Assembly: GCA_964538375.1 (NCBI GenBank)
Contig: CAZIFQ010000003.1
Location: forward strand, 130,439 to 194,438
Length of the DNA: 64,000 bases
Direction of reading: 5' to 3'
Source: an uncultured Bacteroidaceae bacterium
GTDB taxonomy: Bacteria; Bacteroidota; Bacteroidia; Bacteroidales; GCA-2748055
The position numbers and the translations under genes were made by a program. Positions within the stretch are counted from its first letter, which is position 1; each line of letters begins with the position of its first letter. The notes beneath the pieces are model-generated. The model saw only the letters and a list, made by a program, of their open reading frames with translations. It was not told the DNA's origin and searched no databases. Shown here piece by piece: positions 1-64,000 of the stretch.

Positions 1-189
1 CTTATTAGCCAGAACTTGAAAAACATTACGCAGCAAATTGAATCAGGTGAAGGCACCATGGGAAAATTGATTTATAATGACAGTCTTTATGATCATATTT
101 CTTCACTGAGTGCAGATCTCGATTCCTTGATTATTGACATCATTGATCATCCTGAAAAATATGTCCGATTTTCTGTGTTTGGGAAATAA
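1..189 (+). CDS. C-terminal end of MlaD/MCE-family protein (partial, runs off window start)
   Basis: Frame 1 reads ...IESGEGTMGKLIYNDSLYDHISSLSADLDSLIIDIIDHPEKYVRFSVFGK*, the typical C-terminus of Bacteroidota MCE proteins, which often lie next to dnaA. Confidence 0.75.
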   Translation, partial: LISQNLKNITQQIESGEGTMGKLIYNDSLYDHISSLSADLDSLIIDIIDHPEKYVRFSVFGK

Positions 190-545
190 TTTCCTATACT
201 TTTGGTGGAAATGCGAAGAATCTGATTTTTTGTTTTGACAACAGTGATGATTTTTATGACGAATGACATACTTAATTTTGCATGAAATCTAAAGCAACAA
301 TTTAATTATCACTCCTAAATGATTAATAAACAAATTCTTAAGATCGAAATACACTAAAAGCTTGATATTTAACTACTTGCAATTTTATTGAATTTTTTCT
401 CTTACTTAAACTGTTGACCTTAAATCCAATATAAAATAATTGAGAAATTCAAGTGCCAATACCCTTTTTTTATTACTTTTTTTTCACAATCTTTGTTCTA
501 CTTACATCGAACCCTCAATTTCTCAATTTAAAACGAACTTTCATA

Positions 546-1967
546 ATGCACGAACGCGTCTGGAAGAACTGTCTAAACATTATCAAGGACAATGTGCCCT
601 CAATTAGCTTTCGAACCTGGTTTGAGCCTATTGTTCCTCTAAAGTTAGAAGAAGATGTGTTAACCATACAGGTGCCCAGTCCTTTCTTTTATGAGTATCT
701 TGAAGAGCAGTACATAGATATACTGAGAAAAGTACTTTTAAAAGAGCTAGGAGAAAATGCAAAACTGGAGTACAATGTGGTTATGCAGAACAATAGCTAT
801 AATAATAATAAACCCTATACTGTTAAGTTTCCAGCAAAAAATAGTAAGGAAATTAAAAACAAACCTATAGCAATTCCTCTCGACACAAGTGAACAATCAA
901 TAAAGAATCCATTTATTATTCCCGGCATAAAGAAGATGGACATTGATCCACGCTTGAATCCCGGAAACTCATTCGATAATTTTATAGAAGGAGAATGTAA
1001 CAGGTTGGCACGCTCTGCCGGCTATGCAGTTGCGAACAATCCAGGTGGTACCGCTTTTAATCCCCTGTTAATTTATGGAGATAGTGGTTTAGGAAAAACA
1101 CACCTGGCCCAGGCCATTGGGATTGAGGTAAAAAATCATTTTCCAGACAAGACTGTCCTTTATGTAAATGCCAACAAGTTCCAAACGCAATTTGTAGATG
1201 CTATCCGTAACAACAATAAAAATGATTTCCTTCATTTTTACCAGATGATCGATGTGCTTATCATTGATGATGTACACGAATTTGCAGGCAAGGAGAAGAC
1301 CCAGGATACTTTCTTCCATATCTTCAATCACCTGCACCAAAGCGGTAAACAACTGGTTCTTACTTCAGACAAGCCACCTGTTGAATTGCAGGGACTTGAG
1401 CAGAGATTAATCAGCAGGTTCAAATGGGGACTGTCAGCTGACTTGCAATCGCCTGATTATGAGACTCGTATTGCTATACTAAAAAGAAAGACCTACAATG
1501 ATGGCATTGAAATGCCTGATGATGTACTTGAATATATTGCCACTCACATTACCGATAATGTCCGCGAACTTGAGGGTGCATTGATTTCTCTTCTTGCGCA
1601 GTCAACCCTGAATAAAAAAGAGATTACACTGGATCTTGCCAAGGATATGATTGATAAACTTATCAAGAATACCAAGAAGGAAATTTCGATTGACTATATC
1701 CAGAAAATCGTTTGCAGTTATTATAGCATTGGATTGGAACAACTTCAGTCCAAAACACGGAAGAGAGAAATTGTTCAGGCAAGACAGGTTGCTATGTTTT
1801 TCTCAAAGAGCTTAACAAAATCTTCGCTTGCAACTATTGGATCACAAATTGGCGGAAAAGATCATGCTACAGTTTTACATGCTTGTAAAACAGTGAATAA
1901 TTTAATCGAGACTGATAAACGTTTTCGAATACAGGTCGATGAGATTGAAAAGAAACTAAAAATGTAA
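546..1967 (+). CDS. dnaA: Chromosomal replication initiator protein DnaA
   Basis: N-terminal TWFEPI, Walker A GDSGLGKTHL, Walker B LIIDDVH, RELEGAL, domain IV RQVAM...GGKDHATVLHA. Start moved from ORF-track 453 to ATG 546 (MHERVW), which matches the usual DnaA N-terminus. Confidence 0.98.
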   Translation: MHERVWKNCLNIIKDNVPSISFRTWFEPIVPLKLEEDVLTIQVPSPFFYEYLEEQYIDILRKVLLKELGENAKLEYNVVMQNNSYNNNKPYTVKFPAKNSKEIKNKPIAIPLDTSEQSIKNPFIIPGIKKMDIDPRLNPGNSFDNFIEGECNRLARSAGYAVANNPGGTAFNPLLIYGDSGLGKTHLAQAIGIEVKNHFPDKTVLYVNANKFQTQFVDAIRNNNKNDFLHFYQMIDVLIIDDVHEFAGKEKTQDTFFHIFNHLHQSGKQLVLTSDKPPVELQGLEQRLISRFKWGLSADLQSPDYETRIAILKRKTYNDGIEMPDDVLEYIATHITDNVRELEGALISLLAQSTLNKKEITLDLAKDMIDKLIKNTKKEISIDYIQKIVCSYYSIGLEQLQSKTRKREIVQARQVAMFFSKSLTKSSLATIGSQIGGKDHATVLHACKTVNNLIETDKRFRIQVDEIEKKLKM

Positions 1968-1972
1968 AAAAC

Positions 1973-2007
1973 AAAACAGGTTCACAATTTGAACCTGTTT
2001 TTTTTAT
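1973..2007 (+). terminator. Intrinsic terminator after dnaA
   Basis: aaaacaggttca-caatt-tgaacctgtttt hairpin followed by a T run. Confidence 0.85.
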
Positions 2008-2017
2008 CTGAATAAAT

Positions 2018-2899
2018 ATGCACTACCTGATACTCTGTATCCTCTCATCTACCGGAATCTTTGTTGTATTCAAATTTCTCGACAGAAAAGATGTCCTCCC
2101 CTTCCCTGTTATCGTTATCAATTACCTCATCGCCTCCTTGTTTGGTTTTCTGATTAACTCAGCAGATTTTTCATTGAAATCAATCATTTCCCAGCCATGG
2201 CTGCCGATTTCATTTTTAATAGGAGTCTTATTTATTGTTTTGTTTTTCGTTATTGCCAGATCTTCCAGGGTTGCCGGAATCTCAGTTACAACAGTAGCCA
2301 GCAAGATGTCAGTTGTATTTCCCATTATCTTCTCGATGCTCATTGATTCAAGTGATGTGTTGACGCTTACTAAGCTATTGGCAATAATTATTGCCCTAAT
2401 AGGTGTGCTTCTTACCGTCTATACGCCAAGCTCGAATTCCGTACTGATGAAGAAGATTACCCTTCCCCTTATACTTTTTATTGGAATGGGAATTGTTGAT
2501 TCTTTGGTAAAATTTGCACAGCACCAGTATGTTGAAAATTCTGACAAGGCATTATTCAGCGCTGTTCTGTTTTTTATTGCCTTTCTTACGGGAATACTTA
2601 TTCTGCCGTTCAAGAAAGGAATGATTGGACATTTTAAAAAGGCAGCCACGTGGTTTTGGGGAATTGTATTGGGGATCGTAAATTTCGGATCGATCTACCT
2701 TTTAGTATCAGCATTGAACCATGTAAACAACAATGAGATTAGAACGGATAGCTCAGTAATATTTGGACTCAATAACATAGGTATCGTTGGACTGAGCATT
2801 CTTGTCGGACTATTGATTTTTTCTGAGAAACTTAAATTAATTAACTGGATTGGCATTGCCCTTTCTGTAGTATCTATACTTTTGTTTACTATTGCGTAG
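2018..2899 (+). CDS. EamA/DMT-family membrane transporter
   Basis: About 10 hydrophobic helices in two repeats; DMT-like C-terminal GLLIFSEKLKLINWIGIAL. Confidence 0.8.
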   Translation: MHYLILCILSSTGIFVVFKFLDRKDVLPFPVIVINYLIASLFGFLINSADFSLKSIISQPWLPISFLIGVLFIVLFFVIARSSRVAGISVTTVASKMSVVFPIIFSMLIDSSDVLTLTKLLAIIIALIGVLLTVYTPSSNSVLMKKITLPLILFIGMGIVDSLVKFAQHQYVENSDKALFSAVLFFIAFLTGILILPFKKGMIGHFKKAATWFWGIVLGIVNFGSIYLLVSALNHVNNNEIRTDSSVIFGLNNIGIVGLSILVGLLIFSEKLKLINWIGIALSVVSILLFTIA

Positions 2900-2901
2900 T
2901 T

Positions 2902-3507
2902 ATGAAAGAGAGTTACTTCACTATAGAAAAAGAATCGCACGGACTTTTCAAGGACCGTGGAAGTAAATTCTTATCTTTTGCCTATCCTGTCACAACTGAA
3001 GATGAGATCAAAAATCATCTTGATAAACTACGAAAAGAATACCACGATGCCAGGCATCATTGCTATGGCTGGAGATTAAACCCAGACAATAGTTTATCTC
3101 GTGCGAATGACGATGGTGAACCATCAAATAGCGCAGGAAAGCCAATCCTCAATCAGATTGAATCGAAGAAGCTAAGCAATGTTCTTGTGGTGGTCATAAG
3201 ATACTTCGGAGGAACTTTACTTGGTGTAGGCGGATTAATAAATGCCTATCGTACTGCGGCGGCTGAGGCACTGGAAAATAACAGAATTATTAAGAAATAT
3301 ATTTATAAATCATACAAAATTAGTTTCCATTATGGCTTAATGAATGCTGTAATGAAAATTATCAAGGAACATGACCTGGAGAATTTCGACCACGAGTTTG
3401 AGATGAGTTGTTCCCTGAAAGTTAATATCAGAATTATATTGGCAGAAAAGGTCCTGGATCAATTCAAATTGATTGATGGATGTGAGCTCGAAGAACTCGA
3501 TTTATAA
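2902..3507 (+). CDS. yigZ: YigZ/IMPACT family protein
   Basis: KDRGSKF, ARHHCYG, NDDGEPSNSAGKPIL, VIRYFGGTLLGVGGLINAY motifs. Confidence 0.93.
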   Translation: MKESYFTIEKESHGLFKDRGSKFLSFAYPVTTEDEIKNHLDKLRKEYHDARHHCYGWRLNPDNSLSRANDDGEPSNSAGKPILNQIESKKLSNVLVVVIRYFGGTLLGVGGLINAYRTAAAEALENNRIIKKYIYKSYKISFHYGLMNAVMKIIKEHDLENFDHEFEMSCSLKVNIRIILAEKVLDQFKLIDGCELEELDL

Positions 3508-3556
3508 TATTTATAAATATGTTATCAACATTATAAAAATCAAAAGTTGTCAATTG

Positions 3557-3564
3557 TATATTTG
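3557..3564 (+). promoter_or_regulatory. Bacteroidota sigma-A -7 element upstream of pyrBI
   Basis: TATATTTG matches the TAnnTTTG consensus about 107 nt upstream of the pyrB start. Confidence 0.55.
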
Positions 3565-3671
3565 TAACTAAATATTTATTACCACATGAAGCATCCATTC
3601 AATTTTTTCTGGTAAAGGAATGGCTATGATAAGGAAGATCCATGTGAACATTAAAAATCAATTATCTCCAC

Positions 3672-4580
3672 ATGAAAAATAAGAGTTTAGTTTCCATCTA
3701 TGATTTCACAAAGGACGATTACTTGAAGATTCTGGATCTTGCTGCTGAGTTTGAAAAGAATCCAACGCAGGAAATACTGAATGGATATGTAATTGCCACC
3801 CTGTTTTTTGAGCCCTCGACAAGAACACGCCTAAGTTTTGAAAGCGCAGTAAATCGCCTGGGTGGAAAGGTAATTGGATTTTCTGATTCCACATCAACCA
3901 GTGCTGCCAAGGGTGAGTCACTTCGTGATACTATTCGTATCGTGAGTAACTATAGTGATCTCATCGTTATGAGGCATCCGCTTGAGGGAAGCGCAAGATT
4001 AGCCAGTGAATTTGCTACTGTCCCGATTGTTAATGCCGGCGATGGAGCCAATCAGCATCCCACGCAAACCTTACTGGATATGTTCTCAATTCAGAAAACA
4101 CAGGGAACACTTGACAACCTGAACATCTTCCTTGTCGGCGACCTGAAGTACGGCCGTACTGTGCACTCCCTGCTGATGGCTATGTCGGAATTCAATACAA
4201 CATTCTATTTTGTCTCTCCCGACGAATTGAGAATGCCTGAAGAATATAAAATACTTTTGGATAAAAAGGGATTGAAATATCATGAGTTCCGTGATTTTAA
4301 AGAGACTGTTGAAGATGCAGATATCATTTATATGACCCGGGTGCAGCAGGAAAGATTTACTGATCCTATTGAATATGAAAGAGTGAAAAATGCGTTTATC
4401 CTTGAAAAATCAATGATAGAAAATTCAAGGGAAAATATGAAAGTGCTTCATCCCCTTCCACGCGTCAATGAAATTGCGTTGGATGTTGATGATACTCCAC
4501 AGGCCTACTATTTTCCACAAGCTCTGAATGGCGTTTATACACGTCAGGCGATTATAACTTCAATTTTGGGACTCAAATAA
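3672..4580 (+). CDS. pyrB: Aspartate carbamoyltransferase catalytic subunit
   Basis: [38 protein letters not shown] motifs. Confidence 0.98.
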
Positions 4581-4587
4581 TACTACA

Positions 4588-5043
4588 ATGAAAGACAAAC
4601 AACTGAGCGTTAGCGCCATTAAAGAAGGAACAGTAATAGACCATATTCCAGCAGGAAGCCTCTTTAAAGTAATATCAATTTTGAAGCTAGACAAACTGGA
4701 TACAATGGTGACATTCGGAAATGGTTTTGAAAGTAAACAATTAGGTAAAAAAGGAATCATCAAGTTATCCAACGTTTTCTTTGATACTGAAGACATAAAT
4801 AAAATTGCTCTTGTAGCTCCTTCTGCTAAACTTAATATAATCAGGAACTTTGAAGTGGTAGAAAAAATGAAGGTAGAAATACCCGATGAGATAACTGGCA
4901 TTATTAAATGTGTAAACCCAAAGTGCATTACAAATAGTGAAACTGTTACCACTAAGTTCACAGTTATCTCAAAAGAGAAAGTTCAACTCAAGTGTCACTA
5001 TTGTGAAAAGATAACGAGCCAGGCAAACCTCAATATGGTCTGA
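4588..5043 (+). CDS. pyrI: Aspartate carbamoyltransferase regulatory subunit
   Basis: VSAIKEGTVIDHI, Zn-binding C-VNPKC-ITN ... CHYCE; follows pyrB after 7 nt. Confidence 0.97.
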   Translation: MKDKQLSVSAIKEGTVIDHIPAGSLFKVISILKLDKLDTMVTFGNGFESKQLGKKGIIKLSNVFFDTEDINKIALVAPSAKLNIIRNFEVVEKMKVEIPDEITGIIKCVNPKCITNSETVTTKFTVISKEKVQLKCHYCEKITSQANLNMV

Positions 5044-5050
5044 CAAGTAT

Positions 5051-5120
5051 AAAGGAAAAGGGAAAAAGGAAAAAGTAACGACCACTTTTTCCTTTTTCCC
5101 TTTTCCTTTTTCCTTTTTCC
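5051..5120. terminator. Long purine/pyrimidine inverted repeat; probable bidirectional terminator
   Basis: Perfect 26-bp stem (5051-5076 with 5084-5109), 7-nt loop, between convergent pyrI and DUF4293 genes. Confidence 0.75.
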
Positions 5121-5131
5121 CTGGTCCTTGT

Positions 5132-5590
5132 CTACCGAATTCTATCAGCTGCTTTTATAAGCAGTTCATCTTTTTGTATTCCTTTAAATGCCAGGAACAA
5201 TAAGACCAGCATTATTGGTGGTATCACTAAGCGCCATTGAAAAACAAACTGCAGACCATCAAAATTATGCATGATGTAACTTACATAATAGTATGACAAT
5301 CCAATCAAGCCAATATTAAATATCATAAGAAAGATTGTCAATCTTATCTGTCTTGGCCTGTTCTTGTATGAAAAGATTGTCAAAAAAGACAAGAGGGCTG
5401 ATATAGCAAGCATTACAGTAACCGGCCAGGTAGAAACAGCAAGTTTCTCACCCTGCAGATCGAATGCACCGTGATGCTTGAAATAGATCCCCCCTTCTTC
5501 CAGGTTAATAAATGCAAGAGGGCCTGTGAACAATAGAACTGACAAAACAAAAACTATTAGCAGATATAAAGACTGTCTGCGTTGAATCAT
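5132..5590 (-). CDS. DUF4293-family membrane protein
   Basis: MIQRRQSLYL start, IFSYKNRPRQIRL, C-terminal IQKDELLIKAADRIR; four TM helices. Confidence 0.85.
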   Translation of the reverse strand: MIQRRQSLYLLIVFVLSVLLFTGPLAFINLEEGGIYFKHHGAFDLQGEKLAVSTWPVTVMLAISALLSFLTIFSYKNRPRQIRLTIFLMIFNIGLIGLSYYYVSYIMHNFDGLQFVFQWRLVIPPIMLVLLFLAFKGIQKDELLIKAADRIR

Positions 5591-5602
5591 CTTAATCCAG
5601 TT

Positions 5603-6418
5603 TTAATTGTTCCCTAAAATTAATGGCAAGCCCTCGTCTCCACCTCCAATAACTATTACCTTGGTATTTGGAGATTTTGCAAGCTCAATTGTTGCATCGA
5701 TACCTTTCTGAGTTAATATTCTGTCAGATAAAGATGCGGTAATAATCTTGTTGTAATCAGCAATACCTTGTGCTTCAATTCTCTTTTTGTCTGCTTCACT
5801 TTTTGCTTTTTCGAGTGTATACTGATAGGTAAGTGCAGCTTGCTGTTCCTCTAATTTAGTCTCAATAGCATTCTTGATCGTTTCAGGAAGGATAATTGAA
5901 CGAATGAGCAAATCTTTCATCGTAATATCTTTAGCTGCCAATGCCAATCTAGCCGCCTCAATAATATCATCCTCTACCTGGGCTCGTTTTGTAGAATATA
6001 TCTCCTCTGCAGTATATCTGCCAGTTACCGCTCTTACAGCAGATCTAACATTTGGAATAACCATAACAGATACATAGTCTTGTCCAATATTTTCGTGTAG
6101 GTATCCAATCTTATTGTACATAGGATTGAAGATCACTGTCACATCCACTTTGAGTGACAGACCACCTTTATCCAGTACATCCATCTGTTCTTCACTTTTT
6201 TGCTCTTTGACATCATACTTGATAATATCATTCCAGGGAGCAACAACATGGAAACCAGGAATAATGATATTCTCTTTATCCAGTCCGCCGGCAAATTTCT
6301 TAAAAATTACAGCGCGTTCACCTGGTCTGATAGTATAAAACATTTTGCTTCCAAAAAGGAGCAATAGAACCAAAACAATTGCCCCGGTTACAACCAAAAC
6401 TTGTGTTTTCTTATTCAT
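5603..6418 (-). CDS. SPFH/prohibitin (band 7) family protein
   Basis: N-terminal TM anchor, IRPGERAVIF, PNVRSAVRAVTGRYTAEEIYS, coiled coil, RIEAQGIA. Confidence 0.92.
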   Translation of the reverse strand: MNKKTQVLVVTGAIVLVLLLLFGSKMFYTIRPGERAVIFKKFAGGLDKENIIIPGFHVVAPWNDIIKYDVKEQKSEEQMDVLDKGGLSLKVDVTVIFNPMYNKIGYLHENIGQDYVSVMVIPNVRSAVRAVTGRYTAEEIYSTKRAQVEDDIIEAARLALAAKDITMKDLLIRSIILPETIKNAIETKLEEQQAALTYQYTLEKAKSEADKKRIEAQGIADYNKIITASLSDRILTQKGIDATIELAKSPNTKVIVIGGGDEGLPLILGNN

Positions 6419-6539
6419 AATTATTTTTTTTAAGTGATATTTATTTTCAGATCATTGTTTAAATAAACATATCAATTGTTTATAACGCCTTGAAGGCAGC
6501 TACAAAAATACATTAAATTTGCAGAGTAACTAAGTTTTA

Positions 6540-7430
6540 ATGAAAAAGGAACATCTTTCAAAATCGGAGCTGGTACTCACACCAGATAAAAGTATATACC
6601 ACCTGCATCTAAAACCAGATCAGATTGCTGACATAGTATTTCTGGTTGGTGATCCGGGAAGAGTACAAATCATGTCATCATTGTTTGATTCAGTTGAACA
6701 CAGAATTGAGAATCGTGAGTTTGTAACACACACAGGGTATTACAGAAAGAAGCGAATCTCTGTGGTTTCAACAGGAATCGGTACAGACAATATTGATATC
6801 GTGGTTAATGAATTAGATGCCCTGGTCAATATTGATTTTGACACCAGGGAAGTGAAAAAGGAAAAGAAATCACTCAAACTCATTCGAATTGGAACCAGCG
6901 GTGCCATGCATGCTGAAATAGAACCAGGTTCTGTCATTGTTTCAGATATTTCATGTGGATTAGACAATCTGCTGCATTACTACAAAGGTTTGCATGAGAT
7001 TTCCGACACAGCCATGGGTGATAGTTTTATGAAGCACATGAGTTGGAACAAGGAAAACTCCAATCCCTACTTCATTCATGCCTCAAATGATCTTGTTTCC
7101 CTGTTAAATGGAAAGGCATTTTTCCATGGGATCACGCTCTCTGCCCCTGGATTTTATGCGCCACAAGGTAGGTCCTTACGAATGGCTATTGCTGATCCGG
7201 ATTACATTGAGAAAGTAAGTAGCTTCAGGTACAATAATTTACGAATCAATAATTTTGAAATGGAGGGTTCAGCATTGTGTGGATTATCAAAGATACTTGG
7301 CCACCAAGCAGTAACAATCTGCATTGCCCTTGCAAACCGAATTACAGGCCGCTTTATTACTGAATATCAACCCATGGTAAAAGTATTACTTCAAGATGTT
7401 CTGGATAAAATTTGCAGCATAGATGAGTAG
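6540..7430 (+). CDS. Nucleoside phosphorylase (uridine phosphorylase-like, PNP_UDP_1)
   Basis: VGDPGRV, STGIGTDNIDIV, RIGTSG, GFYAPQGR, NFEME motifs. Confidence 0.92.
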   Translation: MKKEHLSKSELVLTPDKSIYHLHLKPDQIADIVFLVGDPGRVQIMSSLFDSVEHRIENREFVTHTGYYRKKRISVVSTGIGTDNIDIVVNELDALVNIDFDTREVKKEKKSLKLIRIGTSGAMHAEIEPGSVIVSDISCGLDNLLHYYKGLHEISDTAMGDSFMKHMSWNKENSNPYFIHASNDLVSLLNGKAFFHGITLSAPGFYAPQGRSLRMAIADPDYIEKVSSFRYNNLRINNFEMEGSALCGLSKILGHQAVTICIALANRITGRFITEYQPMVKVLLQDVLDKICSIDE

Positions 7431-8304
7431 CATCTCTTCTGAAATACAGGCATTGATTACTCTTCTTGATGATCCTGACGGATCAATACATAATTGCGTT
7501 ATTGAGCGTCTGGAAGAAATTGGAGAAGAAGTAATAAAACCACTTGAAAAATCATGGGAATCTACCTTGTCTCCGCCGGCGCAGTCGCGGATTGAAGACA
7601 TTATAAGAAACATACAACACAATACCATTCGAATCGATATGCAGCAATGGATTGATACCGGGGGAGAAAATCTATTATTCGGAGCATACCTATTGGCTAA
7701 AATTCAATATCCTGAACTCGAATATGAACATTTAAATATGCAAATTGAAGCGCTTCGCTCGCAGATATGGCTGGAATTGAATGATCATTTAACTGCCCTT
7801 GAAAAAGTCAAGGTGATCAATTATTTTCTTTTCACCATACATAAGTTCAGCCGAAGCAGCAGAGGTATGACAATGCCTCAGCTTTTTTTTATTAATCATG
7901 TACTGGATACTCATAAAGGAAGTCCGGTTATCCTTGGCATTATTTATGCCGAAATTGCGTCCAGACTTGATCTCTCCATTAAAGGTGTAAATTTGCCAAT
8001 GAATTTTGTGTTGTGCTATCATGATCCCGGCTATCTTGATGATCCTGATGGAGTAATGTTTTACATTCATCCATACAGTAACGGTGATATTCTTGGTAGA
8101 AACGAACTGGAATATTTCTTAACTGAGCAGAAAATTGACATGAAACCGGCGTACTTAAAACCATGTACTCACATTGACATACTTATCCGTTTGGCTGAAA
8201 ACCTGATATATGCATATACCAGTTCAAAAAAGGAAGAGAAAACTGCAATTTTAAAAGAGATGCGTGATATGCTTTGGGAAAGACGATCAAATCAAACCTG
8301 GTAA
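7423..8304 (+). CDS. Transglutaminase-like/SirB1 (Transglut_core2) family protein
   Basis: ALITLLDDPD start; FFINHVLDTHKGSPVILGIIY and GVNLPMNF match the SirB1-like core; 8-bp overlap with the upstream gene. Confidence 0.75.
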   Translation: MSSISSEIQALITLLDDPDGSIHNCVIERLEEIGEEVIKPLEKSWESTLSPPAQSRIEDIIRNIQHNTIRIDMQQWIDTGGENLLFGAYLLAKIQYPELEYEHLNMQIEALRSQIWLELNDHLTALEKVKVINYFLFTIHKFSRSSRGMTMPQLFFINHVLDTHKGSPVILGIIYAEIASRLDLSIKGVNLPMNFVLCYHDPGYLDDPDGVMFYIHPYSNGDILGRNELEYFLTEQKIDMKPAYLKPCTHIDILIRLAENLIYAYTSSKKEEKTAILKEMRDMLWERRSNQTW

Positions 8305-9347
8305 TACTCTTTGTACCAATTAATAAACTTACTTATCCCCTCTTCGATCGATGTATCTGGCTTATAATTGTAATTCGAGACAAGTGCATCCACATCAGCC
8401 CAGGTTTTCTCCACATCACCTGCTTGTATGGGCACTAAGATTCTCTCTGCCTCTTTGCCAGTTGCTTTTTCTATGGCATCTATAAAATCCATCAGTCGAA
8501 CCGGATTGTTATTACCAATATTATACAAGCGATAAGGAGCTGTTGAAGATGAAGGATCAGGCATGGCTGAATTCCATTCTGCATTTCCGACAGGTGGGTT
8601 TTCTACCATACGGCTTATTCCTGTGACGATATCATCTACATAGGTAAAGTCTCGTTCCATCTTACCATGGTTAAATACCTCGATAGGCCTACCTTCAAGA
8701 ATGGCTTTTGTAAAAATAAACAGTGCCATATCCGGGCGCCCCCATGGTCCATATACAGTAAAGAAACGAAGTCCAATTGTAGGTATACCAAATAGGTGGC
8801 TGTAAGTATGTGCCATCAGTTCGTTACTCTTCTTGCTTGCTGCGTATAAGCTTACTGGGTGATCAACATTAGAACTAACAGAGAAGGGCATGGTTGTATT
8901 CAGTCCGTATACGCTACTACTGCTGGCATAAATTAAATTTTCCACCGGGTGAAATCGGCAAGCTTCAAGAATATTCAGGAAACCTGTAATATTACTTCCA
9001 ATATAAACTTCTGGATTAGTAAGACTGTATCTCACTCCTGCCTGGGCTGCCAGGTTTATAACAACATCGAATTTCTCATCGGAAAACAACTTATCGATGC
9101 CTTCTTTATCTTCCAGCTTTAATTGTATGAACTGGTAATTATCATTTGTCGAGCTGTGTACGATCTTTCCATACGAAACATCTTCCTCTGCTACACCGGC
9201 ATGCTTCAGTCGGGAATATTTCAATGAAAGCTCATAGTAATTATTAACTTCATCCAGGCCTGTTACCTGGTGTCCTTCATCAAGCAATTTATTTGCAAGG
9301 TGAAACCCTATGAATCCTGCAGTTCCGGTAATAAGGATCTTCTTCAT
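8292..9347 (-). CDS. NAD-dependent epimerase (UDP-glucuronate 4-epimerase-like, extended SDR)
   Basis: ILITGTAGFIG, LAAQAGVRYS, YASSSSVYG, YAASK, LRFFTVYGPWGRPDMA, RDFTYVDD. Confidence 0.93.
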   Translation of the reverse strand: MKKILITGTAGFIGFHLANKLLDEGHQVTGLDEVNNYYELSLKYSRLKHAGVAEEDVSYGKIVHSSTNDNYQFIQLKLEDKEGIDKLFSDEKFDVVINLAAQAGVRYSLTNPEVYIGSNITGFLNILEACRFHPVENLIYASSSSVYGLNTTMPFSVSSNVDHPVSLYAASKKSNELMAHTYSHLFGIPTIGLRFFTVYGPWGRPDMALFIFTKAILEGRPIEVFNHGKMERDFTYVDDIVTGISRMVENPPVGNAEWNSAMPDPSSSTAPYRLYNIGNNNPVRLMDFIDAIEKATGKEAERILVPIQAGDVEKTWADVDALVSNYNYKPDTSIEEGISKFINWYKEYYQV

Positions 9348-9359
9348 TGTTCTTTAACC

Positions 9360-9385
9360 AGATGAGGCATGCCTCATCTTTTACA
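9360..9385. repeat. REP-like palindrome with GAGGCATGCCTC core
   Basis: Perfect 20-bp palindrome agatgaggcatgcctcatct (9360-9379); the same 12-bp core recurs at 42839-42850. Confidence 0.7.
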
Positions 9386-9426
9386 AAAAGCTTCGATTAT
9401 TATTCTTTTTCATCCTTCCCCTCTAC

Positions 9427-11001
9427 CTATTTCGCGTAATTCACAGCCCGGGTTTCCCTGATAACTGTTATTTTCACCTGTCCCGGATAGGTCATCTCAT
9501 CCTGAATCTTCTTGGCTATATCGTAGGAGAGTTTGTCTGCATCTTTATCGCTTACCTTCTCACTTCCAACAATAACTCGTAATTCACGACCAGCTTGAAT
9601 AGCATAGCTCTTAATTACACCTGGGTATGATAAGGCCATGGATTCAAGTTCTTTCAAGCGCTTGATATATGATTCAACCACTTCTCTCCTTGCTCCCGGC
9701 CTGGCACCTGAAATAGCATCACAAACCTGGACAATCGGAGAAATAAGAGAGGTCATTTCAGTCTCATCATGATGAGACCCAATGGCATTGCAAACTTCTG
9801 GCTTTTCTTTGTACTTCTCAGCCAATTTCATTCCGAAAATTGCGTGTGGTAGTTCCGGCTCATCATCAGGTACTTTTCCAATATCATGCAATAGTCCGGC
9901 ACGCCTGGCAATCTTGGCATTGAGACCAAGTTCTGAAGCCATAATAGCACAAAGGTTTGCTACCTCTCTTGAGTGCTGAAGAAGGTTCTGTCCATACGAT
10001 GAGCGGTATTTCATTTTACCTACCATTCTTGTTAATTCAGGGTGTAAACCATGAATTCCAAGGTCAATAGCTGTTCTTTTACCTGTTTCAATGATCTCTT
10101 CTTCAATCTGCTTCCTTGTTTTTTCAACCACCTCTTCAATTCTTGCAGGATGAATCCTGCCGTCGGTAACGAGTTGGTGCAGCGCCAGTCGTGCAATTTC
10201 ACGACGCACTGGATCAAATCCCGAAAGAATAATGGCTTCAGGAGTATCATCTACGATCACTTCAATACCAGTAGCAGATTCCAGGGCACGAATATTCCGT
10301 CCCTCGCGACCTATGATACGGCCCTTCATTTCATCTGAATCGATATGGAAGACTGTGACAGCATTTTCAATAGCGCTTTCGGCAGCCACCCTCTGGATGG
10401 TTTCGATAACTACTTTTTTGGCATCCTTGTTGGCGGTCAATTTTGCTTCATCCATAATATCGTTGATAGATGACATGGCCTCAGTTCTGGCCTCTTCTTT
10501 CAACGATTCCACCAACTGCTTGGTGGCTTCTTCTGCAGAAAGCCCGGAAATAGTTTCCAGCTGCTCAACCTGCATTCTATGTGATTTCTCCAGCTCTTCT
10601 TTACGCTTTTCGATCAAGTCAAGCTGGTTTGTAAGGTTACCGCGAATTGCTTCTGTATCGCTAAGTTCTTTTCTAAGTTCATCCTCCTTTTGTGTAGCAG
10701 TATACTCTTTCTGCTTAATCGCAGATTCTCTCTGCCCAATCCTGTTATCCTTCTCGTTGATCATTTTTTCATGATCAGCTTTCAATTGGAGAAATTTTTC
10801 TTTTGCCTGCAGCATTTTCCTCTGCTTTATCATCTCTGCTTCCTGCTCGGCATCTTTTATGACATTACTTCCCTTCCTTTTTATCGATGCGGTACACACA
10901 AAATACGTCGCCACTATTCCTATTATCAATGTGCTTCCTCCAGCCAAAAAGTACCCCATCAAAGGAATCTGTAACACCACCTGGCTTATTAACAGTTCCA
11001 T
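9427..11001 (-). CDS. rny: Ribonuclease Y
   Basis: N-terminal TM, coiled coil, KH domain ([17 protein letters not shown]), HD domain (LLHDIGK), C-terminal [10 protein letters not shown]. Confidence 0.98.
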
Positions 11002-11021
11002 AATTTCTAATTTTTAGGTAT

Positions 11022-11224
11022 AAAAAAACCCGCATATTCCTTCAAGATTTTATAAAACCCCTATAAGGCATTTAAGGAGTCGCCGTCTCTTGTCGAGTTT
11101 CCACTGATCCCGATAAATCGTGATTTCCGGCGAACCGAAATTGTGGCCTGCTCTTCAAGCTCCGAGCTTTACTCCAATTTTATAAATGTTGAGTTTCAAA
11201 AATAATTTGAAGAAACAATGCGGG
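11022..11224 (-). ncRNA. ssrS: 6S RNA
   Basis: Lies between zapA and rny, the usual Bacteroidota position. Ends pair (cccgcat..ttcaa at 11029 with ttgaa..atgcggg ending 11224); internal ggagt/actcc helix; A/U-rich central bubble; 3' U tail on the minus strand. Confidence 0.85.
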
Positions 11225-11251
11225 CAAAGTCTTAATATGTAAAGAACGCTA

Positions 11252-11542
11252 TTACTCTTCTTTCAGTAAGATATCCAACTCCTCATTCAATACTTTTAAA
11301 TCTTCCTCCAAAGATACTATATTTTGCTTTGATTCGCAATCTAAAAGCTGAATCACAAATTGTAAAGCTGCCATGGCTAAAAAATCCTGAGAATCTTTAT
11401 CAGTATACCTCTGCTTATACTGTAAAAGCTTATCATTAATCAGTTTGGCCGCTTTCCTGATTTTCTCCTCGTCTCGCCTTTCTATTTTTAAGGGATAGTA
11501 TCTTTCTGCAATCTGCACCTTTATGGGTAACTTCTCTTCCAT
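11252..11542 (-). CDS. zapA: Cell division protein ZapA
   Basis: IKVQIAERYYPLKI..EEKIRKAAKLIN...DFLAMAAL; sits upstream of 6S and rny. Confidence 0.92.
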   Translation of the reverse strand: MEEKLPIKVQIAERYYPLKIERRDEEKIRKAAKLINDKLLQYKQRYTDKDSQDFLAMAALQFVIQLLDCESKQNIVSLEEDLKVLNEELDILLKEE

Positions 11543-11551
11543 CTATCCCTG

Positions 11552-11845
11552 TTATCTGTTTAAAAGAGCAATACACTTATCTATTTCCCGCACAATTTTG
11601 TTTATCCGCAATTTGGCATCCTGCGACTCCTCGCTCTCTGCCGAAAAAGCTTTTGCAAGCTTCAGCGTATTGTTTTGCTTTCTCAGTTCGTTTAACTCTT
11701 CTTTCTGTTCTCGTAATTTATCTCCCAGTTTATTATTCTCCGCTTCCAGTTCCAGGTTGCTGTTCTTATGCTCCACCAATCGTTCCCTCAGCGACTGAAA
11801 CTTTTGCTTTAAATCATCAATTATATAAACCTGATCGACGCTCAT
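11552..11845 (-). CDS. Coiled-coil protein (ZapB-like) upstream of zapA
   Basis: All-helical heptads, conserved C-terminal AKLRINKIVREIDKCIALLN. Confidence 0.75.
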   Translation of the reverse strand: MSVDQVYIIDDLKQKFQSLRERLVEHKNSNLELEAENNKLGDKLREQKEELNELRKQNNTLKLAKAFSAESEESQDAKLRINKIVREIDKCIALLNR

Positions 11846-12078
11846 TAAACAGAGGTGTTATATTACAAATATAAGACTGTTTTCGATAAATAAAAACGCT
11901 TTACTGTTAATGATTATCAGATAAATGTATACTTGGGTCCTTTTTTCAATAAGAATAATGCTTTAATGGCTACTGTATAAAATACTTGACCTGTATAGAT
12001 AATATTCCCTGGTTCATAAAATTTCTTTCACTCGTTGATAATAAATGATAGTTTTGCATGAAAAATTGTAGAAGATTT

Positions 12079-13791
12079 ATGAAGAAAATTATTTTATTGG
12101 TATTCCTGCTGGGAGTATCATTTATGGCAAAAGCACAAAATGGAACAGACTTCAGATCACCATTGGACATCCCGCTTTTTTTATCAGGGAATTTTGGTGA
12201 GTTAAGATCCAATCATTTTCATTCCGGGATAGATATCAAGACCCAGGGAACAACAGGTCATAAAGTTTATTCTATTGAGGATGGATATGTTTCAAGAATT
12301 AAAATCCAGGGAGGTGGATATGGCCATGCACTTTACATTGCTCATCCAAACGGATATACAAGTGTTTATGGTCACCTGTCAGCATACAACGAGGCAATTA
12401 CTGCTTATGCCAGGAAGGTTCAGTATCAGTTGGAATCTTTTGAGGTGGACCTGTATTTGAAACCCGGTGAATTCCCAGTTAAGAAAGGAGAAATCGTTGC
12501 CCTATCTGGAAATACCGGTAGCTCTGCAGGCCCTCATCTTCATTTTGAGATCAGAAAAACATCGAATCAACACCCAGCTAATGCCTTGCTGTATCATTTT
12601 CCAATAAAGGATGATATAGCTCCAAAATTTACTCAATTGGTAATCTACCCAAGAGGAGAAAATGCCCAGGTGCAACAGGGATATGACGATGTAGCATTTG
12701 GCCTGGTAGACTCGGGAGATGGATACAAAATAAAAGACAATTCCATTATCCTCGGCTTTGGAAAAATTGGCTTTGGCGTTGAAGTATATGACTACCTGAA
12801 TGGAACAAGAAATCGTTGCGGGGTATATACCCTTGAACTTTTAGTAGATGGGGAAACTCACTTCATGACTGAGATGGGGGAATTCTCTTTCTCAGAGAGC
12901 AGATTCATCAATGCACATATTGACTACGCATTCAAAAATGAAACCAAAAGAAGTGTACAACGGCTCTACAAGTTGCCTTACAATGACCTGAGCATATATA
13001 AATATGTAAATGGTGATGGGCTGATTGATATAAGAGACACCCTGTCACATGAAGTATCGATAGTTGCAACAGATGCATATGGAAATCAATCTGAAATAAA
13101 TTTCAATCTTAAGGGAACCGGAGTACCTCAAAGAATGGCCAGCAGGAAGAGTCCATCTACAGTTCTCTTACCATACAATGCAGAAGGGGGATTTGCCGAC
13201 AGGGATATTAATTTATCATTCCCTGCTTACAGTTTTTATGAAGATATTCCATTTACTTACTTGCGCACAGGTGGACTCCCCGAAACAGCATCAGATATAT
13301 TCCAGGTGCATTCAAAATCAACGCCGGTTCACAAGCGAATTAAACTCTCTTTGAAACCACCTTCAGACCTCAGCATGTATAAAGAGAAAATCTGTATGGT
13401 TACTGTGAATGATGACAATGAAATAGCTTGCGTGGGAGGCAGCTATGAGAATGGATATGTAACAGCTGAAGTTCGAAGCTTCGGAAAGTACGCCATAGCA
13501 ATTGATACAGTTGCACCAGGCATTACTGCACTAAATCTGCATGCAGGTAAAACTATTACCACTGAGCCCGGTCTAAGGTTTGTCATCAAGGATAATCTCT
13601 CAGGAATTTCGAGTTATAAAGCTTATCTTGACAATAATTGGGTTCTGATGCAGTATGATCCTAAAAACGAGCTGCTTGTGTATACCTTTGATGATGACAG
13701 GATCAGTAGCAACAGCAATCATGAGCTCGAGTTATATGTTGAGGATAACAAGGGAAATAAAGCATTCTATCATACCACATTTTTCAGATAA
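12079..13791 (+). CDS. M23-family metallopeptidase, secreted
   Basis: Signal peptide MKKIILL..AKAQ; HSGID (HxxxD) and GPHLHFEIR (HxH). Start moved from 12058. Confidence 0.93.
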   Translation: MKKIILLVFLLGVSFMAKAQNGTDFRSPLDIPLFLSGNFGELRSNHFHSGIDIKTQGTTGHKVYSIEDGYVSRIKIQGGGYGHALYIAHPNGYTSVYGHLSAYNEAITAYARKVQYQLESFEVDLYLKPGEFPVKKGEIVALSGNTGSSAGPHLHFEIRKTSNQHPANALLYHFPIKDDIAPKFTQLVIYPRGENAQVQQGYDDVAFGLVDSGDGYKIKDNSIILGFGKIGFGVEVYDYLNGTRNRCGVYTLELLVDGETHFMTEMGEFSFSESRFINAHIDYAFKNETKRSVQRLYKLPYNDLSIYKYVNGDGLIDIRDTLSHEVSIVATDAYGNQSEINFNLKGTGVPQRMASRKSPSTVLLPYNAEGGFADRDINLSFPAYSFYEDIPFTYLRTGGLPETASDIFQVHSKSTPVHKRIKLSLKPPSDLSMYKEKICMVTVNDDNEIACVGGSYENGYVTAEVRSFGKYAIAIDTVAPGITALNLHAGKTITTEPGLRFVIKDNLSGISSYKAYLDNNWVLMQYDPKNELLVYTFDDDRISSNSNHELELYVEDNKGNKAFYHTTFFR

Positions 13792-14877
13792 TTGATACTG
13801 GAAAAAACTTCATACCTGGTACTTGGACTGATGTCCGGCACATCGCTCGACGGTGTCGACCTGGCATTGTGTGAATTTAATTTTAAAGGCAAGTTTCGAA
13901 CATTCGAAATTGCAGAAGCCACTACCCTGCCCTACAATTCTACGCTCAGCAAAAAATTGAAAGAATGTATAAATTACGATGACAAAGAACTGGCTTTACT
14001 AGATATTGAGGTGGGAGAGTTCTTCTCAGAAGTTATCAACTCATTTTTGGCAGGGAGAGAAAATCTTCCTCAACTTATTGCTTCACACGGACATACTGTA
14101 TTTCACAGGCCGGAAGAGGGCTTAACACTGCAAATCGGGAATGGTGAAGTAATGGCTGAAAAAACCGGGATTACAGTTGTAAACGATTTCAGGAGTCAGG
14201 ACGTACTTCTAGGCGGACAGGGAGCTCCACTGGTTCCAGTGGGAGACAGGGATTTGTTTTACGCTTACGATTTTTGTCTGAACCTGGGAGGGTTTGCAAA
14301 CATCTCATACAATGATAGTGATTCTTCAGAACGAATTGCATGTGATATCTCGGCTTGTAATATGGCTTTTAATCATCTTAGTCAGAAGCTTGGACAGCCA
14401 TATGACAGTAACGGTTTGCTGGCGCGAGGCGGAGATATTGACAGCGAGCTTTTGGACCAGCTTAATAACTTGAACTATTATAAATTGCCTGCCCCAAAAT
14501 CACTTGGGAAAGAGTGGTTTGTGGATCAGTTTTTACCAATACTTGAATCTTCTGAATTGAATATTTTTGATAAACTGGCCACAACTACGGAGCACATAGC
14601 AATGCAAATTGCAAAATTTATCAATGTTGCCAGGCAAGCAGAATCGAAATTACTTATCACAGGAGGTGGAGCTTATAATTCATTCCTGATTGAGCGAATA
14701 AGAAACACCTGTGATATAAGTATGATTCTGCCCAGGAATGAGATTATTGAATATAAAGAGGCACTGATTTTTGCCTATCTTGGCATTTTGAGAATCAGAA
14801 ATGAAGTAAATGTACTTTCTTCTGTTACAGGAGCAAGAGAAGACAGTTCTTCAGGAGTAATACATTGCAAAAATTAA
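13792..14877 (+). CDS. anmK: Anhydro-N-acetylmuramic acid kinase
   Basis: GLMSGTSLDGVD, SHGHTVFHRP..TLQIG, DFRSQDVLLGGQGAPLVP, LNLGGFAN, GGGAYN, KEALIFAYLG; TTG start abuts the M23 stop. Confidence 0.95.
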   Translation: MILEKTSYLVLGLMSGTSLDGVDLALCEFNFKGKFRTFEIAEATTLPYNSTLSKKLKECINYDDKELALLDIEVGEFFSEVINSFLAGRENLPQLIASHGHTVFHRPEEGLTLQIGNGEVMAEKTGITVVNDFRSQDVLLGGQGAPLVPVGDRDLFYAYDFCLNLGGFANISYNDSDSSERIACDISACNMAFNHLSQKLGQPYDSNGLLARGGDIDSELLDQLNNLNYYKLPAPKSLGKEWFVDQFLPILESSELNIFDKLATTTEHIAMQIAKFINVARQAESKLLITGGGAYNSFLIERIRNTCDISMILPRNEIIEYKEALIFAYLGILRIRNEVNVLSSVTGAREDSSSGVIHCKN

Positions 14878-14882
14878 GATAC

Positions 14883-16025
14883 ATGGAAAATTTTATTTCA
14901 TATAATCCCACAAATCTGCATTTCGGCAAAGACGTAGTGAATGAACTCGGAGCTATAGCAGCATCAACAGGGAGAAAAGCACTGTTGGTTTATGGTGGTG
15001 GATCTGTCTTGAGAAATGGTAGTTACCAGGATACAGTCAATCAGCTGAAAGCAAACAACATTGATATCATTGAGTATAGTGGCATTAAACCAAATCCATT
15101 GGTAAAAAGTGTTGATGAAGCTGCTGAGTTAGGATTGAAAGAAGGCGTTGATATGGTAGTCGCTGTTGGTGGAGGAAGCGTTATTGATTCAGCCAAGATA
15201 ATTGCTGTTTGTATTTCAGACAAAGTGAAAGGATGGGAAATAATGACAGGTGCGCATGAGCCAAAAGCTACAATTCCCCTTATATTAGTTTTAACTCTTG
15301 CTGCCACAGGAACAGAGATGAATCCAACTGCAGTGCTGCAAAATCCGGAATCAGATGATAAGAGGGGCTTCAGGCATCCTGTAATGTTTCCTAAACATTC
15401 ATTCCTTGATCCTGGATATACGAAATCAGTACCTCCGGATTATACGGCTTATGGTATTGTTGATTTAGTAGCTCATTCTTTAGAAGCATGGTTTGGAGCT
15501 GGTCATGCTCCACTATCAGACAAATTCGTATTAGCCATCATAAAGGAAGCGCTGGAGATAGGCCCTAAATTGATGAAGGACCTTGAGAATTATGAACTGA
15601 GGGCAAGAATAATGTGGGCAGCAACCAATGCATTAAACGATGTCACCATGCATGCGCGCAAATCCGGTGACTGGGGTGTTCATGGCTTAGGTCATATATT
15701 ATCATACTTGTATGACACTGCTCATGGAGCAACTCTTTCTATTATTTATCCTGCCTGGATGAAGCATATTGCACTTCGTGCCCCGGATCGAATCATTGAA
15801 CTGGGCAGTGCCCTGTTTGGGGTCAATTCTGTCTCAGCAACAGTGAAAGAATTTGAAAAGTTCTTTATTGAATTAGGAAGCCCCATAAGAGCAAATGAAG
15901 CAGGAATAAACAAAGAAAAAAGTAGTGAGATACTTGAACTTATGAGAAAACATAAAGTATCTGGAATGCATCATTCCCTCGATGAGTCTGACAGGAAGGC
16001 CATTGTAGAAATGATGATGGTATAA
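14883..16025 (+). CDS. Iron-containing alcohol dehydrogenase (BdhA/YqhD-like)
   Basis: NPTNLHFGK, AVGGGSVIDSAK, TLAATGTEMN, metal-binding His (HSLE, HGLGH, HGATL). Start moved from 14865. Confidence 0.93.
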   Translation: MENFISYNPTNLHFGKDVVNELGAIAASTGRKALLVYGGGSVLRNGSYQDTVNQLKANNIDIIEYSGIKPNPLVKSVDEAAELGLKEGVDMVVAVGGGSVIDSAKIIAVCISDKVKGWEIMTGAHEPKATIPLILVLTLAATGTEMNPTAVLQNPESDDKRGFRHPVMFPKHSFLDPGYTKSVPPDYTAYGIVDLVAHSLEAWFGAGHAPLSDKFVLAIIKEALEIGPKLMKDLENYELRARIMWAATNALNDVTMHARKSGDWGVHGLGHILSYLYDTAHGATLSIIYPAWMKHIALRAPDRIIELGSALFGVNSVSATVKEFEKFFIELGSPIRANEAGINKEKSSEILELMRKHKVSGMHHSLDESDRKAIVEMMMV

Positions 16026-16030
16026 AATCG

Positions 16031-16062
16031 AAAAAGGCAGATCGGGAGATCTGCCTTTTTTC
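16031..16062 (+). terminator. Intrinsic terminator after the ADH gene
   Basis: aaaaaggcagatc-ggga-gatctgccttttt hairpin. Confidence 0.88.
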
Positions 16063-16063
16063 T

Positions 16064-16100
16064 ATCTAACTAAAACTACCAACTAAACTACTAACTAATA
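16064..16100. repeat. Degenerate AACTA-type microrepeat
   Basis: ctaactaaaactaccaactaaactactaacta directly after the terminator. Confidence 0.5.
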
Positions 16101-16382
16101 TCTTAAATTTTGTTCTATTTACCTTTTAAAATCTGCTGCTATTAAAATGAACTGCAAATTTGATAGTACAAAAATACGTTCTATTCTTCTAAGGAAAATT
16201 AAGTAATTGTTAATTTTAGATTAAACTATTATTCATTCATATATTGGCATCAAACCCAAAAAAATTTAAATTTTCTTATGTTATAAAAATAATTTCTTGT
16301 TTGTTCTGATGAAAAATAGAATCTTTATCCCCGATTTAAAAATCACCTTACGTATATAAGTATCTTAATTAAATATATTCTT

Positions 16383-18059
16383 ATGAAAAAGATTTTGACA
16401 TTCGTTCTCGCTCTTGGATTATTAGCCGTGCATGTAGATATGAGATCCTGCACAAATTTCCTGGTTACCCCTGGCGCTTCAGTTAATGGATCTTCGATGA
16501 TTACATACGCAGCAGATGCTCATGTGTTATATGGAGAATTATATTTTACTCCGGCTGCTAAGTATAAGCCAGGTTCGATGTTGAAAGTTTACGAGTGGGA
16601 TACACATAAATACCTCGGGAAAATAAAACAAATTTCACAGACTTATTCTGTTATCGGTAATATGAATGAGCACCAGGTGGCTATTGGAGAAACTACATAC
16701 GGTGGTCGTTCCGGACTTGTTGATACTACAGCAATAATTGATTATGGTAGTTTGATGTACATAACCCTTCAACGAGCTAAGAGTGCGCGTGAGGCCATAA
16801 ATATAATGGGTGAGTTGGTTGACACTTACGGATACTATAGTTTAGGAGAATCTTTCTCTGTTAGTGATGCCAATGAAGTGTGGATCATGGAATTGATTGG
16901 AAAAGGAATGGATATTGAAGACGGCGTTAATAAGAACAAAGGTGCTGTATGGGTTGCAGTAAAAATACCTGATGGTTACGTTTCCGGTCATGCAAACCAG
17001 GCACGCATCCGCCAGTTTCCTCTCAACGATCCTGATAATTGTTTATATGCTCCAGATGTAATTTCGTTTGCAAGAGAACAAGGATTTTATGAAGGAAGCG
17101 ATGAAGATTTTAGTTTTTCTGACACGTATGCGCCAATTAGTTTTGGTGGAGCAAGATTTTGTGAAATAAGAGTATGGTCATTTTTTAAGGATGTGAGCGA
17201 CGATATGGATCAGTATTTTGCTTATGCCAGTGGTCATGAACTTGATAACAGGATGCCTTTATACATTAAGCCAAACAGAAAAATTTCTAATCACGACTTA
17301 ATGAATTTCATGCGTGACCACCTTGAAGGTACAGAACTTGATATGACGAAAGATCCCGGTGCAGGCCCATTCGGTCTCCCCTATCGCTGGCGCCCGCTCT
17401 ACTGGGAAGTTGACGGACAGCAATATTGCAATGAAAGAGCAACAGCAACGCAGCAAACCGGATTTTCTTTTATAGCAGAATCACGCGCCGATATGCCTGA
17501 TATGATTGGTGGAATCTTTTGGTTCGGTATTGATGATGCGGCTTCTACAGTTTACGTACCAATGTATTGCGGAATGAACGAGGTGCCTGAATCATATGCA
17601 GTTGGCAATGGCGATATGCTGACTTATTCAGACAATTCTGCTTTCTGGGCATTCAATTTCGTATCCAATTTTTGCTACCTCAGGTATAATATAATGATGG
17701 AAGATGTTAAAAAGAAACAGCAGCACCTGGAATTGAAATTCATCGAAAAAGTAAAGCTTATTGATGCAGAAGCAATGAGATTACATGAGAATAGTCCAAA
17801 GAAAGCACGCAAATACATTACCGAGTTTTCCGTAAATGCAGGAAACCACACTGTTGATGTATGGAAGGAACTTGGACAATATCTTCTTGTAAAATATATC
17901 GATGGAAATATCAAGAAAGAAGAGGACGGAAAATTCCTGCGTAACCCCTACGGTTACCCTGTTGGTCCGAGTCAGCCAGGATACTCCGAAGATTGGAAGA
18001 AAGAGGTTGTAAAAGGAACGGGTGAGAAGTTGTTGGTGCCAGAGGGCGGCGGACATTAG
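16383..18059 (+). CDS. C69-family dipeptidase (Ntn hydrolase), secreted
   Basis: Signal peptide then nucleophile C in CTNFLVT; GNMNEHQVAIGETTYGGR, LQRAKSAREAI, HANQARI. Confidence 0.92.
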   Translation: MKKILTFVLALGLLAVHVDMRSCTNFLVTPGASVNGSSMITYAADAHVLYGELYFTPAAKYKPGSMLKVYEWDTHKYLGKIKQISQTYSVIGNMNEHQVAIGETTYGGRSGLVDTTAIIDYGSLMYITLQRAKSAREAINIMGELVDTYGYYSLGESFSVSDANEVWIMELIGKGMDIEDGVNKNKGAVWVAVKIPDGYVSGHANQARIRQFPLNDPDNCLYAPDVISFAREQGFYEGSDEDFSFSDTYAPISFGGARFCEIRVWSFFKDVSDDMDQYFAYASGHELDNRMPLYIKPNRKISNHDLMNFMRDHLEGTELDMTKDPGAGPFGLPYRWRPLYWEVDGQQYCNERATATQQTGFSFIAESRADMPDMIGGIFWFGIDDAASTVYVPMYCGMNEVPESYAVGNGDMLTYSDNSAFWAFNFVSNFCYLRYNIMMEDVKKKQQHLELKFIEKVKLIDAEAMRLHENSPKKARKYITEFSVNAGNHTVDVWKELGQYLLVKYIDGNIKKEEDGKFLRNPYGYPVGPSQPGYSEDWKKEVVKGTGEKLLVPEGGGH

Positions 18060-18061
18060 GA

Positions 18062-18110
18062 ACCCTATCCCCTTGCTGAAGCAAGGGACTTCCCCTTGAG
18101 AAGGGGAAGA
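18062..18110. repeat. Twin-hairpin palindromic element
   Basis: cccttgc-tgaa-gcaaggg (18070-18087) followed by cttcccctt-gag-aaggggaag (18089-18109). Confidence 0.6.
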
Positions 18111-18141
18111 GGTAAATGGCAACTTTTTGCAGTTAGTAAAA

Positions 18142-18216
18142 CAACTTTAGTCACTTTAGTTCACTCTGGGTTTCAACTTTAGGCACTCGAAGTACTCAAA
18201 GTACTCAAGGCACTTA
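18142..18216. repeat. 9-mer tandem microrepeats
   Basis: caactttag/tcactttag/ttcactctg, then aggcactcg/aagtactca/aagtactca/aggcactta; 18150-18165 is the exact reverse complement of 45946-45961. Confidence 0.65.
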
Positions 18217-18255
18217 ATTTGTTAACAACTACTATTAAATTAATAAAATATTTTC

Positions 18256-18263
18256 TATCTTTG
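18256..18263 (+). promoter_or_regulatory. Bacteroidota -7 promoter element for rplS-tRNA
   Basis: TATCTTTG(C) consensus match 45 nt upstream of the rplS start. Confidence 0.65.
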
Positions 18264-18308
18264 CACCCTGTAAAATTATAGGGAAAATACACTAAAGATT
18301 TTTGAGCA

Positions 18309-18656
18309 ATGGACTTAATGAAAGTGGTAAAAGAAAATTACGCAGTAGCTACTGAATTACCAGACTTTAGCGCAGGTGATACAATTACTGTACATTATAA
18401 AATTAGAGAAGGAAATAAAGAGAGAATTCAGCAATACAGGGGTACTGTTTTGCAGAGAAGAGGAGCAGGACATACTGAGACTTTTACAGTGCGTAAAATG
18501 TCAGGTAACGTAGGTGTTGAAAGAATCTTCCCTACCGCATCTCCTTTTATCGATAAAATTGAAATTAACAAAAAAGGTCATGTACGTCGCGCCCGTATCT
18601 TCTATCTTCGTGGATTAACTGGCAAGCGCGCCAGGATCCAGGAAAAGAAATTCTAA
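18309..18656 (+). CDS. rplS: 50S ribosomal protein L19
   Basis: [43 protein letters not shown]. Confidence 0.98.
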
Positions 18657-18670
18657 GAACTTATTTAGTT

Positions 18671-18744
18671 GGACTAGTAGCTCAACTGGATAGAGTACCT
18701 GACTACGGATCAGGAGGTTGGGGGTTCGACTCCTCTCTAGTTCA
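18671..18744 (+). tRNA. tRNA-Arg(ACG)
   Basis: Acceptor ggactag/ctagttc, D arm, anticodon stem cctga/tcagg with loop ctACGga, T loop gttcgac; CCA not encoded. Confidence 0.96.
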
Positions 18745-18754
18745 CAACTAATAG

Positions 18755-18783
18755 AAGCTGTCAAATTTTGGCAGCTTTTTTTT
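18755..18783 (+). terminator. Intrinsic terminator after tRNA-Arg
   Basis: aagctgtcaa-att-ttggcagctt hairpin followed by a T run. Confidence 0.85.
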
Positions 18784-18852
18784 GTTGTTATTAATTTGTT
18801 GAAAATCAAACCATTCTGTCCTACGGTATGTTTAACTTTTAAATGAAACATT

Positions 18853-19003
18853 ATGAAAAAATTTATTGTGATGTACCGTGCCCCTATTGCTATGATGGAA
18901 CAGGCAGCCAACACTTCTACTGAAGACGGGACATCCTCACCTGGGTTGGGATGCTTCTTGTGATATTGAGATTCACCAATCAATGCCTATGCCGGGGCAA
19001 TAG
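18853..19003 (+). pseudogene. Internally deleted remnant of a small YCII-like protein gene
   Basis: Frame from ATG 18853 reads MKKFIVMYRAPIAMMEQAANTSTED. A +1 frame from 18929 reads GHPHLGWDASCDIEIHQSMPMPGQ* (TAG 19001). From memory these resemble the N- and C-termini of a ~110-120 aa YCII-like family. Confidence 0.6.
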
Positions 19004-19023
19004 GGTATTAGAAATTCCGAATT

Positions 19024-22000
19024 TTATTTTTTTAATTTAGACGGAAAGATATCATACTTTTTCTTGAAGCACTTTGAAAAATAGCCTGCATCGTTAAACC
19101 CGCATTTAATAGCTACCTCAGATACTGACATTGATCCCTTCTTTAGCATTATATAGGCTTGTTTTAGACGAATGCTGCGCATAAACTCTGTTGTTGAAAG
19201 TCCTGTAATGCTTTTAAGCTTGGTATGTAGTAAGGTCCGACTTACATTCATATTTGAGCAAAACATATCTACATCGAATTTAACCTCATCCAGGTGCTCA
19301 TGCACAACATTGACCGCCCGGGAAAGAAATTTTTCATCTTTTTCAGAACAAACCACTTCGTCATAACGAATATCATATTCATCACTGAACCTTCGAATCA
19401 ATTCTCTTCTGAATGACAATATCGATTCTATCTTCAAGACCAATTCCTCATGCTTGAAAGGTTTGGCCAGGTAAGAAACAGCACCCTTCATGTAACCTTT
19501 TAACTCTATATTTTTCTCGGCAGCAGCTGTAAGTATTATGATTGGGATATGAGATGTCAGTATATTTGCCTGTAAGGACTCAATTACTTCAAAACCATTC
19601 ATTTCTGGCATCATGATATCGCATATAATCAGCGAAAGTTCTTGTTGTACCACCATGGATAAGGCCTGCTTTGGACTGCTGGTTATGATTGTGTTATATT
19701 CTGAATCCAAACTATCCTTGAGCATAGTTAGCAGATCTTCATTGTCATCGATGATTAAAATGTGTGGTCGATTTTCCTCTTTAATCATTGTCTTAGCAAC
19801 AGATTCACGATGAATTATATTATCGTACGCTCCTTCTGCCTGAAGATTTATCCCATGAAGTATCTGCTCCTTACCGGGCTTATCTATTGGAAATTCAACT
19901 TTGAAGATTGATCCCAAACCAAGCTCTGACTCAAGCTCAATAGTACCTCCCATCTGTTTAACCATTCCTGCAGTATAAGCTAATCCAATACTTTTCTCAC
20001 TCAAATTTGCACCTTCATCATTGTTAAAATGCTTTTGGATTTCATTGAGCAACTCCCCATGGATTCCCGGTCCTGTATCTTTCACAAGCAACACGCATGT
20101 TGTCCTGTCCTTTTCATCTACAGAAACTTCTACATAGACACTCCCATTACTCTTGTTAAACTTAAACGCATTGGACAACAGGTTATAGATTACCCGTTCC
20201 AATTTTTCAGGATCAAAATATCCCAGGATATCACTTTGAATAATTTTTTTAGTATAGCTTAGTTGGTTCGCTTCTGCCCAGTTATCAAACATGCTGCATG
20301 TATTTGCCGCGAACTGAAGGATGGGTTGTTTTTTTACCTCAAGGGGCTTAAAACCGGACTCCAGCTTTCCATAATCCATAAAATCATTGACAAGTTTGCT
20401 TAAATTATCGGAATTATTCTGGATGGTTTGCAACTTGTCTTCTACATCCTTATCCACGCTAAATTTTGTGAGAATATTTGAAATCGTACCTCCAATAATG
20501 GTTAAGGGAGTCCTGAATTCGTGTGAGATATTCAAAAAGAAACGCATTTTTTGGTCATTCAACACTTTTTGATTGTCCTTTTCATAACGCTCAAGAGACA
20601 GGAAGTTTTTTTCATTTTGCCTTCTTAAAAATTCCCGCCTCGCATATAGAAAGATCAGCATCACCAGGATAGCATAGAATACATAAGCATATGCTGTTTG
20701 CCAAACGGCAGGTTTTCTATAAATATTTATAACAGAAGGTGGCCCGTATATTAGCCCATCTGAGACCGGTCGCACTTCAACTTTATGCCATCCTTTTGAT
20801 AAATTTGAAAATGTAACAAGGCGGTTACTCAGCATTTGATCCCAATTCCCTTTTTTACCGGAAATCCTAATCTCATAATTTAAGTCCCTTGATTGAGTGT
20901 AAGCTAAAGTGGAAAATTCAAGAGATAAAAAAGTCTGATAAGATTTCAGTCGCAATATGTCCTGCTTGTTATCCATGTACAGCGTATGAAGAGTGGTCTT
21001 ATCATCTCCAACAACGGTGTAGCTGGTGAATAAAACTTCAGGAATTCTGTGCACATAATTCTTTAGTTTAACAGGATCGAATGATATCAATCCATTGTAG
21101 GTTCCAAAAAACATCTGGTTGTCAGAAGTTTTAAAGGCCGAATTGAAATTAAACTGGTTTTCAGGCAACCCATCATACATATTGTATTTCTTCAACAACT
21201 CCCCATCTTCAGTAAAACAACTAAGACCATTTGTGGTACTCACCCAATAGGAACCAGCGTCATCAATTAATACCGACCTGAATTCTGTAATACCTTTGCT
21301 GGTAAGAATACAATCCAGGGATTTATTGTCGCAGGAAAACATATACAATCCGGAAGTACAGGTGATGGCAAATCTTTGTTTTCCGATATCGGTAATAGAT
21401 GAGATATTCTGCATCTCATAAAACTCATCTTCCCTTGAAAAGTTTGTTATCACATCATTCTCCAGGTCACAATAGTATAATCCATTCCTCAGTGTTCCTG
21501 CCAATAATTCATTATCAGATACACATTTTAGTGTATAAACCATCCTATTCGCAAAAATTTCTTCCTTATATGCATAGATATCCCTCGTTTTCAGGTCAAG
21601 AATATAGATACCATCAACGGCTCCAACATATATCTTTTCATCGCTACTACCAGAGATAGCAAAAATCATTTTGTTTACAAGATATGATTCAACCCTGGCT
21701 AACCCTGGTTCCTCTCCGATGAAAGTAATATGATAGCACTCTAATCCCTCGTTGAATGAACCCACCCAAAGTTTATCCCCATCCAGAATCAGGGAATGCA
21801 CATTTTTATACTCATTCTCTTTTTCAAAAAAGAAGCGCTTAACGGCTCCTGTTTTAAGATTGAGATAATTTAGCCCTCCATCTTCAAGAGCTAACCAGAG
21901 GTTGCCAAACTTATCTTCCTGCATCTCTCTAACTACCTTCCCACTTAGATTGTCATCGCTGTTACCCGGGAAATAAATGGCGAACTTATCAAAACTGCTG

Positions 22001-22944
22001 TTCCAGATGTTGATACCCCCAAAATATGTCCCCACCCACATATTATCAGCCTTGTCCCTGAATATAGAATAGATGGCATTGTCATTCAGTCCCTGGTTTA
22101 AAGAAACATCTCTGAACAATTCCTGGGCACTTTCTGTTTTCGGATCGAAAATCACAATTCCGAATTCACCACCTACCCATACTCGTTTTTCATGATCTAA
22201 CTCAATACAACGAATGTGCTTATCGGCGAAAAATGAATTGTAATTTCTAACAATCTCAAAATCACTGTTCCTGTAATATAGATTGGTAAATGTCGAAAAC
22301 CAATATCCTCCCTCGCCATCTTTAATTATTCCATTAATATCATGGAAATATGAATCATTCCCAATATCAGATTCCAACAATTTCATATGTTTATCGAAAC
22401 GAAAAAATCCTTTGCTTGTACCGAGCAAGAGTTCTTCTTTTTCGCTAATTATCATTGCTCTTACGTGTATATTATCTATGCCAGACACATATTGATTGTA
22501 ATTCTTCCATTGTTTCCCAGCCCTGTCATATTGATAGAGCCCGGCACTTGTACCACAAAAAATATTATTTTCAAACTCAATGAAGCACGCTTCATCTAAT
22601 AACTGTAGCTTTTTGCTCAATTTAAGTTGATTGCTATGCATGTTATACTCGTAGATTCCTGAAGAAGCAACGGTAAAGAAACCACTGCTTGTTTCAATCA
22701 TTGCAGAAAATTCCTTTGGAGCAGATGAAATGGAATCTTCCATGGTGGAAATAAGAAAATTGTACCCATCATATCTCGACAATCCACTCCTGGTTCCTAC
22801 ATAAATGTACCCTCCCTCATCCTGAAAAACAAAGCGCGCATGATTATCTGGCAGCCCGTCGTTACTTGTCATATGCAAGAAACGCTGTGCATAAGTACCA
22901 GTCAATGTAATAAATAGAAATACTATGGCGTAAAATACTCTCAT
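19024..22944 (-). CDS. Hybrid two-component system (sensor propeller, Y_Y_Y, HisKA, HATPase, REC, AraC HTH)
   Basis: Reg_prop repeats (DGLPDN, WVGTYFGG), TM, NISHEFRTPLT, YNLLSNAFKF, DTGPGI, CDIMMPEMNG, GFNDAGYFSKCFKK. Start moved from 23040 to the signal-peptide ATG. Confidence 0.96.
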   Translation of the reverse strand: MRVFYAIVFLFITLTGTYAQRFLHMTSNDGLPDNHARFVFQDEGGYIYVGTRSGLSRYDGYNFLISTMEDSISSAPKEFSAMIETSSGFFTVASSGIYEYNMHSNQLKLSKKLQLLDEACFIEFENNIFCGTSAGLYQYDRAGKQWKNYNQYVSGIDNIHVRAMIISEKEELLLGTSKGFFRFDKHMKLLESDIGNDSYFHDINGIIKDGEGGYWFSTFTNLYYRNSDFEIVRNYNSFFADKHIRCIELDHEKRVWVGGEFGIVIFDPKTESAQELFRDVSLNQGLNDNAIYSIFRDKADNMWVGTYFGGINIWNSSFDKFAIYFPGNSDDNLSGKVVREMQEDKFGNLWLALEDGGLNYLNLKTGAVKRFFFEKENEYKNVHSLILDGDKLWVGSFNEGLECYHITFIGEEPGLARVESYLVNKMIFAISGSSDEKIYVGAVDGIYILDLKTRDIYAYKEEIFANRMVYTLKCVSDNELLAGTLRNGLYYCDLENDVITNFSREDEFYEMQNISSITDIGKQRFAITCTSGLYMFSCDNKSLDCILTSKGITEFRSVLIDDAGSYWVSTTNGLSCFTEDGELLKKYNMYDGLPENQFNFNSAFKTSDNQMFFGTYNGLISFDPVKLKNYVHRIPEVLFTSYTVVGDDKTTLHTLYMDNKQDILRLKSYQTFLSLEFSTLAYTQSRDLNYEIRISGKKGNWDQMLSNRLVTFSNLSKGWHKVEVRPVSDGLIYGPPSVINIYRKPAVWQTAYAYVFYAILVMLIFLYARREFLRRQNEKNFLSLERYEKDNQKVLNDQKMRFFLNISHEFRTPLTIIGGTISNILTKFSVDKDVEDKLQTIQNNSDNLSKLVNDFMDYGKLESGFKPLEVKKQPILQFAANTCSMFDNWAEANQLSYTKKIIQSDILGYFDPEKLERVIYNLLSNAFKFNKSNGSVYVEVSVDEKDRTTCVLLVKDTGPGIHGELLNEIQKHFNNDEGANLSEKSIGLAYTAGMVKQMGGTIELESELGLGSIFKVEFPIDKPGKEQILHGINLQAEGAYDNIIHRESVAKTMIKEENRPHILIIDDNEDLLTMLKDSLDSEYNTIITSSPKQALSMVVQQELSLIICDIMMPEMNGFEVIESLQANILTSHIPIIILTAAAEKNIELKGYMKGAVSYLAKPFKHEELVLKIESILSFRRELIRRFSDEYDIRYDEVVCSEKDEKFLSRAVNVVHEHLDEVKFDVDMFCSNMNVSRTLLHTKLKSITGLSTTEFMRSIRLKQAYIMLKKGSMSVSEVAIKCGFNDAGYFSKCFKKKYDIFPSKLKK

Positions 22945-23117
22945 ATAAGCTAAGCCTTCTCCATGCAAATTTAATGATTTCAATGTAGCAAATAATCTGA
23001 TGCTTACCATGTCAGCAGTACACTTGCATACCTTGTACAAAACTATATGATTAAGTATAAGAAATTGAGTTTTCTGTCATAAAACATGGTATATCAACTG
23101 TCTTATTTTCAATTACT

Positions 23118-23182
23118 TGAACATATGTACCCAACAAATGAACGATCTTCCTGATATCGAGTAGATTGATTTCATAAATTTA
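23118..23182 (+). promoter_or_regulatory. Candidate HTCS operator (21-bp-spaced direct repeat) and -7-like element for the PUL operon
   Basis: TGAACata at 23118 and TGAACgat at 23139; TAAATTTA at 23175-23182. Confidence 0.4.
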
Positions 23183-23208
23183 AGATATAATGAAGAGAAC
23201 TAATAAAG

Positions 23209-24312
23209 ATGCCTAAACTATCTTTCATAGTATTCCTTGTGGTGCTGACTTCATGCAATGGATTCAAAGGAAAAGATCAGCTACCTTATCAAAATCCTTT
23301 AGCAGTTGAATTTGGAGATCCGTACATTCTTCTTGCGTCTGACGGAAGATATTATATGTATGGCACTGGTGGAGGGGCGATTGATGGATTCAGTGCCTAT
23401 TCATCAGACAACATGGTGGACTGGAAACATGAAGGACAGGTCTATAGAGGTAATACAGAAAATTCATGGTCGCTTAAGAATTTCTGGGCGCCCGAGGTCT
23501 ATGAAAAAAACGAAAAATTCTATTTGCTTTTTAGTGCAGATTGGAGATACAATCCTACTAACGAATTAGAAAATTTTCGTATTGGTGTTGCAGTGGCTGA
23601 TTCTCCCACCGGGCCATTTGAAGATATGTATGACCATCCGCTGTTCGATCCCGGTTATCCCATTATTGATGCAAACCTTCTTTTCGAAGGAGATAAAACT
23701 TATTTATATTATTCCCGATGCTGTTATAAGAACCCGGTTGAAAGCGACGCTGCTGAATGGGCGAGAAATGAAAATCTGTTTGAAGAAATTGAGGAAAGCT
23801 GGATATACGGAGTTGAAATTTCTCCTGATTTTGATACCATCATTGGAGAACCTGAACTAATTTTGCGCCCCCCGGTAAATAACAACGATGAACAATTTGA
23901 ATGGGAAAGCAGGTCTGTTACTTCCGGTGAGGTTAACCGAAGATGGACTGAAGGGTCTTTTATATTCAAGAAAAATGGAACCTACTATATAATGTACTCT
24001 GCCAACTTCTTTGGCGGTAAACACTATGCAGTTGGATATGCAACTTCTACCGATCCCCTGGGACCATTTATTAAAGCAGAAAACAATCCGGTTCTGCAAA
24101 AGAATATCCAGGATGGAGGTGTCGTAAGCGGTACTGGCCATAATAGTATTACCTGGTCGAAAGATGGCAAACAAATGTATTGTGTTTATCACGGGAGGAC
24201 CACAGAAACCGGAAATGAGCGTGTAGTATTTATAGACAAGATGAAAATCAGCGAAGAAGGTGTTCTTATTGTTGAAGGTCCAACAACTACAATTCAATCA
24301 ATGATGCAATAA
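23209..24312 (+). CDS. GH43 glycoside hydrolase, lipoprotein (arabinofuranosidase/galactofuranosidase-like)
   Basis: Lipobox LTSC; catalytic motifs FGDPY, WAPEV, IIDAN, WTEGS intact; GTGHNS. Confidence 0.92.
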   Translation: MPKLSFIVFLVVLTSCNGFKGKDQLPYQNPLAVEFGDPYILLASDGRYYMYGTGGGAIDGFSAYSSDNMVDWKHEGQVYRGNTENSWSLKNFWAPEVYEKNEKFYLLFSADWRYNPTNELENFRIGVAVADSPTGPFEDMYDHPLFDPGYPIIDANLLFEGDKTYLYYSRCCYKNPVESDAAEWARNENLFEEIEESWIYGVEISPDFDTIIGEPELILRPPVNNNDEQFEWESRSVTSGEVNRRWTEGSFIFKKNGTYYIMYSANFFGGKHYAVGYATSTDPLGPFIKAENNPVLQKNIQDGGVVSGTGHNSITWSKDGKQMYCVYHGRTTETGNERVVFIDKMKISEEGVLIVEGPTTTIQSMMQ

Positions 24313-24388
24313 TTAAAAGAATAAACAAACATTACAAATGTATAACAATAGTCACAGTATTATGAAATACTATTTTACTAAACAATCT

Positions 24389-27300
24389 ATGAAAACAGCA
24401 ATATTATTACTGTTTATTTTGACATTATCAATAAGCGCTATAGGTCAGAATACAGTAACTGGAGTAGTTAAAGATGCTGTTGATGTCCTGCCCGGGGTAT
24501 CAGTTGTAATCAAGGGAACTACCACAGGGACTATTACTGATAATAACGGTAGCTTCACTGTTAATATCGAGCAGGGAACTATCCTCAGTTTCTCTTATAT
24601 TGGTTATGAAACTAAAGAAGTTGAATACACAGGAAACTCTCAGGAAATGCTTGTCGTGTTGGCAGCGAAAACGGAAGAGCTGGATGAGCTAATTGTTATT
24701 GGGTATGGTACGCAAAAGAAGAGTGACCTCACAGGAGCAGTAGGTGTTGTAGATATGGATGAGCTAAAGAAAGTCCAGACAACTGGTGTGGCGGAGGCCT
24801 TGCAGGGTCTTGTTGCCGGAGTATCTGTTAAGACATCTGGTTCTCCCGGGACATGGGGTGATGTGAAGATTAGAGGATTTGGATCATTTTCCAATTCTGG
24901 CCCCCTATATGTTATTGATGGTCTGATTTTGAATGATGCCAATGGGATCAACACATCGGATATTGAATCCATCCAGGTACTAAAGGATGCTTCTGCAGCA
25001 GCCATCTATGGATCTCGAGGTTCAAACGGCGTTATTATCATTACAACCAAGAAAGGGCGTGAAGGACCTTCTAAAATTGATTTTACAGCCAGTTACGGTA
25101 TTCAGGAATTATCAAAAAAACTTGATATGATGGGTTCTGAAGAATATCTTTTCTATAATCAACTTGGGTATATTAATGGAGGAGAAGAATGGCTTGGTCG
25201 CCCAGCAGTTGGAGATACAGTTGCTAACACTGATTGGCAGGATGCTATCTTCCAGATTGGAAATGTCCAGGAATACAATTTATCCATTGCAGGAGGTTCA
25301 AAGAATAATAAGTACATGATTGGAGCAGGCTATTATTCTCATGAAGGTGCATTGAAGGGCCCCTGGTACAATCGTATGACATTCAGGGTAAATTCTGAAA
25401 CCAAAAAAGGTCGCCTAACTGTTGGTGAGAACATTTCATATACGATTTCTGAGCAAAAACTTTCAAATGGAGGCTCATTTGGGAACGCGTTGAATATGCC
25501 TCCGGTCATTCCAGTATATAATCCTGACGAAATAAGTGGCAGAGGTGGATATGGTTATGGAAATGTAAAATATCCCACTTATGCCACAAATCCTGTCGCC
25601 ATTCAAGAATCTATTAATGATATGCAGAACCATCACAGGATCATTGGAAACATGTTTGCAGAGTTGGAATTGGTAGAGGGCTTACGATTCAGGAGCAGTA
25701 TAGGTATAGACCATTGGAATGGTCGTTTTAAATATGTGGACGAGGCTGTGACCAAACGTTATCTCTCCGTTGAGACACGTTTTAATGATCTTCTTTCGGA
25801 AGAAAGAGTGGAAAGAACTAACCTATCGTTGGAAAATACTTTAAGCTATAATTTGAATTTAGACAAACACAGAATAGAATTCCTTCTTGGAAGCACGGTT
25901 GAGAACAGTAAGATGTATTTCCTTGGAAATAATGGTTACAACCAGAATGTTTTGGGAAAATGGCAAATAGATCTTGTTCAGGAGCAAAACAATATGTGGG
26001 GAAGAGAGCATGAGGTTCATATCATTTCATACCTTGGAAGAATAAATTATAACTTTGATGATAGAATTTTATTCCAGTCAAACATCAGAAGAGACGGATC
26101 ATCGAAGTTCGCCCCGAATTACAAATGGGGATTCTTCCCTTCTGCCTCCCTGGGATGGAGAGTCAGCAATGAGAGCTTTTTTCAGTCACTTAAAAATACG
26201 GTATCTGATCTGAAACTTCGTGTAAGCTATGGTTCAAATGGTGACCAGGCTGTGCTGGGAGCTTACGACTGGATTCCTACAATAGATCACAATGGTCCAT
26301 ATGAGGGGCTTTATTATAACTTTGGGGGAGTCATCAATGAGGGTGCGATACAAACAACTAGGGCAAATACAAATTTGCACTGGGAATCGAAAACAACCTT
26401 TAATGTAGGTGCTGATTTTGGGCTATTTCAAAATAAATTATATGGTTCTGCAGAATGGTACAGTGCAAAATCAACCGGTTTACTTGTGAGTCTGCCTCTC
26501 TCCTTTGCAACAGGAGTTGGAGTCAGTTTCTATGGTAGTGATGCCAGTGAATGGACCAATTATGGGGAAATGACCAATAAGGGTTTGGAGCTAACACTTG
26601 GATGGAAAGAAGTACGAGGAGATTTTGCCTACAATATTAATGCGAATTTCAATTCAATAAAGAACAATGTTATTGAACTGGGAGAATCCTTCAGGGAAGG
26701 AGGATTCAGTCATGTGAACAGGACAGCCGAAACCAGGTCTGTATCCGAATTTTACCTGATTAAAACTGATGGTATTTTCCAGAGCATGGATGAAGTATTT
26801 AACCACACTGCTACCTTAGAGGATGGAACTATCGCACTTATTCAGCCCAATGCTAAACCTGGTGATATACGCTATGAGGATTTCAATACTGATGGTCAGA
26901 TAGACCTGGATGACAGGCAGTGGTGCGGAAGTCCCCTTCCAAAATTTGAAGCAGCACTTAATTTTTCAGCAAGTTACAAAGGTTTTGATTTATCGATGTT
27001 CTGGACAGGTGTTTATGGAAATAAAATCTTCAGTGTATTGAGAACCGGGATTGAAACAATGGACAGCCCGAATAACATGCCTTCATATATAGAACCCTGG
27101 ACATGGGATAATCCTTCAGAAATTTATCCAAGACCAGTGAAAGGGACAACGGATAATGCCAGGGCTCAGTCTGATCGTTGGATTGAGGATGGATCGTTTC
27201 TGCGGTTGAAAAATTTTCAAATCGGATATTCTGTTCCTGAGTCCTTATTACGAAAAACAAATTTCTTCCAATCTTGCAGGATATATATGAGCGGGCAAAA

Positions 27301-27433
27301 CTTGCTCACTTTCACAAATTATCTTGGATACGATCCAGAAATCGCCGGAAATGATGTGTTTGGATTGGGTAATGATTGGGCAGGATATCCGCCTGTGACT
27401 TCATATATGGTTGGACTGCAGCTGTCGTTCTAA
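24389..27433 (+). CDS. susC: SusC-like TonB-dependent transporter
   Basis: CarboxypepD_reg-like N-terminus, IGYGTQKKSDLTGAV, IQVLKDASAAAIYGSRGSNGVIIITTKKG plug, C-terminal GLQLSF. Start moved from 24338. Confidence 0.97.
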   Translation: MKTAILLLFILTLSISAIGQNTVTGVVKDAVDVLPGVSVVIKGTTTGTITDNNGSFTVNIEQGTILSFSYIGYETKEVEYTGNSQEMLVVLAAKTEELDELIVIGYGTQKKSDLTGAVGVVDMDELKKVQTTGVAEALQGLVAGVSVKTSGSPGTWGDVKIRGFGSFSNSGPLYVIDGLILNDANGINTSDIESIQVLKDASAAAIYGSRGSNGVIIITTKKGREGPSKIDFTASYGIQELSKKLDMMGSEEYLFYNQLGYINGGEEWLGRPAVGDTVANTDWQDAIFQIGNVQEYNLSIAGGSKNNKYMIGAGYYSHEGALKGPWYNRMTFRVNSETKKGRLTVGENISYTISEQKLSNGGSFGNALNMPPVIPVYNPDEISGRGGYGYGNVKYPTYATNPVAIQESINDMQNHHRIIGNMFAELELVEGLRFRSSIGIDHWNGRFKYVDEAVTKRYLSVETRFNDLLSEERVERTNLSLENTLSYNLNLDKHRIEFLLGSTVENSKMYFLGNNGYNQNVLGKWQIDLVQEQNNMWGREHEVHIISYLGRINYNFDDRILFQSNIRRDGSSKFAPNYKWGFFPSASLGWRVSNESFFQSLKNTVSDLKLRVSYGSNGDQAVLGAYDWIPTIDHNGPYEGLYYNFGGVINEGAIQTTRANTNLHWESKTTFNVGADFGLFQNKLYGSAEWYSAKSTGLLVSLPLSFATGVGVSFYGSDASEWTNYGEMTNKGLELTLGWKEVRGDFAYNINANFNSIKNNVIELGESFREGGFSHVNRTAETRSVSEFYLIKTDGIFQSMDEVFNHTATLEDGTIALIQPNAKPGDIRYEDFNTDGQIDLDDRQWCGSPLPKFEAALNFSASYKGFDLSMFWTGVYGNKIFSVLRTGIETMDSPNNMPSYIEPWTWDNPSEIYPRPVKGTTDNARAQSDRWIEDGSFLRLKNFQIGYSVPESLLRKTNFFQSCRIYMSGQNLLTFTNYLGYDPEIAGNDVFGLGNDWAGYPPVTSYMVGLQLSF

Positions 27434-27462
27434 TTTGATAAAATGAATTAAAGCATAATAAA

Positions 27463-29040
27463 ATGAAAAAAGGTGTTTCTATATTTTTGTTCCTTGGATT
27501 GATCATACTTTTTCAATCCTGTTCCGAGGATAAACTTTACCTTAATGACCCGAACCGAGAATCATCTGACACCTATTGGGAGCAAGAAGATGACTACTGG
27601 CTTGGCCTTACTGCAGCCTATTCGGGATTCCGAGTGCCTGGATATTTTAGCAGATGGTTTCACGTTCTGATGATCTCCAGAAGTGATGAAGGTTGGAGTG
27701 AAAGTCCAAATGCGTATTTCCAGGCATATTCTAATTTCAACATAATAAGTTATAATGATGACAATGCAGAGGGAATATATCAGCCCTGGGCAGTTATTTA
27801 TCGACAGATCTTCTATGTGAACCAGGTGATAGACAATATGAATGAAAAAGGATTTGATCTCTTTGAAAATATAGATGATGCAAATAGCATACTTGGGCAG
27901 GCCTACTTCGCAAGGGGATTCGCTTACTGGTACCTGGCTGGATCATATGGGAAAGGTCCGAGGATGATCAACTCTACAGATAATGGAGAGATCATACTTC
28001 AGGAAGACATCTATCTCCAGGCGATGAATGACTTTAAGCAAGCAGAGGAAATTCTACCTGTTAGCTGGTCATCAGGTGATGTAGGGAGACCCACACAAGG
28101 CAGTGTGAAGGGAATGATTGCAAGGATATATTCCCAGTTGGCCGGATATTACAATAGACCTGAAATAAATGATCAGACAAAGGTGCAGGAGTACTGGAAC
28201 CTGACCAAAAATGCTCTCGAAGATGTTTTTACTATGAATTATTCACTGGTGCCTGATTATAAAGACAATTTCACCATGGTCAATGAGAATAATAGCGAGT
28301 CTCTCTTTGAAATTCAGTTCGATGAAGGACTATACAACGGGAGTGAACTAGGAGCCCACAGGCCAAAATTCTTCGGGCTGGTGGTTGATGGAGGTGCCTG
28401 GGCGGATGCTTATCCCAGGGCCTGGTTACTGGATGAGTTTAAACTCGAGCGTACCGCAGCTGATGAAGTTGACCCAAGACTGGGTGTAACACTATTCTAT
28501 GATATTCCTGGTGATACAACCTTACTGTATGGAAATACCTGGGATCAATGGATGGCAACCGAAGATTATACGCTCACTCAACCTTGCTACTGGAGAAAAT
28601 ATACCCGTGTTGATACGCATAGTTCTGAAGATTACAGCTCAGGAATCAATTTCCGCTTATTAAGACTTGCAGACATGTATCTTCTTTACGCGGAAACTCT
28701 CAATGAACTCAATGGAGACAGGTCTGAGGCTGTTGAATATATTAATAAAGTCAGACGTAGGGTGGGAATGAGTGACCTTGATGCTGGTAATTTTTCCAGC
28801 AAGAATCTTCTTCATGAACAAATTATGCACGAAAGATTGATGGAACTATGCGGGGAAGGAACCAGATGGTACGATTTGGACAGATGGGGTATTTTGCACG
28901 ACCAGGTTGAAATAAACGCTATGGCTTCAGAAAGAGATGCAGAATTCAATAATTTCGAGTTAGGAGTTAGTCACCTATACCCTATCCCAAACAGAGAATT
29001 ATCTCTTTATCCCGGATTGGAGCAAAATCCAGGTTACTAA
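27463..29040 (+). CDS. susD: SusD/RagB-family glycan-binding lipoprotein
   Basis: Lipobox FQSC, GQAYFARGFAY, LLRLADMYLLYAE, ERLMELCGEGTRWYDLDRWG, LEQNPGY. Confidence 0.96.
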   Translation: MKKGVSIFLFLGLIILFQSCSEDKLYLNDPNRESSDTYWEQEDDYWLGLTAAYSGFRVPGYFSRWFHVLMISRSDEGWSESPNAYFQAYSNFNIISYNDDNAEGIYQPWAVIYRQIFYVNQVIDNMNEKGFDLFENIDDANSILGQAYFARGFAYWYLAGSYGKGPRMINSTDNGEIILQEDIYLQAMNDFKQAEEILPVSWSSGDVGRPTQGSVKGMIARIYSQLAGYYNRPEINDQTKVQEYWNLTKNALEDVFTMNYSLVPDYKDNFTMVNENNSESLFEIQFDEGLYNGSELGAHRPKFFGLVVDGGAWADAYPRAWLLDEFKLERTAADEVDPRLGVTLFYDIPGDTTLLYGNTWDQWMATEDYTLTQPCYWRKYTRVDTHSSEDYSSGINFRLLRLADMYLLYAETLNELNGDRSEAVEYINKVRRRVGMSDLDAGNFSSKNLLHEQIMHERLMELCGEGTRWYDLDRWGILHDQVEINAMASERDAEFNNFELGVSHLYPIPNRELSLYPGLEQNPGY

Positions 29041-29093
29041 ATCGCCTTATTAATTTGTTGAATATGAAAGTAATAAATCTCAAAAGATATACG

Positions 29094-30137
29094 ATGAAAA
29101 GAATAATAGGAATTTTGATTTTTCCACTCCTGCTTACTTACACAAACTCATGCACTGACGTGCTTGGAGATGGTATGTATACTATTGTTTGGGAAGGTAG
29201 TGAAGTGCCACAGGACTCCTGCTATAGAAATCCTGTCTGGGATCCAGACCTCTCATTTCCTACAGTATTCAAAGCAGCTGTCGGATATTATGCCTTTGGT
29301 GCCGATAATGAATGGAGCCCAGGTATGGAAATTACAACACCTGCCTTGAGCTCCACGGACTTAATGAACTGGAGATTAAGAGGTTCGTGCTTCAATGCCA
29401 AACCCGATTGGTCTGAAGAAAAAGTTACGGCTCTTTCAGCAGGATTTGCAAAAACAAAGGGTATGTATTATATTTTTTATGCTTTGGGAAACGAAGGCAT
29501 TGGAATGGGAGCTTCAAAAGCTCCTCAGGGACCATTTACTGATTTTGGTCTGCTAATAAATGCAGATTCTGTGGGTCTTTTTGAATGTAATAATCCATTT
29601 TTCTTTACTTTCGGTTCCAAGGCATATATCTATTTTCAGGGTGGAGATGGGATGTATGGTCATGAATTGCTTTTAAGCAAAACTGAATTGGCAACACTTA
29701 ATGGTGACCTATTTAAAGTGGCAGGTGGTTCAATTAGCAGCATAAATATGACTAAACTTGGTGATTATTATTACATGTTTGGAGGAATTGATGCTGGTGT
29801 TGGAAGTAAAATTACTCTCGGACGTGCTGACAATGCTAAGGGTCCATTTTTGGATAAGAATGGTGATTCCTTGTTAGATGGTGATGGAACGACATTATTG
29901 CAAAGTATGGAGGATAATGTATTTAGTGAAGTCAAGCACGTTGGGGGAGTCTTCGAGGATTCAAATGAGGATATCTGGATAGTATACCAGGCCACAAACA
30001 TGAATATGCCACTCTTAACCTCCGGCTCTGAACGACATCCTTTGATGCTTACTAAAATAGATTTTGACAATGATGGATGGCCTTTAAAGGTTTTTGAAGC
30101 AAAAAGCGGATGGAATCATCCCAAGTTTGCCAAGTAA
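29094..30137 (+). CDS. GH43-fold lipoprotein lacking catalytic residues (probable surface glycan-binding protein)
   Basis: Lipobox TNSC; YRNPV, STDLMNW, PQGPFTD, GPFLDKNG propeller motifs kept; catalytic positions read LSFP, VTALS, CNNP, ISSI. Confidence 0.7.
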   Translation: MKRIIGILIFPLLLTYTNSCTDVLGDGMYTIVWEGSEVPQDSCYRNPVWDPDLSFPTVFKAAVGYYAFGADNEWSPGMEITTPALSSTDLMNWRLRGSCFNAKPDWSEEKVTALSAGFAKTKGMYYIFYALGNEGIGMGASKAPQGPFTDFGLLINADSVGLFECNNPFFFTFGSKAYIYFQGGDGMYGHELLLSKTELATLNGDLFKVAGGSISSINMTKLGDYYYMFGGIDAGVGSKITLGRADNAKGPFLDKNGDSLLDGDGTTLLQSMEDNVFSEVKHVGGVFEDSNEDIWIVYQATNMNMPLLTSGSERHPLMLTKIDFDNDGWPLKVFEAKSGWNHPKFAK

Positions 30138-30208
30138 GAATTCAATATCTTATAACTTAATTACGTAAATTTCTATCTATATTAATTTAATAACTAAAAA
30201 TTTCAATT

Positions 30209-32152
30209 ATGAAAAAACTACTTTACACATTAATGCTAGTCCTATTAACATCAGGACTTTATGCACAATCCCTTGTTGTGCATACTGAGCTTGGTCAGGC
30301 GGGGGGCGGTGGTGCATCTGTGGATATTAATGCAGATGGGGACCTTGATTTTTACATTTCTGGTCATACCCCTGGCCTAGAACCTTTACTGAAAGCTGAT
30401 GGTACTCCTATTGATTATGGTGATGATGGTACAGTTGATTCAACTTCCAGATGGCAGAGATTGTATTTATATACTGAATCCGGTTATGAAAAGACAACAA
30501 CTAGTTTAAGGCTTGTCGACAGGGCAAACCTGGACTGGTATGATGTAAATGGGGATGGAATACTAGACCTCCTGGGCACAGAGCATTCATTTAATGATTA
30601 TGATAAGCCTGATGATCCATGGTACAATGGTGGAGTTTATTTAAGCGACGGAGATGGTAATTTTACAAAATCAGACTGGCCATTATATGAGCGGTCTAAT
30701 GCCGGTGCCTTTGCTGATTTCAACAGTGACGGCCATATTGATTACGTAACAATTTCTACTGACAGTGCTAGTTCGTTTGTCTACATGAATAATGGAGATG
30801 ACACATTCGCAGAAACTAGTGGTGATGTTTTCGGAGAATACAAATTCGGCATTCCATACCTGGAGGTCGTTGATTACAATAACGATGGTCTAACAGACAT
30901 CTTTATAACTTCCAATTGCGACAACCCTGCAACAAATGATGGAGCGAGGGTTATATGCGACATCTTTATCAACAATAGTGAAGAGCCCGGAACTTTCTAC
31001 AGGGCATTTATTGGGGATAATGGCGTTTTCCAAAAAGGAAATGGAGGCGTTGATTTCGCTGACTATAACGGAGATGGAAACATTGACTTTGCATTATACG
31101 GAGAAGGTGGAACAGGTACCGGAGAACCAGGTGGTGGTGAAGATGAGTGGGCTTGTATAACACATGTTTATTTAAATCAGGGTGATGGCACTTTCCTTGA
31201 CAAAGCACAACCTGCAATAATTAATGATATCCGTCCACTTAACAGTACTGGAGTTGGAACTGGTAACATCGACTGGGACAACGATGGAATCCATGATTTG
31301 ATCATTACAGGTTGGGCTCCAGCTCCAGATCCAGGACCACATACACAAGCTGGATATCTTTATAAAGGAGATGGAGCAGGAAACTTCACGGAAGTTGGTC
31401 GTGTTCCCGGTGGATCAGAAACTGTATTGTTATTCAATGATTGGAATGGCGATGGAGTAAAAGACTACCTTGTTTCCGGACACTGCTGGGATGACATGTG
31501 GTATACTCCTGAAGAGGTGGGAAGAACTGCATCTGTGTATTTCAATGCGAACACAAGTTCTCCAAATGTTAAACCTGCAGCTCCTGGCAATTTACAGGCT
31601 ACTTATTCAGATGGAACAGTTACCCTTTCATGGGATGAGGCAACTGACGACAAAACTCCGTCAGCTTCACTTACTTATGAATACTACCTGAAAGATGATA
31701 ATGGTGATTTCATGATAGCGCCTTCTTCAATAGTTGGTGGTGAAAATGATGGTTTCAGAATGGTCAACAAACTTGGTAATGCCTTTCTAAATACATCAAT
31801 TTCTATTTTCGATCTTGAACTAGGTGGCGACTTTACCTGGAGTGTCCAGGCTATAGATGCTTCCTTTGATGGGTCTCTTTTTGCTACTGAGACATCAATT
31901 CATATTCCTACTGGAGTTCAACAGAACACACTGGATTCACAGCTTAAACTATATTCTGCCAATGAAGAACTTGTTGCAAAACTCAGCAATGGAAAAGTTG
32001 GTAATATATCCATCTTAAATATATTAGGTCAGGTCATGACCATCGATATTATTGAAGGAGAGTATAGGAAACAACTACCCCAAGGTGTATACGTTGTAAA
32101 AGTTGAATGCGAAGGTGAAGTAGTGACAAAAAAAGTTTTGCTTGCCCAATAA
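30209..32152 (+). CDS. FG-GAP/VCBS repeat beta-propeller + FN3-like domain + T9SS type-A CTD
   Basis: Seven DxNxDGxxD-type repeats (DINADGDLD ... DWNGDGVKD), PAAPGNL..TLSWD, C-terminal ILGQ...GVYVVKV...KKVLL. Confidence 0.85.
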   Translation: MKKLLYTLMLVLLTSGLYAQSLVVHTELGQAGGGGASVDINADGDLDFYISGHTPGLEPLLKADGTPIDYGDDGTVDSTSRWQRLYLYTESGYEKTTTSLRLVDRANLDWYDVNGDGILDLLGTEHSFNDYDKPDDPWYNGGVYLSDGDGNFTKSDWPLYERSNAGAFADFNSDGHIDYVTISTDSASSFVYMNNGDDTFAETSGDVFGEYKFGIPYLEVVDYNNDGLTDIFITSNCDNPATNDGARVICDIFINNSEEPGTFYRAFIGDNGVFQKGNGGVDFADYNGDGNIDFALYGEGGTGTGEPGGGEDEWACITHVYLNQGDGTFLDKAQPAIINDIRPLNSTGVGTGNIDWDNDGIHDLIITGWAPAPDPGPHTQAGYLYKGDGAGNFTEVGRVPGGSETVLLFNDWNGDGVKDYLVSGHCWDDMWYTPEEVGRTASVYFNANTSSPNVKPAAPGNLQATYSDGTVTLSWDEATDDKTPSASLTYEYYLKDDNGDFMIAPSSIVGGENDGFRMVNKLGNAFLNTSISIFDLELGGDFTWSVQAIDASFDGSLFATETSIHIPTGVQQNTLDSQLKLYSANEELVAKLSNGKVGNISILNILGQVMTIDIIEGEYRKQLPQGVYVVKVECEGEVVTKKVLLAQ

Positions 32153-32199
32153 GAATATCATATTCTATTAGTTAAGCTTAACTTGCTTACAACCTTTTT

Positions 32200-32260
32200 A
32201 GAGTGCCTGAATGGCAAGACTTTTGAAAAAGTTTTATAGTTATTCAGGCACTCTCTTTAT
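32200..32260 (+). terminator. Long intra-PUL stem-loop (terminator or RNA stability element)
   Basis: agagtgcctgaat (32200-32212) pairs with attcaggcactct (32242-32254); inner aagacttt/aaagtttt helix. Confidence 0.6.
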
Positions 32261-32296
32261 TATCTCATTAGGTGTACATTTTGAAAATGAACGTAT

Positions 32297-32908
32297 ATGA
32301 AATTTTTTACAGTGACTCTGCTCTTACTTCTCCCCATAGCCATTTATTCACAGAGTGTTAATCAGAAAGTTATACTTCAATTAGTACAAGCAAATTTATT
32401 AAGGATTGATGCTGGTGCGGATCTTTCATTATCTGAATCAGGCACAGCTATCATTGGAGAAAACATTAGTATAAATGGTGGCACACCAGAGTATACATAT
32501 ACATGGAGTGATAATCAAGGTAATGCGTATTTTGAACAATCTCCTCTAGTTTCTCAAATTGGTAGTTATTATCTGACCGTCACTGATCAAAACAACTGTA
32601 CTTCAAGAGATTCAGTTAGTATGAGTAGCTTTAAAACTGGTACCGAAGTACTATTATTGGACCATATAGAAATCCTTCATTTCGATAATCAAAAGCAAAC
32701 TCTTCATGTAAAACTTGGCAAATCTTACTCAAATGTCCTTGTTAGAATCATTGGAATAGATGGGAAATGCCATTATTCCCATAGCTTTACAGACAGCAGT
32801 TTTGGATTCGATCATCATATTGATGTCAGTACCTTTAGCAAGGGAATCTATATTCTCTCTGCATCGTTTAGAAATGAACAATTTGCTAAAAAATTCACCC
32901 TAAATTAG
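32297..32908 (+). CDS. Small secreted protein: short Ig/PKD-like domain + T9SS type-A CTD
   Basis: Signal peptide, DAGAD...GGTPEYTYTW...YYLTVTDQNNC, C-terminal IIGIDGK...KGIYIL...KKFTLN. Confidence 0.75.
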   Translation: MKFFTVTLLLLLPIAIYSQSVNQKVILQLVQANLLRIDAGADLSLSESGTAIIGENISINGGTPEYTYTWSDNQGNAYFEQSPLVSQIGSYYLTVTDQNNCTSRDSVSMSSFKTGTEVLLLDHIEILHFDNQKQTLHVKLGKSYSNVLVRIIGIDGKCHYSHSFTDSSFGFDHHIDVSTFSKGIYILSASFRNEQFAKKFTLN

Positions 32909-32915
32909 GTAGAAT

Positions 32916-34904
32916 ATGTATCACAATAAAATATTGGTAATTCTGTTTTTATTACTTTTTTCAGTGATAAAAATTAGCGCCCAGGAAGAAATAGATCTCT
33001 ATTCAGTTTATTATAATAATGTGGAACCTATTGATTTGCAACTTAGTAAATTCCCTCATGGTACTGTTCAATGGCAATTTTCGAGGGACAAAGGAAATTC
33101 CTGGGATAATATTGGAGGAGCAAACGAATTTAGCATTAAATATAACTCCGATACATCAGTATATCTTCGCGCCGCAGTTCTTTCAGGAACTTGCGACTCA
33201 GTTTTTTCGCAATATGCTTATCTTAAAACCCTACGGGTTTTTACATCCGGAATTAACGAACTTACAGATTCTTCTGCAACGATTCATTGCGAAATTGATA
33301 CAATCAATACAGCGATAAAGGAATACGGAATTCTTTACAGTAATCAGCAAATAGTGGATGAGAATTCACTACGATTTAGTTTATTTCCTCCTGTTAGTGA
33401 ATCATATTCCATTGAAATAAATGGACTTGAAGCTGGCGTTCAATATTATGCCCGTGCATTTGCATTAACTAAAGATTCAACAATAGTATTAGGAAACTTA
33501 CTCGATTTTTCACCAGTAAAAATTGCGTTAGAGCAAAATTATTCTGTTGGCACAGAAACAGCATTCTTGAACTATGAAATTCTCGGTATCAGCTCTGAAG
33601 ATATTGATGAGCATGGGATTTTCCTGAATACAGTTTCCGGATCTATTCAGAGCGCAGAAAAAATTATTGGGATCTACGTCAATGGACAATTTTCTGCTTC
33701 TGCAGCTTCACTAAACCAGGGAATGGACTATTTTGTTCAAGCCTTCATGAAGATTGGAGAATCTTATTATTACAGTTCGGAAAAACAAATTCGAACCTGG
33801 TCAGAATACAATGATCCGATCGACACTTCACCATTTGACATAAAATACAGGATTGAATGGAATGATACTTCAACGGCTGTAAAATTAAATCCTGAAGGTA
33901 CCTTCGGTGACTATGCCAGGGTTGAAAGGATTGGAAATTCAGATACCTTGATATTGGTTTACCAGGGCGGACCGAATACCAATGATTGGCTTAATATCTA
34001 TTTGCGAAAAAGTTTTGATAATGGAACCACCTGGGAAGACCAGGAGATAATCATGAATCTGGCCGACTACCCTGGCGAGTATTGGCGTTTTTGTACACCT
34101 GAGCTCCTATTTCTCCAAAACGGATGGTTATTACTCGCCTTTGAAGCAAACGCACGGCCCGATGAGAACAAAAGCTCAGTACAAATCCTCATCAGTAAAG
34201 ATTCTGCAAGTACCTGGAATGATCCAATAAAATATGTGACGGGAAGAACCTGGGAACCAAGCATGGTACAATTACCTCATGGTGAAATAGAATTGTTTTA
34301 TTCCAGTGAGGATAAGTGGTGGGGGACTGATAATTTATATCAGGATATTCAGCTTATTCGATCAACAGACAATGGAGAATCATGGTCAGATCCCCAGGTT
34401 GTCGCCTACTACCCAAATAAGAGAGATGGCATGCCAGTACCATTATTATTACAGGGGAATAAGGGTGTTGTATTTGCAATTGAATGTGTAGGTTCCTCAT
34501 ATTCACCTTACATCATTCACAGGGATATGAATGAGCCATGGATATTGGAACAGTCTGACTTTATTAATTCTCCAAATCGATGGCTTATTGAAGGTTTCAG
34601 CGGCCATGGCGGTGCTCCTTATATTCTGCAGCTTCCGAGTGGCGAAATAGTATATTCGGCTCATATTTACCGCGGAGGTGATTGGCACCAAAATAATTAC
34701 CAGGAAGTGATGATCGGAGATAATGACTCAAGAAATTTTGAGAACTTAACACGTCCCTGGGGTCTCCCTCCCTTGAATGAAGGAGCAATAAATAATAGTT
34801 TGTTTCTGAAAGATGAAACAACTATTGTAACAATTTCTACACGCATGTTTACTAACGGAACCGGAGGTCTATACTGGCTGGAAGGAAAAATAGTACTAAA
34901 ATGA
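32916..34904 (+). CDS. Secreted FN3-like repeats + BNR/Asp-box propeller (GH93/sialidase-like)
   Basis: Asp boxes SFDNGTTW, SKDSASTW, STDNGESW; TWEPS and RDGMP...FAIE motifs as in GH93 exo-arabinanases; FN3-like GLEAGVQYYARAFA. Confidence 0.7.
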   Translation: MYHNKILVILFLLLFSVIKISAQEEIDLYSVYYNNVEPIDLQLSKFPHGTVQWQFSRDKGNSWDNIGGANEFSIKYNSDTSVYLRAAVLSGTCDSVFSQYAYLKTLRVFTSGINELTDSSATIHCEIDTINTAIKEYGILYSNQQIVDENSLRFSLFPPVSESYSIEINGLEAGVQYYARAFALTKDSTIVLGNLLDFSPVKIALEQNYSVGTETAFLNYEILGISSEDIDEHGIFLNTVSGSIQSAEKIIGIYVNGQFSASAASLNQGMDYFVQAFMKIGESYYYSSEKQIRTWSEYNDPIDTSPFDIKYRIEWNDTSTAVKLNPEGTFGDYARVERIGNSDTLILVYQGGPNTNDWLNIYLRKSFDNGTTWEDQEIIMNLADYPGEYWRFCTPELLFLQNGWLLLAFEANARPDENKSSVQILISKDSASTWNDPIKYVTGRTWEPSMVQLPHGEIELFYSSEDKWWGTDNLYQDIQLIRSTDNGESWSDPQVVAYYPNKRDGMPVPLLLQGNKGVVFAIECVGSSYSPYIIHRDMNEPWILEQSDFINSPNRWLIEGFSGHGGAPYILQLPSGEIVYSAHIYRGGDWHQNNYQEVMIGDNDSRNFENLTRPWGLPPLNEGAINNSLFLKDETTIVTISTRMFTNGTGGLYWLEGKIVLK

Positions 34905-36196
34905 AAAAATTACTTACCAGATTATTATTCTGTCTGGCAATTATCTCTTCAGTAGTAACAAATAATATATTGTCAGCCCAATGCACGTATCAGAATCCAA
35001 TCATGGAGGGGGCAGATCCTTTTGTTACCTTTCATGATGGAAATTATTATGTTCTGGTTACCAGGGCAAACAGGATAGGAATTAAGAGTTCGCCGAAACT
35101 ACAGGATATTGCACCCCTTAGTGAGATAAAGGTTTTTGATTTTATAGGCAGCCCTGTTGGTGGTCATATTTGGGCCCCTGAGTTGCACTATATAGACGGA
35201 AACTGGTACATATACAGTTGTGGGCAAAATACTGGTCTTGATTACAATGAAGAATGGGTTAACTATGTTCAGGATCGCCAGGAAATGTTTGTCCTGAAGA
35301 GTACAACGGGAGACCCTTTCGGTCCGTATGAATTCTATTCATGGTTGATGCCGGGATTAGGTGCAATTGATGAAACAATTTTTACACATGCCAATGGGAA
35401 GAAATATATAATCTGGTCCCAGTTTAATATCCCTGGTCAACCTCAAAATCAGTGTTTGTATATTGCTGAGTTGCTTTCCCCTAAATCGATAGGTGTTGAC
35501 AGAGTGATGATCTCTTGTCCGGATCAGGAATGGGAACTGCATGGCTGGCCGGTAAATGAAGGTGCCGCAGTTTTGCAGAAAAATGGGAAAACTTATATCG
35601 TTTATTCCGGAAGTGGCTATTTAACTCCTGAATATGCTCTTGGATATTTGGTAAATACCGATGGTGATCTGTTGAACCCTGATTCCTGGACTAAAGTAGG
35701 ACCTGTTTTTCAGCAAGATCCTTCTGCTGGAATTTATGCGACAGGACATAATTCCTTTACCACTTCTCCAGATGGAACCGAAGATTGGATAGCTTATCAT
35801 GGACGATTAAGTACTGACGGAAATGAACCAAGATATATGTTTATACAGAAATTCTCATGGGATGATGATATACCTGAATTTGGAAAACCAGCACCTTTGT
35901 ATACATATCTTAACTGTCCCAGTGATACTGGAACGATTATTAATACACAAGTCTTTGAAGTAAATGACTTACTAATATATCCAAACCCGGCAAGTGAATA
36001 TCTTCAGATTGAATTACCTGCAAATGGTTGTGAAGCAGAAATAGAAGTTCTGAATGTAATGGGGCAGACTTTTAGTAATGTTAGCTATACTGGTGGTAAG
36101 CTGAATATTAAAGAATTAGTAATGGGAATCTATTTGTTAAAAGTAAATACGGGTGAGAAACAGTACTATTGTCGTTTTCTAAAGAATAGTATATAA
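34901..36196 (+). CDS. GH43 alpha-L-arabinofuranosidase-like (GH43_26/27-type) + T9SS CTD
   Basis: GADPF, HIWAPELH, AIDET, VNEG, ATGHNSF..SPDGTEDWIAYH; C-terminal IYPNPAS...GIYLLKV. Confidence 0.9.
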   Translation: MKKLLTRLLFCLAIISSVVTNNILSAQCTYQNPIMEGADPFVTFHDGNYYVLVTRANRIGIKSSPKLQDIAPLSEIKVFDFIGSPVGGHIWAPELHYIDGNWYIYSCGQNTGLDYNEEWVNYVQDRQEMFVLKSTTGDPFGPYEFYSWLMPGLGAIDETIFTHANGKKYIIWSQFNIPGQPQNQCLYIAELLSPKSIGVDRVMISCPDQEWELHGWPVNEGAAVLQKNGKTYIVYSGSGYLTPEYALGYLVNTDGDLLNPDSWTKVGPVFQQDPSAGIYATGHNSFTTSPDGTEDWIAYHGRLSTDGNEPRYMFIQKFSWDDDIPEFGKPAPLYTYLNCPSDTGTIINTQVFEVNDLLIYPNPASEYLQIELPANGCEAEIEVLNVMGQTFSNVSYTGGKLNIKELVMGIYLLKVNTGEKQYYCRFLKNSI

Positions 36197-36287
36197 TTAA
36201 TAATTGAAATAATTATATGAAGAAGAATTTTATTTTTCGCATTCATAATTAAAACCTTTTTTATACTAATCCATAAATAATACCCTT

Positions 36288-37385
36288 ATGACACAAACAA
36301 AACCTTTATTGTATTTAGCTCTTGCTTTGCTTGTAATTTCCTGTAATACAAGCAACAAACCGACAGAAGAATCTGGATTAGCTGAAAAACAAACAAATAA
36401 ATGGACTGTTGAGCAGGCCAAAGAATGGGGAGAAACTCATGGGTGGCTTCGCGGCTGTAATTTCAATCCCAGTACTGCGATTAATCAACTGGAAACCTGG
36501 CAGGAAGAATCTTTTGATGCAGAGACCATTGACAGGGAGCTGGGCTGGGCAGAAGATATTGGCATGAACTGCATGAGGGTTTATCTGCACCATCTTGCCT
36601 GGGAAGTGGATAAAGAGGGCTTCAAAGCAAGGATGAACAAGTATCTCGAAATTGCTAGCGGGCATGGGATAAAGACCATCTTCGTATTCTTTGATGATTG
36701 CTGGAATCCTACTTACCAGGCAGGCACACAGCCAGATCCTAAACCCGGCGTGCATAACTCCGGTTGGGTTCGCGATCCGGGTGATCTCATATACGAGCAG
36801 CCCGAGCTTATAGAAACATTGGAAGCATATGTTAAGGATGTCCTTAGCACATTTAAAGATGACGAGAGAATTGCCTTGTGGGATCTGTATAATGAACCAG
36901 GGAACTCAGGATACAAGAACAAATCTATGGATCTTCTCAAAAAAGTGTTTGAATGGGGATGGGAAATTCGTCCTACACAACCTATTTCTGTGGGAGTTTG
37001 GAACAATGGATTAAAAGATTTTAACGAATTCCAACTGGAAAACTCAGACATCATTACTTATCATAATTATAATGCACCTGAGCATCACCAGTTAGCAATT
37101 GACTCATTAAAACTTTATGATCGTCCAATGGTCTGCACGGAATATATGGCCCGAAGAAACAACTCTTTTTTCCAAAATATAATGCCAATGTTAGCCCGTG
37201 AGAATGTGGGAGCCATTAACTGGGGACTAGTATCCGGAAAATCAAATACGAAATATGCCTGGGGTGAACCGATACCTGACGGATCAGATCCTGAACTCTG
37301 GTTCCATGAAATTTTTCATCCTGATGGCACACCTTACAGGCAAGAAGAAGTTGACCTGATAAAAAGTTTAACCTTTTCAGAGTAG
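36288..37385 (+). CDS. GH5 glycoside hydrolase lipoprotein (GH5_13-like furanosidase)
   Basis: Lipobox VISC; GCNFNPSTAINQLETWQ, WDLYNEP (acid/base), CTEYMAR (nucleophile), NWGLVSGK. Confidence 0.85.
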   Translation: MTQTKPLLYLALALLVISCNTSNKPTEESGLAEKQTNKWTVEQAKEWGETHGWLRGCNFNPSTAINQLETWQEESFDAETIDRELGWAEDIGMNCMRVYLHHLAWEVDKEGFKARMNKYLEIASGHGIKTIFVFFDDCWNPTYQAGTQPDPKPGVHNSGWVRDPGDLIYEQPELIETLEAYVKDVLSTFKDDERIALWDLYNEPGNSGYKNKSMDLLKKVFEWGWEIRPTQPISVGVWNNGLKDFNEFQLENSDIITYHNYNAPEHHQLAIDSLKLYDRPMVCTEYMARRNNSFFQNIMPMLARENVGAINWGLVSGKSNTKYAWGEPIPDGSDPELWFHEIFHPDGTPYRQEEVDLIKSLTFSE

Positions 37386-37401
37386 TAGTTTTTAAGTAGT
37401 G

Positions 37402-37450
37402 AAAAATCTGGCTTTGTCAAATATCTTTGATGAGGTCAGATTTTTTATTT
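37402..37450 (+). terminator. Terminator closing the PUL
   Basis: aaaaatctggctttgtcaaa / tttgatgaggtcagattttt stem with G-U pairs, then T run. Confidence 0.75.
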
Positions 37451-37529
37451 CCTTGTTACTTTTTATTCATGCTTATCTTGCAGATATTTATATCTTCCTT
37501 TATCTTGCGCCTTATTAAATCATCATGTC

Positions 37530-37817
37530 ATGCTGGAGATTCTTCTCATTATATACATATCAAGAAAAATTGGCGCTATAGCCGAAAAGAAAGGTCATAA
37601 ACGCAGACCCAACGTAATTTTTTTCATTGTAATGTGGATTGCCGGAGAACTAAGCGGAGCCATGATCGGCGCATTTTTCTCTAAGGGAAACCTCGGTATA
37701 ACATACCTTATGGCCATTGTCGGAGCCGTACTCGGAACTGTTTTGGCCTTTAATGTTGTGCAAAAATTAGAGGATAAAAACGATTCCGATTATATTATTA
37801 TTGATGGGGATAAGTGA
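37530..37817 (+). CDS. Small hypothetical membrane protein
   Basis: 95 aa with three hydrophobic segments; -7-like TATCTTGC upstream. Confidence 0.7.
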   Translation: MLEILLIIYISRKIGAIAEKKGHKRRPNVIFFIVMWIAGELSGAMIGAFFSKGNLGITYLMAIVGAVLGTVLAFNVVQKLEDKNDSDYIIIDGDK

Positions 37818-37827
37818 GATGTTTAGT

Positions 37828-37916
37828 CAATGTGGCAATGTGGCAATGAGCTAATGAGCTAATGAGTCAATAGGGCCCCCATTAACTCATTGACTCATTA
37901 ACTCATTAGCTCATTG
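37828..37916. repeat. Inverted array of 8-mer (C/T)AATGAG(C/T) repeats
   Basis: About 5 direct units (37828-37867), a GC-rich spacer, then about 5 reverse-complement units (37880-37916). Confidence 0.85.
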
Positions 37917-37977
37917 GTTAATGCATACAAAACGAAGATGTAGTAGATTAAACTATCCTTATATTTAAACAAAAAAG

Positions 37978-38370
37978 ATGAATGAATTAACACTCACTAC
38001 TCCTGCCCTGCTCTTCTCTGCTATTTCCTTACTGCTGCTGGCCTATACAAACAGGTTTCTTGCCTATGCCTCAGTAGTCAGAAACCTGCATGCCAAGCTC
38101 AAGGAGAACCCCGATTCATTAATAGTGGGTCAGATTCAGAATCTTAGGAAACGACTTGTGCTAACGCGAACGATGCAGTTAATGGGAATTGGGAGTCTGC
38201 TGCTATGTGTTTGCTGTATGTTCCTTGTATATATTGAATTTCAACTGGTAGCAGAAATATTTTTTGGTGTCGCGCTGATATTGCTTATTGTATCTCTTGC
38301 AATATCTGTTCGTGAAATTCAAATTTCAGTAAAAGCGCTTGATTTGCACCTAAGTGATATGGAGTTGTAG
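37978..38370 (+). CDS. DUF2721-domain membrane protein
   Basis: LTLTTPALLFSAISLLLLAYTNRFL, QIQNLRKRLVL, EIQISVKALDLHL. Confidence 0.85.
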   Translation: MNELTLTTPALLFSAISLLLLAYTNRFLAYASVVRNLHAKLKENPDSLIVGQIQNLRKRLVLTRTMQLMGIGSLLLCVCCMFLVYIEFQLVAEIFFGVALILLIVSLAISVREIQISVKALDLHLSDMEL

Positions 38371-38371
38371 C

Positions 38372-40675
38372 TTACTGCTTCAATACAAGAATAAAATCAC
38401 TTCCAGGTTCATTATCTCCAAACTCTCCAAACCTTGGCTGGGGATTCACTTTTTCTACAAATTGAAGAATCTCGGAGGTAGTAAGCACACCATCCTCCCC
38501 TCCATACAATCGAAGTGATTCAATAAATCGCCTGGCGAAAGGACTGTGGAAACCAGGCCGGCCATCAGGAACATATTCCTTGCCTCCCGAGGTCAGGTAC
38601 AACCTGGTGGTATACTTGAGTTTCCTCTGCACAAATTCATCGGTTGATATTTCGGCATACATCCCTGCTCCCCTGTGCGATGCAGTAGCAAGGTGTGGAT
38701 CAAATGTTCCTCCAAAACAAACATCCATAACCAGGAAAATATGAGGACAACGGATATTGTTAATCATGGTTCTCAAAATAGAATGTGAGAGGTAACTGGT
38801 CTTACCCAGGTCATCCATCTTCGAGTCACGGGAAATTACATACCCCTCCCTGAATACTTCATCATAGATGCCATGACCTGCAAAAAATACCATGAGGTTA
38901 TCTTTTGTGCCATATAGTTTCCCTGCATACTCTCTCAACTTGGCCGCTGTTTCCTCCAGGGTTGGATTAACCACCACCTCTGATACAACACCATAATTCT
39001 CTTCCAACTCAGCACCAATGGTCTGCGCATCAAGCATGGGGTTTACCAAATCACCAAAATAGTCGTAAATATTGGTGGCAAACAATATGGCGTATGTCGT
39101 TCCATTGATTGTATCCGGAACTACTTCTTCACCCCTGGATGCAGTTTCGGACTCCCGTTGCTGTTTTCCATTTTCAATCTGCTGAAACGGATTCTCTATT
39201 GGTATAACATCAAATTCTTTGTTGCTTCCCGGAAGAACGAGAATGAAGTCCAGGTACAAAAAACTTTCCTTATCATTTTCATGAACCCTGGTGGCTTTTA
39301 CATAGGCCTTTTGCCAATTCTTTTTAAGCAGTTTTGCCTCTGGAACAGGTATTTGCACCCCTGCTTCTGATTCCATGATCCTTATCTTATAAATCTCCCT
39401 GTCTGCATTATATCCCACAAGTGACTGAAGAGGTATTTTTATAGTATTGCCTTTGCTACTCACTCCATAAAGGTTTTCCATTTCTTCTTGAAGAATTTTC
39501 AGGGTATGGTCCGAAAGATTCTCCATTCTGAAATTATAGTCTATAGTTTTTTCGAACTCATCCCTGGGAGCAATCATTGATGTATTGGTAGAACCGATAA
39601 TTTTCCTGGTCACCCCGGGTGTCATCGACCTGCGCTGTGCGATAGATAAATCTCCAATTAGCCAACTAGATACTAGCGCTTTATCAGACGGCAAGACATT
39701 TTCAATTTCCCAAATAATGATTTTCTGATCTGACCCAAAAGTGCATAGAAATTTCCCGTCTTCACTAAAGGTACAGCCAAAAAGGTTGTCATAATGTCTG
39801 AATATGGCATCCACCTGCACTAAGCTATCTTCTCCAACAGAAAATATCCTGACATCCCGGTAATTCGGTATGGCCAGGAATTTCCCTCCCGGGCTATAGC
39901 TCATTGGATGTCCCACACTAGCATGCTTATAAATTGAATCAGTTAATACAAATTTGTTTCGTTGCAGTTTATACCTGCGAAGGCCATACGAAGAACCGGT
40001 AATAAACTCATCATTTTTCGGACTATACACAACTGATTCAACAGCGTGCTTACGATATTGCATTTTTTGGAAAATCTCAAATCTATCCCCTTTCTTCTCC
40101 AAAATCTTTATGATCCCCCTATCATCACCTGTCACCAGGAAGCGATCATCATGACTGAATGCAACTCCTTCCACAAAATTATCAAAGCCCTCAACAATCT
40201 GCTGATAATCAAAGACATCTCCATTCCTCTTCCATACAATTAGCGTTTTGTCTGAGGACCCGGATGCCAGGAAATTTCCATCGTGGCTGAATTCAAGCTT
40301 AGAAATATAGTAAGTATGTCTTTCAAGAACCTGTACCACTTTCTGATCCGACAATCGAATAATGGCTATGTCGTTGTTTCCTTTGTAGCGACCGTAAGCC
40401 AGGTATTTTTCGTCAGGAGAAAAGGCAAAAACGCCTCCAACAGACTTTGGATCTCCCTGGTATTCAAACAGTTTTTCCCAATTCCTGTTAAAGATTCGTA
40501 CCGTATTGTTGCCAATCGAATAAACGAAATAGTTTCTGAAAGGTGAAAATTCTGCTTGCCTGACATAGTCTCCAAGATCAGTAAATTCCTTATTCTCTTT
40601 CAATCCCATTTCCTGGGCAGTAAGAGATAAGCCAAACAGGAGCATTGCTGAAAAACAAAGTATTATTCGTTTCAT
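38372..40675 (-). CDS. Secreted WD40-repeat + caspase-family (peptidase C14) protein
   Basis: Signal peptide; WD40 repeats (FSHDGNFLASGSSDKTLIVW, FSEDGKFLCTFGSDQKIIIW); C14 dyad FFAGHG and VMDVCFGG; HSPFA. Confidence 0.88.
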   Translation of the reverse strand: MKRIILCFSAMLLFGLSLTAQEMGLKENKEFTDLGDYVRQAEFSPFRNYFVYSIGNNTVRIFNRNWEKLFEYQGDPKSVGGVFAFSPDEKYLAYGRYKGNNDIAIIRLSDQKVVQVLERHTYYISKLEFSHDGNFLASGSSDKTLIVWKRNGDVFDYQQIVEGFDNFVEGVAFSHDDRFLVTGDDRGIIKILEKKGDRFEIFQKMQYRKHAVESVVYSPKNDEFITGSSYGLRRYKLQRNKFVLTDSIYKHASVGHPMSYSPGGKFLAIPNYRDVRIFSVGEDSLVQVDAIFRHYDNLFGCTFSEDGKFLCTFGSDQKIIIWEIENVLPSDKALVSSWLIGDLSIAQRRSMTPGVTRKIIGSTNTSMIAPRDEFEKTIDYNFRMENLSDHTLKILQEEMENLYGVSSKGNTIKIPLQSLVGYNADREIYKIRIMESEAGVQIPVPEAKLLKKNWQKAYVKATRVHENDKESFLYLDFILVLPGSNKEFDVIPIENPFQQIENGKQQRESETASRGEEVVPDTINGTTYAILFATNIYDYFGDLVNPMLDAQTIGAELEENYGVVSEVVVNPTLEETAAKLREYAGKLYGTKDNLMVFFAGHGIYDEVFREGYVISRDSKMDDLGKTSYLSHSILRTMINNIRCPHIFLVMDVCFGGTFDPHLATASHRGAGMYAEISTDEFVQRKLKYTTRLYLTSGGKEYVPDGRPGFHSPFARRFIESLRLYGGEDGVLTTSEILQFVEKVNPQPRFGEFGDNEPGSDFILVLKQ

Positions 40676-41130
40676 AAAAATAAAATCAATGTTTACTTAA
40701 TACCTTAAAGATACTGATAGATTTTATGTAAAAGCAAATCAATGTTGATTGGCTTTAAAGCAAAATCAACAAATTAAGCATCCTGGATCATTCTACTTAT
40801 CTTTACTTCTGGTGCTTTGTTGCAGGGAACTGAGCACAGCAATAGGCATTTATATAACACATTTAGCTTACATTTATATTTATAATATATTTATGCTATT
40901 GTTATATATATAACTTTAATTATTTATATATACTTAATATAATTTCTTTATATTATATCAATTTTAATCAGAACTCCTTGCTGCATAACACTTTTTCGTT
41001 TCTCAGTAGTATTTTGGTTTGCCGATAGACAAAAAATAATTGATATACAAAGATAAAATCAATAACTTGTGCTTAATGCAGCAGATCAACAGCACCTTGA
41101 CTCGCTCACAAAGACATCAATGATAATAGA

Positions 41131-41691
41131 ATGAACAATCAATCCATAAAAAAATTGACCGCTTTCTCTGTTCTGATTATTGGGCTATTGAATCTTGTTA
41201 CATGGATTATCCTAATTGCTTCAGGGAAGGTACCTGATTTTCAAGGCACACCTATTAGCTATACTTTGCATTGGATTTCTGAGTTTTCAACAGCTCTGCT
41301 TCTATTGCTTTCTGGCATATACATCCTAAAAAAACATCCTTTGCAGCAAAATTTATTGTATCTCTCATTGGGCTGTTTAGTCATGGCGGTGGGTAGCGCT
41401 TTTGCATATTACTTTATGAACTTTGAAACTACTCTCTTCATAATGACTGCCTCTATTACTGGTTTAACAGTAATTCTGATTATTATTAATTACCAGAAGC
41501 TTCAGGATTTTATTCTTATGACCATGGGGGTTGCGGGATACGCACTGCTAAATTTATTAGGTGATTCACTGCAGGCCAAAGATATCTCTTCCCTGATCCT
41601 GGAGATTCCTGCGCTTCTTTTCTTATTAATTCTTACCATTGGAATATTAAGAAAAAACATGACTTTCAGGCACCTTACCGGGGAGAAGTAG
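41131..41691 (+). CDS. Hypothetical membrane protein
   Basis: 186 aa, about 6 TM helices, no motif recognised. Confidence 0.65.
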   Translation: MNNQSIKKLTAFSVLIIGLLNLVTWIILIASGKVPDFQGTPISYTLHWISEFSTALLLLLSGIYILKKHPLQQNLLYLSLGCLVMAVGSAFAYYFMNFETTLFIMTASITGLTVILIIINYQKLQDFILMTMGVAGYALLNLLGDSLQAKDISSLILEIPALLFLLILTIGILRKNMTFRHLTGEK

Positions 41692-41817
41692 ATCCATTTG
41701 CGACAAGTTAAAACAATGATAAAGCAGCAAAATATAAATACTTTTTATCCCGATATCCTCTAAGCTCATCGGGACCAAGCAACTAAAATTGCTTGACATT
41801 TAACAAAAAAAAACGTT

Positions 41818-42786
41818 ATGAAACAGCTAAAGATTTATCTCCTTTTCTTAACAGGAATACTTCTCTTTTCTTGCGATGGATCCGATGATGATCCGATTTA
41901 CAAAGAACGTATGCGCGAATTTGTTCAGGGAATCAGCACTTATGCAAAAAACATGGATCCCAATTTTATCATCATCCCTCAAAACGGTCATGATCTTGCC
42001 TCCGCAACAGGCGATGGTGATGACCCCACCCCTGCTACTGAATATCTTGCTTCCATTGATGGTGCAGGACAAGAAGATTTGAATTATGGATATAACAGTG
42101 ATGACAAAGAAACACCGGAAAGCACAAATGAATTTCTGATGGCTTTTCTAACTATTTGTGAAGACAATGATGTGGAGGTGTTGGTCACCGATTATTGCAG
42201 CTCTCATGACAACATGGACGATTCATATCATGTAAACAACAGCAATGGTTTTATCTCCTTCGCTGCCCCGGATCGTGAATTAAGTATTATTCCAGATTAC
42301 CCGGCAACCATTTACAATACCAATGAAACTAATATTACGAAGCTATCGGAAGCAAAGAATTTTCTATACCTGCTAAATCCTGAAAATTTTGCGTCAAGCG
42401 AAGATTTTGTTACTGCCATCTCCGCCTCTGATTATGATGTACTAATAATCGATTTTTTCTTTGAAGATGAAGTCTTTACAGCCAATCAAATTAAATCTTT
42501 AAAGAAAAAATCTAACGGTGCACAACGGCTCTTAATCTCTTATATGAGTATTGGAGAAGCAGAGGATTACCGCTTTTACTGGGATTCAAGCTGGGATGAT
42601 GAGCAACCTGACTGGATTGAAGCAGAAAACCCAAGATGGCCCGGTAATTATAAAGTAAAATACTGGGATCCTGGCTGGCAATCCATTATTTACGGATCAA
42701 ACGAGTCTTATCTTGACAAAATTCTTGGTGCTGGCTTTGATGGAGTGTACCTTGATATCATTGATGCTTTCGAGTATTTTGAATGA
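41818..42786 (+). CDS. GH114/GH166-like (TM1410/MJ1477-type) polygalactosaminidase-family lipoprotein
   Basis: Lipobox LFSC; IIPQNG, IDG..QEDL, LISYMSIGEAEDYRFYW, GNYKVKYW, GFDGVYLDIID. Confidence 0.85.
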   Translation: MKQLKIYLLFLTGILLFSCDGSDDDPIYKERMREFVQGISTYAKNMDPNFIIIPQNGHDLASATGDGDDPTPATEYLASIDGAGQEDLNYGYNSDDKETPESTNEFLMAFLTICEDNDVEVLVTDYCSSHDNMDDSYHVNNSNGFISFAAPDRELSIIPDYPATIYNTNETNITKLSEAKNFLYLLNPENFASSEDFVTAISASDYDVLIIDFFFEDEVFTANQIKSLKKKSNGAQRLLISYMSIGEAEDYRFYWDSSWDDEQPDWIEAENPRWPGNYKVKYWDPGWQSIIYGSNESYLDKILGAGFDGVYLDIIDAFEYFE

Positions 42787-42828
42787 TACAATGGGGAAAT
42801 GGTTCGATGAAACATGATATTGACTTCA

Positions 42829-42859
42829 TGTAGGGGTTGAGGCATGCCTCGACCTTACA
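42829..42859. repeat. REP-like imperfect palindrome
   Basis: tgtaggggttgaggcatgcctcgaccttaca: GTAG start, GAGGCATGCCTC core. Confidence 0.7.
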
Positions 42860-42974
42860 AATTACTCTAGTCAATCAATGACAAATTATTTTAATAATTT
42901 CATTCAATCCCATACACGTCATTATGTGTTTTTTTAGTTAAATTAGTGACTTTAAGATAACAAACCCCAACAAT

Positions 42975-44750
42975 ATGGAACCTACTAGAACTTTCGATCT
43001 CCTGGAACGCTACAAACAACATTTCCCAAACAAAGAAAATGCTTTATCAGCCAAGCAAAATGGAAAATGGATTTCCTATTCGACCCAAACTTATATTGAA
43101 ACCTGCAATAATTTTGCCTACGGATTACTGGAATGCGGTATGAAGAAGGGCGATAAAATTATTACGGCAACCAGCAACAGGCCTGAATGGAACTTTGTAG
43201 ATCATGGTATGGCTATGTGTGGCATAGTTCATGTACCAGTATATACCTCCCTGAATGAGGAAGAATACAACTATATCGTGGAACATTCAGAAGCAAGAAT
43301 GGTATTTGTGGCTAACAAAAATTTGTATAACAAATTTCTTCCAGCTTGTAAAAAAGCTAAAATTGAAAAAAATATTTATTTATTCGATCCCATTGATGAT
43401 TTGCCAGGATGGAGCGAAATAGTTGAATTGGGAAAAACTAATGCAGAAAAATGGAAGGATAGATTAGAAAAAATAAAAGAGAGCATACAAGAAGATGACT
43501 TCAGTTCACTCCTCTATACTTCAGGAACCACGGGAAGATCCAAAGGAGTTATGCTGTCGCATAAAAACATGGTCAGTAATTTTATTGAAGCTGCCAAAGT
43601 ATTTCAATTAAAAGAGAATGATAAATATTTGAGCATACTTCCATTATGCCATGTGGGTGGAAGAATGGGTAACTACCAGACTCAGTATAGTGGCACAGGA
43701 GTTTACTATGCTGAGAATATGGGTGCCTTCGCAAAAGTAATGAAAGAGATTGCTGCCGACGGTTTTGATGCTGTACCACGGGTTATGGAAAAGGTATATG
43801 ATAACATTATTTCCAAAGGAAGCCAGCTTACTGGCATGAAGAAAAAAATATTCTTCTGGGCAGTGAAACTGGGATTAAAATATAAGCCCTTTGGAGAAAA
43901 TGGTTGGTTCTACGAACAAAAACTTAAGATTGCAGATAAACTAATTTTTTCAAAGTGGCGGGATGCCCTAGGAGGAAATGTAAAATTAGTTGGCTGCGGC
44001 GGTGCAGCTCTTCAGCCGCGCCTTGAAAGAATTTTTTGGGCAGCTGGTGTTAAAATCATCAATATGTACGGGCTTACAGAAACATCTCCCATTATTACCA
44101 TAAACAGGCAACAGGCACCGCATTGTAAGCTCGGAACAGTTGGAGCGCTTATTGATGGTGTGGAATTGAAAATTGCAGAAGACGGAGAGATCCTGGCACG
44201 TGGAAATTGCATTATGCTCGGGTATTATAAAGACGAAAAATTAACAAAAGAATCTATCGATAAGGAAGGTTGGTTCCATACAGGTGATATTGGTCACCTT
44301 GAAGATGGTAAGTTCCTTGCTGTCACTGACAGAAAGAAAGAGATTTTTAAATTATCCAACGGGAAATTTGTAGCTCCACAACTTATTGAAAATGCTTTCA
44401 AGGAATCTCTTTTCATTGATCAGCTCATGGTATTAGGAGAAGGCGAAAAATTTGCCAGCGCTTTAATTATTCCGGATTATGATCAATTGAAAATATGGGG
44501 AGATGAAAAAAACATTGCGTTTTCTTCCAACGAGGAACTCATCTCTATGCCTGAAGTTCAAAATCATTACAAAGAAGAAATCAATCGTTTGAATAATGCT
44601 TTTAGTGAACATGAACGTGTTAACCGTTTCAAAATCGTGAAAGAAAACTGGTCTCCGGAATCGGGAGACCTCTCTCCTACCCTGAAACTAAAAAGAAAAA
44701 TTGTAGCAGAAAGAAACAAAGAGCTGATTGATAGCATTTACGGAAATTAA
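42975..44750 (+). CDS. Long-chain fatty acyl-CoA ligase (AMP-binding)
   Basis: LLYTSGTTGRSKGVMLSH, LSILPLCH, MYGLTETSP, GWFHTGDIG, DRKKEIFKLSNGKFVAP, PTLKLKR. Confidence 0.95.
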   Translation: MEPTRTFDLLERYKQHFPNKENALSAKQNGKWISYSTQTYIETCNNFAYGLLECGMKKGDKIITATSNRPEWNFVDHGMAMCGIVHVPVYTSLNEEEYNYIVEHSEARMVFVANKNLYNKFLPACKKAKIEKNIYLFDPIDDLPGWSEIVELGKTNAEKWKDRLEKIKESIQEDDFSSLLYTSGTTGRSKGVMLSHKNMVSNFIEAAKVFQLKENDKYLSILPLCHVGGRMGNYQTQYSGTGVYYAENMGAFAKVMKEIAADGFDAVPRVMEKVYDNIISKGSQLTGMKKKIFFWAVKLGLKYKPFGENGWFYEQKLKIADKLIFSKWRDALGGNVKLVGCGGAALQPRLERIFWAAGVKIINMYGLTETSPIITINRQQAPHCKLGTVGALIDGVELKIAEDGEILARGNCIMLGYYKDEKLTKESIDKEGWFHTGDIGHLEDGKFLAVTDRKKEIFKLSNGKFVAPQLIENAFKESLFIDQLMVLGEGEKFASALIIPDYDQLKIWGDEKNIAFSSNEELISMPEVQNHYKEEINRLNNAFSEHERVNRFKIVKENWSPESGDLSPTLKLKRKIVAERNKELIDSIYGN

Positions 44751-44767
44751 TCTCTTAAAGCTACACA

Positions 44768-45940
44768 ATGAAAATTATTGAAGTTTTTGATCGCAGAAGC
44801 CAAAAACAGTTTCTCAATCTTCCCAAAAAATTATACAAAGATGACTCTTTCTGGGTTTGTCCAATGGACAATGAAATTGAAGCAATCTTTAACCCAAAGA
44901 AGAACGACTACTTTAATCATGGTGAAGTAACAAGGTTCTTACTTAAAGATGATAAGGGCGAATTTATTGGCAGAATCGCAGTTTTTATTGATCGAAAAGC
45001 TGCATTTGATTTTGACCAGCCAACCGGTGGAATTGGGTTCTTCGAATGTATCAATAACCAGGAGGCGGCCAACATGCTGTTTGATACGGCTAAAAAATGG
45101 CTGGCTTTCAGAAAAATTGAAGCAATGGATGGCCCCATCAATTTTGGTGAAACAGATAAATACTGGGGCTTGTTAGTTGACGGTTTTACACATCCTTCTT
45201 ATGAGATAGCATACAATTTTAAATACTACCAATCCCTGTTTGAAACCTATGGATTTCAAACCTATTACAACCAGGAAGGTTTTCACCTCGATATTACAAA
45301 ACCTCTTCCACCCAAATTTGAAAAAATTGCCAACTGGGTGGCAAATAAACCAGAATATACTTTCGAACATCTTGATTTCAAGCAGATTGACAGGCAATTA
45401 GGCGATTTTTGTACAGTATTTAATGAAGCTTGGGCAAGTTTTAAAGAGAATTTTAAGCCCCTCGAAAAAAAGTACACCATAGCAACGCTAAAAAAAGTCA
45501 GGCAAATAATTGAACCCGAATTCATATGGATCGCTTATCACGAGCAAAAGCCGATTACTATCTACCTGATGTACCCTGATGTAAACATGATCCTGAAACA
45601 TATGAACGGGAATATGCACGTATTCAACAAACTAAAATTCCTTTCGCTAAAAAATAAAAAAGCCATGACACGCGCAAGGGGTGTATTGATGGGCACTATT
45701 CCTGAATTCCAGGGAAGAGGTATTGAAGCAGCCATAATATTGCAACTGGTTAAAGTGTTCGAGAGGAAAAAACAGTATACCGAAATTGAGTTTTCATGGG
45801 TAGCTGATTTCAATCCGAAAATGAAAAAAATCTTCCTCTCAGTCGGGAACAAACATGTGAAAACATATAAGACATACAGGTATCTGTTTGACAGGAACAA
45901 ACCTTTTAAAAGGGTTCCGATACCGGAGGGGGATTACTAG
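44768..45940 (+). CDS. YghO-like GNAT-fold acyltransferase (bacterial ceramide synthase-like)
   Basis: GRIAVF, GGIGFFECINNQEAANMLF, MDGPINF, GLLVDGF, YN..YY..LFE..GF, GTIPEFQGRGIEA, EFSWV...N..M. Confidence 0.75.
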   Translation: MKIIEVFDRRSQKQFLNLPKKLYKDDSFWVCPMDNEIEAIFNPKKNDYFNHGEVTRFLLKDDKGEFIGRIAVFIDRKAAFDFDQPTGGIGFFECINNQEAANMLFDTAKKWLAFRKIEAMDGPINFGETDKYWGLLVDGFTHPSYEIAYNFKYYQSLFETYGFQTYYNQEGFHLDITKPLPPKFEKIANWVANKPEYTFEHLDFKQIDRQLGDFCTVFNEAWASFKENFKPLEKKYTIATLKKVRQIIEPEFIWIAYHEQKPITIYLMYPDVNMILKHMNGNMHVFNKLKFLSLKNKKAMTRARGVLMGTIPEFQGRGIEAAIILQLVKVFERKKQYTEIEFSWVADFNPKMKKIFLSVGNKHVKTYKTYRYLFDRNKPFKRVPIPEGDY

Positions 45941-45945
45941 GAGGA

Positions 45946-45961
45946 AGTGAACTAAAGTGAC
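45946..45961. repeat. Copy of the 9-mer microrepeat segment at 18150-18165 (inverted)
   Basis: agtgaactaaagtgac is the reverse complement of gtcactttagttcact. Confidence 0.65.
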
Positions 45962-45976
45962 TTGAGTGAGCAAAGG

Positions 45977-46012
45977 TTTGTAGAGACGCGCCACGTGGCG
46001 CGTCTCTACAAA
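45977..46012. repeat. Perfect 36-bp REP-like palindrome
   Basis: tttgtagagacgcgccac|gtggcgcgtctctacaaa, GTAG-type REP. Confidence 0.85.
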
Positions 46013-46044
46013 CTCCAACTCTACTAACTCTATTAACTCAACAC

Positions 46045-47484
46045 ATGACATACGACATTATTATCATAGGTGGCGGATTAGGTGGTTTAACAGCCGGAGC
46101 GAAATTGGCAAAGGAAGGTAAAACTGTTCTTCTGCTTGAACAGCATGATCGTCCGGGAGGATGTGCCACAACATTTAAACGCAAAGATTTTACCATGGAG
46201 GTTGGCCTTCATGAAATGGATGGATTACACCCCACCGATGGTAAACATAAGATATTTAATGAGTTGGGCGTATATGATGATGTTGAGTTTTTGCCGCTTC
46301 CTGAATTCTATCGATTTAAAAATGAACGGCTTGATTTGGTAATGCCACACAACAAGGAAAAGGCCATAGCCATATTAAATGAGAATTTCCCTGGCCAGGC
46401 AGATGGCATAGATACCTACTTTGAGAGATTGATGAATGCGCGAAGAATCAATGTTCTTGAGAGAGATAAACCTAATATCAGTGTTGGTGAATACCTGGAT
46501 TCAATTTTTACCAATGAAGAGCTAAAGCTTTTTTTACTGGGTAACCTCGGGTATTTTCATGATGATCCATATACCCTTTCACTTAGATATTTTTCTGTTG
46601 CAGAAGGAGCATATTTCCAGGGAAGAGCCAACTATATCAAGGGAGGATCTCAAAAGCTTTCAGACAAGCTAATGAACATCATCAGGCAAAATGGAGGAAA
46701 AGTATTGTTGAGTCACAAAGTAAGCTCAATATCCACCTCAGGAGATAAGGTCATTGAAATTAGTTTTAAGAATGTTCTCCCTGGAGCGCATAGTGAAATC
46801 AAAGCCACTGCAAAAGAATACATTGCTAATGCTGCGCTGGCCAATATTGCAGACATGCTTGATAAGGAACATGGTTCTGCTCTTAAGAAGCAACTTGAAA
46901 CACATGAAATTGGGGCATCGCTGTTAACAGTGTATTTCGGATTCTCCAAACCACTTAAGGAAATTGGCAATCAGTATTATTCCACTTTCGTTTATGATGA
47001 AAGCGTCAGATGCCAAAAAGATATCCTGGCTAACAATCATGGAGATTTTTCTGTCAGGAGCTACACTTTTGTAGACTATAGCCAGGTAGATGCTCAGCTC
47101 TGTCCGGCAGATAAAGGTGTAGGAGCAATATGTGCCATTGACTATACAGCTGATTGGGATGGCTTATCAAGAGAAGAATATAAGCAAAAGAAAAAAGAGG
47201 TCGGTGAAATTTTTGCTGAAAGGTTAAATAAACTAATTCCTGGCTCAAAAGAATTAATTGAACATATTGAAGTAGCTACAGCCAAAACTGTCCGTCGCTA
47301 CACTTTGAATCCACAGGGTGCCGTTTACGGTTTTGCCCAGAATCCGGGTAGGGTACCTCTGAATGGAATTGAAGGAATAGAAAATTTCCATGTTGCCTCT
47401 GCATGGGGAAAATTTGGTGGTGGATTTTCCGGAGCAATCTATAGTGGCTACATGACTGCGCTTGACATACTTAGACTAAAATAG
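46045..47484 (+). CDS. FAD-dependent oxidoreductase, phytoene desaturase/retinol saturase superfamily (COG1233-like)
   Basis: IIIGGGLGGLTAG, LEQHDRPGG, EVGLH, IKGGSQKL, TVRRYTLNPQGAVYG, GGGFSGAIYSG. Confidence 0.88.
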   Translation: MTYDIIIIGGGLGGLTAGAKLAKEGKTVLLLEQHDRPGGCATTFKRKDFTMEVGLHEMDGLHPTDGKHKIFNELGVYDDVEFLPLPEFYRFKNERLDLVMPHNKEKAIAILNENFPGQADGIDTYFERLMNARRINVLERDKPNISVGEYLDSIFTNEELKLFLLGNLGYFHDDPYTLSLRYFSVAEGAYFQGRANYIKGGSQKLSDKLMNIIRQNGGKVLLSHKVSSISTSGDKVIEISFKNVLPGAHSEIKATAKEYIANAALANIADMLDKEHGSALKKQLETHEIGASLLTVYFGFSKPLKEIGNQYYSTFVYDESVRCQKDILANNHGDFSVRSYTFVDYSQVDAQLCPADKGVGAICAIDYTADWDGLSREEYKQKKKEVGEIFAERLNKLIPGSKELIEHIEVATAKTVRRYTLNPQGAVYGFAQNPGRVPLNGIEGIENFHVASAWGKFGGGFSGAIYSGYMTALDILRLK

Positions 47485-47598
47485 TATATTTATCTATGAG
47501 GATCGAGCATTCTGCACATAAGAATTTTCCTGATTTTGTTTTACTTAGAACTTTCAAGCGAAAAGTAAGCGCTGAAGATATTATTAACTCATGTAATC

Positions 47599-50500
47599 CT
47601 ATTTTGAGACTACAACCCTGAATGGCTCCATAAGTCCATAATCCAGCAAATCATAATTTACCCCGGACGGTTGATCCTCAGGTGCATATTTAAAACTCCA
47701 TGGAGTCACAATCCCGTTTCTTCTTGAATGATGTGGTCCAAGCAAATTTTTCAATGATCCGATAACTGTCACTGTAATTGTATTCTCTCCCCGTTTGATA
47801 TATTTATCAATTCTTAATTCACCTGGAGAAGCAAATATCTGCCCTGCCTTTTTGCTATTAACTGTAACGGTAGCAACAGTTCCCTGCCAATCCGGTAAAA
47901 CAACTTTTGCTAAGCCCCGACCATCAATTTCGACACTGGCCGTATATTCCATTTTATCATAGTAAAACGGATATCCCTGGTCCTTCCAGGAACCAATTTC
48001 CATGCCCGCTTTCTCTCCGATTATCCATCCCTTATCCAAAGCCAGGACATTGAAATCACCTAAAAGATAGACAGGTTCAAGTTCAATGTAGACTGACATT
48101 GGGGAAGCTCTAAGAATAACTCTATTATCTCCATTTTGAACACTCTTGCTAATGTCAAACACTGCAAAAGATTTATCAAGCCACCACTCTCCTGGCAGTG
48201 GCTCGAGCAAGACTTCATTCAACAACACTTCATATAATTCTGCTCTTTCAACTACCAATTTAATTGGAACATTTCCTGGTTTTATGTCAAACCTAAAAGG
48301 AAACTGCACTTCAAATCCGGAGTTAGTTCCGAAAGTATCCCGATCAATTATTTCTGTCTTAAACTGGGAAGAAGAGACCCATGGATTTGTAGGAAATCCG
48401 TGTGCATTGAAGATCTTTGTCTGTGCGTTATAAAAGTATATCAAACCCGTGGTATCCTCTTTCATAGTTAAATAGCAGTAGTCGAGATTCATCACGTTTT
48501 GCATATCAGGATTTACCTTCAACATACTTATTTCAATGTCTGTCTCAATCCCTCTCCATTTTTTAATCCTGGTTCTCCGGGCATTTATCTCCTCATTGCT
48601 GATATAGAGTAGCAAACTCCCTCCCGGGGGAATTGAGGCAGCAAAACTTATAATATCAGAGGTCACTACACAAGGGAAATTTTCGATTTCGCCTGTAAAA
48701 AGATTCATCTTTACAACATCATTTCCCTGCAAAACCATTCGGGTTTTGCATGTTTCAAATTTATCGGAATTTACAAGGAATAGTATTTGTCCATCTTCAA
48801 GAATACGCCTGTGATGGAACAGTTTGCCTCCCTCTTGTTCTACAAGGATAAATTCATCTGATAATAAATAGTTGACGCACCTGGGATCATTCGATCCATT
48901 TATTGATATCCACTCTTCAGGAAACTTATCCGGCCATTCGGTACACCTTTCTGTTTCAACACCATCAATATATAAAGGCGGACTACCCAATGAAAGAACT
49001 GTTCCTCCATTTAACAAAAAAGCTTCAATTAAGTCTGCCGTGCTTTTGTTGATGTTATGCATAAATTCAGGAAAAACTACATAGGTGTACTGTTGCTCTC
49101 CCACCTCAAATTTTCCATTTTCAACTGCACCATAATCTCTGATAATATTCTCAGAACCAAGATCATATTCTACTTGCTCCTCTTCCATCCTATCAAGCAA
49201 AGCAACAAACTCCTTATTCAAGTGCTCAATGGTGGTATTTTTCTCATCAAGCGCATAGTACATCCATGCAGTAGTAGTAGGTTCTATTATCAAAACACGA
49301 TTCTTTTGGACACCTGAAGAGAGAGCCAAAGACAAACGGGCAAAATAATCTGCCAACGAATTATACTCCTCCCACCAGGGTGTGTGATAAGAAAATGATT
49401 GCGGAAAATCGTGTTTCCTGTCCCCCATGATAGTACCATACGAGAGATGCTGGGTCATCATGTTAACACCCAGCGCATACTCCCAGTCACCATTCCTCTT
49501 CATATCATCGAATGTTAACTCCCATCCCGATGCTCCATATGTTTCACTCAGTTTCCTCTCTCTTCCCAACTGGTTTCCAACGCTGTTCAATTCACGAACG
49601 GCCCTGATGTTCCCAAATTGATCATTTCGTTCACCCATAGTATTAAACAACATATCAATTCCCGGTACCTGGTGCCATGCGTACATAGCCATATTATCAG
49701 GGCCCTGATTTGGTGAGGGCCAGTCGTGTTCCCAGTAATGACCTGTCCATGATAAATTCTGCTTTTCGGTATATTCATACCATGGTTTCGACCATCGATC
49801 AATAAATAGTTCCAGTAAAAGCTGGTAATAATTGTGTCTTACAGTCTTGTAGTCTCCTTCATTTTCAACAAGTGAAACAAGGTGTGGCTCGAGCCGATAC
49901 CCCCATCTCTCCTCATATTGCTCATACAGATCTGCTGTCCATCGAATCAATGAGGAGCCACCCTGTGGGGCTATATTGGGCTCGTCTGTAAATATACCCG
50001 GAACAGTGTTCCCAAATTCCATTCCCACCTCTTTTTCATATCCGGTCATCGTTACTTCAATAAATTTCTCAGTTACACCGGGCTTAATCAAATCTACATA
50101 TGAATACCCTGCATACCATTCTGAATTTGGAAAATATATCTTTTCATACAGTAAAAAATCACCCTTCTTACCTGTCAAACTATCTACCTTCTCAGTAACT
50201 TCAATATGCCCCTTGAAGATATGCAGATACTCCTTTGTTGTGTCAGGTTTCAGAATAGTCTGACGATGAAGTTTTAATGCCTGCCCCTCATTATATGAAG
50301 AAGGCATAGCAGCGGCAACCAATCCCCCACCAAAGCCACTTGGAAATGAATTCTCATCATATAGCCAGAGTTGCATGTCCATAGAGCGTGCCTTTTTCAT
50401 GGCATATTTTACCAGCTCATACCACTCTTCAGAAGCATACTCAGTAATCAATCCATACCGGGGATGCACAAATACACCACCGAATCCACGCAAACTAAAA

Positions 50501-50685
50501 TCTTCCAGCTGCTCATCAATCATTTTCTCTGTAATCACACCATTCCATACCCAGAATGGCATAGTTTTATATGCTGCAGGTGGAGTTTCAAATTCCTTTT
50601 TTAGATTATTAAATCCATCTCCGCTATTGCATGCTGTCATCAGGAGGAAAAAAACAGCGACTCCAAAAATCTTAAATATCTTCAT
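47599..50685 (-). CDS. GH106-like (alpha-L-rhamnosidase family) glycoside hydrolase lipoprotein
   Basis: Lipobox MTAC; PFWVWNG, GFGGVFVHPR, LYDENSFPSG, IFTDEP, PGIDML, LSETYG, HDFPQSF. Confidence 0.8.
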   Translation of the reverse strand: MKIFKIFGVAVFFLLMTACNSGDGFNNLKKEFETPPAAYKTMPFWVWNGVITEKMIDEQLEDFSLRGFGGVFVHPRYGLITEYASEEWYELVKYAMKKARSMDMQLWLYDENSFPSGFGGGLVAAAMPSSYNEGQALKLHRQTILKPDTTKEYLHIFKGHIEVTEKVDSLTGKKGDFLLYEKIYFPNSEWYAGYSYVDLIKPGVTEKFIEVTMTGYEKEVGMEFGNTVPGIFTDEPNIAPQGGSSLIRWTADLYEQYEERWGYRLEPHLVSLVENEGDYKTVRHNYYQLLLELFIDRWSKPWYEYTEKQNLSWTGHYWEHDWPSPNQGPDNMAMYAWHQVPGIDMLFNTMGERNDQFGNIRAVRELNSVGNQLGRERKLSETYGASGWELTFDDMKRNGDWEYALGVNMMTQHLSYGTIMGDRKHDFPQSFSYHTPWWEEYNSLADYFARLSLALSSGVQKNRVLIIEPTTTAWMYYALDEKNTTIEHLNKEFVALLDRMEEEQVEYDLGSENIIRDYGAVENGKFEVGEQQYTYVVFPEFMHNINKSTADLIEAFLLNGGTVLSLGSPPLYIDGVETERCTEWPDKFPEEWISINGSNDPRCVNYLLSDEFILVEQEGGKLFHHRRILEDGQILFLVNSDKFETCKTRMVLQGNDVVKMNLFTGEIENFPCVVTSDIISFAASIPPGGSLLLYISNEEINARRTRIKKWRGIETDIEISMLKVNPDMQNVMNLDYCYLTMKEDTTGLIYFYNAQTKIFNAHGFPTNPWVSSSQFKTEIIDRDTFGTNSGFEVQFPFRFDIKPGNVPIKLVVERAELYEVLLNEVLLEPLPGEWWLDKSFAVFDISKSVQNGDNRVILRASPMSVYIELEPVYLLGDFNVLALDKGWIIGEKAGMEIGSWKDQGYPFYYDKMEYTASVEIDGRGLAKVVLPDWQGTVATVTVNSKKAGQIFASPGELRIDKYIKRGENTITVTVIGSLKNLLGPHHSRRNGIVTPWSFKYAPEDQPSGVNYDLLDYGLMEPFRVVVSK

Positions 50686-50800
50686 AATTCAGCAAGTTAA
50701 AAGCTACCTGATTCGACACTTATGATCCATAACTGCCAATCTTAATATCTCAATCAGGATAAATATTGTAAGTTTTATCAACTGAAGTTCTTAAGAGATT

Positions 50801-52339
50801 TTACCTCTCGCCACGAACAGCACCTACATCTCTTGGCTCACAAAACCATACGAGCTTCTCCTCAACAGTTAATGTATCAATGAAAGTTAAATCTCCAGGA
50901 TAAGTATCAGTAAATATTTCTATCATCTTCTTCTGCAGCGAAGTTAAAATAATCTCATTTCCCTGTAGATTAGCTATATTGGTAGTCTCATGAGGATCAT
51001 TATCCAGGTCATATAATCTGTGTAATATGCCAGATGGACCATAGCCAGTCTGATAACCCTGTCCAAGGTCATACAAGCCAGTGGTGAAAATATATTTCCA
51101 TTTGCCATCCGTAACCATGGCTTTGTTGTCCTCTAAAAACTCAGCAAATACATATTCATCTTCAAAGCAGCACTTCTTCTCAAAAAGATACTCCCTGCTC
51201 CTGCCCTGCACTGTTTCCAATTCAGGAAGATCAAGAAGATCAAGGATGGTCGGAACCACGTCAATGAATTGCACCAATGACTCAACTGATTTAACTTTTC
51301 TCTTCTTATCGCCCACTCGAAAAATGAGGGGTGCCTTGATGGCCGGATCCCACATCGTATGCTTTTCAAATCGCTTATGATCCCCAAGAAGGTATCCCTG
51401 GTCACCCAGGTAAACCACAAGGGTGGATTCTTTCAGGCCTTCTTCATCAAGTGCATTGAGAATCTTCCCTACTTGCTGATCCATATATTCAACAGAAGTA
51501 TAATAAGATGCAATAATCCCTTGCTTGTCACTGTCACTTAATCCCCTGAAAATTTCCGGGACAAAGCGATCATCCTCAGGGCTGCCTGTTGGCAAAGAAA
51601 TTTCCCCGGGATTGTATCTTCCGGCATATTCGACGGGGAAGTTAAATGGTGAATGCGGTTCATGAAATCCTACCCAGAGAAAAAAGGAAGTATCCTTATT
51701 TGATTTAAGAAATTCAATGGCCTTCATAGCATCATATGCTGCAGGTCCATAAGCTTCATGGAAAGCAGTTGGCAATACATCAGCGTTCAACCAGATTCTT
51801 GCAGAATCAACAAATGGTCGCCACACTCCCAGTGTCGGAATAGAATCAGATATTTCGGGCATCTCCTGCGCTGCAAACCAAAGTTTATAATCTTTATTGG
51901 TTATATTGTGGGAGAATCCATGATCAGGTACCGGGGCTACCCAATTGTTGAAATGTGTCTTCCCTACAACTCCAGTTGAATAAGATAAAGCTCTAAGGTG
52001 CTCAGCAATAGTCACATTTTTTTCATCATTAAATGGTGTGTGTAACAAATTCACACCCGTTGCATGAGGATATTTTCCGGTTAACAGAGATTGCCGTGAT
52101 GCACTGCAGACAGGAGCATTGGAGTATGCATTTGTAAAGATCACTCCCTCCGCAGCAAGCTTATCCAGATTTGGAGTTCTTACAATATCATTTCCGTAGC
52201 ATCTGAGGGCGCTTGCCGAGTGATCATCTCCAACAATCACCAGGACATTTTTAATAGGAATTTCTTCTGCCTTCTGGTCACATCCTGTAAAAGATATTAT
52301 CAGAGTCGCAACAAACGTCAATTTATAAATTTGATTCAT
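50801..52339 (-). CDS. Formylglycine-dependent sulfatase (S1), lipoprotein
   Basis: Lipobox FTGC; NVLVIVGDDH, RTPNLDKLA, CSASRQSLLTG, GKTH, GFHEPHSP, GDQGY..GDH, LYDLDNDPHE. Confidence 0.92.
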   Translation of the reverse strand: MNQIYKLTFVATLIISFTGCDQKAEEIPIKNVLVIVGDDHSASALRCYGNDIVRTPNLDKLAAEGVIFTNAYSNAPVCSASRQSLLTGKYPHATGVNLLHTPFNDEKNVTIAEHLRALSYSTGVVGKTHFNNWVAPVPDHGFSHNITNKDYKLWFAAQEMPEISDSIPTLGVWRPFVDSARIWLNADVLPTAFHEAYGPAAYDAMKAIEFLKSNKDTSFFLWVGFHEPHSPFNFPVEYAGRYNPGEISLPTGSPEDDRFVPEIFRGLSDSDKQGIIASYYTSVEYMDQQVGKILNALDEEGLKESTLVVYLGDQGYLLGDHKRFEKHTMWDPAIKAPLIFRVGDKKRKVKSVESLVQFIDVVPTILDLLDLPELETVQGRSREYLFEKKCCFEDEYVFAEFLEDNKAMVTDGKWKYIFTTGLYDLGQGYQTGYGPSGILHRLYDLDNDPHETTNIANLQGNEIILTSLQKKMIEIFTDTYPGDLTFIDTLTVEEKLVWFCEPRDVGAVRGER

Positions 52340-52453
52340 TGATTATTAGCTTAATGAAGGTAAAAATACTGTTTTCAGCAGATTAAAAAAAGTATGCTAA
52401 TATTTTCCTGAATATGGCTATCTTGTTTGCATATAAACCTAAACCGAAAAAAG

Positions 52454-53137
52454 ATGAAAAAAGCATTTTTTAGGATAGCAGCTGTAATAATTGTGTCTTT
52501 ACTCTTGCAGTCATGTTTTGAGATAAAGGAGATTATTAAAATCAATAAAGACGGATCTGGAACCTTTTCCATGGTTGTTGATATGAGCGAATTTAAAGTA
52601 ATGCTGGAAAGCTTCAGCGAGGAAGATGAAAATGTAGCTGAAAGTCCCCTGGCTGAAGAAGAACAAGAATATGAAGCTACTAAGTCCAGGCTGGAAGTAA
52701 TCGAAGGAATATCAAATATCACCTTCCTTACAGAAAATGATGGCTATATGATCACCACAAGTTTTGATTTTGCCAATCCTGAAGCCCTGAACAAAGGTAT
52801 GAATGTGGTCTATGAAGATGAAAATGCCTTTGGAGAGTATACCCTTTATTATAAGTTCAAAAAGAAGAATTTTGAACGAACAGCAGCAAACAACATGCTA
52901 AAAGATCTTGAAAGTGAGATGAATTCTGATGAATTAGACACTGAAGATATTGATCTTTCTGAAATTTTTTCAGACGTGGCCTTTGTTAACGAGGTAACTT
53001 TTACTGACCGCAAGATAAAAAAGAGCAGTTCCGAAGCTATTGAGATCTCCGAAGATGGCTCAACTATGACCTTGAAAAGATATATCTTCAGAGAAGACGA
53101 TGATAAGTCAATGGATTATAAGCTCAAGCTTAAGTAA
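52454..53137 (+). CDS. Hypothetical lipoprotein
   Basis: Lipobox LQSC followed by FEIKEIIKINKDGSG; acidic. Start moved from 52427. Confidence 0.75.
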   Translation: MKKAFFRIAAVIIVSLLLQSCFEIKEIIKINKDGSGTFSMVVDMSEFKVMLESFSEEDENVAESPLAEEEQEYEATKSRLEVIEGISNITFLTENDGYMITTSFDFANPEALNKGMNVVYEDENAFGEYTLYYKFKKKNFERTAANNMLKDLESEMNSDELDTEDIDLSEIFSDVAFVNEVTFTDRKIKKSSSEAIEISEDGSTMTLKRYIFREDDDKSMDYKLKLK

Positions 53138-53682
53138 TCCTGCGAGGAAAGTAGAAGGCAGTGAGCATAAAATTCGGTTCGTCTAACCACCGGGGCCATC
53201 GAGATTGTACTAAGCAATTTCTGAATCTGACTTTCATGTTCCTGGTAACATTCTTCAGGACATTTAAATCGAATGAGATACATACCCTCATCAGTTGGCA
53301 TGGCTATTAACATAACCTTAAATGGACGACGCATTTCAGAAAATATGGCGCAAATACCAAAAGCATGGTGATTATCCAGAACTGTAGCAAATGGTCCCTC
53401 ACCTGTAATCAGCCCATCCTGGCATACTTCTGAACGAAGATATTCCAAAACGGGTTTATCGGTATGAGAGAACCACAGCTTCATGTGCATATTGTTGTTT
53501 TGATTAACCAGCTCATATTCCATTTTTTCGCCTGGATGAAACACCGGAGTCCAATTGGGTGAAGCTGTAAATTGTATACCAAGAGTAGGATGTTGATAAA
53601 CGATTTCGTCCTGTGCCTGAAGTGCGAATGAAACTGATACAAATAGCAGTACTAAAAATAAATATTTAATCAAGTTTTTCAT
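53116..53682 (-). CDS. Hypothetical secreted protein (possibly PsbP/DcrB-like fold)
   Basis: Signal peptide; YQHPTLGIQFTASPNW start resembles PsbP-like domains. Confidence 0.55.
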   Translation of the reverse strand: MKNLIKYLFLVLLFVSVSFALQAQDEIVYQHPTLGIQFTASPNWTPVFHPGEKMEYELVNQNNNMHMKLWFSHTDKPVLEYLRSEVCQDGLITGEGPFATVLDNHHAFGICAIFSEMRRPFKVMLIAMPTDEGMYLIRFKCPEECYQEHESQIQKLLSTISMAPVVRRTEFYAHCLLLSSQDYLSLSL

Positions 53683-53890
53683 CCTTACTCCTCCTTCCTT
53701 ATTTATTTATCACAATATACAACAGAAACAATCATAATTCTCATTTTCAGCTACTTAATAAGGGAAATGCGTGTTAGAAGGGTTGAAATGCAGCTTATTG
53801 ACTGTGAAAGGCCTAAATTCAAAAAAGGTGTTCATTCCCATGCTGATTTTGTACCTTAATTCTCTCTATCTTTATAGCAAGAATTTAGCT

Positions 53891-54838
53891 ATGAATAAAC
53901 ACATATTTTTTGCAACACTGTCAATACTCTTAATTTCACAATCCGGCTGTATAGAAAAACAAGCATTGCTTCCAGGTGAAAGATATGTAGAAGTGAGCGG
54001 CGGCAAGATATGGTATCACATCATTGGAGAGGGACCAGCACTTCCACTTCTCATGCTTCATGGCGGGCCGGGTGGCACTAGCAATTCAATGTATATGCTT
54101 GCTGAACTAAGCGAAGACCGGCCCATTATCATATTCGATCAGTTAGGAACAGGTAAATCTGGACTTTTGACAGATACCTCCTTAATGGAGATTGACTATT
54201 TTGTTGATCAGCTGCATGAATTTACTGCGGCACTTGGTCTAAGAAAGTATTATATTTTTGGACATTCATGGGGATGCATGCTTGGACTCGATTACTACCT
54301 TGAATATCCAAAAGGAATCAAGGGACTGGTATTAAATAGCCCACTGGTCAGCACTGAAAGATGGATACATGATACTGATACACTGATTGCCACCTTGCCG
54401 GATTCCATTCAACAAATAATTGAGGTGCATGAAATGAACGGGACTTTTGACTCACGAGAATATCAATATGCAAATTATGTGTTCTACCGGAATTTTATTG
54501 TGAGAAAATCCAGAATCCCCAACACTTATGATATTGCACCTTCAAAAGGAAACGACGTCATTTATGAATACATGTGGGGGCCAAGTGAGTTTACAGCCAC
54601 TGGCACGCTTAAAAATTATGACCGGATCGACCGTTTGGATGAAATAAAGATTCCTACTCTCTTCGTGACAGGGGAATATGACGAAGCCCGTCCAGCAACC
54701 GTCAAATACTATTCAACTTTAACTCCCCATAGTGAATTTGAGATAATAGAAGATGCCGGTCATGGTACCATGCATGATAACCAGGAGCAAAATGTAAGAG
54801 TGATTGCTGATTTTTTTTTAAGTATAGAAGAAGACTAA
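53891..54838 (+). CDS. Proline iminopeptidase-family alpha/beta hydrolase (lipoprotein)
   Basis: LHGGPGG, DQLGTGKS, GHSWGCML, MWGPSEF, GEYDEA, HDN. Start moved from 53771. Confidence 0.92.
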   Translation: MNKHIFFATLSILLISQSGCIEKQALLPGERYVEVSGGKIWYHIIGEGPALPLLMLHGGPGGTSNSMYMLAELSEDRPIIIFDQLGTGKSGLLTDTSLMEIDYFVDQLHEFTAALGLRKYYIFGHSWGCMLGLDYYLEYPKGIKGLVLNSPLVSTERWIHDTDTLIATLPDSIQQIIEVHEMNGTFDSREYQYANYVFYRNFIVRKSRIPNTYDIAPSKGNDVIYEYMWGPSEFTATGTLKNYDRIDRLDEIKIPTLFVTGEYDEARPATVKYYSTLTPHSEFEIIEDAGHGTMHDNQEQNVRVIADFFLSIEED

Positions 54839-54859
54839 ATAGCTTCAGATACTATGTAA

Positions 54860-55381
54860 TCAAAGAAAAGAAAACTTCAGTCCGTACTGAATATCAAAAA
54901 AGCTGTTGATCGAACTTATCTCTGCATAACCCGGAGACGTAAAATACCGAAGTTCAACAAACAGGCCTACTAAGGCACCGTTCTTAAAATGGTAGTAAAC
55001 TGTATTTTCCTCAGCAAAACCCATCATATATAATCCAGTAGGATAAAAAAAAGCGAACCCATGTTGTGTAGTCAAGCCGACTGTTAAGCTAAGCTTATCA
55101 CCCGGCAGATCAATTGGACGAAAAGCTCCCATGGAGCTACTCAGATAATTCCCGATACCGTTTGCTCCAAGCTCTGCCCCAATTTTTGCCTTATAGAGGT
55201 CATATATTTTGAAAACTGCATGTGCCCTGAGTGAAGCACCATTTCCTCCCGGATCAAATCCGGCACTGTGGCTGAAAATGCGATTGTTTCTCGACACAGT
55301 TAGTTCTACCCCATCAAATTGTGCATCCACAGTTGAAAAGATACCCAGCAACAAAACAATATATAAACTCCTTATTCCCAT
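54860..55381 (-). CDS. Hypothetical outer-membrane beta-barrel-like protein
   Basis: Signal peptide, alternating beta-strand pattern, C-terminal YGLKFSF-like aromatic end. Confidence 0.55.
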   Translation of the reverse strand: MGIRSLYIVLLLGIFSTVDAQFDGVELTVSRNNRIFSHSAGFDPGGNGASLRAHAVFKIYDLYKAKIGAELGANGIGNYLSSSMGAFRPIDLPGDKLSLTVGLTTQHGFAFFYPTGLYMMGFAEENTVYYHFKNGALVGLFVELRYFTSPGYAEISSINSFFDIQYGLKFSFL

Positions 55382-56124
55382 AAGGCATCAAAGTATTTTA
55401 TCATAAGTGAGATCATTTCCTCCTGTTGTTCTTCCCGTGAAATATCTGCATCATTGTCACCCTCCTGGAAACCATAGCATCCAAATCCGGAATGATTGCC
55501 TCCATTGATCCTGTAGTAGCATGTTTGATTGGATGAAAGAACAATAGAATCTGCTGCTGTTAATTCAACTGCTTCCGGCAGATACTGCTTGTTTGCAGCG
55601 ATCTCCTCCGTAGTAGCCAAGCCATCATTCGAAGCATATATGCTCAATACATTTCCATCCCATTCAGCTAAGCTTTTTGATTCGGTTGCCCATGAAGCCA
55701 TTAGCACCAATCCGTCAAAGCTGTCTGGTTTATCACTAAGCGCAAACACAGAAACAACTCCTCCAAGACTATGGCCTCCGATAGTCCAGTGCTGAATCTC
55801 ACTAAAATGACTCATCACTTTTCCCACTTTTCCCATATTCACAATAGCCAGGTTGGAGGGGACTTTGATTTGAATGATTGCAATCTCAGGATACCTGTTT
55901 ACGAGCTCAGTCATCCAGCACAGGTATACATGTGGATCAACAAATCCACCAGGTACAAATAAAAATGCATTATCAGGAAGGATGTCGCTTGAAGAAATCA
56001 GGATATAATCCCCGGTTTCCTCTTTAATCACATCATAGTTTACCTTGTCCAAATCTTCCGGCAAATAACTGCAAGCTGAAAGGAAGAGGACTAGAAAAAA
56101 AAATACCGGATGGAATCGGATCAT
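55372..56124 (-). CDS. Alpha/beta hydrolase (Abhydrolase_5-like) lipoprotein
   Basis: Lipobox LSAC; FVPGG, GGHSLGG, NDGLAT, GGNHSGFGCYG.Q.GD. Confidence 0.85.
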   Translation of the reverse strand: MIRFHPVFFFLVLFLSACSYLPEDLDKVNYDVIKEETGDYILISSSDILPDNAFLFVPGGFVDPHVYLCWMTELVNRYPEIAIIQIKVPSNLAIVNMGKVGKVMSHFSEIQHWTIGGHSLGGVVSVFALSDKPDSFDGLVLMASWATESKSLAEWDGNVLSIYASNDGLATTEEIAANKQYLPEAVELTAADSIVLSSNQTCYYRINGGNHSGFGCYGFQEGDNDADISREEQQEEMISLMIKYFDALWE

Positions 56125-56298
56125 TGTAGAAAAAGGTTTTCAACAGTATATACAACTTCAGGATTCGAATTTATAAAAATCCGCCAAGAAATAAGCTGAT
56201 ATACCACTCCTCATTACTATGCTCAAAAATATCCTGTTTATGCTTGACAAGACCCCTTAGATTTCGTATATTAAGAGAGGTGCAGAATTTGATGCTGG

Positions 56299-57363
56299 AT
56301 GAAAAATATAACAGGTATACTACTCATTGTCCTGTTACTTGTATGCACAACAGGATCAAGCGATCAAATATCTAATTATCAAGATACTGAATGCAGGAGA
56401 GAACATTTGTCTACACCTGAACCTGGCACCTGTCTAAAGCAGGATGCATACAGGATACTTCAGATCATTGAGAATATCCGTGCCAACCCACTGGAGAAAA
56501 AAAAATACGACAAGATTTTTGATTTGGTGAAGCCGAAGGTATACCATGTCCTGGATACCGTTATCAGGGAAGATTCACTTGGGGTTCCCCTACGAATCTA
56601 TTATCCTAATAAAAAAAGCATGCGGGAAACCTATCCCATTGTCTTTTATATTCATGGCGGTGCCTTTATGTATGGAGATATAGAAAAGTACGACCTGCTC
56701 GCAAAGAAAATTTCTCTTGCAACAAAATCTATTGTATCATCCGTTGAGTACCGGCTCGCACCTGATCACCCCTTCCCCGCAGCAATTGATGATTCCTATT
56801 GTGCCCTGGAATGGGTTGCCAATCATGCAGAAGACCTGGGAGGATCAAAAAATGGAATATGTGTTATGGGAAGCAGTGCCGGTGGTAACATTGCAACAGT
56901 CCTGACACTTAAAAGCAGAGAGAAAGGATATCCAAACATTGCTTGCCAGGTATTGTACTATCCGTGCACAACATTTGAAGAAACTGAATTTCCGTCTAGA
57001 CTATTTTTCCTGTGCGATTCTACCAGGTCCTATATGCTTACCGAGGAAGTTTTAAGAAAATGTAGAACAGCATATTTGGGACCCAATTCAGATATTCATG
57101 ATCCTTTTCTCTCTCCACTCGCAGCAAAGCTGGATTCTGAATTACCCCCCGCATTAATCTTCACCGCCCAATGTGATCCTCTGCGCGATGAAGCAAAGCT
57201 CTATGCCAGGGAATTAGCAAAAGCCGGGGTTGAAGTAAACTACACAGAATACGAAGGAAGTATACATGGTTTCCTGAGTTTCTACATGGTCCTCGATGAA
57301 GGGAAAAAATCTTTAAGAGAAAGCAGAGATTTCATACATGATCATGCAGACCTTCAGAAATAG
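56299..57363 (+). CDS. HSL-family esterase/lipase (Abhydrolase_3)
   Basis: HGGAF, EYRLAPDHPFP, GSSAGG, DPLRDE, HGF. Confidence 0.92.
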   Translation: MKNITGILLIVLLLVCTTGSSDQISNYQDTECRREHLSTPEPGTCLKQDAYRILQIIENIRANPLEKKKYDKIFDLVKPKVYHVLDTVIREDSLGVPLRIYYPNKKSMRETYPIVFYIHGGAFMYGDIEKYDLLAKKISLATKSIVSSVEYRLAPDHPFPAAIDDSYCALEWVANHAEDLGGSKNGICVMGSSAGGNIATVLTLKSREKGYPNIACQVLYYPCTTFEETEFPSRLFFLCDSTRSYMLTEEVLRKCRTAYLGPNSDIHDPFLSPLAAKLDSELPPALIFTAQCDPLRDEAKLYARELAKAGVEVNYTEYEGSIHGFLSFYMVLDEGKKSLRESRDFIHDHADLQK

Positions 57364-57472
57364 CACCGGGAACCGGGCACTCATAAACGTCTGCTTAACG
57401 ACAGCTATTAATTAATAGTCATCCCTGTGAATACTATTTTTTCTATCTTTAGATTTGCTATGGAATGATACT

Positions 57473-59878
57473 ATGCTGGGAAGACTGATTTTACTTTCTT
57501 TACGGAACCTTCGAAGGAATCTGCTGTATACCATTATTGTTATAGGTGGATTGTCTCTTGGTATGACTACGTTTCTTGCTATCGTTCAATGGTCTGCCTG
57601 GCATATCAGTTCAGACAGGCACTTTCCTGATTCTGAAAATCTCTTCAGAATAACCTTTGAAGAGAAAAGAGAAAACTTCGAAAGGCATACTGCCAGGATA
57701 TTACATGGAGATATAACGCTACAGCTTATTCAATCCGATGAGATTCCTGAAATTGAATGCATGGCCAGGCTGGCTCCATTTAGAAATGCCATTGTAAGAA
57801 AGGATGAAATCCTTTTTTATGAAGATAGATGCTATGGCTGTGATTCTACTTTCTTTCAAATGTTTCCTCCCACGGTAATTCACGGAAATCTTCATACGAT
57901 GCTTGATGGACCGCGCAAAGTTATCTTAACAAGGAGTAGTGCAGAAAAATACTTTGGGAAAACAAATCCCCTTGGAGAAACACTCGAACTGGAGCATCAA
58001 TTTTGGGGTTCACCCGTTGAATATGAGATCACCGGGGTTATAGAAGATTACCCGGAAAATACGCATTTCTCCATTTCCTTTTTAACCTCCTTCAGAGATC
58101 CAGACAGCTATAGTTCTACCGCATGGGTGTATGTCAAAATCAAGGAAGATGCAAGCATTCCAGAGGTAGAAAAATCCATTAAGACATTTATACTTCAAAA
58201 CAATAACGAAAACTATGCAGAGGGAATCTTCCCACATATTACAAAATTAACTGACATTCACCTTAAATCTCATTTGGCCAGGGAGATTGAGCAAAACGCC
58301 AACTACAAATCTGTTTGGATTATCAGTATTGCAGGTTTGCTTGTTTTTATCCTTGCCTGGTTCAATTTCACATTACTTTCAGTGAGTCAAAATCAATTGA
58401 ACGTGAAAAAATTGATATTTCAGTGGCAGCTTGGAGCTGGCAAGGAATCATTCTTTCAGCAATTTTTTGTAGACTTCATGGTTGTGGGAATAATCTCTTT
58501 GATCATTTCAGGACTTCTTAGCTTCCTGATGGCTAAACAAATCTTTGCTGTCATTGGAATCCATATGGACGAGAATATCAATCTCTTACTTATGGGATTC
58601 GTCACATTCCTGATCCTATTAATACTCTCTTCACTTCTAACTGCATTTTACGCTACCTTCAGATTATATAGGATCCTGAAAATTAAATACCTGTCTACTT
58701 CTTCCCTTACCCCCAGGTCCCTCACAGCAAGAAACATATTTATACAGGTAGTGATTGTGCTTGAGTTTGTAATCACCTTTATGCTTATTTCAAATCTATT
58801 TATGATAAGGGAACAGGTAAACTACTCCATCGGACAACAAATCGGTGCAAACGATACCACAACCATTCAGATTCACAGTTTACCCAGAACCATCATTGAC
58901 AAGTATGCTCTTTTCAGGGAAGAAGTGCAAAAATACCCGGTATTTACAGAGATTACTGCAATGATGGAGGAGCCCGGAGGCATGGCTATGGATGCATTCC
59001 CTTATACCTTAGAAGGAATGCCTGAATCAGAAGAACGGCTGTTTTTTTTCCCGGTAGATAAATACTTTCTGAAATTTTATGACCTGGATCTTCTTGCAGG
59101 TGAAGATTTTCCAGACAACTACAATCCAAAAGATACTGTTGATTACTACATACTAAACGAAACTGCAGCGAATTCTATTTCTCCTGGCGATTATGAAAAC
59201 ATAATAGGTAGAGAACTTAATTTTAATTTCCCGCATCCTGACCTGATCTTTCCAGGAAAGATTATTGGGGTAATCAAAGATTTTCATCTTTCTACCATGG
59301 AGATGAAAATCAACCCTATGGTCATCTTCCCTAAACATACTTGGCTCTATTGTTTTTCTCTCAGGATAGGGAGTGATCGACAGCAGGCACTAAATACCCT
59401 GAATACCATCTGGAAGGATTTGTATCCTGATTATCCCCTGCGCTACTACTTCACCACTGACATGTATGAAACACTCTATGAATCAGAACTTACAGAAGTC
59501 AGAGTATTGCTCATATTCAGCATACTCTCCCTTATTATTGCCGGTACAGGATTGTTTGCTTTAAGCGGTTATTTCATGCATCAAAAGATGAGGTCTGCCG
59601 CGATCCGTAAAATTAATGGAGCTGGCATCAGGCACATACTGGTCCCGGAATTAAGACAATACCTGGTATTGGCGCTTGTATCAACCCTTATTGCTGCACC
59701 ACTATCCTTTTTCACAATAAAAAACTGGTTGAGCAACTTCTCTTATCAACTTCCTATCCCTTTATGGATCATACCAGCATCGGCCTTGCTTCTAATATGC
59801 TTCTCCTGGTTAGCCGTTTTCTACAACTCCATGAAGCTGGCTCGTCTCAATCCCTCAGAATTTCTTGGACGAGATTGA
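57473..59878 (+). CDS. MacB/FtsX-type ABC transporter permease (duplicated)
   Basis: Two MacB_PCD + FtsX halves; WFNFTLLS, GLFAL, IRKINGA, WLSNFSYQ, NPSEFL. Start moved from 57455. Confidence 0.88.
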   Translation: MLGRLILLSLRNLRRNLLYTIIVIGGLSLGMTTFLAIVQWSAWHISSDRHFPDSENLFRITFEEKRENFERHTARILHGDITLQLIQSDEIPEIECMARLAPFRNAIVRKDEILFYEDRCYGCDSTFFQMFPPTVIHGNLHTMLDGPRKVILTRSSAEKYFGKTNPLGETLELEHQFWGSPVEYEITGVIEDYPENTHFSISFLTSFRDPDSYSSTAWVYVKIKEDASIPEVEKSIKTFILQNNNENYAEGIFPHITKLTDIHLKSHLAREIEQNANYKSVWIISIAGLLVFILAWFNFTLLSVSQNQLNVKKLIFQWQLGAGKESFFQQFFVDFMVVGIISLIISGLLSFLMAKQIFAVIGIHMDENINLLLMGFVTFLILLILSSLLTAFYATFRLYRILKIKYLSTSSLTPRSLTARNIFIQVVIVLEFVITFMLISNLFMIREQVNYSIGQQIGANDTTTIQIHSLPRTIIDKYALFREEVQKYPVFTEITAMMEEPGGMAMDAFPYTLEGMPESEERLFFFPVDKYFLKFYDLDLLAGEDFPDNYNPKDTVDYYILNETAANSISPGDYENIIGRELNFNFPHPDLIFPGKIIGVIKDFHLSTMEMKINPMVIFPKHTWLYCFSLRIGSDRQQALNTLNTIWKDLYPDYPLRYYFTTDMYETLYESELTEVRVLLIFSILSLIIAGTGLFALSGYFMHQKMRSAAIRKINGAGIRHILVPELRQYLVLALVSTLIAAPLSFFTIKNWLSNFSYQLPIPLWIIPASALLLICFSWLAVFYNSMKLARLNPSEFLGRD

Positions 59879-59883
59879 CACGG

Positions 59884-59958
59884 CTGAGTCAATGGGTCAA
59901 TGAGCTAATGGGTCAATGAGTCAATGAGCTAATGAGTCAATGAGTCAATGAGTCAATA
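59884..59958. repeat. Tandem array of 8-mer (C/T)AATG(A/G)G(C/T)
   Basis: Eight full units starting 59890, 59898 ... 59946, plus partial flanking units; same family as 37828-37916. Confidence 0.88.
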
Positions 59959-60165
59959 AGATTATATGTTTCACTATAGTTTATTTAAGCTATTTATTCT
60001 ATTATAAGTCTATAAATCTATATTATATATTATTAACATATTTCAGCACTTATTTGTAATAAATTCTATTTGTTATGAAGTAATTTAATGCAATTATTCC
60101 GTTATATATTTTAAGGGATTCAATGGTCAATGGCTAATGTCCCATTCGCCAATAAACAAAACAAC

Positions 60166-62586
60166 ATGAAAAAAATTTCTATTGCAATAGTACTCGCATT
60201 CTTATTCATAGCTTCAAACGCACAGTTAAAGCTTGATGCTGAAATTAATCCTGCATTGCTTAGCTCACACTGGGATTCATACTGGGTTTCAGTACCGGAC
60301 ACTGATCCGAATAGCTATGGCGTATATTTCTACAGAAATACGATTGAACTGAACATGATGCCTGAGAAATATATCGTTCATGTTTCGGCTGACAACCGCT
60401 ACAAAATTTATATAAATGGGAAGCTATTAGGACTAGGTCCTGCGCGAAGTGACCTGGATAACTGGAAGTTTGAAACCTACGACCTGGCAGCTTACCTGAA
60501 ACCGGGTAAAAATATTATCAGTGCAAGTGTTTGGAACTTTGGCAGCGAAAAACCATGGGCACAGCTATCACTCTTCTCTTCATTCATAGTCCAGGGAAAC
60601 AGCGAAACAGAATCGGATTTAAATACCCCGGGAAATTGGAAATGTAAACAAATAGATGCCTACACACCTATTACGAATTATAAGGAAAAATTAGGGACTT
60701 TTATTGTTGTAGGCCCGGGAGATCATGTTAACGGAGAGAAGTACCCCTGGGATTGGATGGACATAGATTATGATGATTCTGAATGGTTGAATCCTCGCTC
60801 ACTATGCCCTGGTGCTCCTAAAGGAGTAGGAACCGAAATTACACATGCCCTGGTTCCCCGAAATATTCCTGCAATGGAATTTTCACCAATTGAATCTCCC
60901 AAAATTCGAAAAGTTGATATGAACCTGGTAGAGAAAAATTTCAAGGATTATAAAATTCCTGCTAACACAAAAACCACAATTTTGCTGGATCAGGATTACC
61001 TGCTTACTGCTTATCCGGAAATAAATATATCGGGGGGAAAAGGTTCAAGTATTAAAATTGGCTACAGCGAAACACTATACAACGAATCTGGAAAAAAAGA
61101 GAACAGGAACCTCGTAAAAAATATGATATTCAAAGGTAATTATGACATTTTTGAGCCGGATGGACAGGTAAACCGAAAGTTTACAACGCTATGGTTCCGT
61201 ACCTTCAGGTATATCCAACTGGAGATTGAAACCGGCGATGATCCGCTAATTGTGCACTCGATAGATCCAATTTTCACAGCCTATCCCTTTGTTGAAAAAG
61301 CATATTTCAATTCTGACAATGAATTACTTTCTGAAATATGGGAAACGGGCTGGCGTACTTCCAGGTTGTGTGCCAATGAACTTTTTTATGATTGCCCATA
61401 CTATGAGCAAATGCAATATATAGGAGATGCCAGGATTCAAGCACTCATTTCACTGTATGTTTCAGGTGACGACAGGTTGATGCGGAAAGCGATTGATGAT
61501 TTCTATAATTCAATGATACCTGAGGGACTTACACAAAGTCGATATCCGACAGAGCCGCGCCAGGTTATCCCCACCTATTCCTTGTTTTGGATCAGCATGA
61601 TTAACGATTACCTATGGCACAGGCCTGACTATATGTTTGCAACTGAATACCTGGTAAGCATTCAACATATATTGCAATGGTTTGAGAACCGGGTTGACAC
61701 TGAGTCTGGGATGCTGGGACCCATTGAATATTGGCCATTCGTCGACTGGACATCAGCATGGACGTGGGACAATGAAAAAGGATTAGGCGGAGTTCCAAAA
61801 GGCGGACTTGAAGGAAACTCTTCAATCATTACACTTCAGTATGCGATGACACTTGACCAGGCAGCAGATATTTTTAGCTTTTATGGACTGGAATCCCTGG
61901 CCAGGGCATATGTAAGCAAGGCAGATCAGCTGGTTGAAGCAACAAAGAAGAACTGCTGGGATGAGGAAAAACAGTTTTTTGCAGATACACCGGAAAAAAC
62001 AGAATTTAGTCAGCACGCCAACATTTTAGCTGTACTCACAAATGCTGTTCCTGATGAAGATAAAGCACTGCTCATCGAAAGAACAATACGTTCTGAGGAT
62101 CTGATAGAAACTTCATATTACTTCAAATTTTACCTTCACCGCGCCCTTATTGAATCAGGTTTAGGTAATAAGTACCTGGACATGCTCTCCCCATGGAAGG
62201 AAATGCTGGATATGGGCCTAAGTACTTTTGCTGAGATGCATGACCTTGCCGGCACAAGATCTGATTGTCATGCGTGGAGCTCCAGTCCCTTGTACGAATT
62301 CCTGGCCACAGTTGCCGGGATCCGGCCAGCGGATATAGGATTTAAAAGTGTCATTATAGAGCCACATCCGGGATCTCTGGAGTACATTAAATCAGGCCTG
62401 CCCCATCATCTTGGCCTTATCGAGGTAGATCTTGAGTTTAATCTAAAAGGGAAAGTCAAGGGAACTGCTACCCTGCCAGAAGGATTGAGTGGGATATTTG
62501 TCTGGGATAGCCAGACGATTGACCTGAGCGGAGGGGTGAACAAAATCTCACTAGGTCCTATCGATGCAAAGTTCCGTGGTGAATAA
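60166..62586 (+). CDS. GH78 alpha-L-rhamnosidase-family protein, secreted
   Basis: VSADNRYKIY, DCPYYEQMQYIGD, FVDW, SQHAN, RSDCHAWSS. Start moved from 60130. Confidence 0.88.
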   Translation: MKKISIAIVLAFLFIASNAQLKLDAEINPALLSSHWDSYWVSVPDTDPNSYGVYFYRNTIELNMMPEKYIVHVSADNRYKIYINGKLLGLGPARSDLDNWKFETYDLAAYLKPGKNIISASVWNFGSEKPWAQLSLFSSFIVQGNSETESDLNTPGNWKCKQIDAYTPITNYKEKLGTFIVVGPGDHVNGEKYPWDWMDIDYDDSEWLNPRSLCPGAPKGVGTEITHALVPRNIPAMEFSPIESPKIRKVDMNLVEKNFKDYKIPANTKTTILLDQDYLLTAYPEINISGGKGSSIKIGYSETLYNESGKKENRNLVKNMIFKGNYDIFEPDGQVNRKFTTLWFRTFRYIQLEIETGDDPLIVHSIDPIFTAYPFVEKAYFNSDNELLSEIWETGWRTSRLCANELFYDCPYYEQMQYIGDARIQALISLYVSGDDRLMRKAIDDFYNSMIPEGLTQSRYPTEPRQVIPTYSLFWISMINDYLWHRPDYMFATEYLVSIQHILQWFENRVDTESGMLGPIEYWPFVDWTSAWTWDNEKGLGGVPKGGLEGNSSIITLQYAMTLDQAADIFSFYGLESLARAYVSKADQLVEATKKNCWDEEKQFFADTPEKTEFSQHANILAVLTNAVPDEDKALLIERTIRSEDLIETSYYFKFYLHRALIESGLGNKYLDMLSPWKEMLDMGLSTFAEMHDLAGTRSDCHAWSSSPLYEFLATVAGIRPADIGFKSVIIEPHPGSLEYIKSGLPHHLGLIEVDLEFNLKGKVKGTATLPEGLSGIFVWDSQTIDLSGGVNKISLGPIDAKFRGE

Positions 62587-62661
62587 CTTTTTATCAGAAA
62601 ACTTACAATTTTTTTAACTTTGATTTTTCTTTTTGCATAGATCATACTAAATATTTTTTCA

Positions 62662-63150
62662 ATGGATATTAATCAGTCCCAAACAAAATTTCAGCAATGG
62701 GCTCTTGTAATTTTACGCGTTGCCATTGGCTGGCAACTGCTATATGAAGGCATAGTTAAATTATTGAATCCCAATTGGTCATCGGTAGGATACCTGATGG
62801 ATTCAAAAGGAATTTTTGCCGGTTTATTTCACGCGATGGCAGGCAATCCCGATGTACTCAGAGTTGTAGATTTCATGAATGTGTGGGGACTGGTTATTGT
62901 AGGTGCAGCATTGATCCTGGGACTTTTTACCAGGGTTGCCATCTATGGAGGTATCGCATTGTTGTCACTCTATTGCTTATCCCATCCCGCTTTGTTAAAT
63001 GTAAGGTATGCCATTCCTTCTGAAGGAAGTTATATGTGGATCAACAAAAACCTGATTGAAATTATTGCACTGCTTGTTGTACTCGTGTTCCCAACCTGGT
63101 ATACTATTGGAATAGACAGGTTCATTTTTAAAAATAAGGTGGAAAACTAA
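62662..63150 (+). CDS. DoxX/DoxD-family membrane protein
   Basis: LRVAIGWQLLYEGIVK, WSSVGYL, LILGLFTR, SEGSY..INKNLIE. Confidence 0.88.
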   Translation: MDINQSQTKFQQWALVILRVAIGWQLLYEGIVKLLNPNWSSVGYLMDSKGIFAGLFHAMAGNPDVLRVVDFMNVWGLVIVGAALILGLFTRVAIYGGIALLSLYCLSHPALLNVRYAIPSEGSYMWINKNLIEIIALLVVLVFPTWYTIGIDRFIFKNKVEN

Positions 63151-63164
63151 CTAACTACAGCATC

Positions 63165-64000
63165 ATGGAGGAGAATCGAAATAATAATAAGAAGCAAGAT
63201 AATAAGTCAAAAATTAACCGCAGGGATTTATTGAAAGGGCTTGCCACTGTGCCGGTATTCGGAGCATTTGCCTATGGTGTTTGGAGAAAGAAAAAACTTG
63301 ACCATTATAGAAGCCACAAACTCAGCAAGGAGCTGAACATGAGCCCTACTCCTGTTGCCGAAGCAAAGCTTATCTGGGATGGCGAGCCCATGAGGATTGG
63401 AATCATCGGATATGGTATTCGCGGAACACAACTAATGAAAGGTGCTGGTTTTATTCATCCTGATGAAATGCAGGAATGGAAAGATGGTGCCGCAACTAAC
63501 AGCTCCGACAGAAGGTATAATGAATACAAGGAGCAGGATGACCTGAATGTGGTTGTAAACGGTGTTTGTGATCTCTTTGACCTAAGGACAAAAAGGGCCC
63601 AGGAAGCTGCTGCCAACGTAAACAGGGAAGCTCATGGCGGTACACCCGGAAAAGAGCCAAAAATATATACAGATTACCGTGAGCTACTTAAAGCAGATGA
63701 CATTGATGCTGTAATTGTCGCCACACCTGACCACTGGCATGCAAAAATAACTATTGACGCTGCCCATGCAGGGAAACATGTTTACTGTGAAAAAGGATTT
63801 ACCAGAACGCTTGAAGAAGTATTTGCTATCCGTGACGCAGTAAAGGAAACGGGCATTGTATTCCAGTTGGGACACCAGGGAAGGCAAACTGAGAGTTATA
63901 TCAAAGCAAGAGAAGCCATTGAGAAAGGGCTTGTAGGTGATATCAATTTGGTGGAAGTATGTACCAACAGGAATTCTCCCAATGGAGCATGGGTATATGA
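63165..64000 (+). CDS. Gfo/Idh/MocA-family oxidoreductase with Tat-like signal (partial, runs off window end)
   Basis: Not in the ORF track. NRRDLLKG, RIGIIGYGIRG, DIDAVIVATPDHWHA, GKHVYCEK, FQLGHQGRQ. Confidence 0.92.
   Translation, partial: MEENRNNNKKQDNKSKINRRDLLKGLATVPVFGAFAYGVWRKKKLDHYRSHKLSKELNMSPTPVAEAKLIWDGEPMRIGIIGYGIRGTQLMKGAGFIHPDEMQEWKDGAATNSSDRRYNEYKEQDDLNVVVNGVCDLFDLRTKRAQEAAANVNREAHGGTPGKEPKIYTDYRELLKADDIDAVIVATPDHWHAKITIDAAHAGKHVYCEKGFTRTLEEVFAIRDAVKETGIVFQLGHQGRQTESYIKAREAIEKGLVGDINLVEVCTNRNSPNGAWVY

Follow-up and report, generated by a model that had tools for sequence, protein, structure and literature searches.

Can a glycoside hydrolase that no longer cuts be kept in a PUL as a binding protein? 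The question is raised by a gene that directly follows susD in the window, by which we mean the whole stretch of 64,000 nucleotides analysed here, from an uncultured Bacteroidaceae bacterium. The original prediction for this gene, made from the letters alone, was a GH43 pseudo-enzyme: a lipoprotein that keeps the propeller fold of the family, has lost the catalytic motifs, and stands in the place where a surface glycan-binding protein (SGBP) is usually encoded. We confirm that this observation on gene 29094-30137 is real. Here, we ask whether the residues are truly lost, whether the gene is functional, where it comes from and what its product may do.

The GH43 fold is retained

The open reading frame (29055-30137, + strand) opens with TTG, and the ATG at 29094 gives a product that begins with MKRIIGILIFPLLLTYTNSC; orthologues start likewise. 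Read from this ATG, the gene (29094..30137, + strand) codes for a GH43-fold lipoprotein of 347 amino acids (P0001), which we refer to as the dead GH43. The Pfam model for GH43, PF04616, is matched over its full length (residues 44-330, model positions 1-288 of 288, E-value 1.4e-24) with 87 bits at a cut-off of 32; the neighbouring GH43s score 170 bits (23209-24312) and 160 bits (34901-36196). An AlphaFold2 (AF2) model built with 28 homologues reached a mean pLDDT of 84.7 and a pTM of 0.83, low confidence being confined to the first 40 residues, with pLDDT below 50 at residues 10-40. When this model was compared with the PDB by Foldseek, the top matches were the GH43 endo-arabinanases 3cu9, 1uv4, 6b7k and 1gyd (E-values of about 1e-14), with target-normalised TM-scores of 0.70-0.75. 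The predicted retention of the five-bladed GH43 scaffold is thus borne out by the profile, the model and the structural matches, and as a member of a fold family the protein is modelled as a GH43 five-bladed beta-propeller.

The catalytic centre has been lost

The strings quoted in the original prediction were located at residues 53 (LSFP), 112 (TALS), 165 (CNNP) and 214 (ISSI). Residue equivalences were taken from HMMER alignments to 1uv4 and 6b7k and from a MAFFT alignment of 176 GH43 domains, 113 of them triad-bearing, and both approaches agreed. The position of the general-base Asp, which is Asp in all 113 active sequences, is occupied by F55 (29256..29258, + strand) and by Y, F, N, K, R or other residues in the clade to which the protein belongs (see below). 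N167 (29592..29594, + strand) stands at the position of the pKa-modulator Asp, again Asp in 113 of 113 active sequences and N, K, E, D or others in the dead clade, and S215 (29736..29738, + strand) at that of the general-acid Glu, which is Glu in 113 of 113 active sequences and T, E, S, N or others in the dead clade. In the MAFFT alignment, L114-S115-A116-G117 (29433..29444, + strand) takes the place of the W-A-P-D motif, whose first three columns hold W in 99%, A in 98% and P in 94% of the active sequences and in 0%, 7% and 0% of the dead clade, respectively. The base, WAP, modulator and acid motifs are therefore all replaced, and F55, N167 and S215 are found where carboxylates would have to align. 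The accompanying claim that the other two GH43s of the PUL retain all four motifs was also correct (FGDPY/WAPEV/IIDAN/WTEGS and GADPF/WAPEL/AIDET/NEGAA).

The three former catalytic columns, invariant in the 113 active sequences, lie at the 92nd, 81st and 86th percentiles of entropy within the dead clade. From the 43 residues conserved in at least 90% of the active GH43s, the dead clade keeps 20 and loses 23. Those kept include N46, P47, S87, W93, P104, Y125, Y129, several glycines, R244, D289, W295 and W329, and all 20 look like scaffold positions. Those lost include the triad, W114-A115-P116, I166, G182, S183, S231, G281, H299 and R315, and Y238 falls from 100% in active GH43s to 0% in the dead clade. 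A loss of this composition means that the -1 subsite has been dismantled and not merely switched off. Since the base, the pKa modulator, the acid and the whole shell of the -1 subsite are gone, no hydrolysis by the GH43 mechanism should be possible. As far as the alignments tell, the protein has none of the three catalytic features of an active inverting GH43 hydrolase, and the absence of catalytic activity expected of an SGBP can be predicted for it.

The loss defines one clade under strong purifying selection

A word-indexed search returned about 23 proteins with 53-78% identity to the dead GH43, followed by a sharp drop, and when 1.84 billion representatives were searched exhaustively, further tiers appeared at 31-50% identity. 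Eleven more dead-GH43 sequences came from genomes of the same family, while a search of genome contigs with the dead protein alone gave only distant Bacteroides GH43s (21-25% identity). In the joint alignment, none of the 46 sequences with 31% or more identity to the target had the triad; under about 31%, D-D-E together with WAPD was present in nearly every sequence, which makes 113 of the 176 in the alignment. In a maximum-likelihood tree, 45 dead sequences formed a single clade, supported at 100/100, whose stem measures 0.87 substitutions per site. Orthologues thus share the loss, and because the motif pattern is common to a whole clade, it is not due to chance. Basal members still hold one or two triad residues (P0035 with D-S-T, P0036 with D-S-A and P0025 with N-D-E), so that the catalytic centre decayed stepwise after one old origin. 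Carriers of the clade were found in 12 of 91 genomes of one family, versus none of 400 others sampled evenly across the class.

Values of dN/dS for the dead GH43, calculated according to Nei-Gojobori for pairs with unsaturated dS (0.28-0.90), ranged from 0.08 to 0.14. For the same genome pairs, the adjacent SusD gave a similar range of 0.04-0.12 and the FG-GAP gene 0.05-0.12; the value for the active cousin GH43 described below was 0.05-0.06. The dead gene has an intact ORF in each of 12 family genomes and in over 20 clusters from metagenomes, and the clade has conserved residues of its own, absent from active GH43s: W49, E73, M91, F118, Q145, K208 and W340. The dead GH43 is a functional gene under strong purifying selection and not a decayed copy specific to one genome. 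The reading as a pseudo-enzyme therefore stands, with the triad, WAP and some 20 further near-universal residues lost in a monophyletic and strongly selected clade.

The gene is part of a conserved locus

The PUL is preceded by a hybrid two-component sensor/regulator (19024..23040, - strand; histidine-kinase and response-regulator matches), which is transcribed divergently. Next comes an active GH43 lipoprotein with an intact triad, GH43a (23209..24312, + strand), whose best PDB match is 4qqs at 4e-55; its N-terminus, C-N-G-F-K-G-K, does not resemble an export signal, and GH43a is probably periplasmic. It is followed by a SusC-like TonB-dependent transporter (24338..27433, + strand; Plug and CarboxypepD_reg domains), whose orthologues are syntenic, and by a SusD-like lipoprotein with the canonical export signal C-S-E-D-K (27463..29040, + strand; SusD_RagB and SusD-like_3). 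The dead gene starts 54 nt past the susD stop and encodes a lipobox with Cys20, in agreement with its description as a lipoprotein gene directly after susD. Downstream lie a gene for an FG-GAP repeat protein with a T9SS C-terminal domain (30209..32152, + strand; five FG-GAP_3 repeats and Por_Secre_tail), one for a small T9SS-CTD protein (32297..32908, + strand; Por_Secre_tail), which is syntenic in loci L021, L022, L036 and L040, and one for a six-bladed propeller of sialidase fold (BNR_2; 32916..34904, + strand). An active GH43 with a T9SS CTD and an intact triad, GH43b (34901..36196, + strand), is a candidate GH43_26-like exo-alpha-1,5-L-arabinofuranosidase, its best PDB matches including 3akf and 5m8e at about 1e-46. 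For the GH5-like protein at 36288, no match was obtained in the PDB or NCBIfam.

The BNR_2 propeller was modelled with confidence (AF2 pLDDT 90.6), and its best PDB match by Foldseek was 5hx0, an uncharacterised Dyadobacter protein, followed by GH33 sialidases; WEP, RDGMP and E523 are invariant in it. An assignment to GH93, which might have fixed the substrate, was considered but found no support: phmmer against the PDB gave only weak Asp-box matches to sialidases, and no GH93 entry appeared among the top 50 Foldseek matches of the model. Besides the genes for the FG-GAP-CTD protein and the sialidase-fold propeller, the core of the locus includes, in relatives, one for a protein of about 685 amino acids.

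The arrangement around the dead gene is conserved. Immediately before it stands a SusD orthologue in each of the 12 other loci that extend far enough upstream to cover this flank, and these orthologues, from two metagenome contigs and the family genomes, are 70-84% identical. The FG-GAP/T9SS gene comes after the dead gene, sometimes with an extra active GH43 between them, and the longer loci go on as in the window with the small T9SS protein, the BNR_2 propeller and the GH43 with a T9SS tail. In locus L022, the GH43b orthologue has an AbfB domain, and a GH172 is also present.

An active cousin occupies the same slot in paralogous PULs

Three genomes of the same family contain paralogous PULs (L038, L039 and L041) with the order SusC, SusD, lipoprotein GH43 and FG-GAP, in which the identities to the PUL of the window are 45-49% for SusC, 46-50% for SusD and about 30% for the FG-GAP protein. 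The GH43 of these PULs is about 34% identical to the dead GH43, has intact motifs (LADPT/WAPDV/SIDPF/FEAT) and is placed by the tree among the sequences closest to the dead clade. Its N-terminus, C-N-N-K-E-E-E or C-D-Q-D-K-E-E, is a textbook export signal, and its best solved relatives are endo-alpha-1,5-L-arabinanases (1gyd, 4.8e-33). The dead clade keeps 7 of 12 residues specific to the lineage of this cousin.

Because the cousin GH43 occupies it in the paralogous PULs, the slot after susD was originally the seat of an active surface enzyme of arabinanase type. To judge from the tree, the shared residues and the gene order, the dead GH43 is the descendant of an active lipoprotein GH43 of endo-arabinanase type from this seat. 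The general statement that the slot after susD is that of an SGBP needs qualification: the position in the PUL is as expected, but in the paralogous PULs an active lipoprotein GH43 is found there.

The N-terminus carries a lipobox and a conserved tether

The signal peptide II (29094..29153, + strand) ends at Cys20 of the lipobox region LLLTYTNS-C20, and the equivalent Cys is kept in 43 clade members. It leads into a tether at residues 20-43 (29151..29222, + strand) with the pattern C-T-D-[VI]-x-G-D-G...IW, in fuller form C-T-D-[VI]-x-G-D-G-[IM]-x-T-V after Cys20, which is found in about 39 of the 43. When modelled alone, the tether is predicted to be disordered, and a conserved, disordered stretch would be compatible with folding upon contact with a partner. 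The motif is unique in this genome, where it occurs in one of about 184 candidate lipoproteins, and was on that account rejected as a general export tag of the organism.

Published signals for lipoprotein export consist of a polar or positive residue and at least two adjacent acidic ones, as in K-(D/E)2, SDDDD and SDDFE (PMC5080379), or of CS(D/E)2, with single-Asp variants of SusG reaching about 50% of wild-type OMV packaging (PMC6222051). The SusD of the PUL (C-S-E-D-K) and the active cousins fit such a signal in full. The N-terminus of the dead GH43, C-T-D-V-L-G-D, is acidic at +3 and +7 only and matches it in part; four of the nine SusD-like lipoproteins in the genome likewise lack an adjacent acidic pair at +2 to +6. 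From these signals, surface exposure of the dead GH43 is plausible.

Proposed role and alternatives

We consider it probable that the dead GH43 serves the SusCD complex as a subunit that binds glycans without cutting them, an SGBP in a former enzyme seat. [quoted passage not shown] It would then pass them on, both to the transporter and to those enzymes of the locus that are exported by the T9SS and would do the cutting. The gene position and the lipoprotein signal are those expected of an SGBP, as far as can be read from the DNA, and glycan binding is hinted at only by the conserved aromatic and polar residues of the clade. Four GH43 domains were counted in the genome (98.6% complete), and the dead one is the sole member of arabinanase type. 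The arabinanase ancestry, GH43b, the AbfB domain and this census point indirectly to alpha-L-arabinofuranosyl polymers, so that arabinan-type chains are the probable ligand; no endo-acting arabinan enzyme was recognisable in the locus. Since the -1 subsite has been remodelled wholesale, the ancestral ligand, or any glycan, may not be bound.

More tentatively, the dead GH43 might be mounted by its tether on the SusC barrel in the ancestral seat as a non-cutting clamp, catalysis having moved to the T9SS-anchored GH43-CTD and FG-GAP-CTD proteins. We regard this arrangement as possible, though still doubtful; the tether and the cousin in the same slot are only suggestive of a complex with SusC.

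A protein docked on SusC could also serve as a scaffold or adaptor that binds no glycan, stabilising SusCD or recruiting the T9SS-exported FG-GAP and GH43 proteins. The FG-GAP/T9SS gene invariably comes next among the conserved genes, the tether is unusually conserved, specific to the family and disordered when modelled alone, and the shell of the -1 subsite was dismantled rather than preserved, all of which would suit such a role. However, W49, F118 and W340 together with E73, Q145 and K208, all specific to the clade, are typical of sugar-binding sites, several clade-specific residues adjoin former active-site positions in sequence, and inactive GHs of PULs, both natural and engineered, bind glycans. 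We therefore think it unlikely that the protein is a scaffold alone. That it is still an enzyme, with D52, E73 or other residues as new base or acid or with another furanoside chemistry, seems to us more improbable still. GH43_24 galactanases work without the canonical base, which speaks for such an activity, and the carboxylates D52 (87%) and E73 (83%) are conserved in the clade, of which about a quarter keeps the acid Glu. Asn at the modulator position is also compatible with activity in a GH43-like xylanase (PMC11022575). Against this, the target has no triad residue at all, none is conserved across the clade, and the columns are among the most variable; the -1 subsite has moreover lost WAP, Y238, H299 and R315. 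Of the 11 sequences that still have Glu215, 9 combine it with Lys167, a pairing that hints at a neutralising salt bridge. D52 was rejected as a relocated base, since it is ancestral and active cousins hold it beside the true base; D52, W74 and R314 are all common to the active cousins and therefore inherited, not parts of a rebuilt catalytic centre.

Alternatively, an outer-membrane lipoprotein that faces the periplasm could bind imported oligosaccharides. Only part of an export signal, one acidic residue at +3, is present in the dead GH43, where the ancestral signal of K-E-E-E type has been replaced. Nevertheless, we give this location little credence, because the four SusD-like lipoproteins of the genome without an adjacent acidic pair are expected to be surface-exposed, single-Asp SusG variants retained about half of the wild-type OMV packaging (PMC6222051), and both the susD neighbourhood and the descent from an enzyme with an export signal favour the surface. 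Finally, the loss of all catalytic residues and a Pfam score below those of the neighbours might be taken for the marks of a decaying pseudogene or of an annotation artefact. Intact ORFs, the dN/dS of 0.08-0.14, conserved residues of its own and conserved synteny are at odds with this explanation, which is refuted by the tree and the dN/dS values and can hardly be entertained. A glycan-binding subunit of the SusCD complex is thus the reading that we prefer, and three published cases taken up below lend it support: the inactive GH10 BACOVA_03431, the surface GH of the levan utilisome and the engineered inactive dextranase.

Implications

In this reading, the dead GH43 would be a pseudo-glycosidase kept as a PUL binding protein, and what it adds is the active cousin that occupies the same seat elsewhere. 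The dead clade and the cousin, set in the same frame of SusC, SusD, GH43 and FG-GAP, form a natural matched pair on the non-catalytic contribution of GHs. To our knowledge, utilisome studies at present address this contribution only with engineered mutants. If the mounting on SusC is true, the clamp would represent a pseudo-enzyme of natural origin that fills the GH seat of a utilisome, within a hybrid lipoprotein/T9SS machine for glycan capture. The ligand, if identified, would help to assign a substrate to the conserved locus. There is also a consequence for annotation. Relatives of the dead GH43, from uncultured Bacteroidales, bear the public names 'arabinan endo-1,5-alpha-L-arabinosidase', 'beta-xylosidase' or 'family 43 glycosylhydrolase', and because they are named as enzymes, a protein that almost certainly has no cleaving activity is counted among the CAZymes of these Bacteroidales and enters the prediction of their substrates.

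Comparison with known systems

No description of an inactive or non-catalytic GH43 of this kind was found in the papers searched. By fold, the closest proteins are the GH43 endo-alpha-1,5-L-arabinanases (CjArb43A 1gyd, BsArb43A 1uv4, AbnB 3cu9 and those of the B. thetaiotaomicron BT0360/BT0367 type), which are the best sequence and structure matches both of the dead GH43 and of the cousin. With 18-24% identity to them, the dead GH43 differs in having lost the triad (base and modulator Asp, acid Glu), WAP and other residues of the -1 subsite.

The GHs of utilisomes, levanase BT1760 and dextranase BT3087, are like the dead GH43 lipoproteins encoded beside SusC and SusD, although the levan PUL has an SGBP gene placed between those for SusD and the GH, unlike the order seen here. 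Levanase BT1760 is also a five-bladed propeller mounted on the lip of SusC, whereas for the dead GH43 the complex is a proposal. In the levan utilisome, the lip of SusC carries the surface GH in a rigid mount, so oriented that the active site looks toward the transporter mouth (10.1101/2022.08.15.503959). Engineered inactive GHs of utilisomes bind substrate close to this mouth, the dextranase having the highest affinity of the surface lipoproteins (10.64898/2026.02.19.706672). These GHs are active enzymes whose inactive forms are laboratory mutants, while the loss in the dead GH43 is natural.

Classical SGBPs (SusE/SusF, BACOVA_04391 and BT1761) are non-catalytic lipoproteins encoded after susD that bind the glycan of the PUL, and the dead GH43 shares their position. 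They are built of Ig-like or beta-sandwich domains and bind through a distal one, in contrast to the one compact propeller predicted here, which is tethered by about 23 residues. The closest precedent is BACOVA_03431 of the Bacteroides ovatus PUL-XylL, an inactive GH10 that works as an SGBP for xylan at the cell surface (Rogowski et al. 2015, PMC4491172). Both are PUL lipoproteins with a GH fold in which catalytic residues are missing, kept beside SusC and SusD. BACOVA_03431 is a GH10 TIM barrel of another clan that has lost its nucleophile and -2 subsite, whereas the dead GH43, a five-bladed propeller, has lost the entire triad and the -1 shell. The surface location and xylan binding of BACOVA_03431 were established by experiment, while the dead GH43 is known from its sequence and model. 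Unlike in BACOVA_03431, the loss in the dead GH43 defines a clade of 45 members with an active cousin in the same slot.

Gene order in the related loci

In both the PULs encoding a dead GH43 and those with an active one, the GH43 slot is followed by a T9SS-tailed protein with FG-GAP repeats (30209-32152 in the window, with orthologues in L021, L022 and L025-L041). SusC-SusD-GH43-FG-GAP is therefore a conserved four-gene core. The FG-GAP protein contains no recognisable CAZyme domain; it may represent the endo-acting enzyme that the locus lacks or, alternatively, an adhesin.

The same order, SusC-SusD-GH43-FG-GAP, is found in a paralogous PUL of three family genomes (L038, G072:C101; L039, G080:C64; L041, G085:C82), the GH43 of which is a putatively active lipoprotein. 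The PUL in L038 is flanked by orthologues of the window HTCS (19024-23040, minus strand; 59% identity) and of the window GH43a (23209-24312, plus strand; 71%), whereas in L021 and L022 the PULs with the dead GH43 use an ECF sigma/anti-sigma pair instead. The window locus thus looks like a mosaic of both PUL types in which the regulator has been swapped.

Two genes present in relatives are missing from the window locus: one codes for a protein of about 685 aa without Pfam hit (L021, 15744-17795; L022, 16976-19033), and the other, for a GH172, lies in L022 (15696-16931) between the BNR_2 gene and that of the GH43 with a T9SS CTD. In the metagenome contig L021, the SusD orthologue (8417-9995) and the small T9SS protein (13137-13747) were each called as two adjoining ORFs, of 414 and 92 aa and of 122 and 81 aa, respectively, probably due to frameshifts or assembly errors. 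The 365-aa lipoprotein at 36288-37385 of the window is conserved in L021 (45% identity) and L036 (57%); Pfam gave it only a weak GH2_C/TIM-barrel hit, and neither PDB nor NCBIfam returned a match.

GH43 proteins

The whole 3.6-Mb genome contains just four GH43 domains, and the only one outside the window PUL, on contig C7 (around 53943, plus strand), has an intact triad. Within the dead clade of the GH43 lipoprotein P0001, 11 sequences keep the former acid Glu215 (P0001 numbering), and nine of them carry Lys at the former modulator position 167. This pairing suggests a compensating salt bridge that would neutralise the leftover carboxylate.

The BNR_2 protein

The BNR_2 protein (32916-34904) was confidently predicted (pLDDT 90.6) to consist of N-terminal beta-sandwich domains and a six-bladed propeller. 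WEP, RDGMP and E523 do not vary among 33 homologues. Although public records label it a sialidase, this is doubtful given the arabinofuranoside context. The top PDB match of the model was the uncharacterised Dfer_1899 (5hx0), no GH93 entry appeared among the best 50 matches, and GH33 sialidases came next after Dfer_1899.

Follow-up and report, generated by a model that had tools for sequence, protein, structure and literature searches.

A conserved ligase, GNAT and flavoenzyme gene module of Bacteroidales with a predicted role in N-acyl-lipid synthesis

Layout and conservation of the three-gene module

The 64,000-nt window analysed here contains three co-oriented genes, encoding a predicted acyl-CoA ligase, a GNAT-family protein and a FAD enzyme (Table 1). 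The ligase stop codon is separated from the GNAT start by 17 nt, and both this spacing and the ORF coordinates agree exactly with a preliminary description of the locus, which had also placed the FAD gene on the same strand beyond a REP element. This element, a 38-nt perfect palindrome, sits within a gap of 104 nt between the GNAT and FAD genes, compared with a median of 36 nt in relatives. The REP label is justified because its core, GAGACGCGCC-N4-GGCGCGTCTC, is dispersed in at least 21 copies genome-wide (with up to two mismatches). Upstream, a gap of 188 nt between a GH114-like gene and the ligase gene contains a short palindrome at which the upstream transcription unit may end, and the promoter of the module should lie between this palindrome and position 42974.

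Table 1. Features of the ligase–GNAT–FAD enzyme locus (window coordinates).
Feature	Coordinates	Strand	Length	Basis or remark
Short imperfect palindrome	42835-42854			Inverted-repeat search; single-copy in genome
Ligase gene	42975-44750	+	591 aa	ORF; module gene 1
GNAT gene	44768-45940	+	390 aa	ORF; module gene 2
REP-type perfect palindrome	45976-46013		19 + 19 nt	Between GNAT and FAD genes
FAD enzyme gene	46045-47484	+	479 aa	ORF; module gene 3, last

In approximately 30 other species-level genomes the ligase-GNAT-FAD gene order is kept, the median gaps being 26 and 36 nt, and it persists down to 54-56% protein identity. All three genes lie together in 26 loci and the ligase and GNAT genes in 33; in three loci the latter two are present with the FAD gene not adjacent, and in a few lineages the GNAT gene stands with no FAD gene or no ligase gene nearby (L025, L038, L056; L050, L052, L054, L087). 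Orthologues of the ligase, at 59-64% identity, adjoin the GNAT gene in each of 13 sampled genomes carrying a GNAT of the same type (A-type, see below), whereas a dedicated orthologue is found in 0/17 sampled genomes without it, where the best ligase identity is at most 50% (p = 8e-9). Among the 13 A-type genomes, 11 have the FAD orthologue, which lies adjacent in 10 of them, against none of the 17 others (Fisher p = 1.4e-6), so that the supposed coupling of this gene to the ligase–GNAT pair is borne out by both synteny and co-occurrence. Of the two A-type genomes that lack it, G190 is 98% complete and G077 is fragmented. From the shared strand, tight spacing, synteny and phyletic coupling we conclude that the three genes are a real, conserved and uncharacterised unit, probably an operon, and that their arrangement is far beyond chance.

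About 5% of Bacteroidales genomes carry the module, some environmental Bacteroidales among them. Around the module loci there are no other conserved neighbour genes, and no linkage to an amine-forming enzyme (decarboxylase or aminotransferase) was seen. The neighbours are variable and frequently glycan-degrading genes.

The three predicted enzymes

The ligase matches the Pfam families AMP-binding (227 bits) and AMP-binding_C_3. In NCBIfam its best matches are without exception fatty-acid-CoA ligases (FadD11-like), with scores under the equivalog cut-offs, and it is predicted to be a dedicated long-chain acyl-CoA ligase of the ACSL/FadD type. A second paralogue in this genome (contig C5) shares 51% identity, and to judge from these comparisons the ligase of the module is not the generic enzyme but a paralogue peculiar to the module.

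Pfam and NCBIfam gave nothing below 1e-3 for the GNAT protein, the sole match, a weak one, being to Acetyltransf_1 (E = 0.02, residues 249-354). It nevertheless shows full-length homology to E. coli YghO (22% identity, E = 5e-30) and to B. fragilis CerS (24% identity, E = 1e-27), and its AlphaFold2 model (pLDDT 88) has tandem GNATs as top PDB fold matches, in agreement with the YghO-family membership that had initially been proposed. Caulobacter CC_1154 has YghO as its counterpart in E. coli (PMC9386255). The yghO gene lies within an spt-acp-cerR-FAAL cluster in those E. coli strains that lack the IS5 insertion. Like these bacterial ceramide synthases (Caulobacter CC_1154 = CCNA_01212, YghO and B. 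fragilis BF9343_4218), the GNAT is a soluble tandem-GNAT protein of some 380-390 aa with a conserved CoA-binding loop in its C-terminal lobe, where columns Q315-x-x-G318 are invariant in 40 relatives. By analogy, acyl-thioester-dependent N-acylation of a long-chain amine would be expected, and its predicted function is that of an acyl-CoA-dependent N-acyltransferase.

Within this family, however, the GNAT is a divergent 'A-type' paralogue. The A clade is monophyletic (support 100/99) and nested in a Bacteroidota-specific A/B superclade (100/100), which is itself split from YghO, from the CerS proteins of B. fragilis NCTC 9343 and B. thetaiotaomicron and from spt-adjacent relatives. This split is supported at 100/100, and the stem measures 1.87 substitutions per site. 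A stem of this length would allow a wholesale change of acceptor class. The phylogeny that the preliminary description had called for thus places the protein outside the validated clades, and its candidacy as a ceramide synthase orthologue was rejected. Unlike those synthases it shares its genome with other family members: a B-type paralogue is co-resident in every A-type genome, and this genome holds a third. Among 105 Bacteroides species sampled, all have a CerS-type gene and none an A/B-type gene.

The FAD protein matches Amino_oxidase and NAD_binding_8 in Pfam, and in NCBIfam it comes closest to CrtD, carotenoid isomerase and the CrtI family, with scores far under every equivalog or subfamily cut-off. 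It shares a FAD Rossmann N-terminus with CrtI, CrtD, CrtISO and RetSat, although identity to solved members is only 16-18%. The closest fold to its AlphaFold2 model (pLDDT 89.7) is that of gamma-carotenoid desaturase (4rep, TM 0.79), followed by CrtI and PDS; TM scores range over 0.71-0.79 for CrtD/CrtI/PDS against 0.6-0.66 for the amine oxidases behind them. The repertoire of this family covers desaturation, isomerisation and saturation of C=C bonds in lipid chains, and the protein is predicted to be a CrtI/CrtD/RetSat-like oxidoreductase with a C-C/C=C bond in a lipid chain as its target. The flavoenzyme is not tied to carotenoids, because neither this genome (98.6% complete) nor four other module genomes have a phytoene/squalene synthase (PF00494); unlike the known family members it is tied genetically to an acyl-CoA ligase and an N-acyltransferase. 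The gene is single-copy in this genome, and its orthologues carry the JGI label 'all-trans-retinol 13,14-reductase'.

Long-chain-base synthases in genomes with the module

A PF00155 search of the genome gave matches on other contigs only; the window therefore holds no alpha-oxoamine synthase, and in particular no serine palmitoyltransferase gene, as had been noted before. The wider search for spt and cerR that had been suggested found neither: canonical spt is absent from this genome (best NF047600 score 357 bits, from Kbl, against a cut-off of 640), as is an E. coli-type cerR homologue. Across 14 A-type genomes spt is present in two (G015 and G099) and absent in 12, and in G099 the spt-adjacent gene is a different paralogue. 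The module GNAT is thus neither linked to nor co-distributed with spt or cerR, in contrast to the ceramide synthases. For the YghO/bCerS family as a whole, every one of the 75 spt-positive Bacteroidales has a member, and spt is missing from all 32 genomes that have none (p = 6e-6).

The sole long-chain-base synthase found in this genome is SulA, the cysteate acyltransferase that initiates sulfonolipid synthesis. The encoded protein (contig C44:9048-10304) reaches 603 bits against A. finegoldii SulA (PDB 7u7h) and 592 bits against 'cysteate-C-fatty acyltransferase' (28eh), and it retains the lysine aligned with SulA Lys281, the residue by which SulA and Spt are told apart (PMC9304779). SulA is encoded by 29 of the 30 genomes that have an A/B-superclade member, compared with 17 of the 32 that have none (p = 8e-5). 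For A-type genomes the figures are 20/21 against 46/62 sampled Bacteroidales (binomial p = 0.016, ignoring phylogeny), a modest enrichment since SulA is common in Bacteroidales. The module is adjacent to sulA in no genome. There are 17 SulA-positive genomes without an A/B-type gene and five without the whole YghO/bCerS family; it follows that sulfonolipid N-acylation cannot everywhere depend on the A/B clade.

Proposed pathway and alternatives

Activation, transfer and modification is the most economical logic for the three genes. We tentatively propose, with confidence a little short of even, that the module is an acyl-CoA-dependent N-acyl-lipid operon with (3-keto)capnine as the probable acceptor, a CrtI/RetSat-like C=C step and a sulfonolipid variant as product. 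Bacterial de novo fatty acid synthesis yields acyl-ACP, and a CoA-dependent transferase consequently needs its own supplier. Here the ligase would convert a free long-chain fatty acid, probably scavenged or special, to acyl-CoA. The GNAT would use this acyl-CoA to acylate the amino group of a long-chain amine, probably a cysteate-derived base (3-ketocapnine or capnine) from SulA and less likely a serine-derived sphingoid base, and the flavoenzyme would introduce, remove or shift a C=C bond, either in the base or in the acyl chain. The resulting N-acylated lipid is more likely to be a relative of the sulfonolipids than a ceramide, and would be formed alongside whatever the ubiquitous B-type paralogue makes.

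The sulfonolipid (capnine/sulfobacin) pathway comprises CapA, SulA/CapB/CFAT, CapC/KCR and an N-acyltransferase that is left unnamed (PMC10191378, PMC11211663). By analogy with ceramide, the GNAT family of the module would be the one expected at this fourth step, and the module is nearly confined to SulA-positive genomes. It would make at most a variant sulfonolipid, because many such genomes lack it, and the pathway as described in the cited literature has no flavoenzyme step. Lipid synthesis in A. finegoldii runs on acyl-ACP (PMC9304779), which would fit uneasily with a CoA-dependent step. The proteobacterial dihydroceramide set consists of five genes, namely aasR (acyl-ACP synthetase), acpR, spt, cerR/epi and bcerS/aca (PMC9386255), and likewise pairs an adenylate-forming fatty-acid activator with a YghO-family N-acyltransferase. 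There, however, the adenylating enzyme charges an ACP dedicated to Spt and does not supply the N-acyltransferase, whereas the module has no ACP, Spt or reductase and its ligase is not of the FAAL/AasR type.

The preliminary description had read the locus as a ceramide or amide-lipid unit, a reading that in its terms would fall with a GNAT outside the ceramide synthase clade, a genome without spt or a FAD gene not conserved or co-transcribed with the pair. The first two were found and the FAD gene is conserved; the wider amide-lipid idea and the FAD coupling stand, whereas the ceramide part is not supported. A GNAT that N-acylates 3-ketosphinganine or sphinganine with ligase-made acyl-CoA, the FAD enzyme then tailoring the ceramide, is improbable. 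The kinship with YghO/bCerS speaks for it, as does spt in two module genomes, and long-chain-base N-acylation may be ancestral because validated enzymes occupy two deep branches of the family. Set against this are the non-orthology of the GNAT, the missing spt and cerR, the other paralogue beside spt in G099 and the lack of A/B-type genes throughout the ceramide-making genus Bacteroides. A soluble acceptor (an amino acid, polyamine or amino sugar) leading to a signalling or secondary lipid is unlikely, though a more serious candidate; the flavoenzyme would then act by oxidation or desaturation, either on the amide or on the free fatty acid prior to its activation. The best GNAT fold matches include glucosamine N-acetyltransferases, MshD and the clavulanic-acid tandem GNAT, all of which use soluble amines, but at 8-12% identity they reflect general architecture and not specificity. 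The long stem would permit a change of acceptor and the glycan-degrading neighbours are compatible with one, yet the whole YghO/bCerS family tracks long-chain-base synthases and no decarboxylase or aminotransferase is linked. The flavoenzyme does resemble amine oxidases, but it is nearer to the lipid-chain enzymes.

Compared with the sulfonolipid-variant proposal, an acylated isoprenoid or carotenoid resembling staphyloxanthin, with the CrtI-like enzyme desaturating a C30/C40 backbone that the ligase and acyltransferase esterify, is the least probable reading of all. CrtI/CrtD is the closest known family and a PF00494 gene occurs somewhere in nine of 14 module genomes, but such genes adjoin the module in no case, five module genomes including this one have none, the NCBIfam CrtI-type scores are far too low, and the acyltransferase comes from an N-acyl, not an O-acyl, family. 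Only marginally less remote, and already disfavoured, is the absence of any common pathway, with a housekeeping fatty-acid ligase, an acetyltransferase and an oxidoreductase that would be unrelated and neighbours by chance. The REP element does part the FAD gene from the pair here, and a few lineages keep the GNAT gene without one of its partners nearby, but gene order survives considerable protein divergence, the ligase is the module-specific paralogue and not the generic one, and orthologues of all three genes are restricted to the same genomes.

Conservation and layout of the three-gene operon

The long-chain acyl-CoA ligase, the tandem-GNAT protein and the CrtI-like FAD enzyme are encoded in this order on one strand (see the table), with gaps of 17 nt and 104 nt between successive genes; the ORF map thus agrees with the preliminary description, which had noted the close spacing of the first two genes and a REP element before the third. 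The core of this palindrome, GAGACGCGCC-N4-GGCGCGTCTC, recurs in at least 21 copies genome-wide when up to two mismatches are allowed, which identifies it as a REP-type element, and copies of the family are often bordered by GTA...TAC. The gene downstream of the module (47599-50685) is convergent, and on the upstream side a 188-nt gap separates the ligase gene from a GH114-like gene.

Synteny was analysed by local tblastn over 80 named loci, combined with clustering of all neighbouring ORFs. The ligase-GNAT arrangement was present in 33 loci and the complete ligase-GNAT-FAD arrangement in 26, and ORF clustering found no other conserved neighbours of the module. Among the 80 named loci, those with the complete arrangement include no isolate. 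Median gaps among the relatives are 26 nt between ligase and GNAT genes and 36 nt between GNAT and FAD genes, indicating that the longer second gap in the window has been inflated by insertion of the REP element. When genomes carrying an A-type gene (an orthologue of the window GNAT) were compared with others, FAD orthologues of at least 51% identity were found in 11/13 vs 0/17, being adjacent in 10, and ligase orthologues of 59-64% identity in 13/13 vs 0/17 (Fisher p = 1.4e-6 and 8e-9, respectively, values that ignore phylogeny). The other genomes, as well as contig C5 of the source genome, have only a generic ligase paralogue of about 50% identity or less. The GNAT gene occurs alone in four lineages, and ligase and GNAT genes without the FAD gene in three. 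We conclude that the trio is a real, conserved and uncharacterised operon, which defines a compact, portable three-gene module.

The ligase has an AMP-binding domain (PF00501, 227 bits; cut-off 29.9) and a C-terminal lid domain (PF23562, 32 bits). Its NCBIfam scores of 284 bits for FadD11 and 238 bits for PRK06187 both lie under the equivalog cut-offs, and its closest PDB match is FadD-1 (3g7s). Judged from these matches, it is an AMP-binding long-chain fatty-acid-CoA ligase of the ACSL/FadD type.

Coordinates of the operon and of related loci (G000, source genome; other G numbers, sampled genomes; C, contig; L, compared loci)
Feature	Location	Strand	Remarks
Ligase gene	window 42975-44750	+	591 aa, ORF map
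GNAT gene	window 44768-45940	+	390 aa, ORF map
REP-type perfect palindrome, 19 + 19 nt	window 45976-46013		in the GNAT-FAD gap, within the operon
FAD enzyme gene	window 46045-47484	+	479 aa, ORF map
B-type locus	G000:C6:94449-98834	+	outside the window
SulA/CapB orthologue	G000:C44:9048-10304	-	outside the window; alone among housekeeping genes
spt (or spt-like, just under cut-off), then C-type gene	G046:C81:498-2810		
spt (or spt-like, just under cut-off), then C-type gene	G099:C89:11049-13361		
spt (or spt-like, just under cut-off), then C-type gene	G069:C58:3273-5625		
Prolixibacteraceae tandem pairs	about 8700-11170 in each of L059, L061, L064, L070, L072, L073, L077, L085, L086, L094, L095		

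Family position of the GNAT protein and the ceramide reading

The GNAT protein gave no match to Pfam or NCBIfam at E < 1e-3, and a PDB sequence search found nothing, so that a structure of a close relative is lacking. BLASTP aligns it end to end with E. coli K-12 YghO (22% identity over 372 aa, E = 5e-30) and with a protein of B. fragilis NCTC 9343 (24% identity, E = 1e-27). Its AlphaFold2 model (pLDDT 88, pTM 0.85) is a two-lobed, tandem GNAT, for which the top Foldseek matches are the tandem GNATs 5kf1, 7q3a, 2wpw and 1ozp; the fold matches include glucosamine N-acetyltransferase, MAB_4324, a clavulanate-pathway protein, MshD, FemX and Eis. The CoA-binding loop in the C-terminal lobe (Q/R-x-x-G-x-G/A) reads FQGRG, with Q315 and G318 invariant in 40 relatives. 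The full-length homology and the predicted fold place the protein, at family level, among the YghO/bCerS tandem-GNAT acyltransferases, as the preliminary description had supposed. The yghO gene (ECD_02850) is the counterpart of CC_1154, the ceramide N-acyltransferase gene of Caulobacter (PMC9386255). In E. coli strains that lack the IS5 insertion of K-12, it adjoins genes for a fatty acyl-AMP ligase, an NAD-dependent epimerase/dehydratase, ACP, serine palmitoyltransferase (Spt) and lptF/G paralogues. In K-12 MG1655 (L096, 3129043-3131340), by comparison with locus L097, IS5 abuts yghO in place of this FAAL-cerR-acp-spt-lptFG cluster, and the annotated K-12 yghO departs from that of other E. 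coli strains over its first 70 nt, which match IS5-flanked sequence instead.

The source genome encodes three full-length paralogues, the A-type protein of the window, a B-type protein on contig C6 (47% identity to A) and a C-type protein on contig C25 (29% identity to A), the last of which is much nearer to YghO (33% identity, E = 3e-68). In a sample of 251 Bacteroidales genomes spread evenly across families, an A-type gene (at least 58% identity) was found in the source genome and only 13 others, a B-like gene in about 100, and only distant family members in many. The C-type paralogue, the most YghO-like of the three, found matches in only 9/251 genomes when used as a probe, indicating that the family contains at least four deep types and that a tree was needed. 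The distant members in spt-positive genomes form a further clade, D, two members of which were assigned by exact-sequence look-up to Bacteroides ihuae and B. pyogenes. The D type is present in 105/105 sampled Bacteroides species, and the A/B type in none. About 10 Bacteroides species (e.g. G273, G303, G255, G297, G321 and G307) have a second CerS-type copy that is 46-51% identical to the first.

The tree (IQ-TREE, LG+C20+F+G4, 58 sequences) included as references the E. coli yghO loci and the proteins of B. fragilis NCTC 9343 and B. thetaiotaomicron VPI-5482. Support was 100/99 for the A clade, 100/100 for the D clade, which contains both Bacteroides proteins, and 99/97 for a small clade of spt-adjacent genes. 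A superclade of 40 tips unites the A and B types with Prolixibacteraceae tandem pairs and Sphingobacteriaceae genes. YghO, the D clade and the spt-adjacent C clade all lie outside it, across a split with 100/100 support, and its stem measures 1.87 substitutions per site. Two genes of this superclade stand in tandem in the Prolixibacteraceae (Draconibacterium, Maribellus, Mangrovibacterium, Mariniphaga and Tangfeifania); the copies form two sister clades, and the duplication is therefore old. All A-type genomes also carry a B-type gene. In the source genome, a gene for a 507-aa class-V PLP enzyme resembling SufS lies 10 nt upstream of it, and an alternative GlmU-type gene comes after it, an arrangement kept in L057, L062, L066, L074, L080, L088 and L093. 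The presence of a PLP enzyme of sulfur-amino-acid type beside a bCerS-like transferase in genomes that encode SulA, the cysteate fatty acyltransferase that starts sulfonolipid synthesis, invites a cysteate/sulfonolipid link.

CCNA_01212 served to find its B. fragilis homologue, the CerS BF9343_4218, which a knockout then validated (bioRxiv 10.1101/2023.05.23.541633). The B. fragilis gene in our comparison (5,153,782-5,154,912) is the sole family member in that genome and must therefore be the validated CerS; from its position and uniqueness we infer that its product, our reference protein, is BF9343_4218. The preliminary description had read the trio as a candidate ceramide/amide-lipid module, for which the window GNAT would be expected within the bCerS clade, an spt gene in the genome and an FAD gene conserved or co-transcribed with the pair. 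Of these three expectations, conservation of the FAD gene with the ligase-GNAT pair was borne out, and the other two were not: the GNAT is separated from YghO and the Bacteroides proteins by a split with 100/100 support, and no protein of the source genome passes the Bacteroidota Spt equivalog of NCBIfam (NF047600), whose cut-off is 640 bits; the top score, that of Kbl, is 357. This model is passed in 75/251 Bacteroidales and in only 2/14 A-type genomes. A tblastn search of the source genome with the epimerase/dehydratase of the E. coli cluster, a query other than Bacteroides CerR BF9343_4240, found nothing at E < 1e-5. It is the C-type gene that adjoins spt, in G046, G069 and G099, the last of which carries the A-type module elsewhere; this compact spt-cerS pair differs from the dispersed arrangement in Bacteroides. 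With the window GNAT outside the clades of validated enzymes, and no canonical spt in the genome, the ceramide interpretation is very probably wrong for the A-type paralogue. A large superclade of paralogues, which would be mislabelled as 'bCerS' in homology searches, is now set apart from the true Bacteroides-type ceramide synthase clade; this is relevant to metagenomic surveys that take bCerS hits as evidence of sphingolipid producers.

A candidate sulfonolipid acceptor

The occurrence of the YghO/bCerS family, taken together, parallels that of long-chain-base synthases: a member is present in every spt-positive Bacteroidales genome, and no genome lacking the family has spt. The second alpha-oxoamine synthase of the source genome, encoded on contig C44, scores 603 bits against SulA (PDB 7u7h) and 592 bits against 28eh, and its K279 aligns with SulA Lys281, the residue that sets SulA apart from Spt (PMC9304779). 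By sequence this protein is a close orthologue of SulA, and its presence with the conserved lysine suggests that the source organism is likely to be a sulfonolipid producer without canonical Spt. Bacteroidota sulfonolipids and sphingolipids are bioactive, with literature links to TLR4 signalling and gliding motility.

SulA orthologues were found in 29/30 genomes with an A/B-superclade gene vs 17/32 without, and in 20/21 A-type genomes; SulA is common generally, and many SulA-positive genomes are without the module. Published accounts include N-acylation of capnine as a step of the pathway and leave its enzyme unnamed (PMC10191378, a review; PMC11211663), and our literature search found no named capnine N-acyltransferase in the papers it covered. 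The co-occurrence of SulA with A-type genes points to 3-ketocapnine or capnine as the most economical acceptor: acyl-CoA would be supplied to the GNAT, which would N-acylate either compound to give a sulfonolipid variant. In five Bacteroidales genomes (G013, G033, G035, G039 and G050), a SulA orthologue (63-68% identity) is present but a YghO-family gene could not be detected; any N-acyl capnines that they make would have to come from an N-acyltransferase of another kind.

Family membership and the conserved trio support, as a working model, the amide-lipid part of the preliminary description, in which a ceramide product is improbable on the evidence of the tree and of spt. The module would be an acyl-CoA-fed N-acyl-lipid branch, probably of sulfonolipid type, with desaturation or saturation of the chain. 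A bolder proposal, which we regard as rather unlikely, is that the A/B superclade comprises the missing sulfonolipid N-acyltransferases, the B type, with its SufS-like PLP enzyme, making the bulk lipid and the A-type operon serving a salvage-and-tailoring branch. On such a scheme the A-type operon would use exogenous fatty acids, activated with CoA, to build a distinct sulfonolipid, whose chain saturation would be set by the CrtI/RetSat-like flavoenzyme.

The flavoenzyme

The FAD enzyme has an FAD-binding GxGxxG N-terminus and exceeds the cut-offs of PF13450 and PF01593. It scores 72.6 bits against the crtI_fam model TIGR02734 (cut-off 238), 155.7 against CrtD (cut-off 549.7) and 111 against carotenoid isomerase (cut-off 587). 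Foldseek searches with its AlphaFold2 model (pLDDT 89.7) matched 4rep (TM 0.79), 5mog (TM 0.71) and 4dgk (E = 8.5e-23); the nearest folds are gamma-carotenoid desaturase (TM 0.79), CrtI and plant PDS, with amine oxidases behind. The enzyme is thus modelled with a CrtI-type fold, yet lies far under all curated CrtI-type thresholds. Its orthologues carry the JGI label 'all-trans-retinol 13,14-reductase'.

A carotenoid substrate was rejected because no phytoene/squalene synthase gene (PF00494) was found in the source genome, which is 98.6% complete; 5/14 module genomes, this one included, are without such a gene. The repertoire of CrtI-like flavoenzymes is the desaturation, saturation or isomerisation of C=C bonds in lipid chains. 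The flavoenzyme of the module is predicted to carry out a C=C reaction of this kind on a lipid chain, which may run in either direction and before or after acylation. A search of the extended Caulobacter sphingolipid gene set found no flavin desaturase. If the enzyme acts on an amide lipid, the chemistry of the CrtI family would be widened beyond isoprenoids, and if the sulfonolipid tailoring reading is true, this would be the first CrtI-family enzyme shown to act on a sphingoid-type lipid.

The gene preceding the operon (window 41818-42786, + strand) encodes a GH114/TM1410-like protein with two matching stretches to TIGR01370, whose score of 183.1 bits is barely over the cut-off of 181.25.
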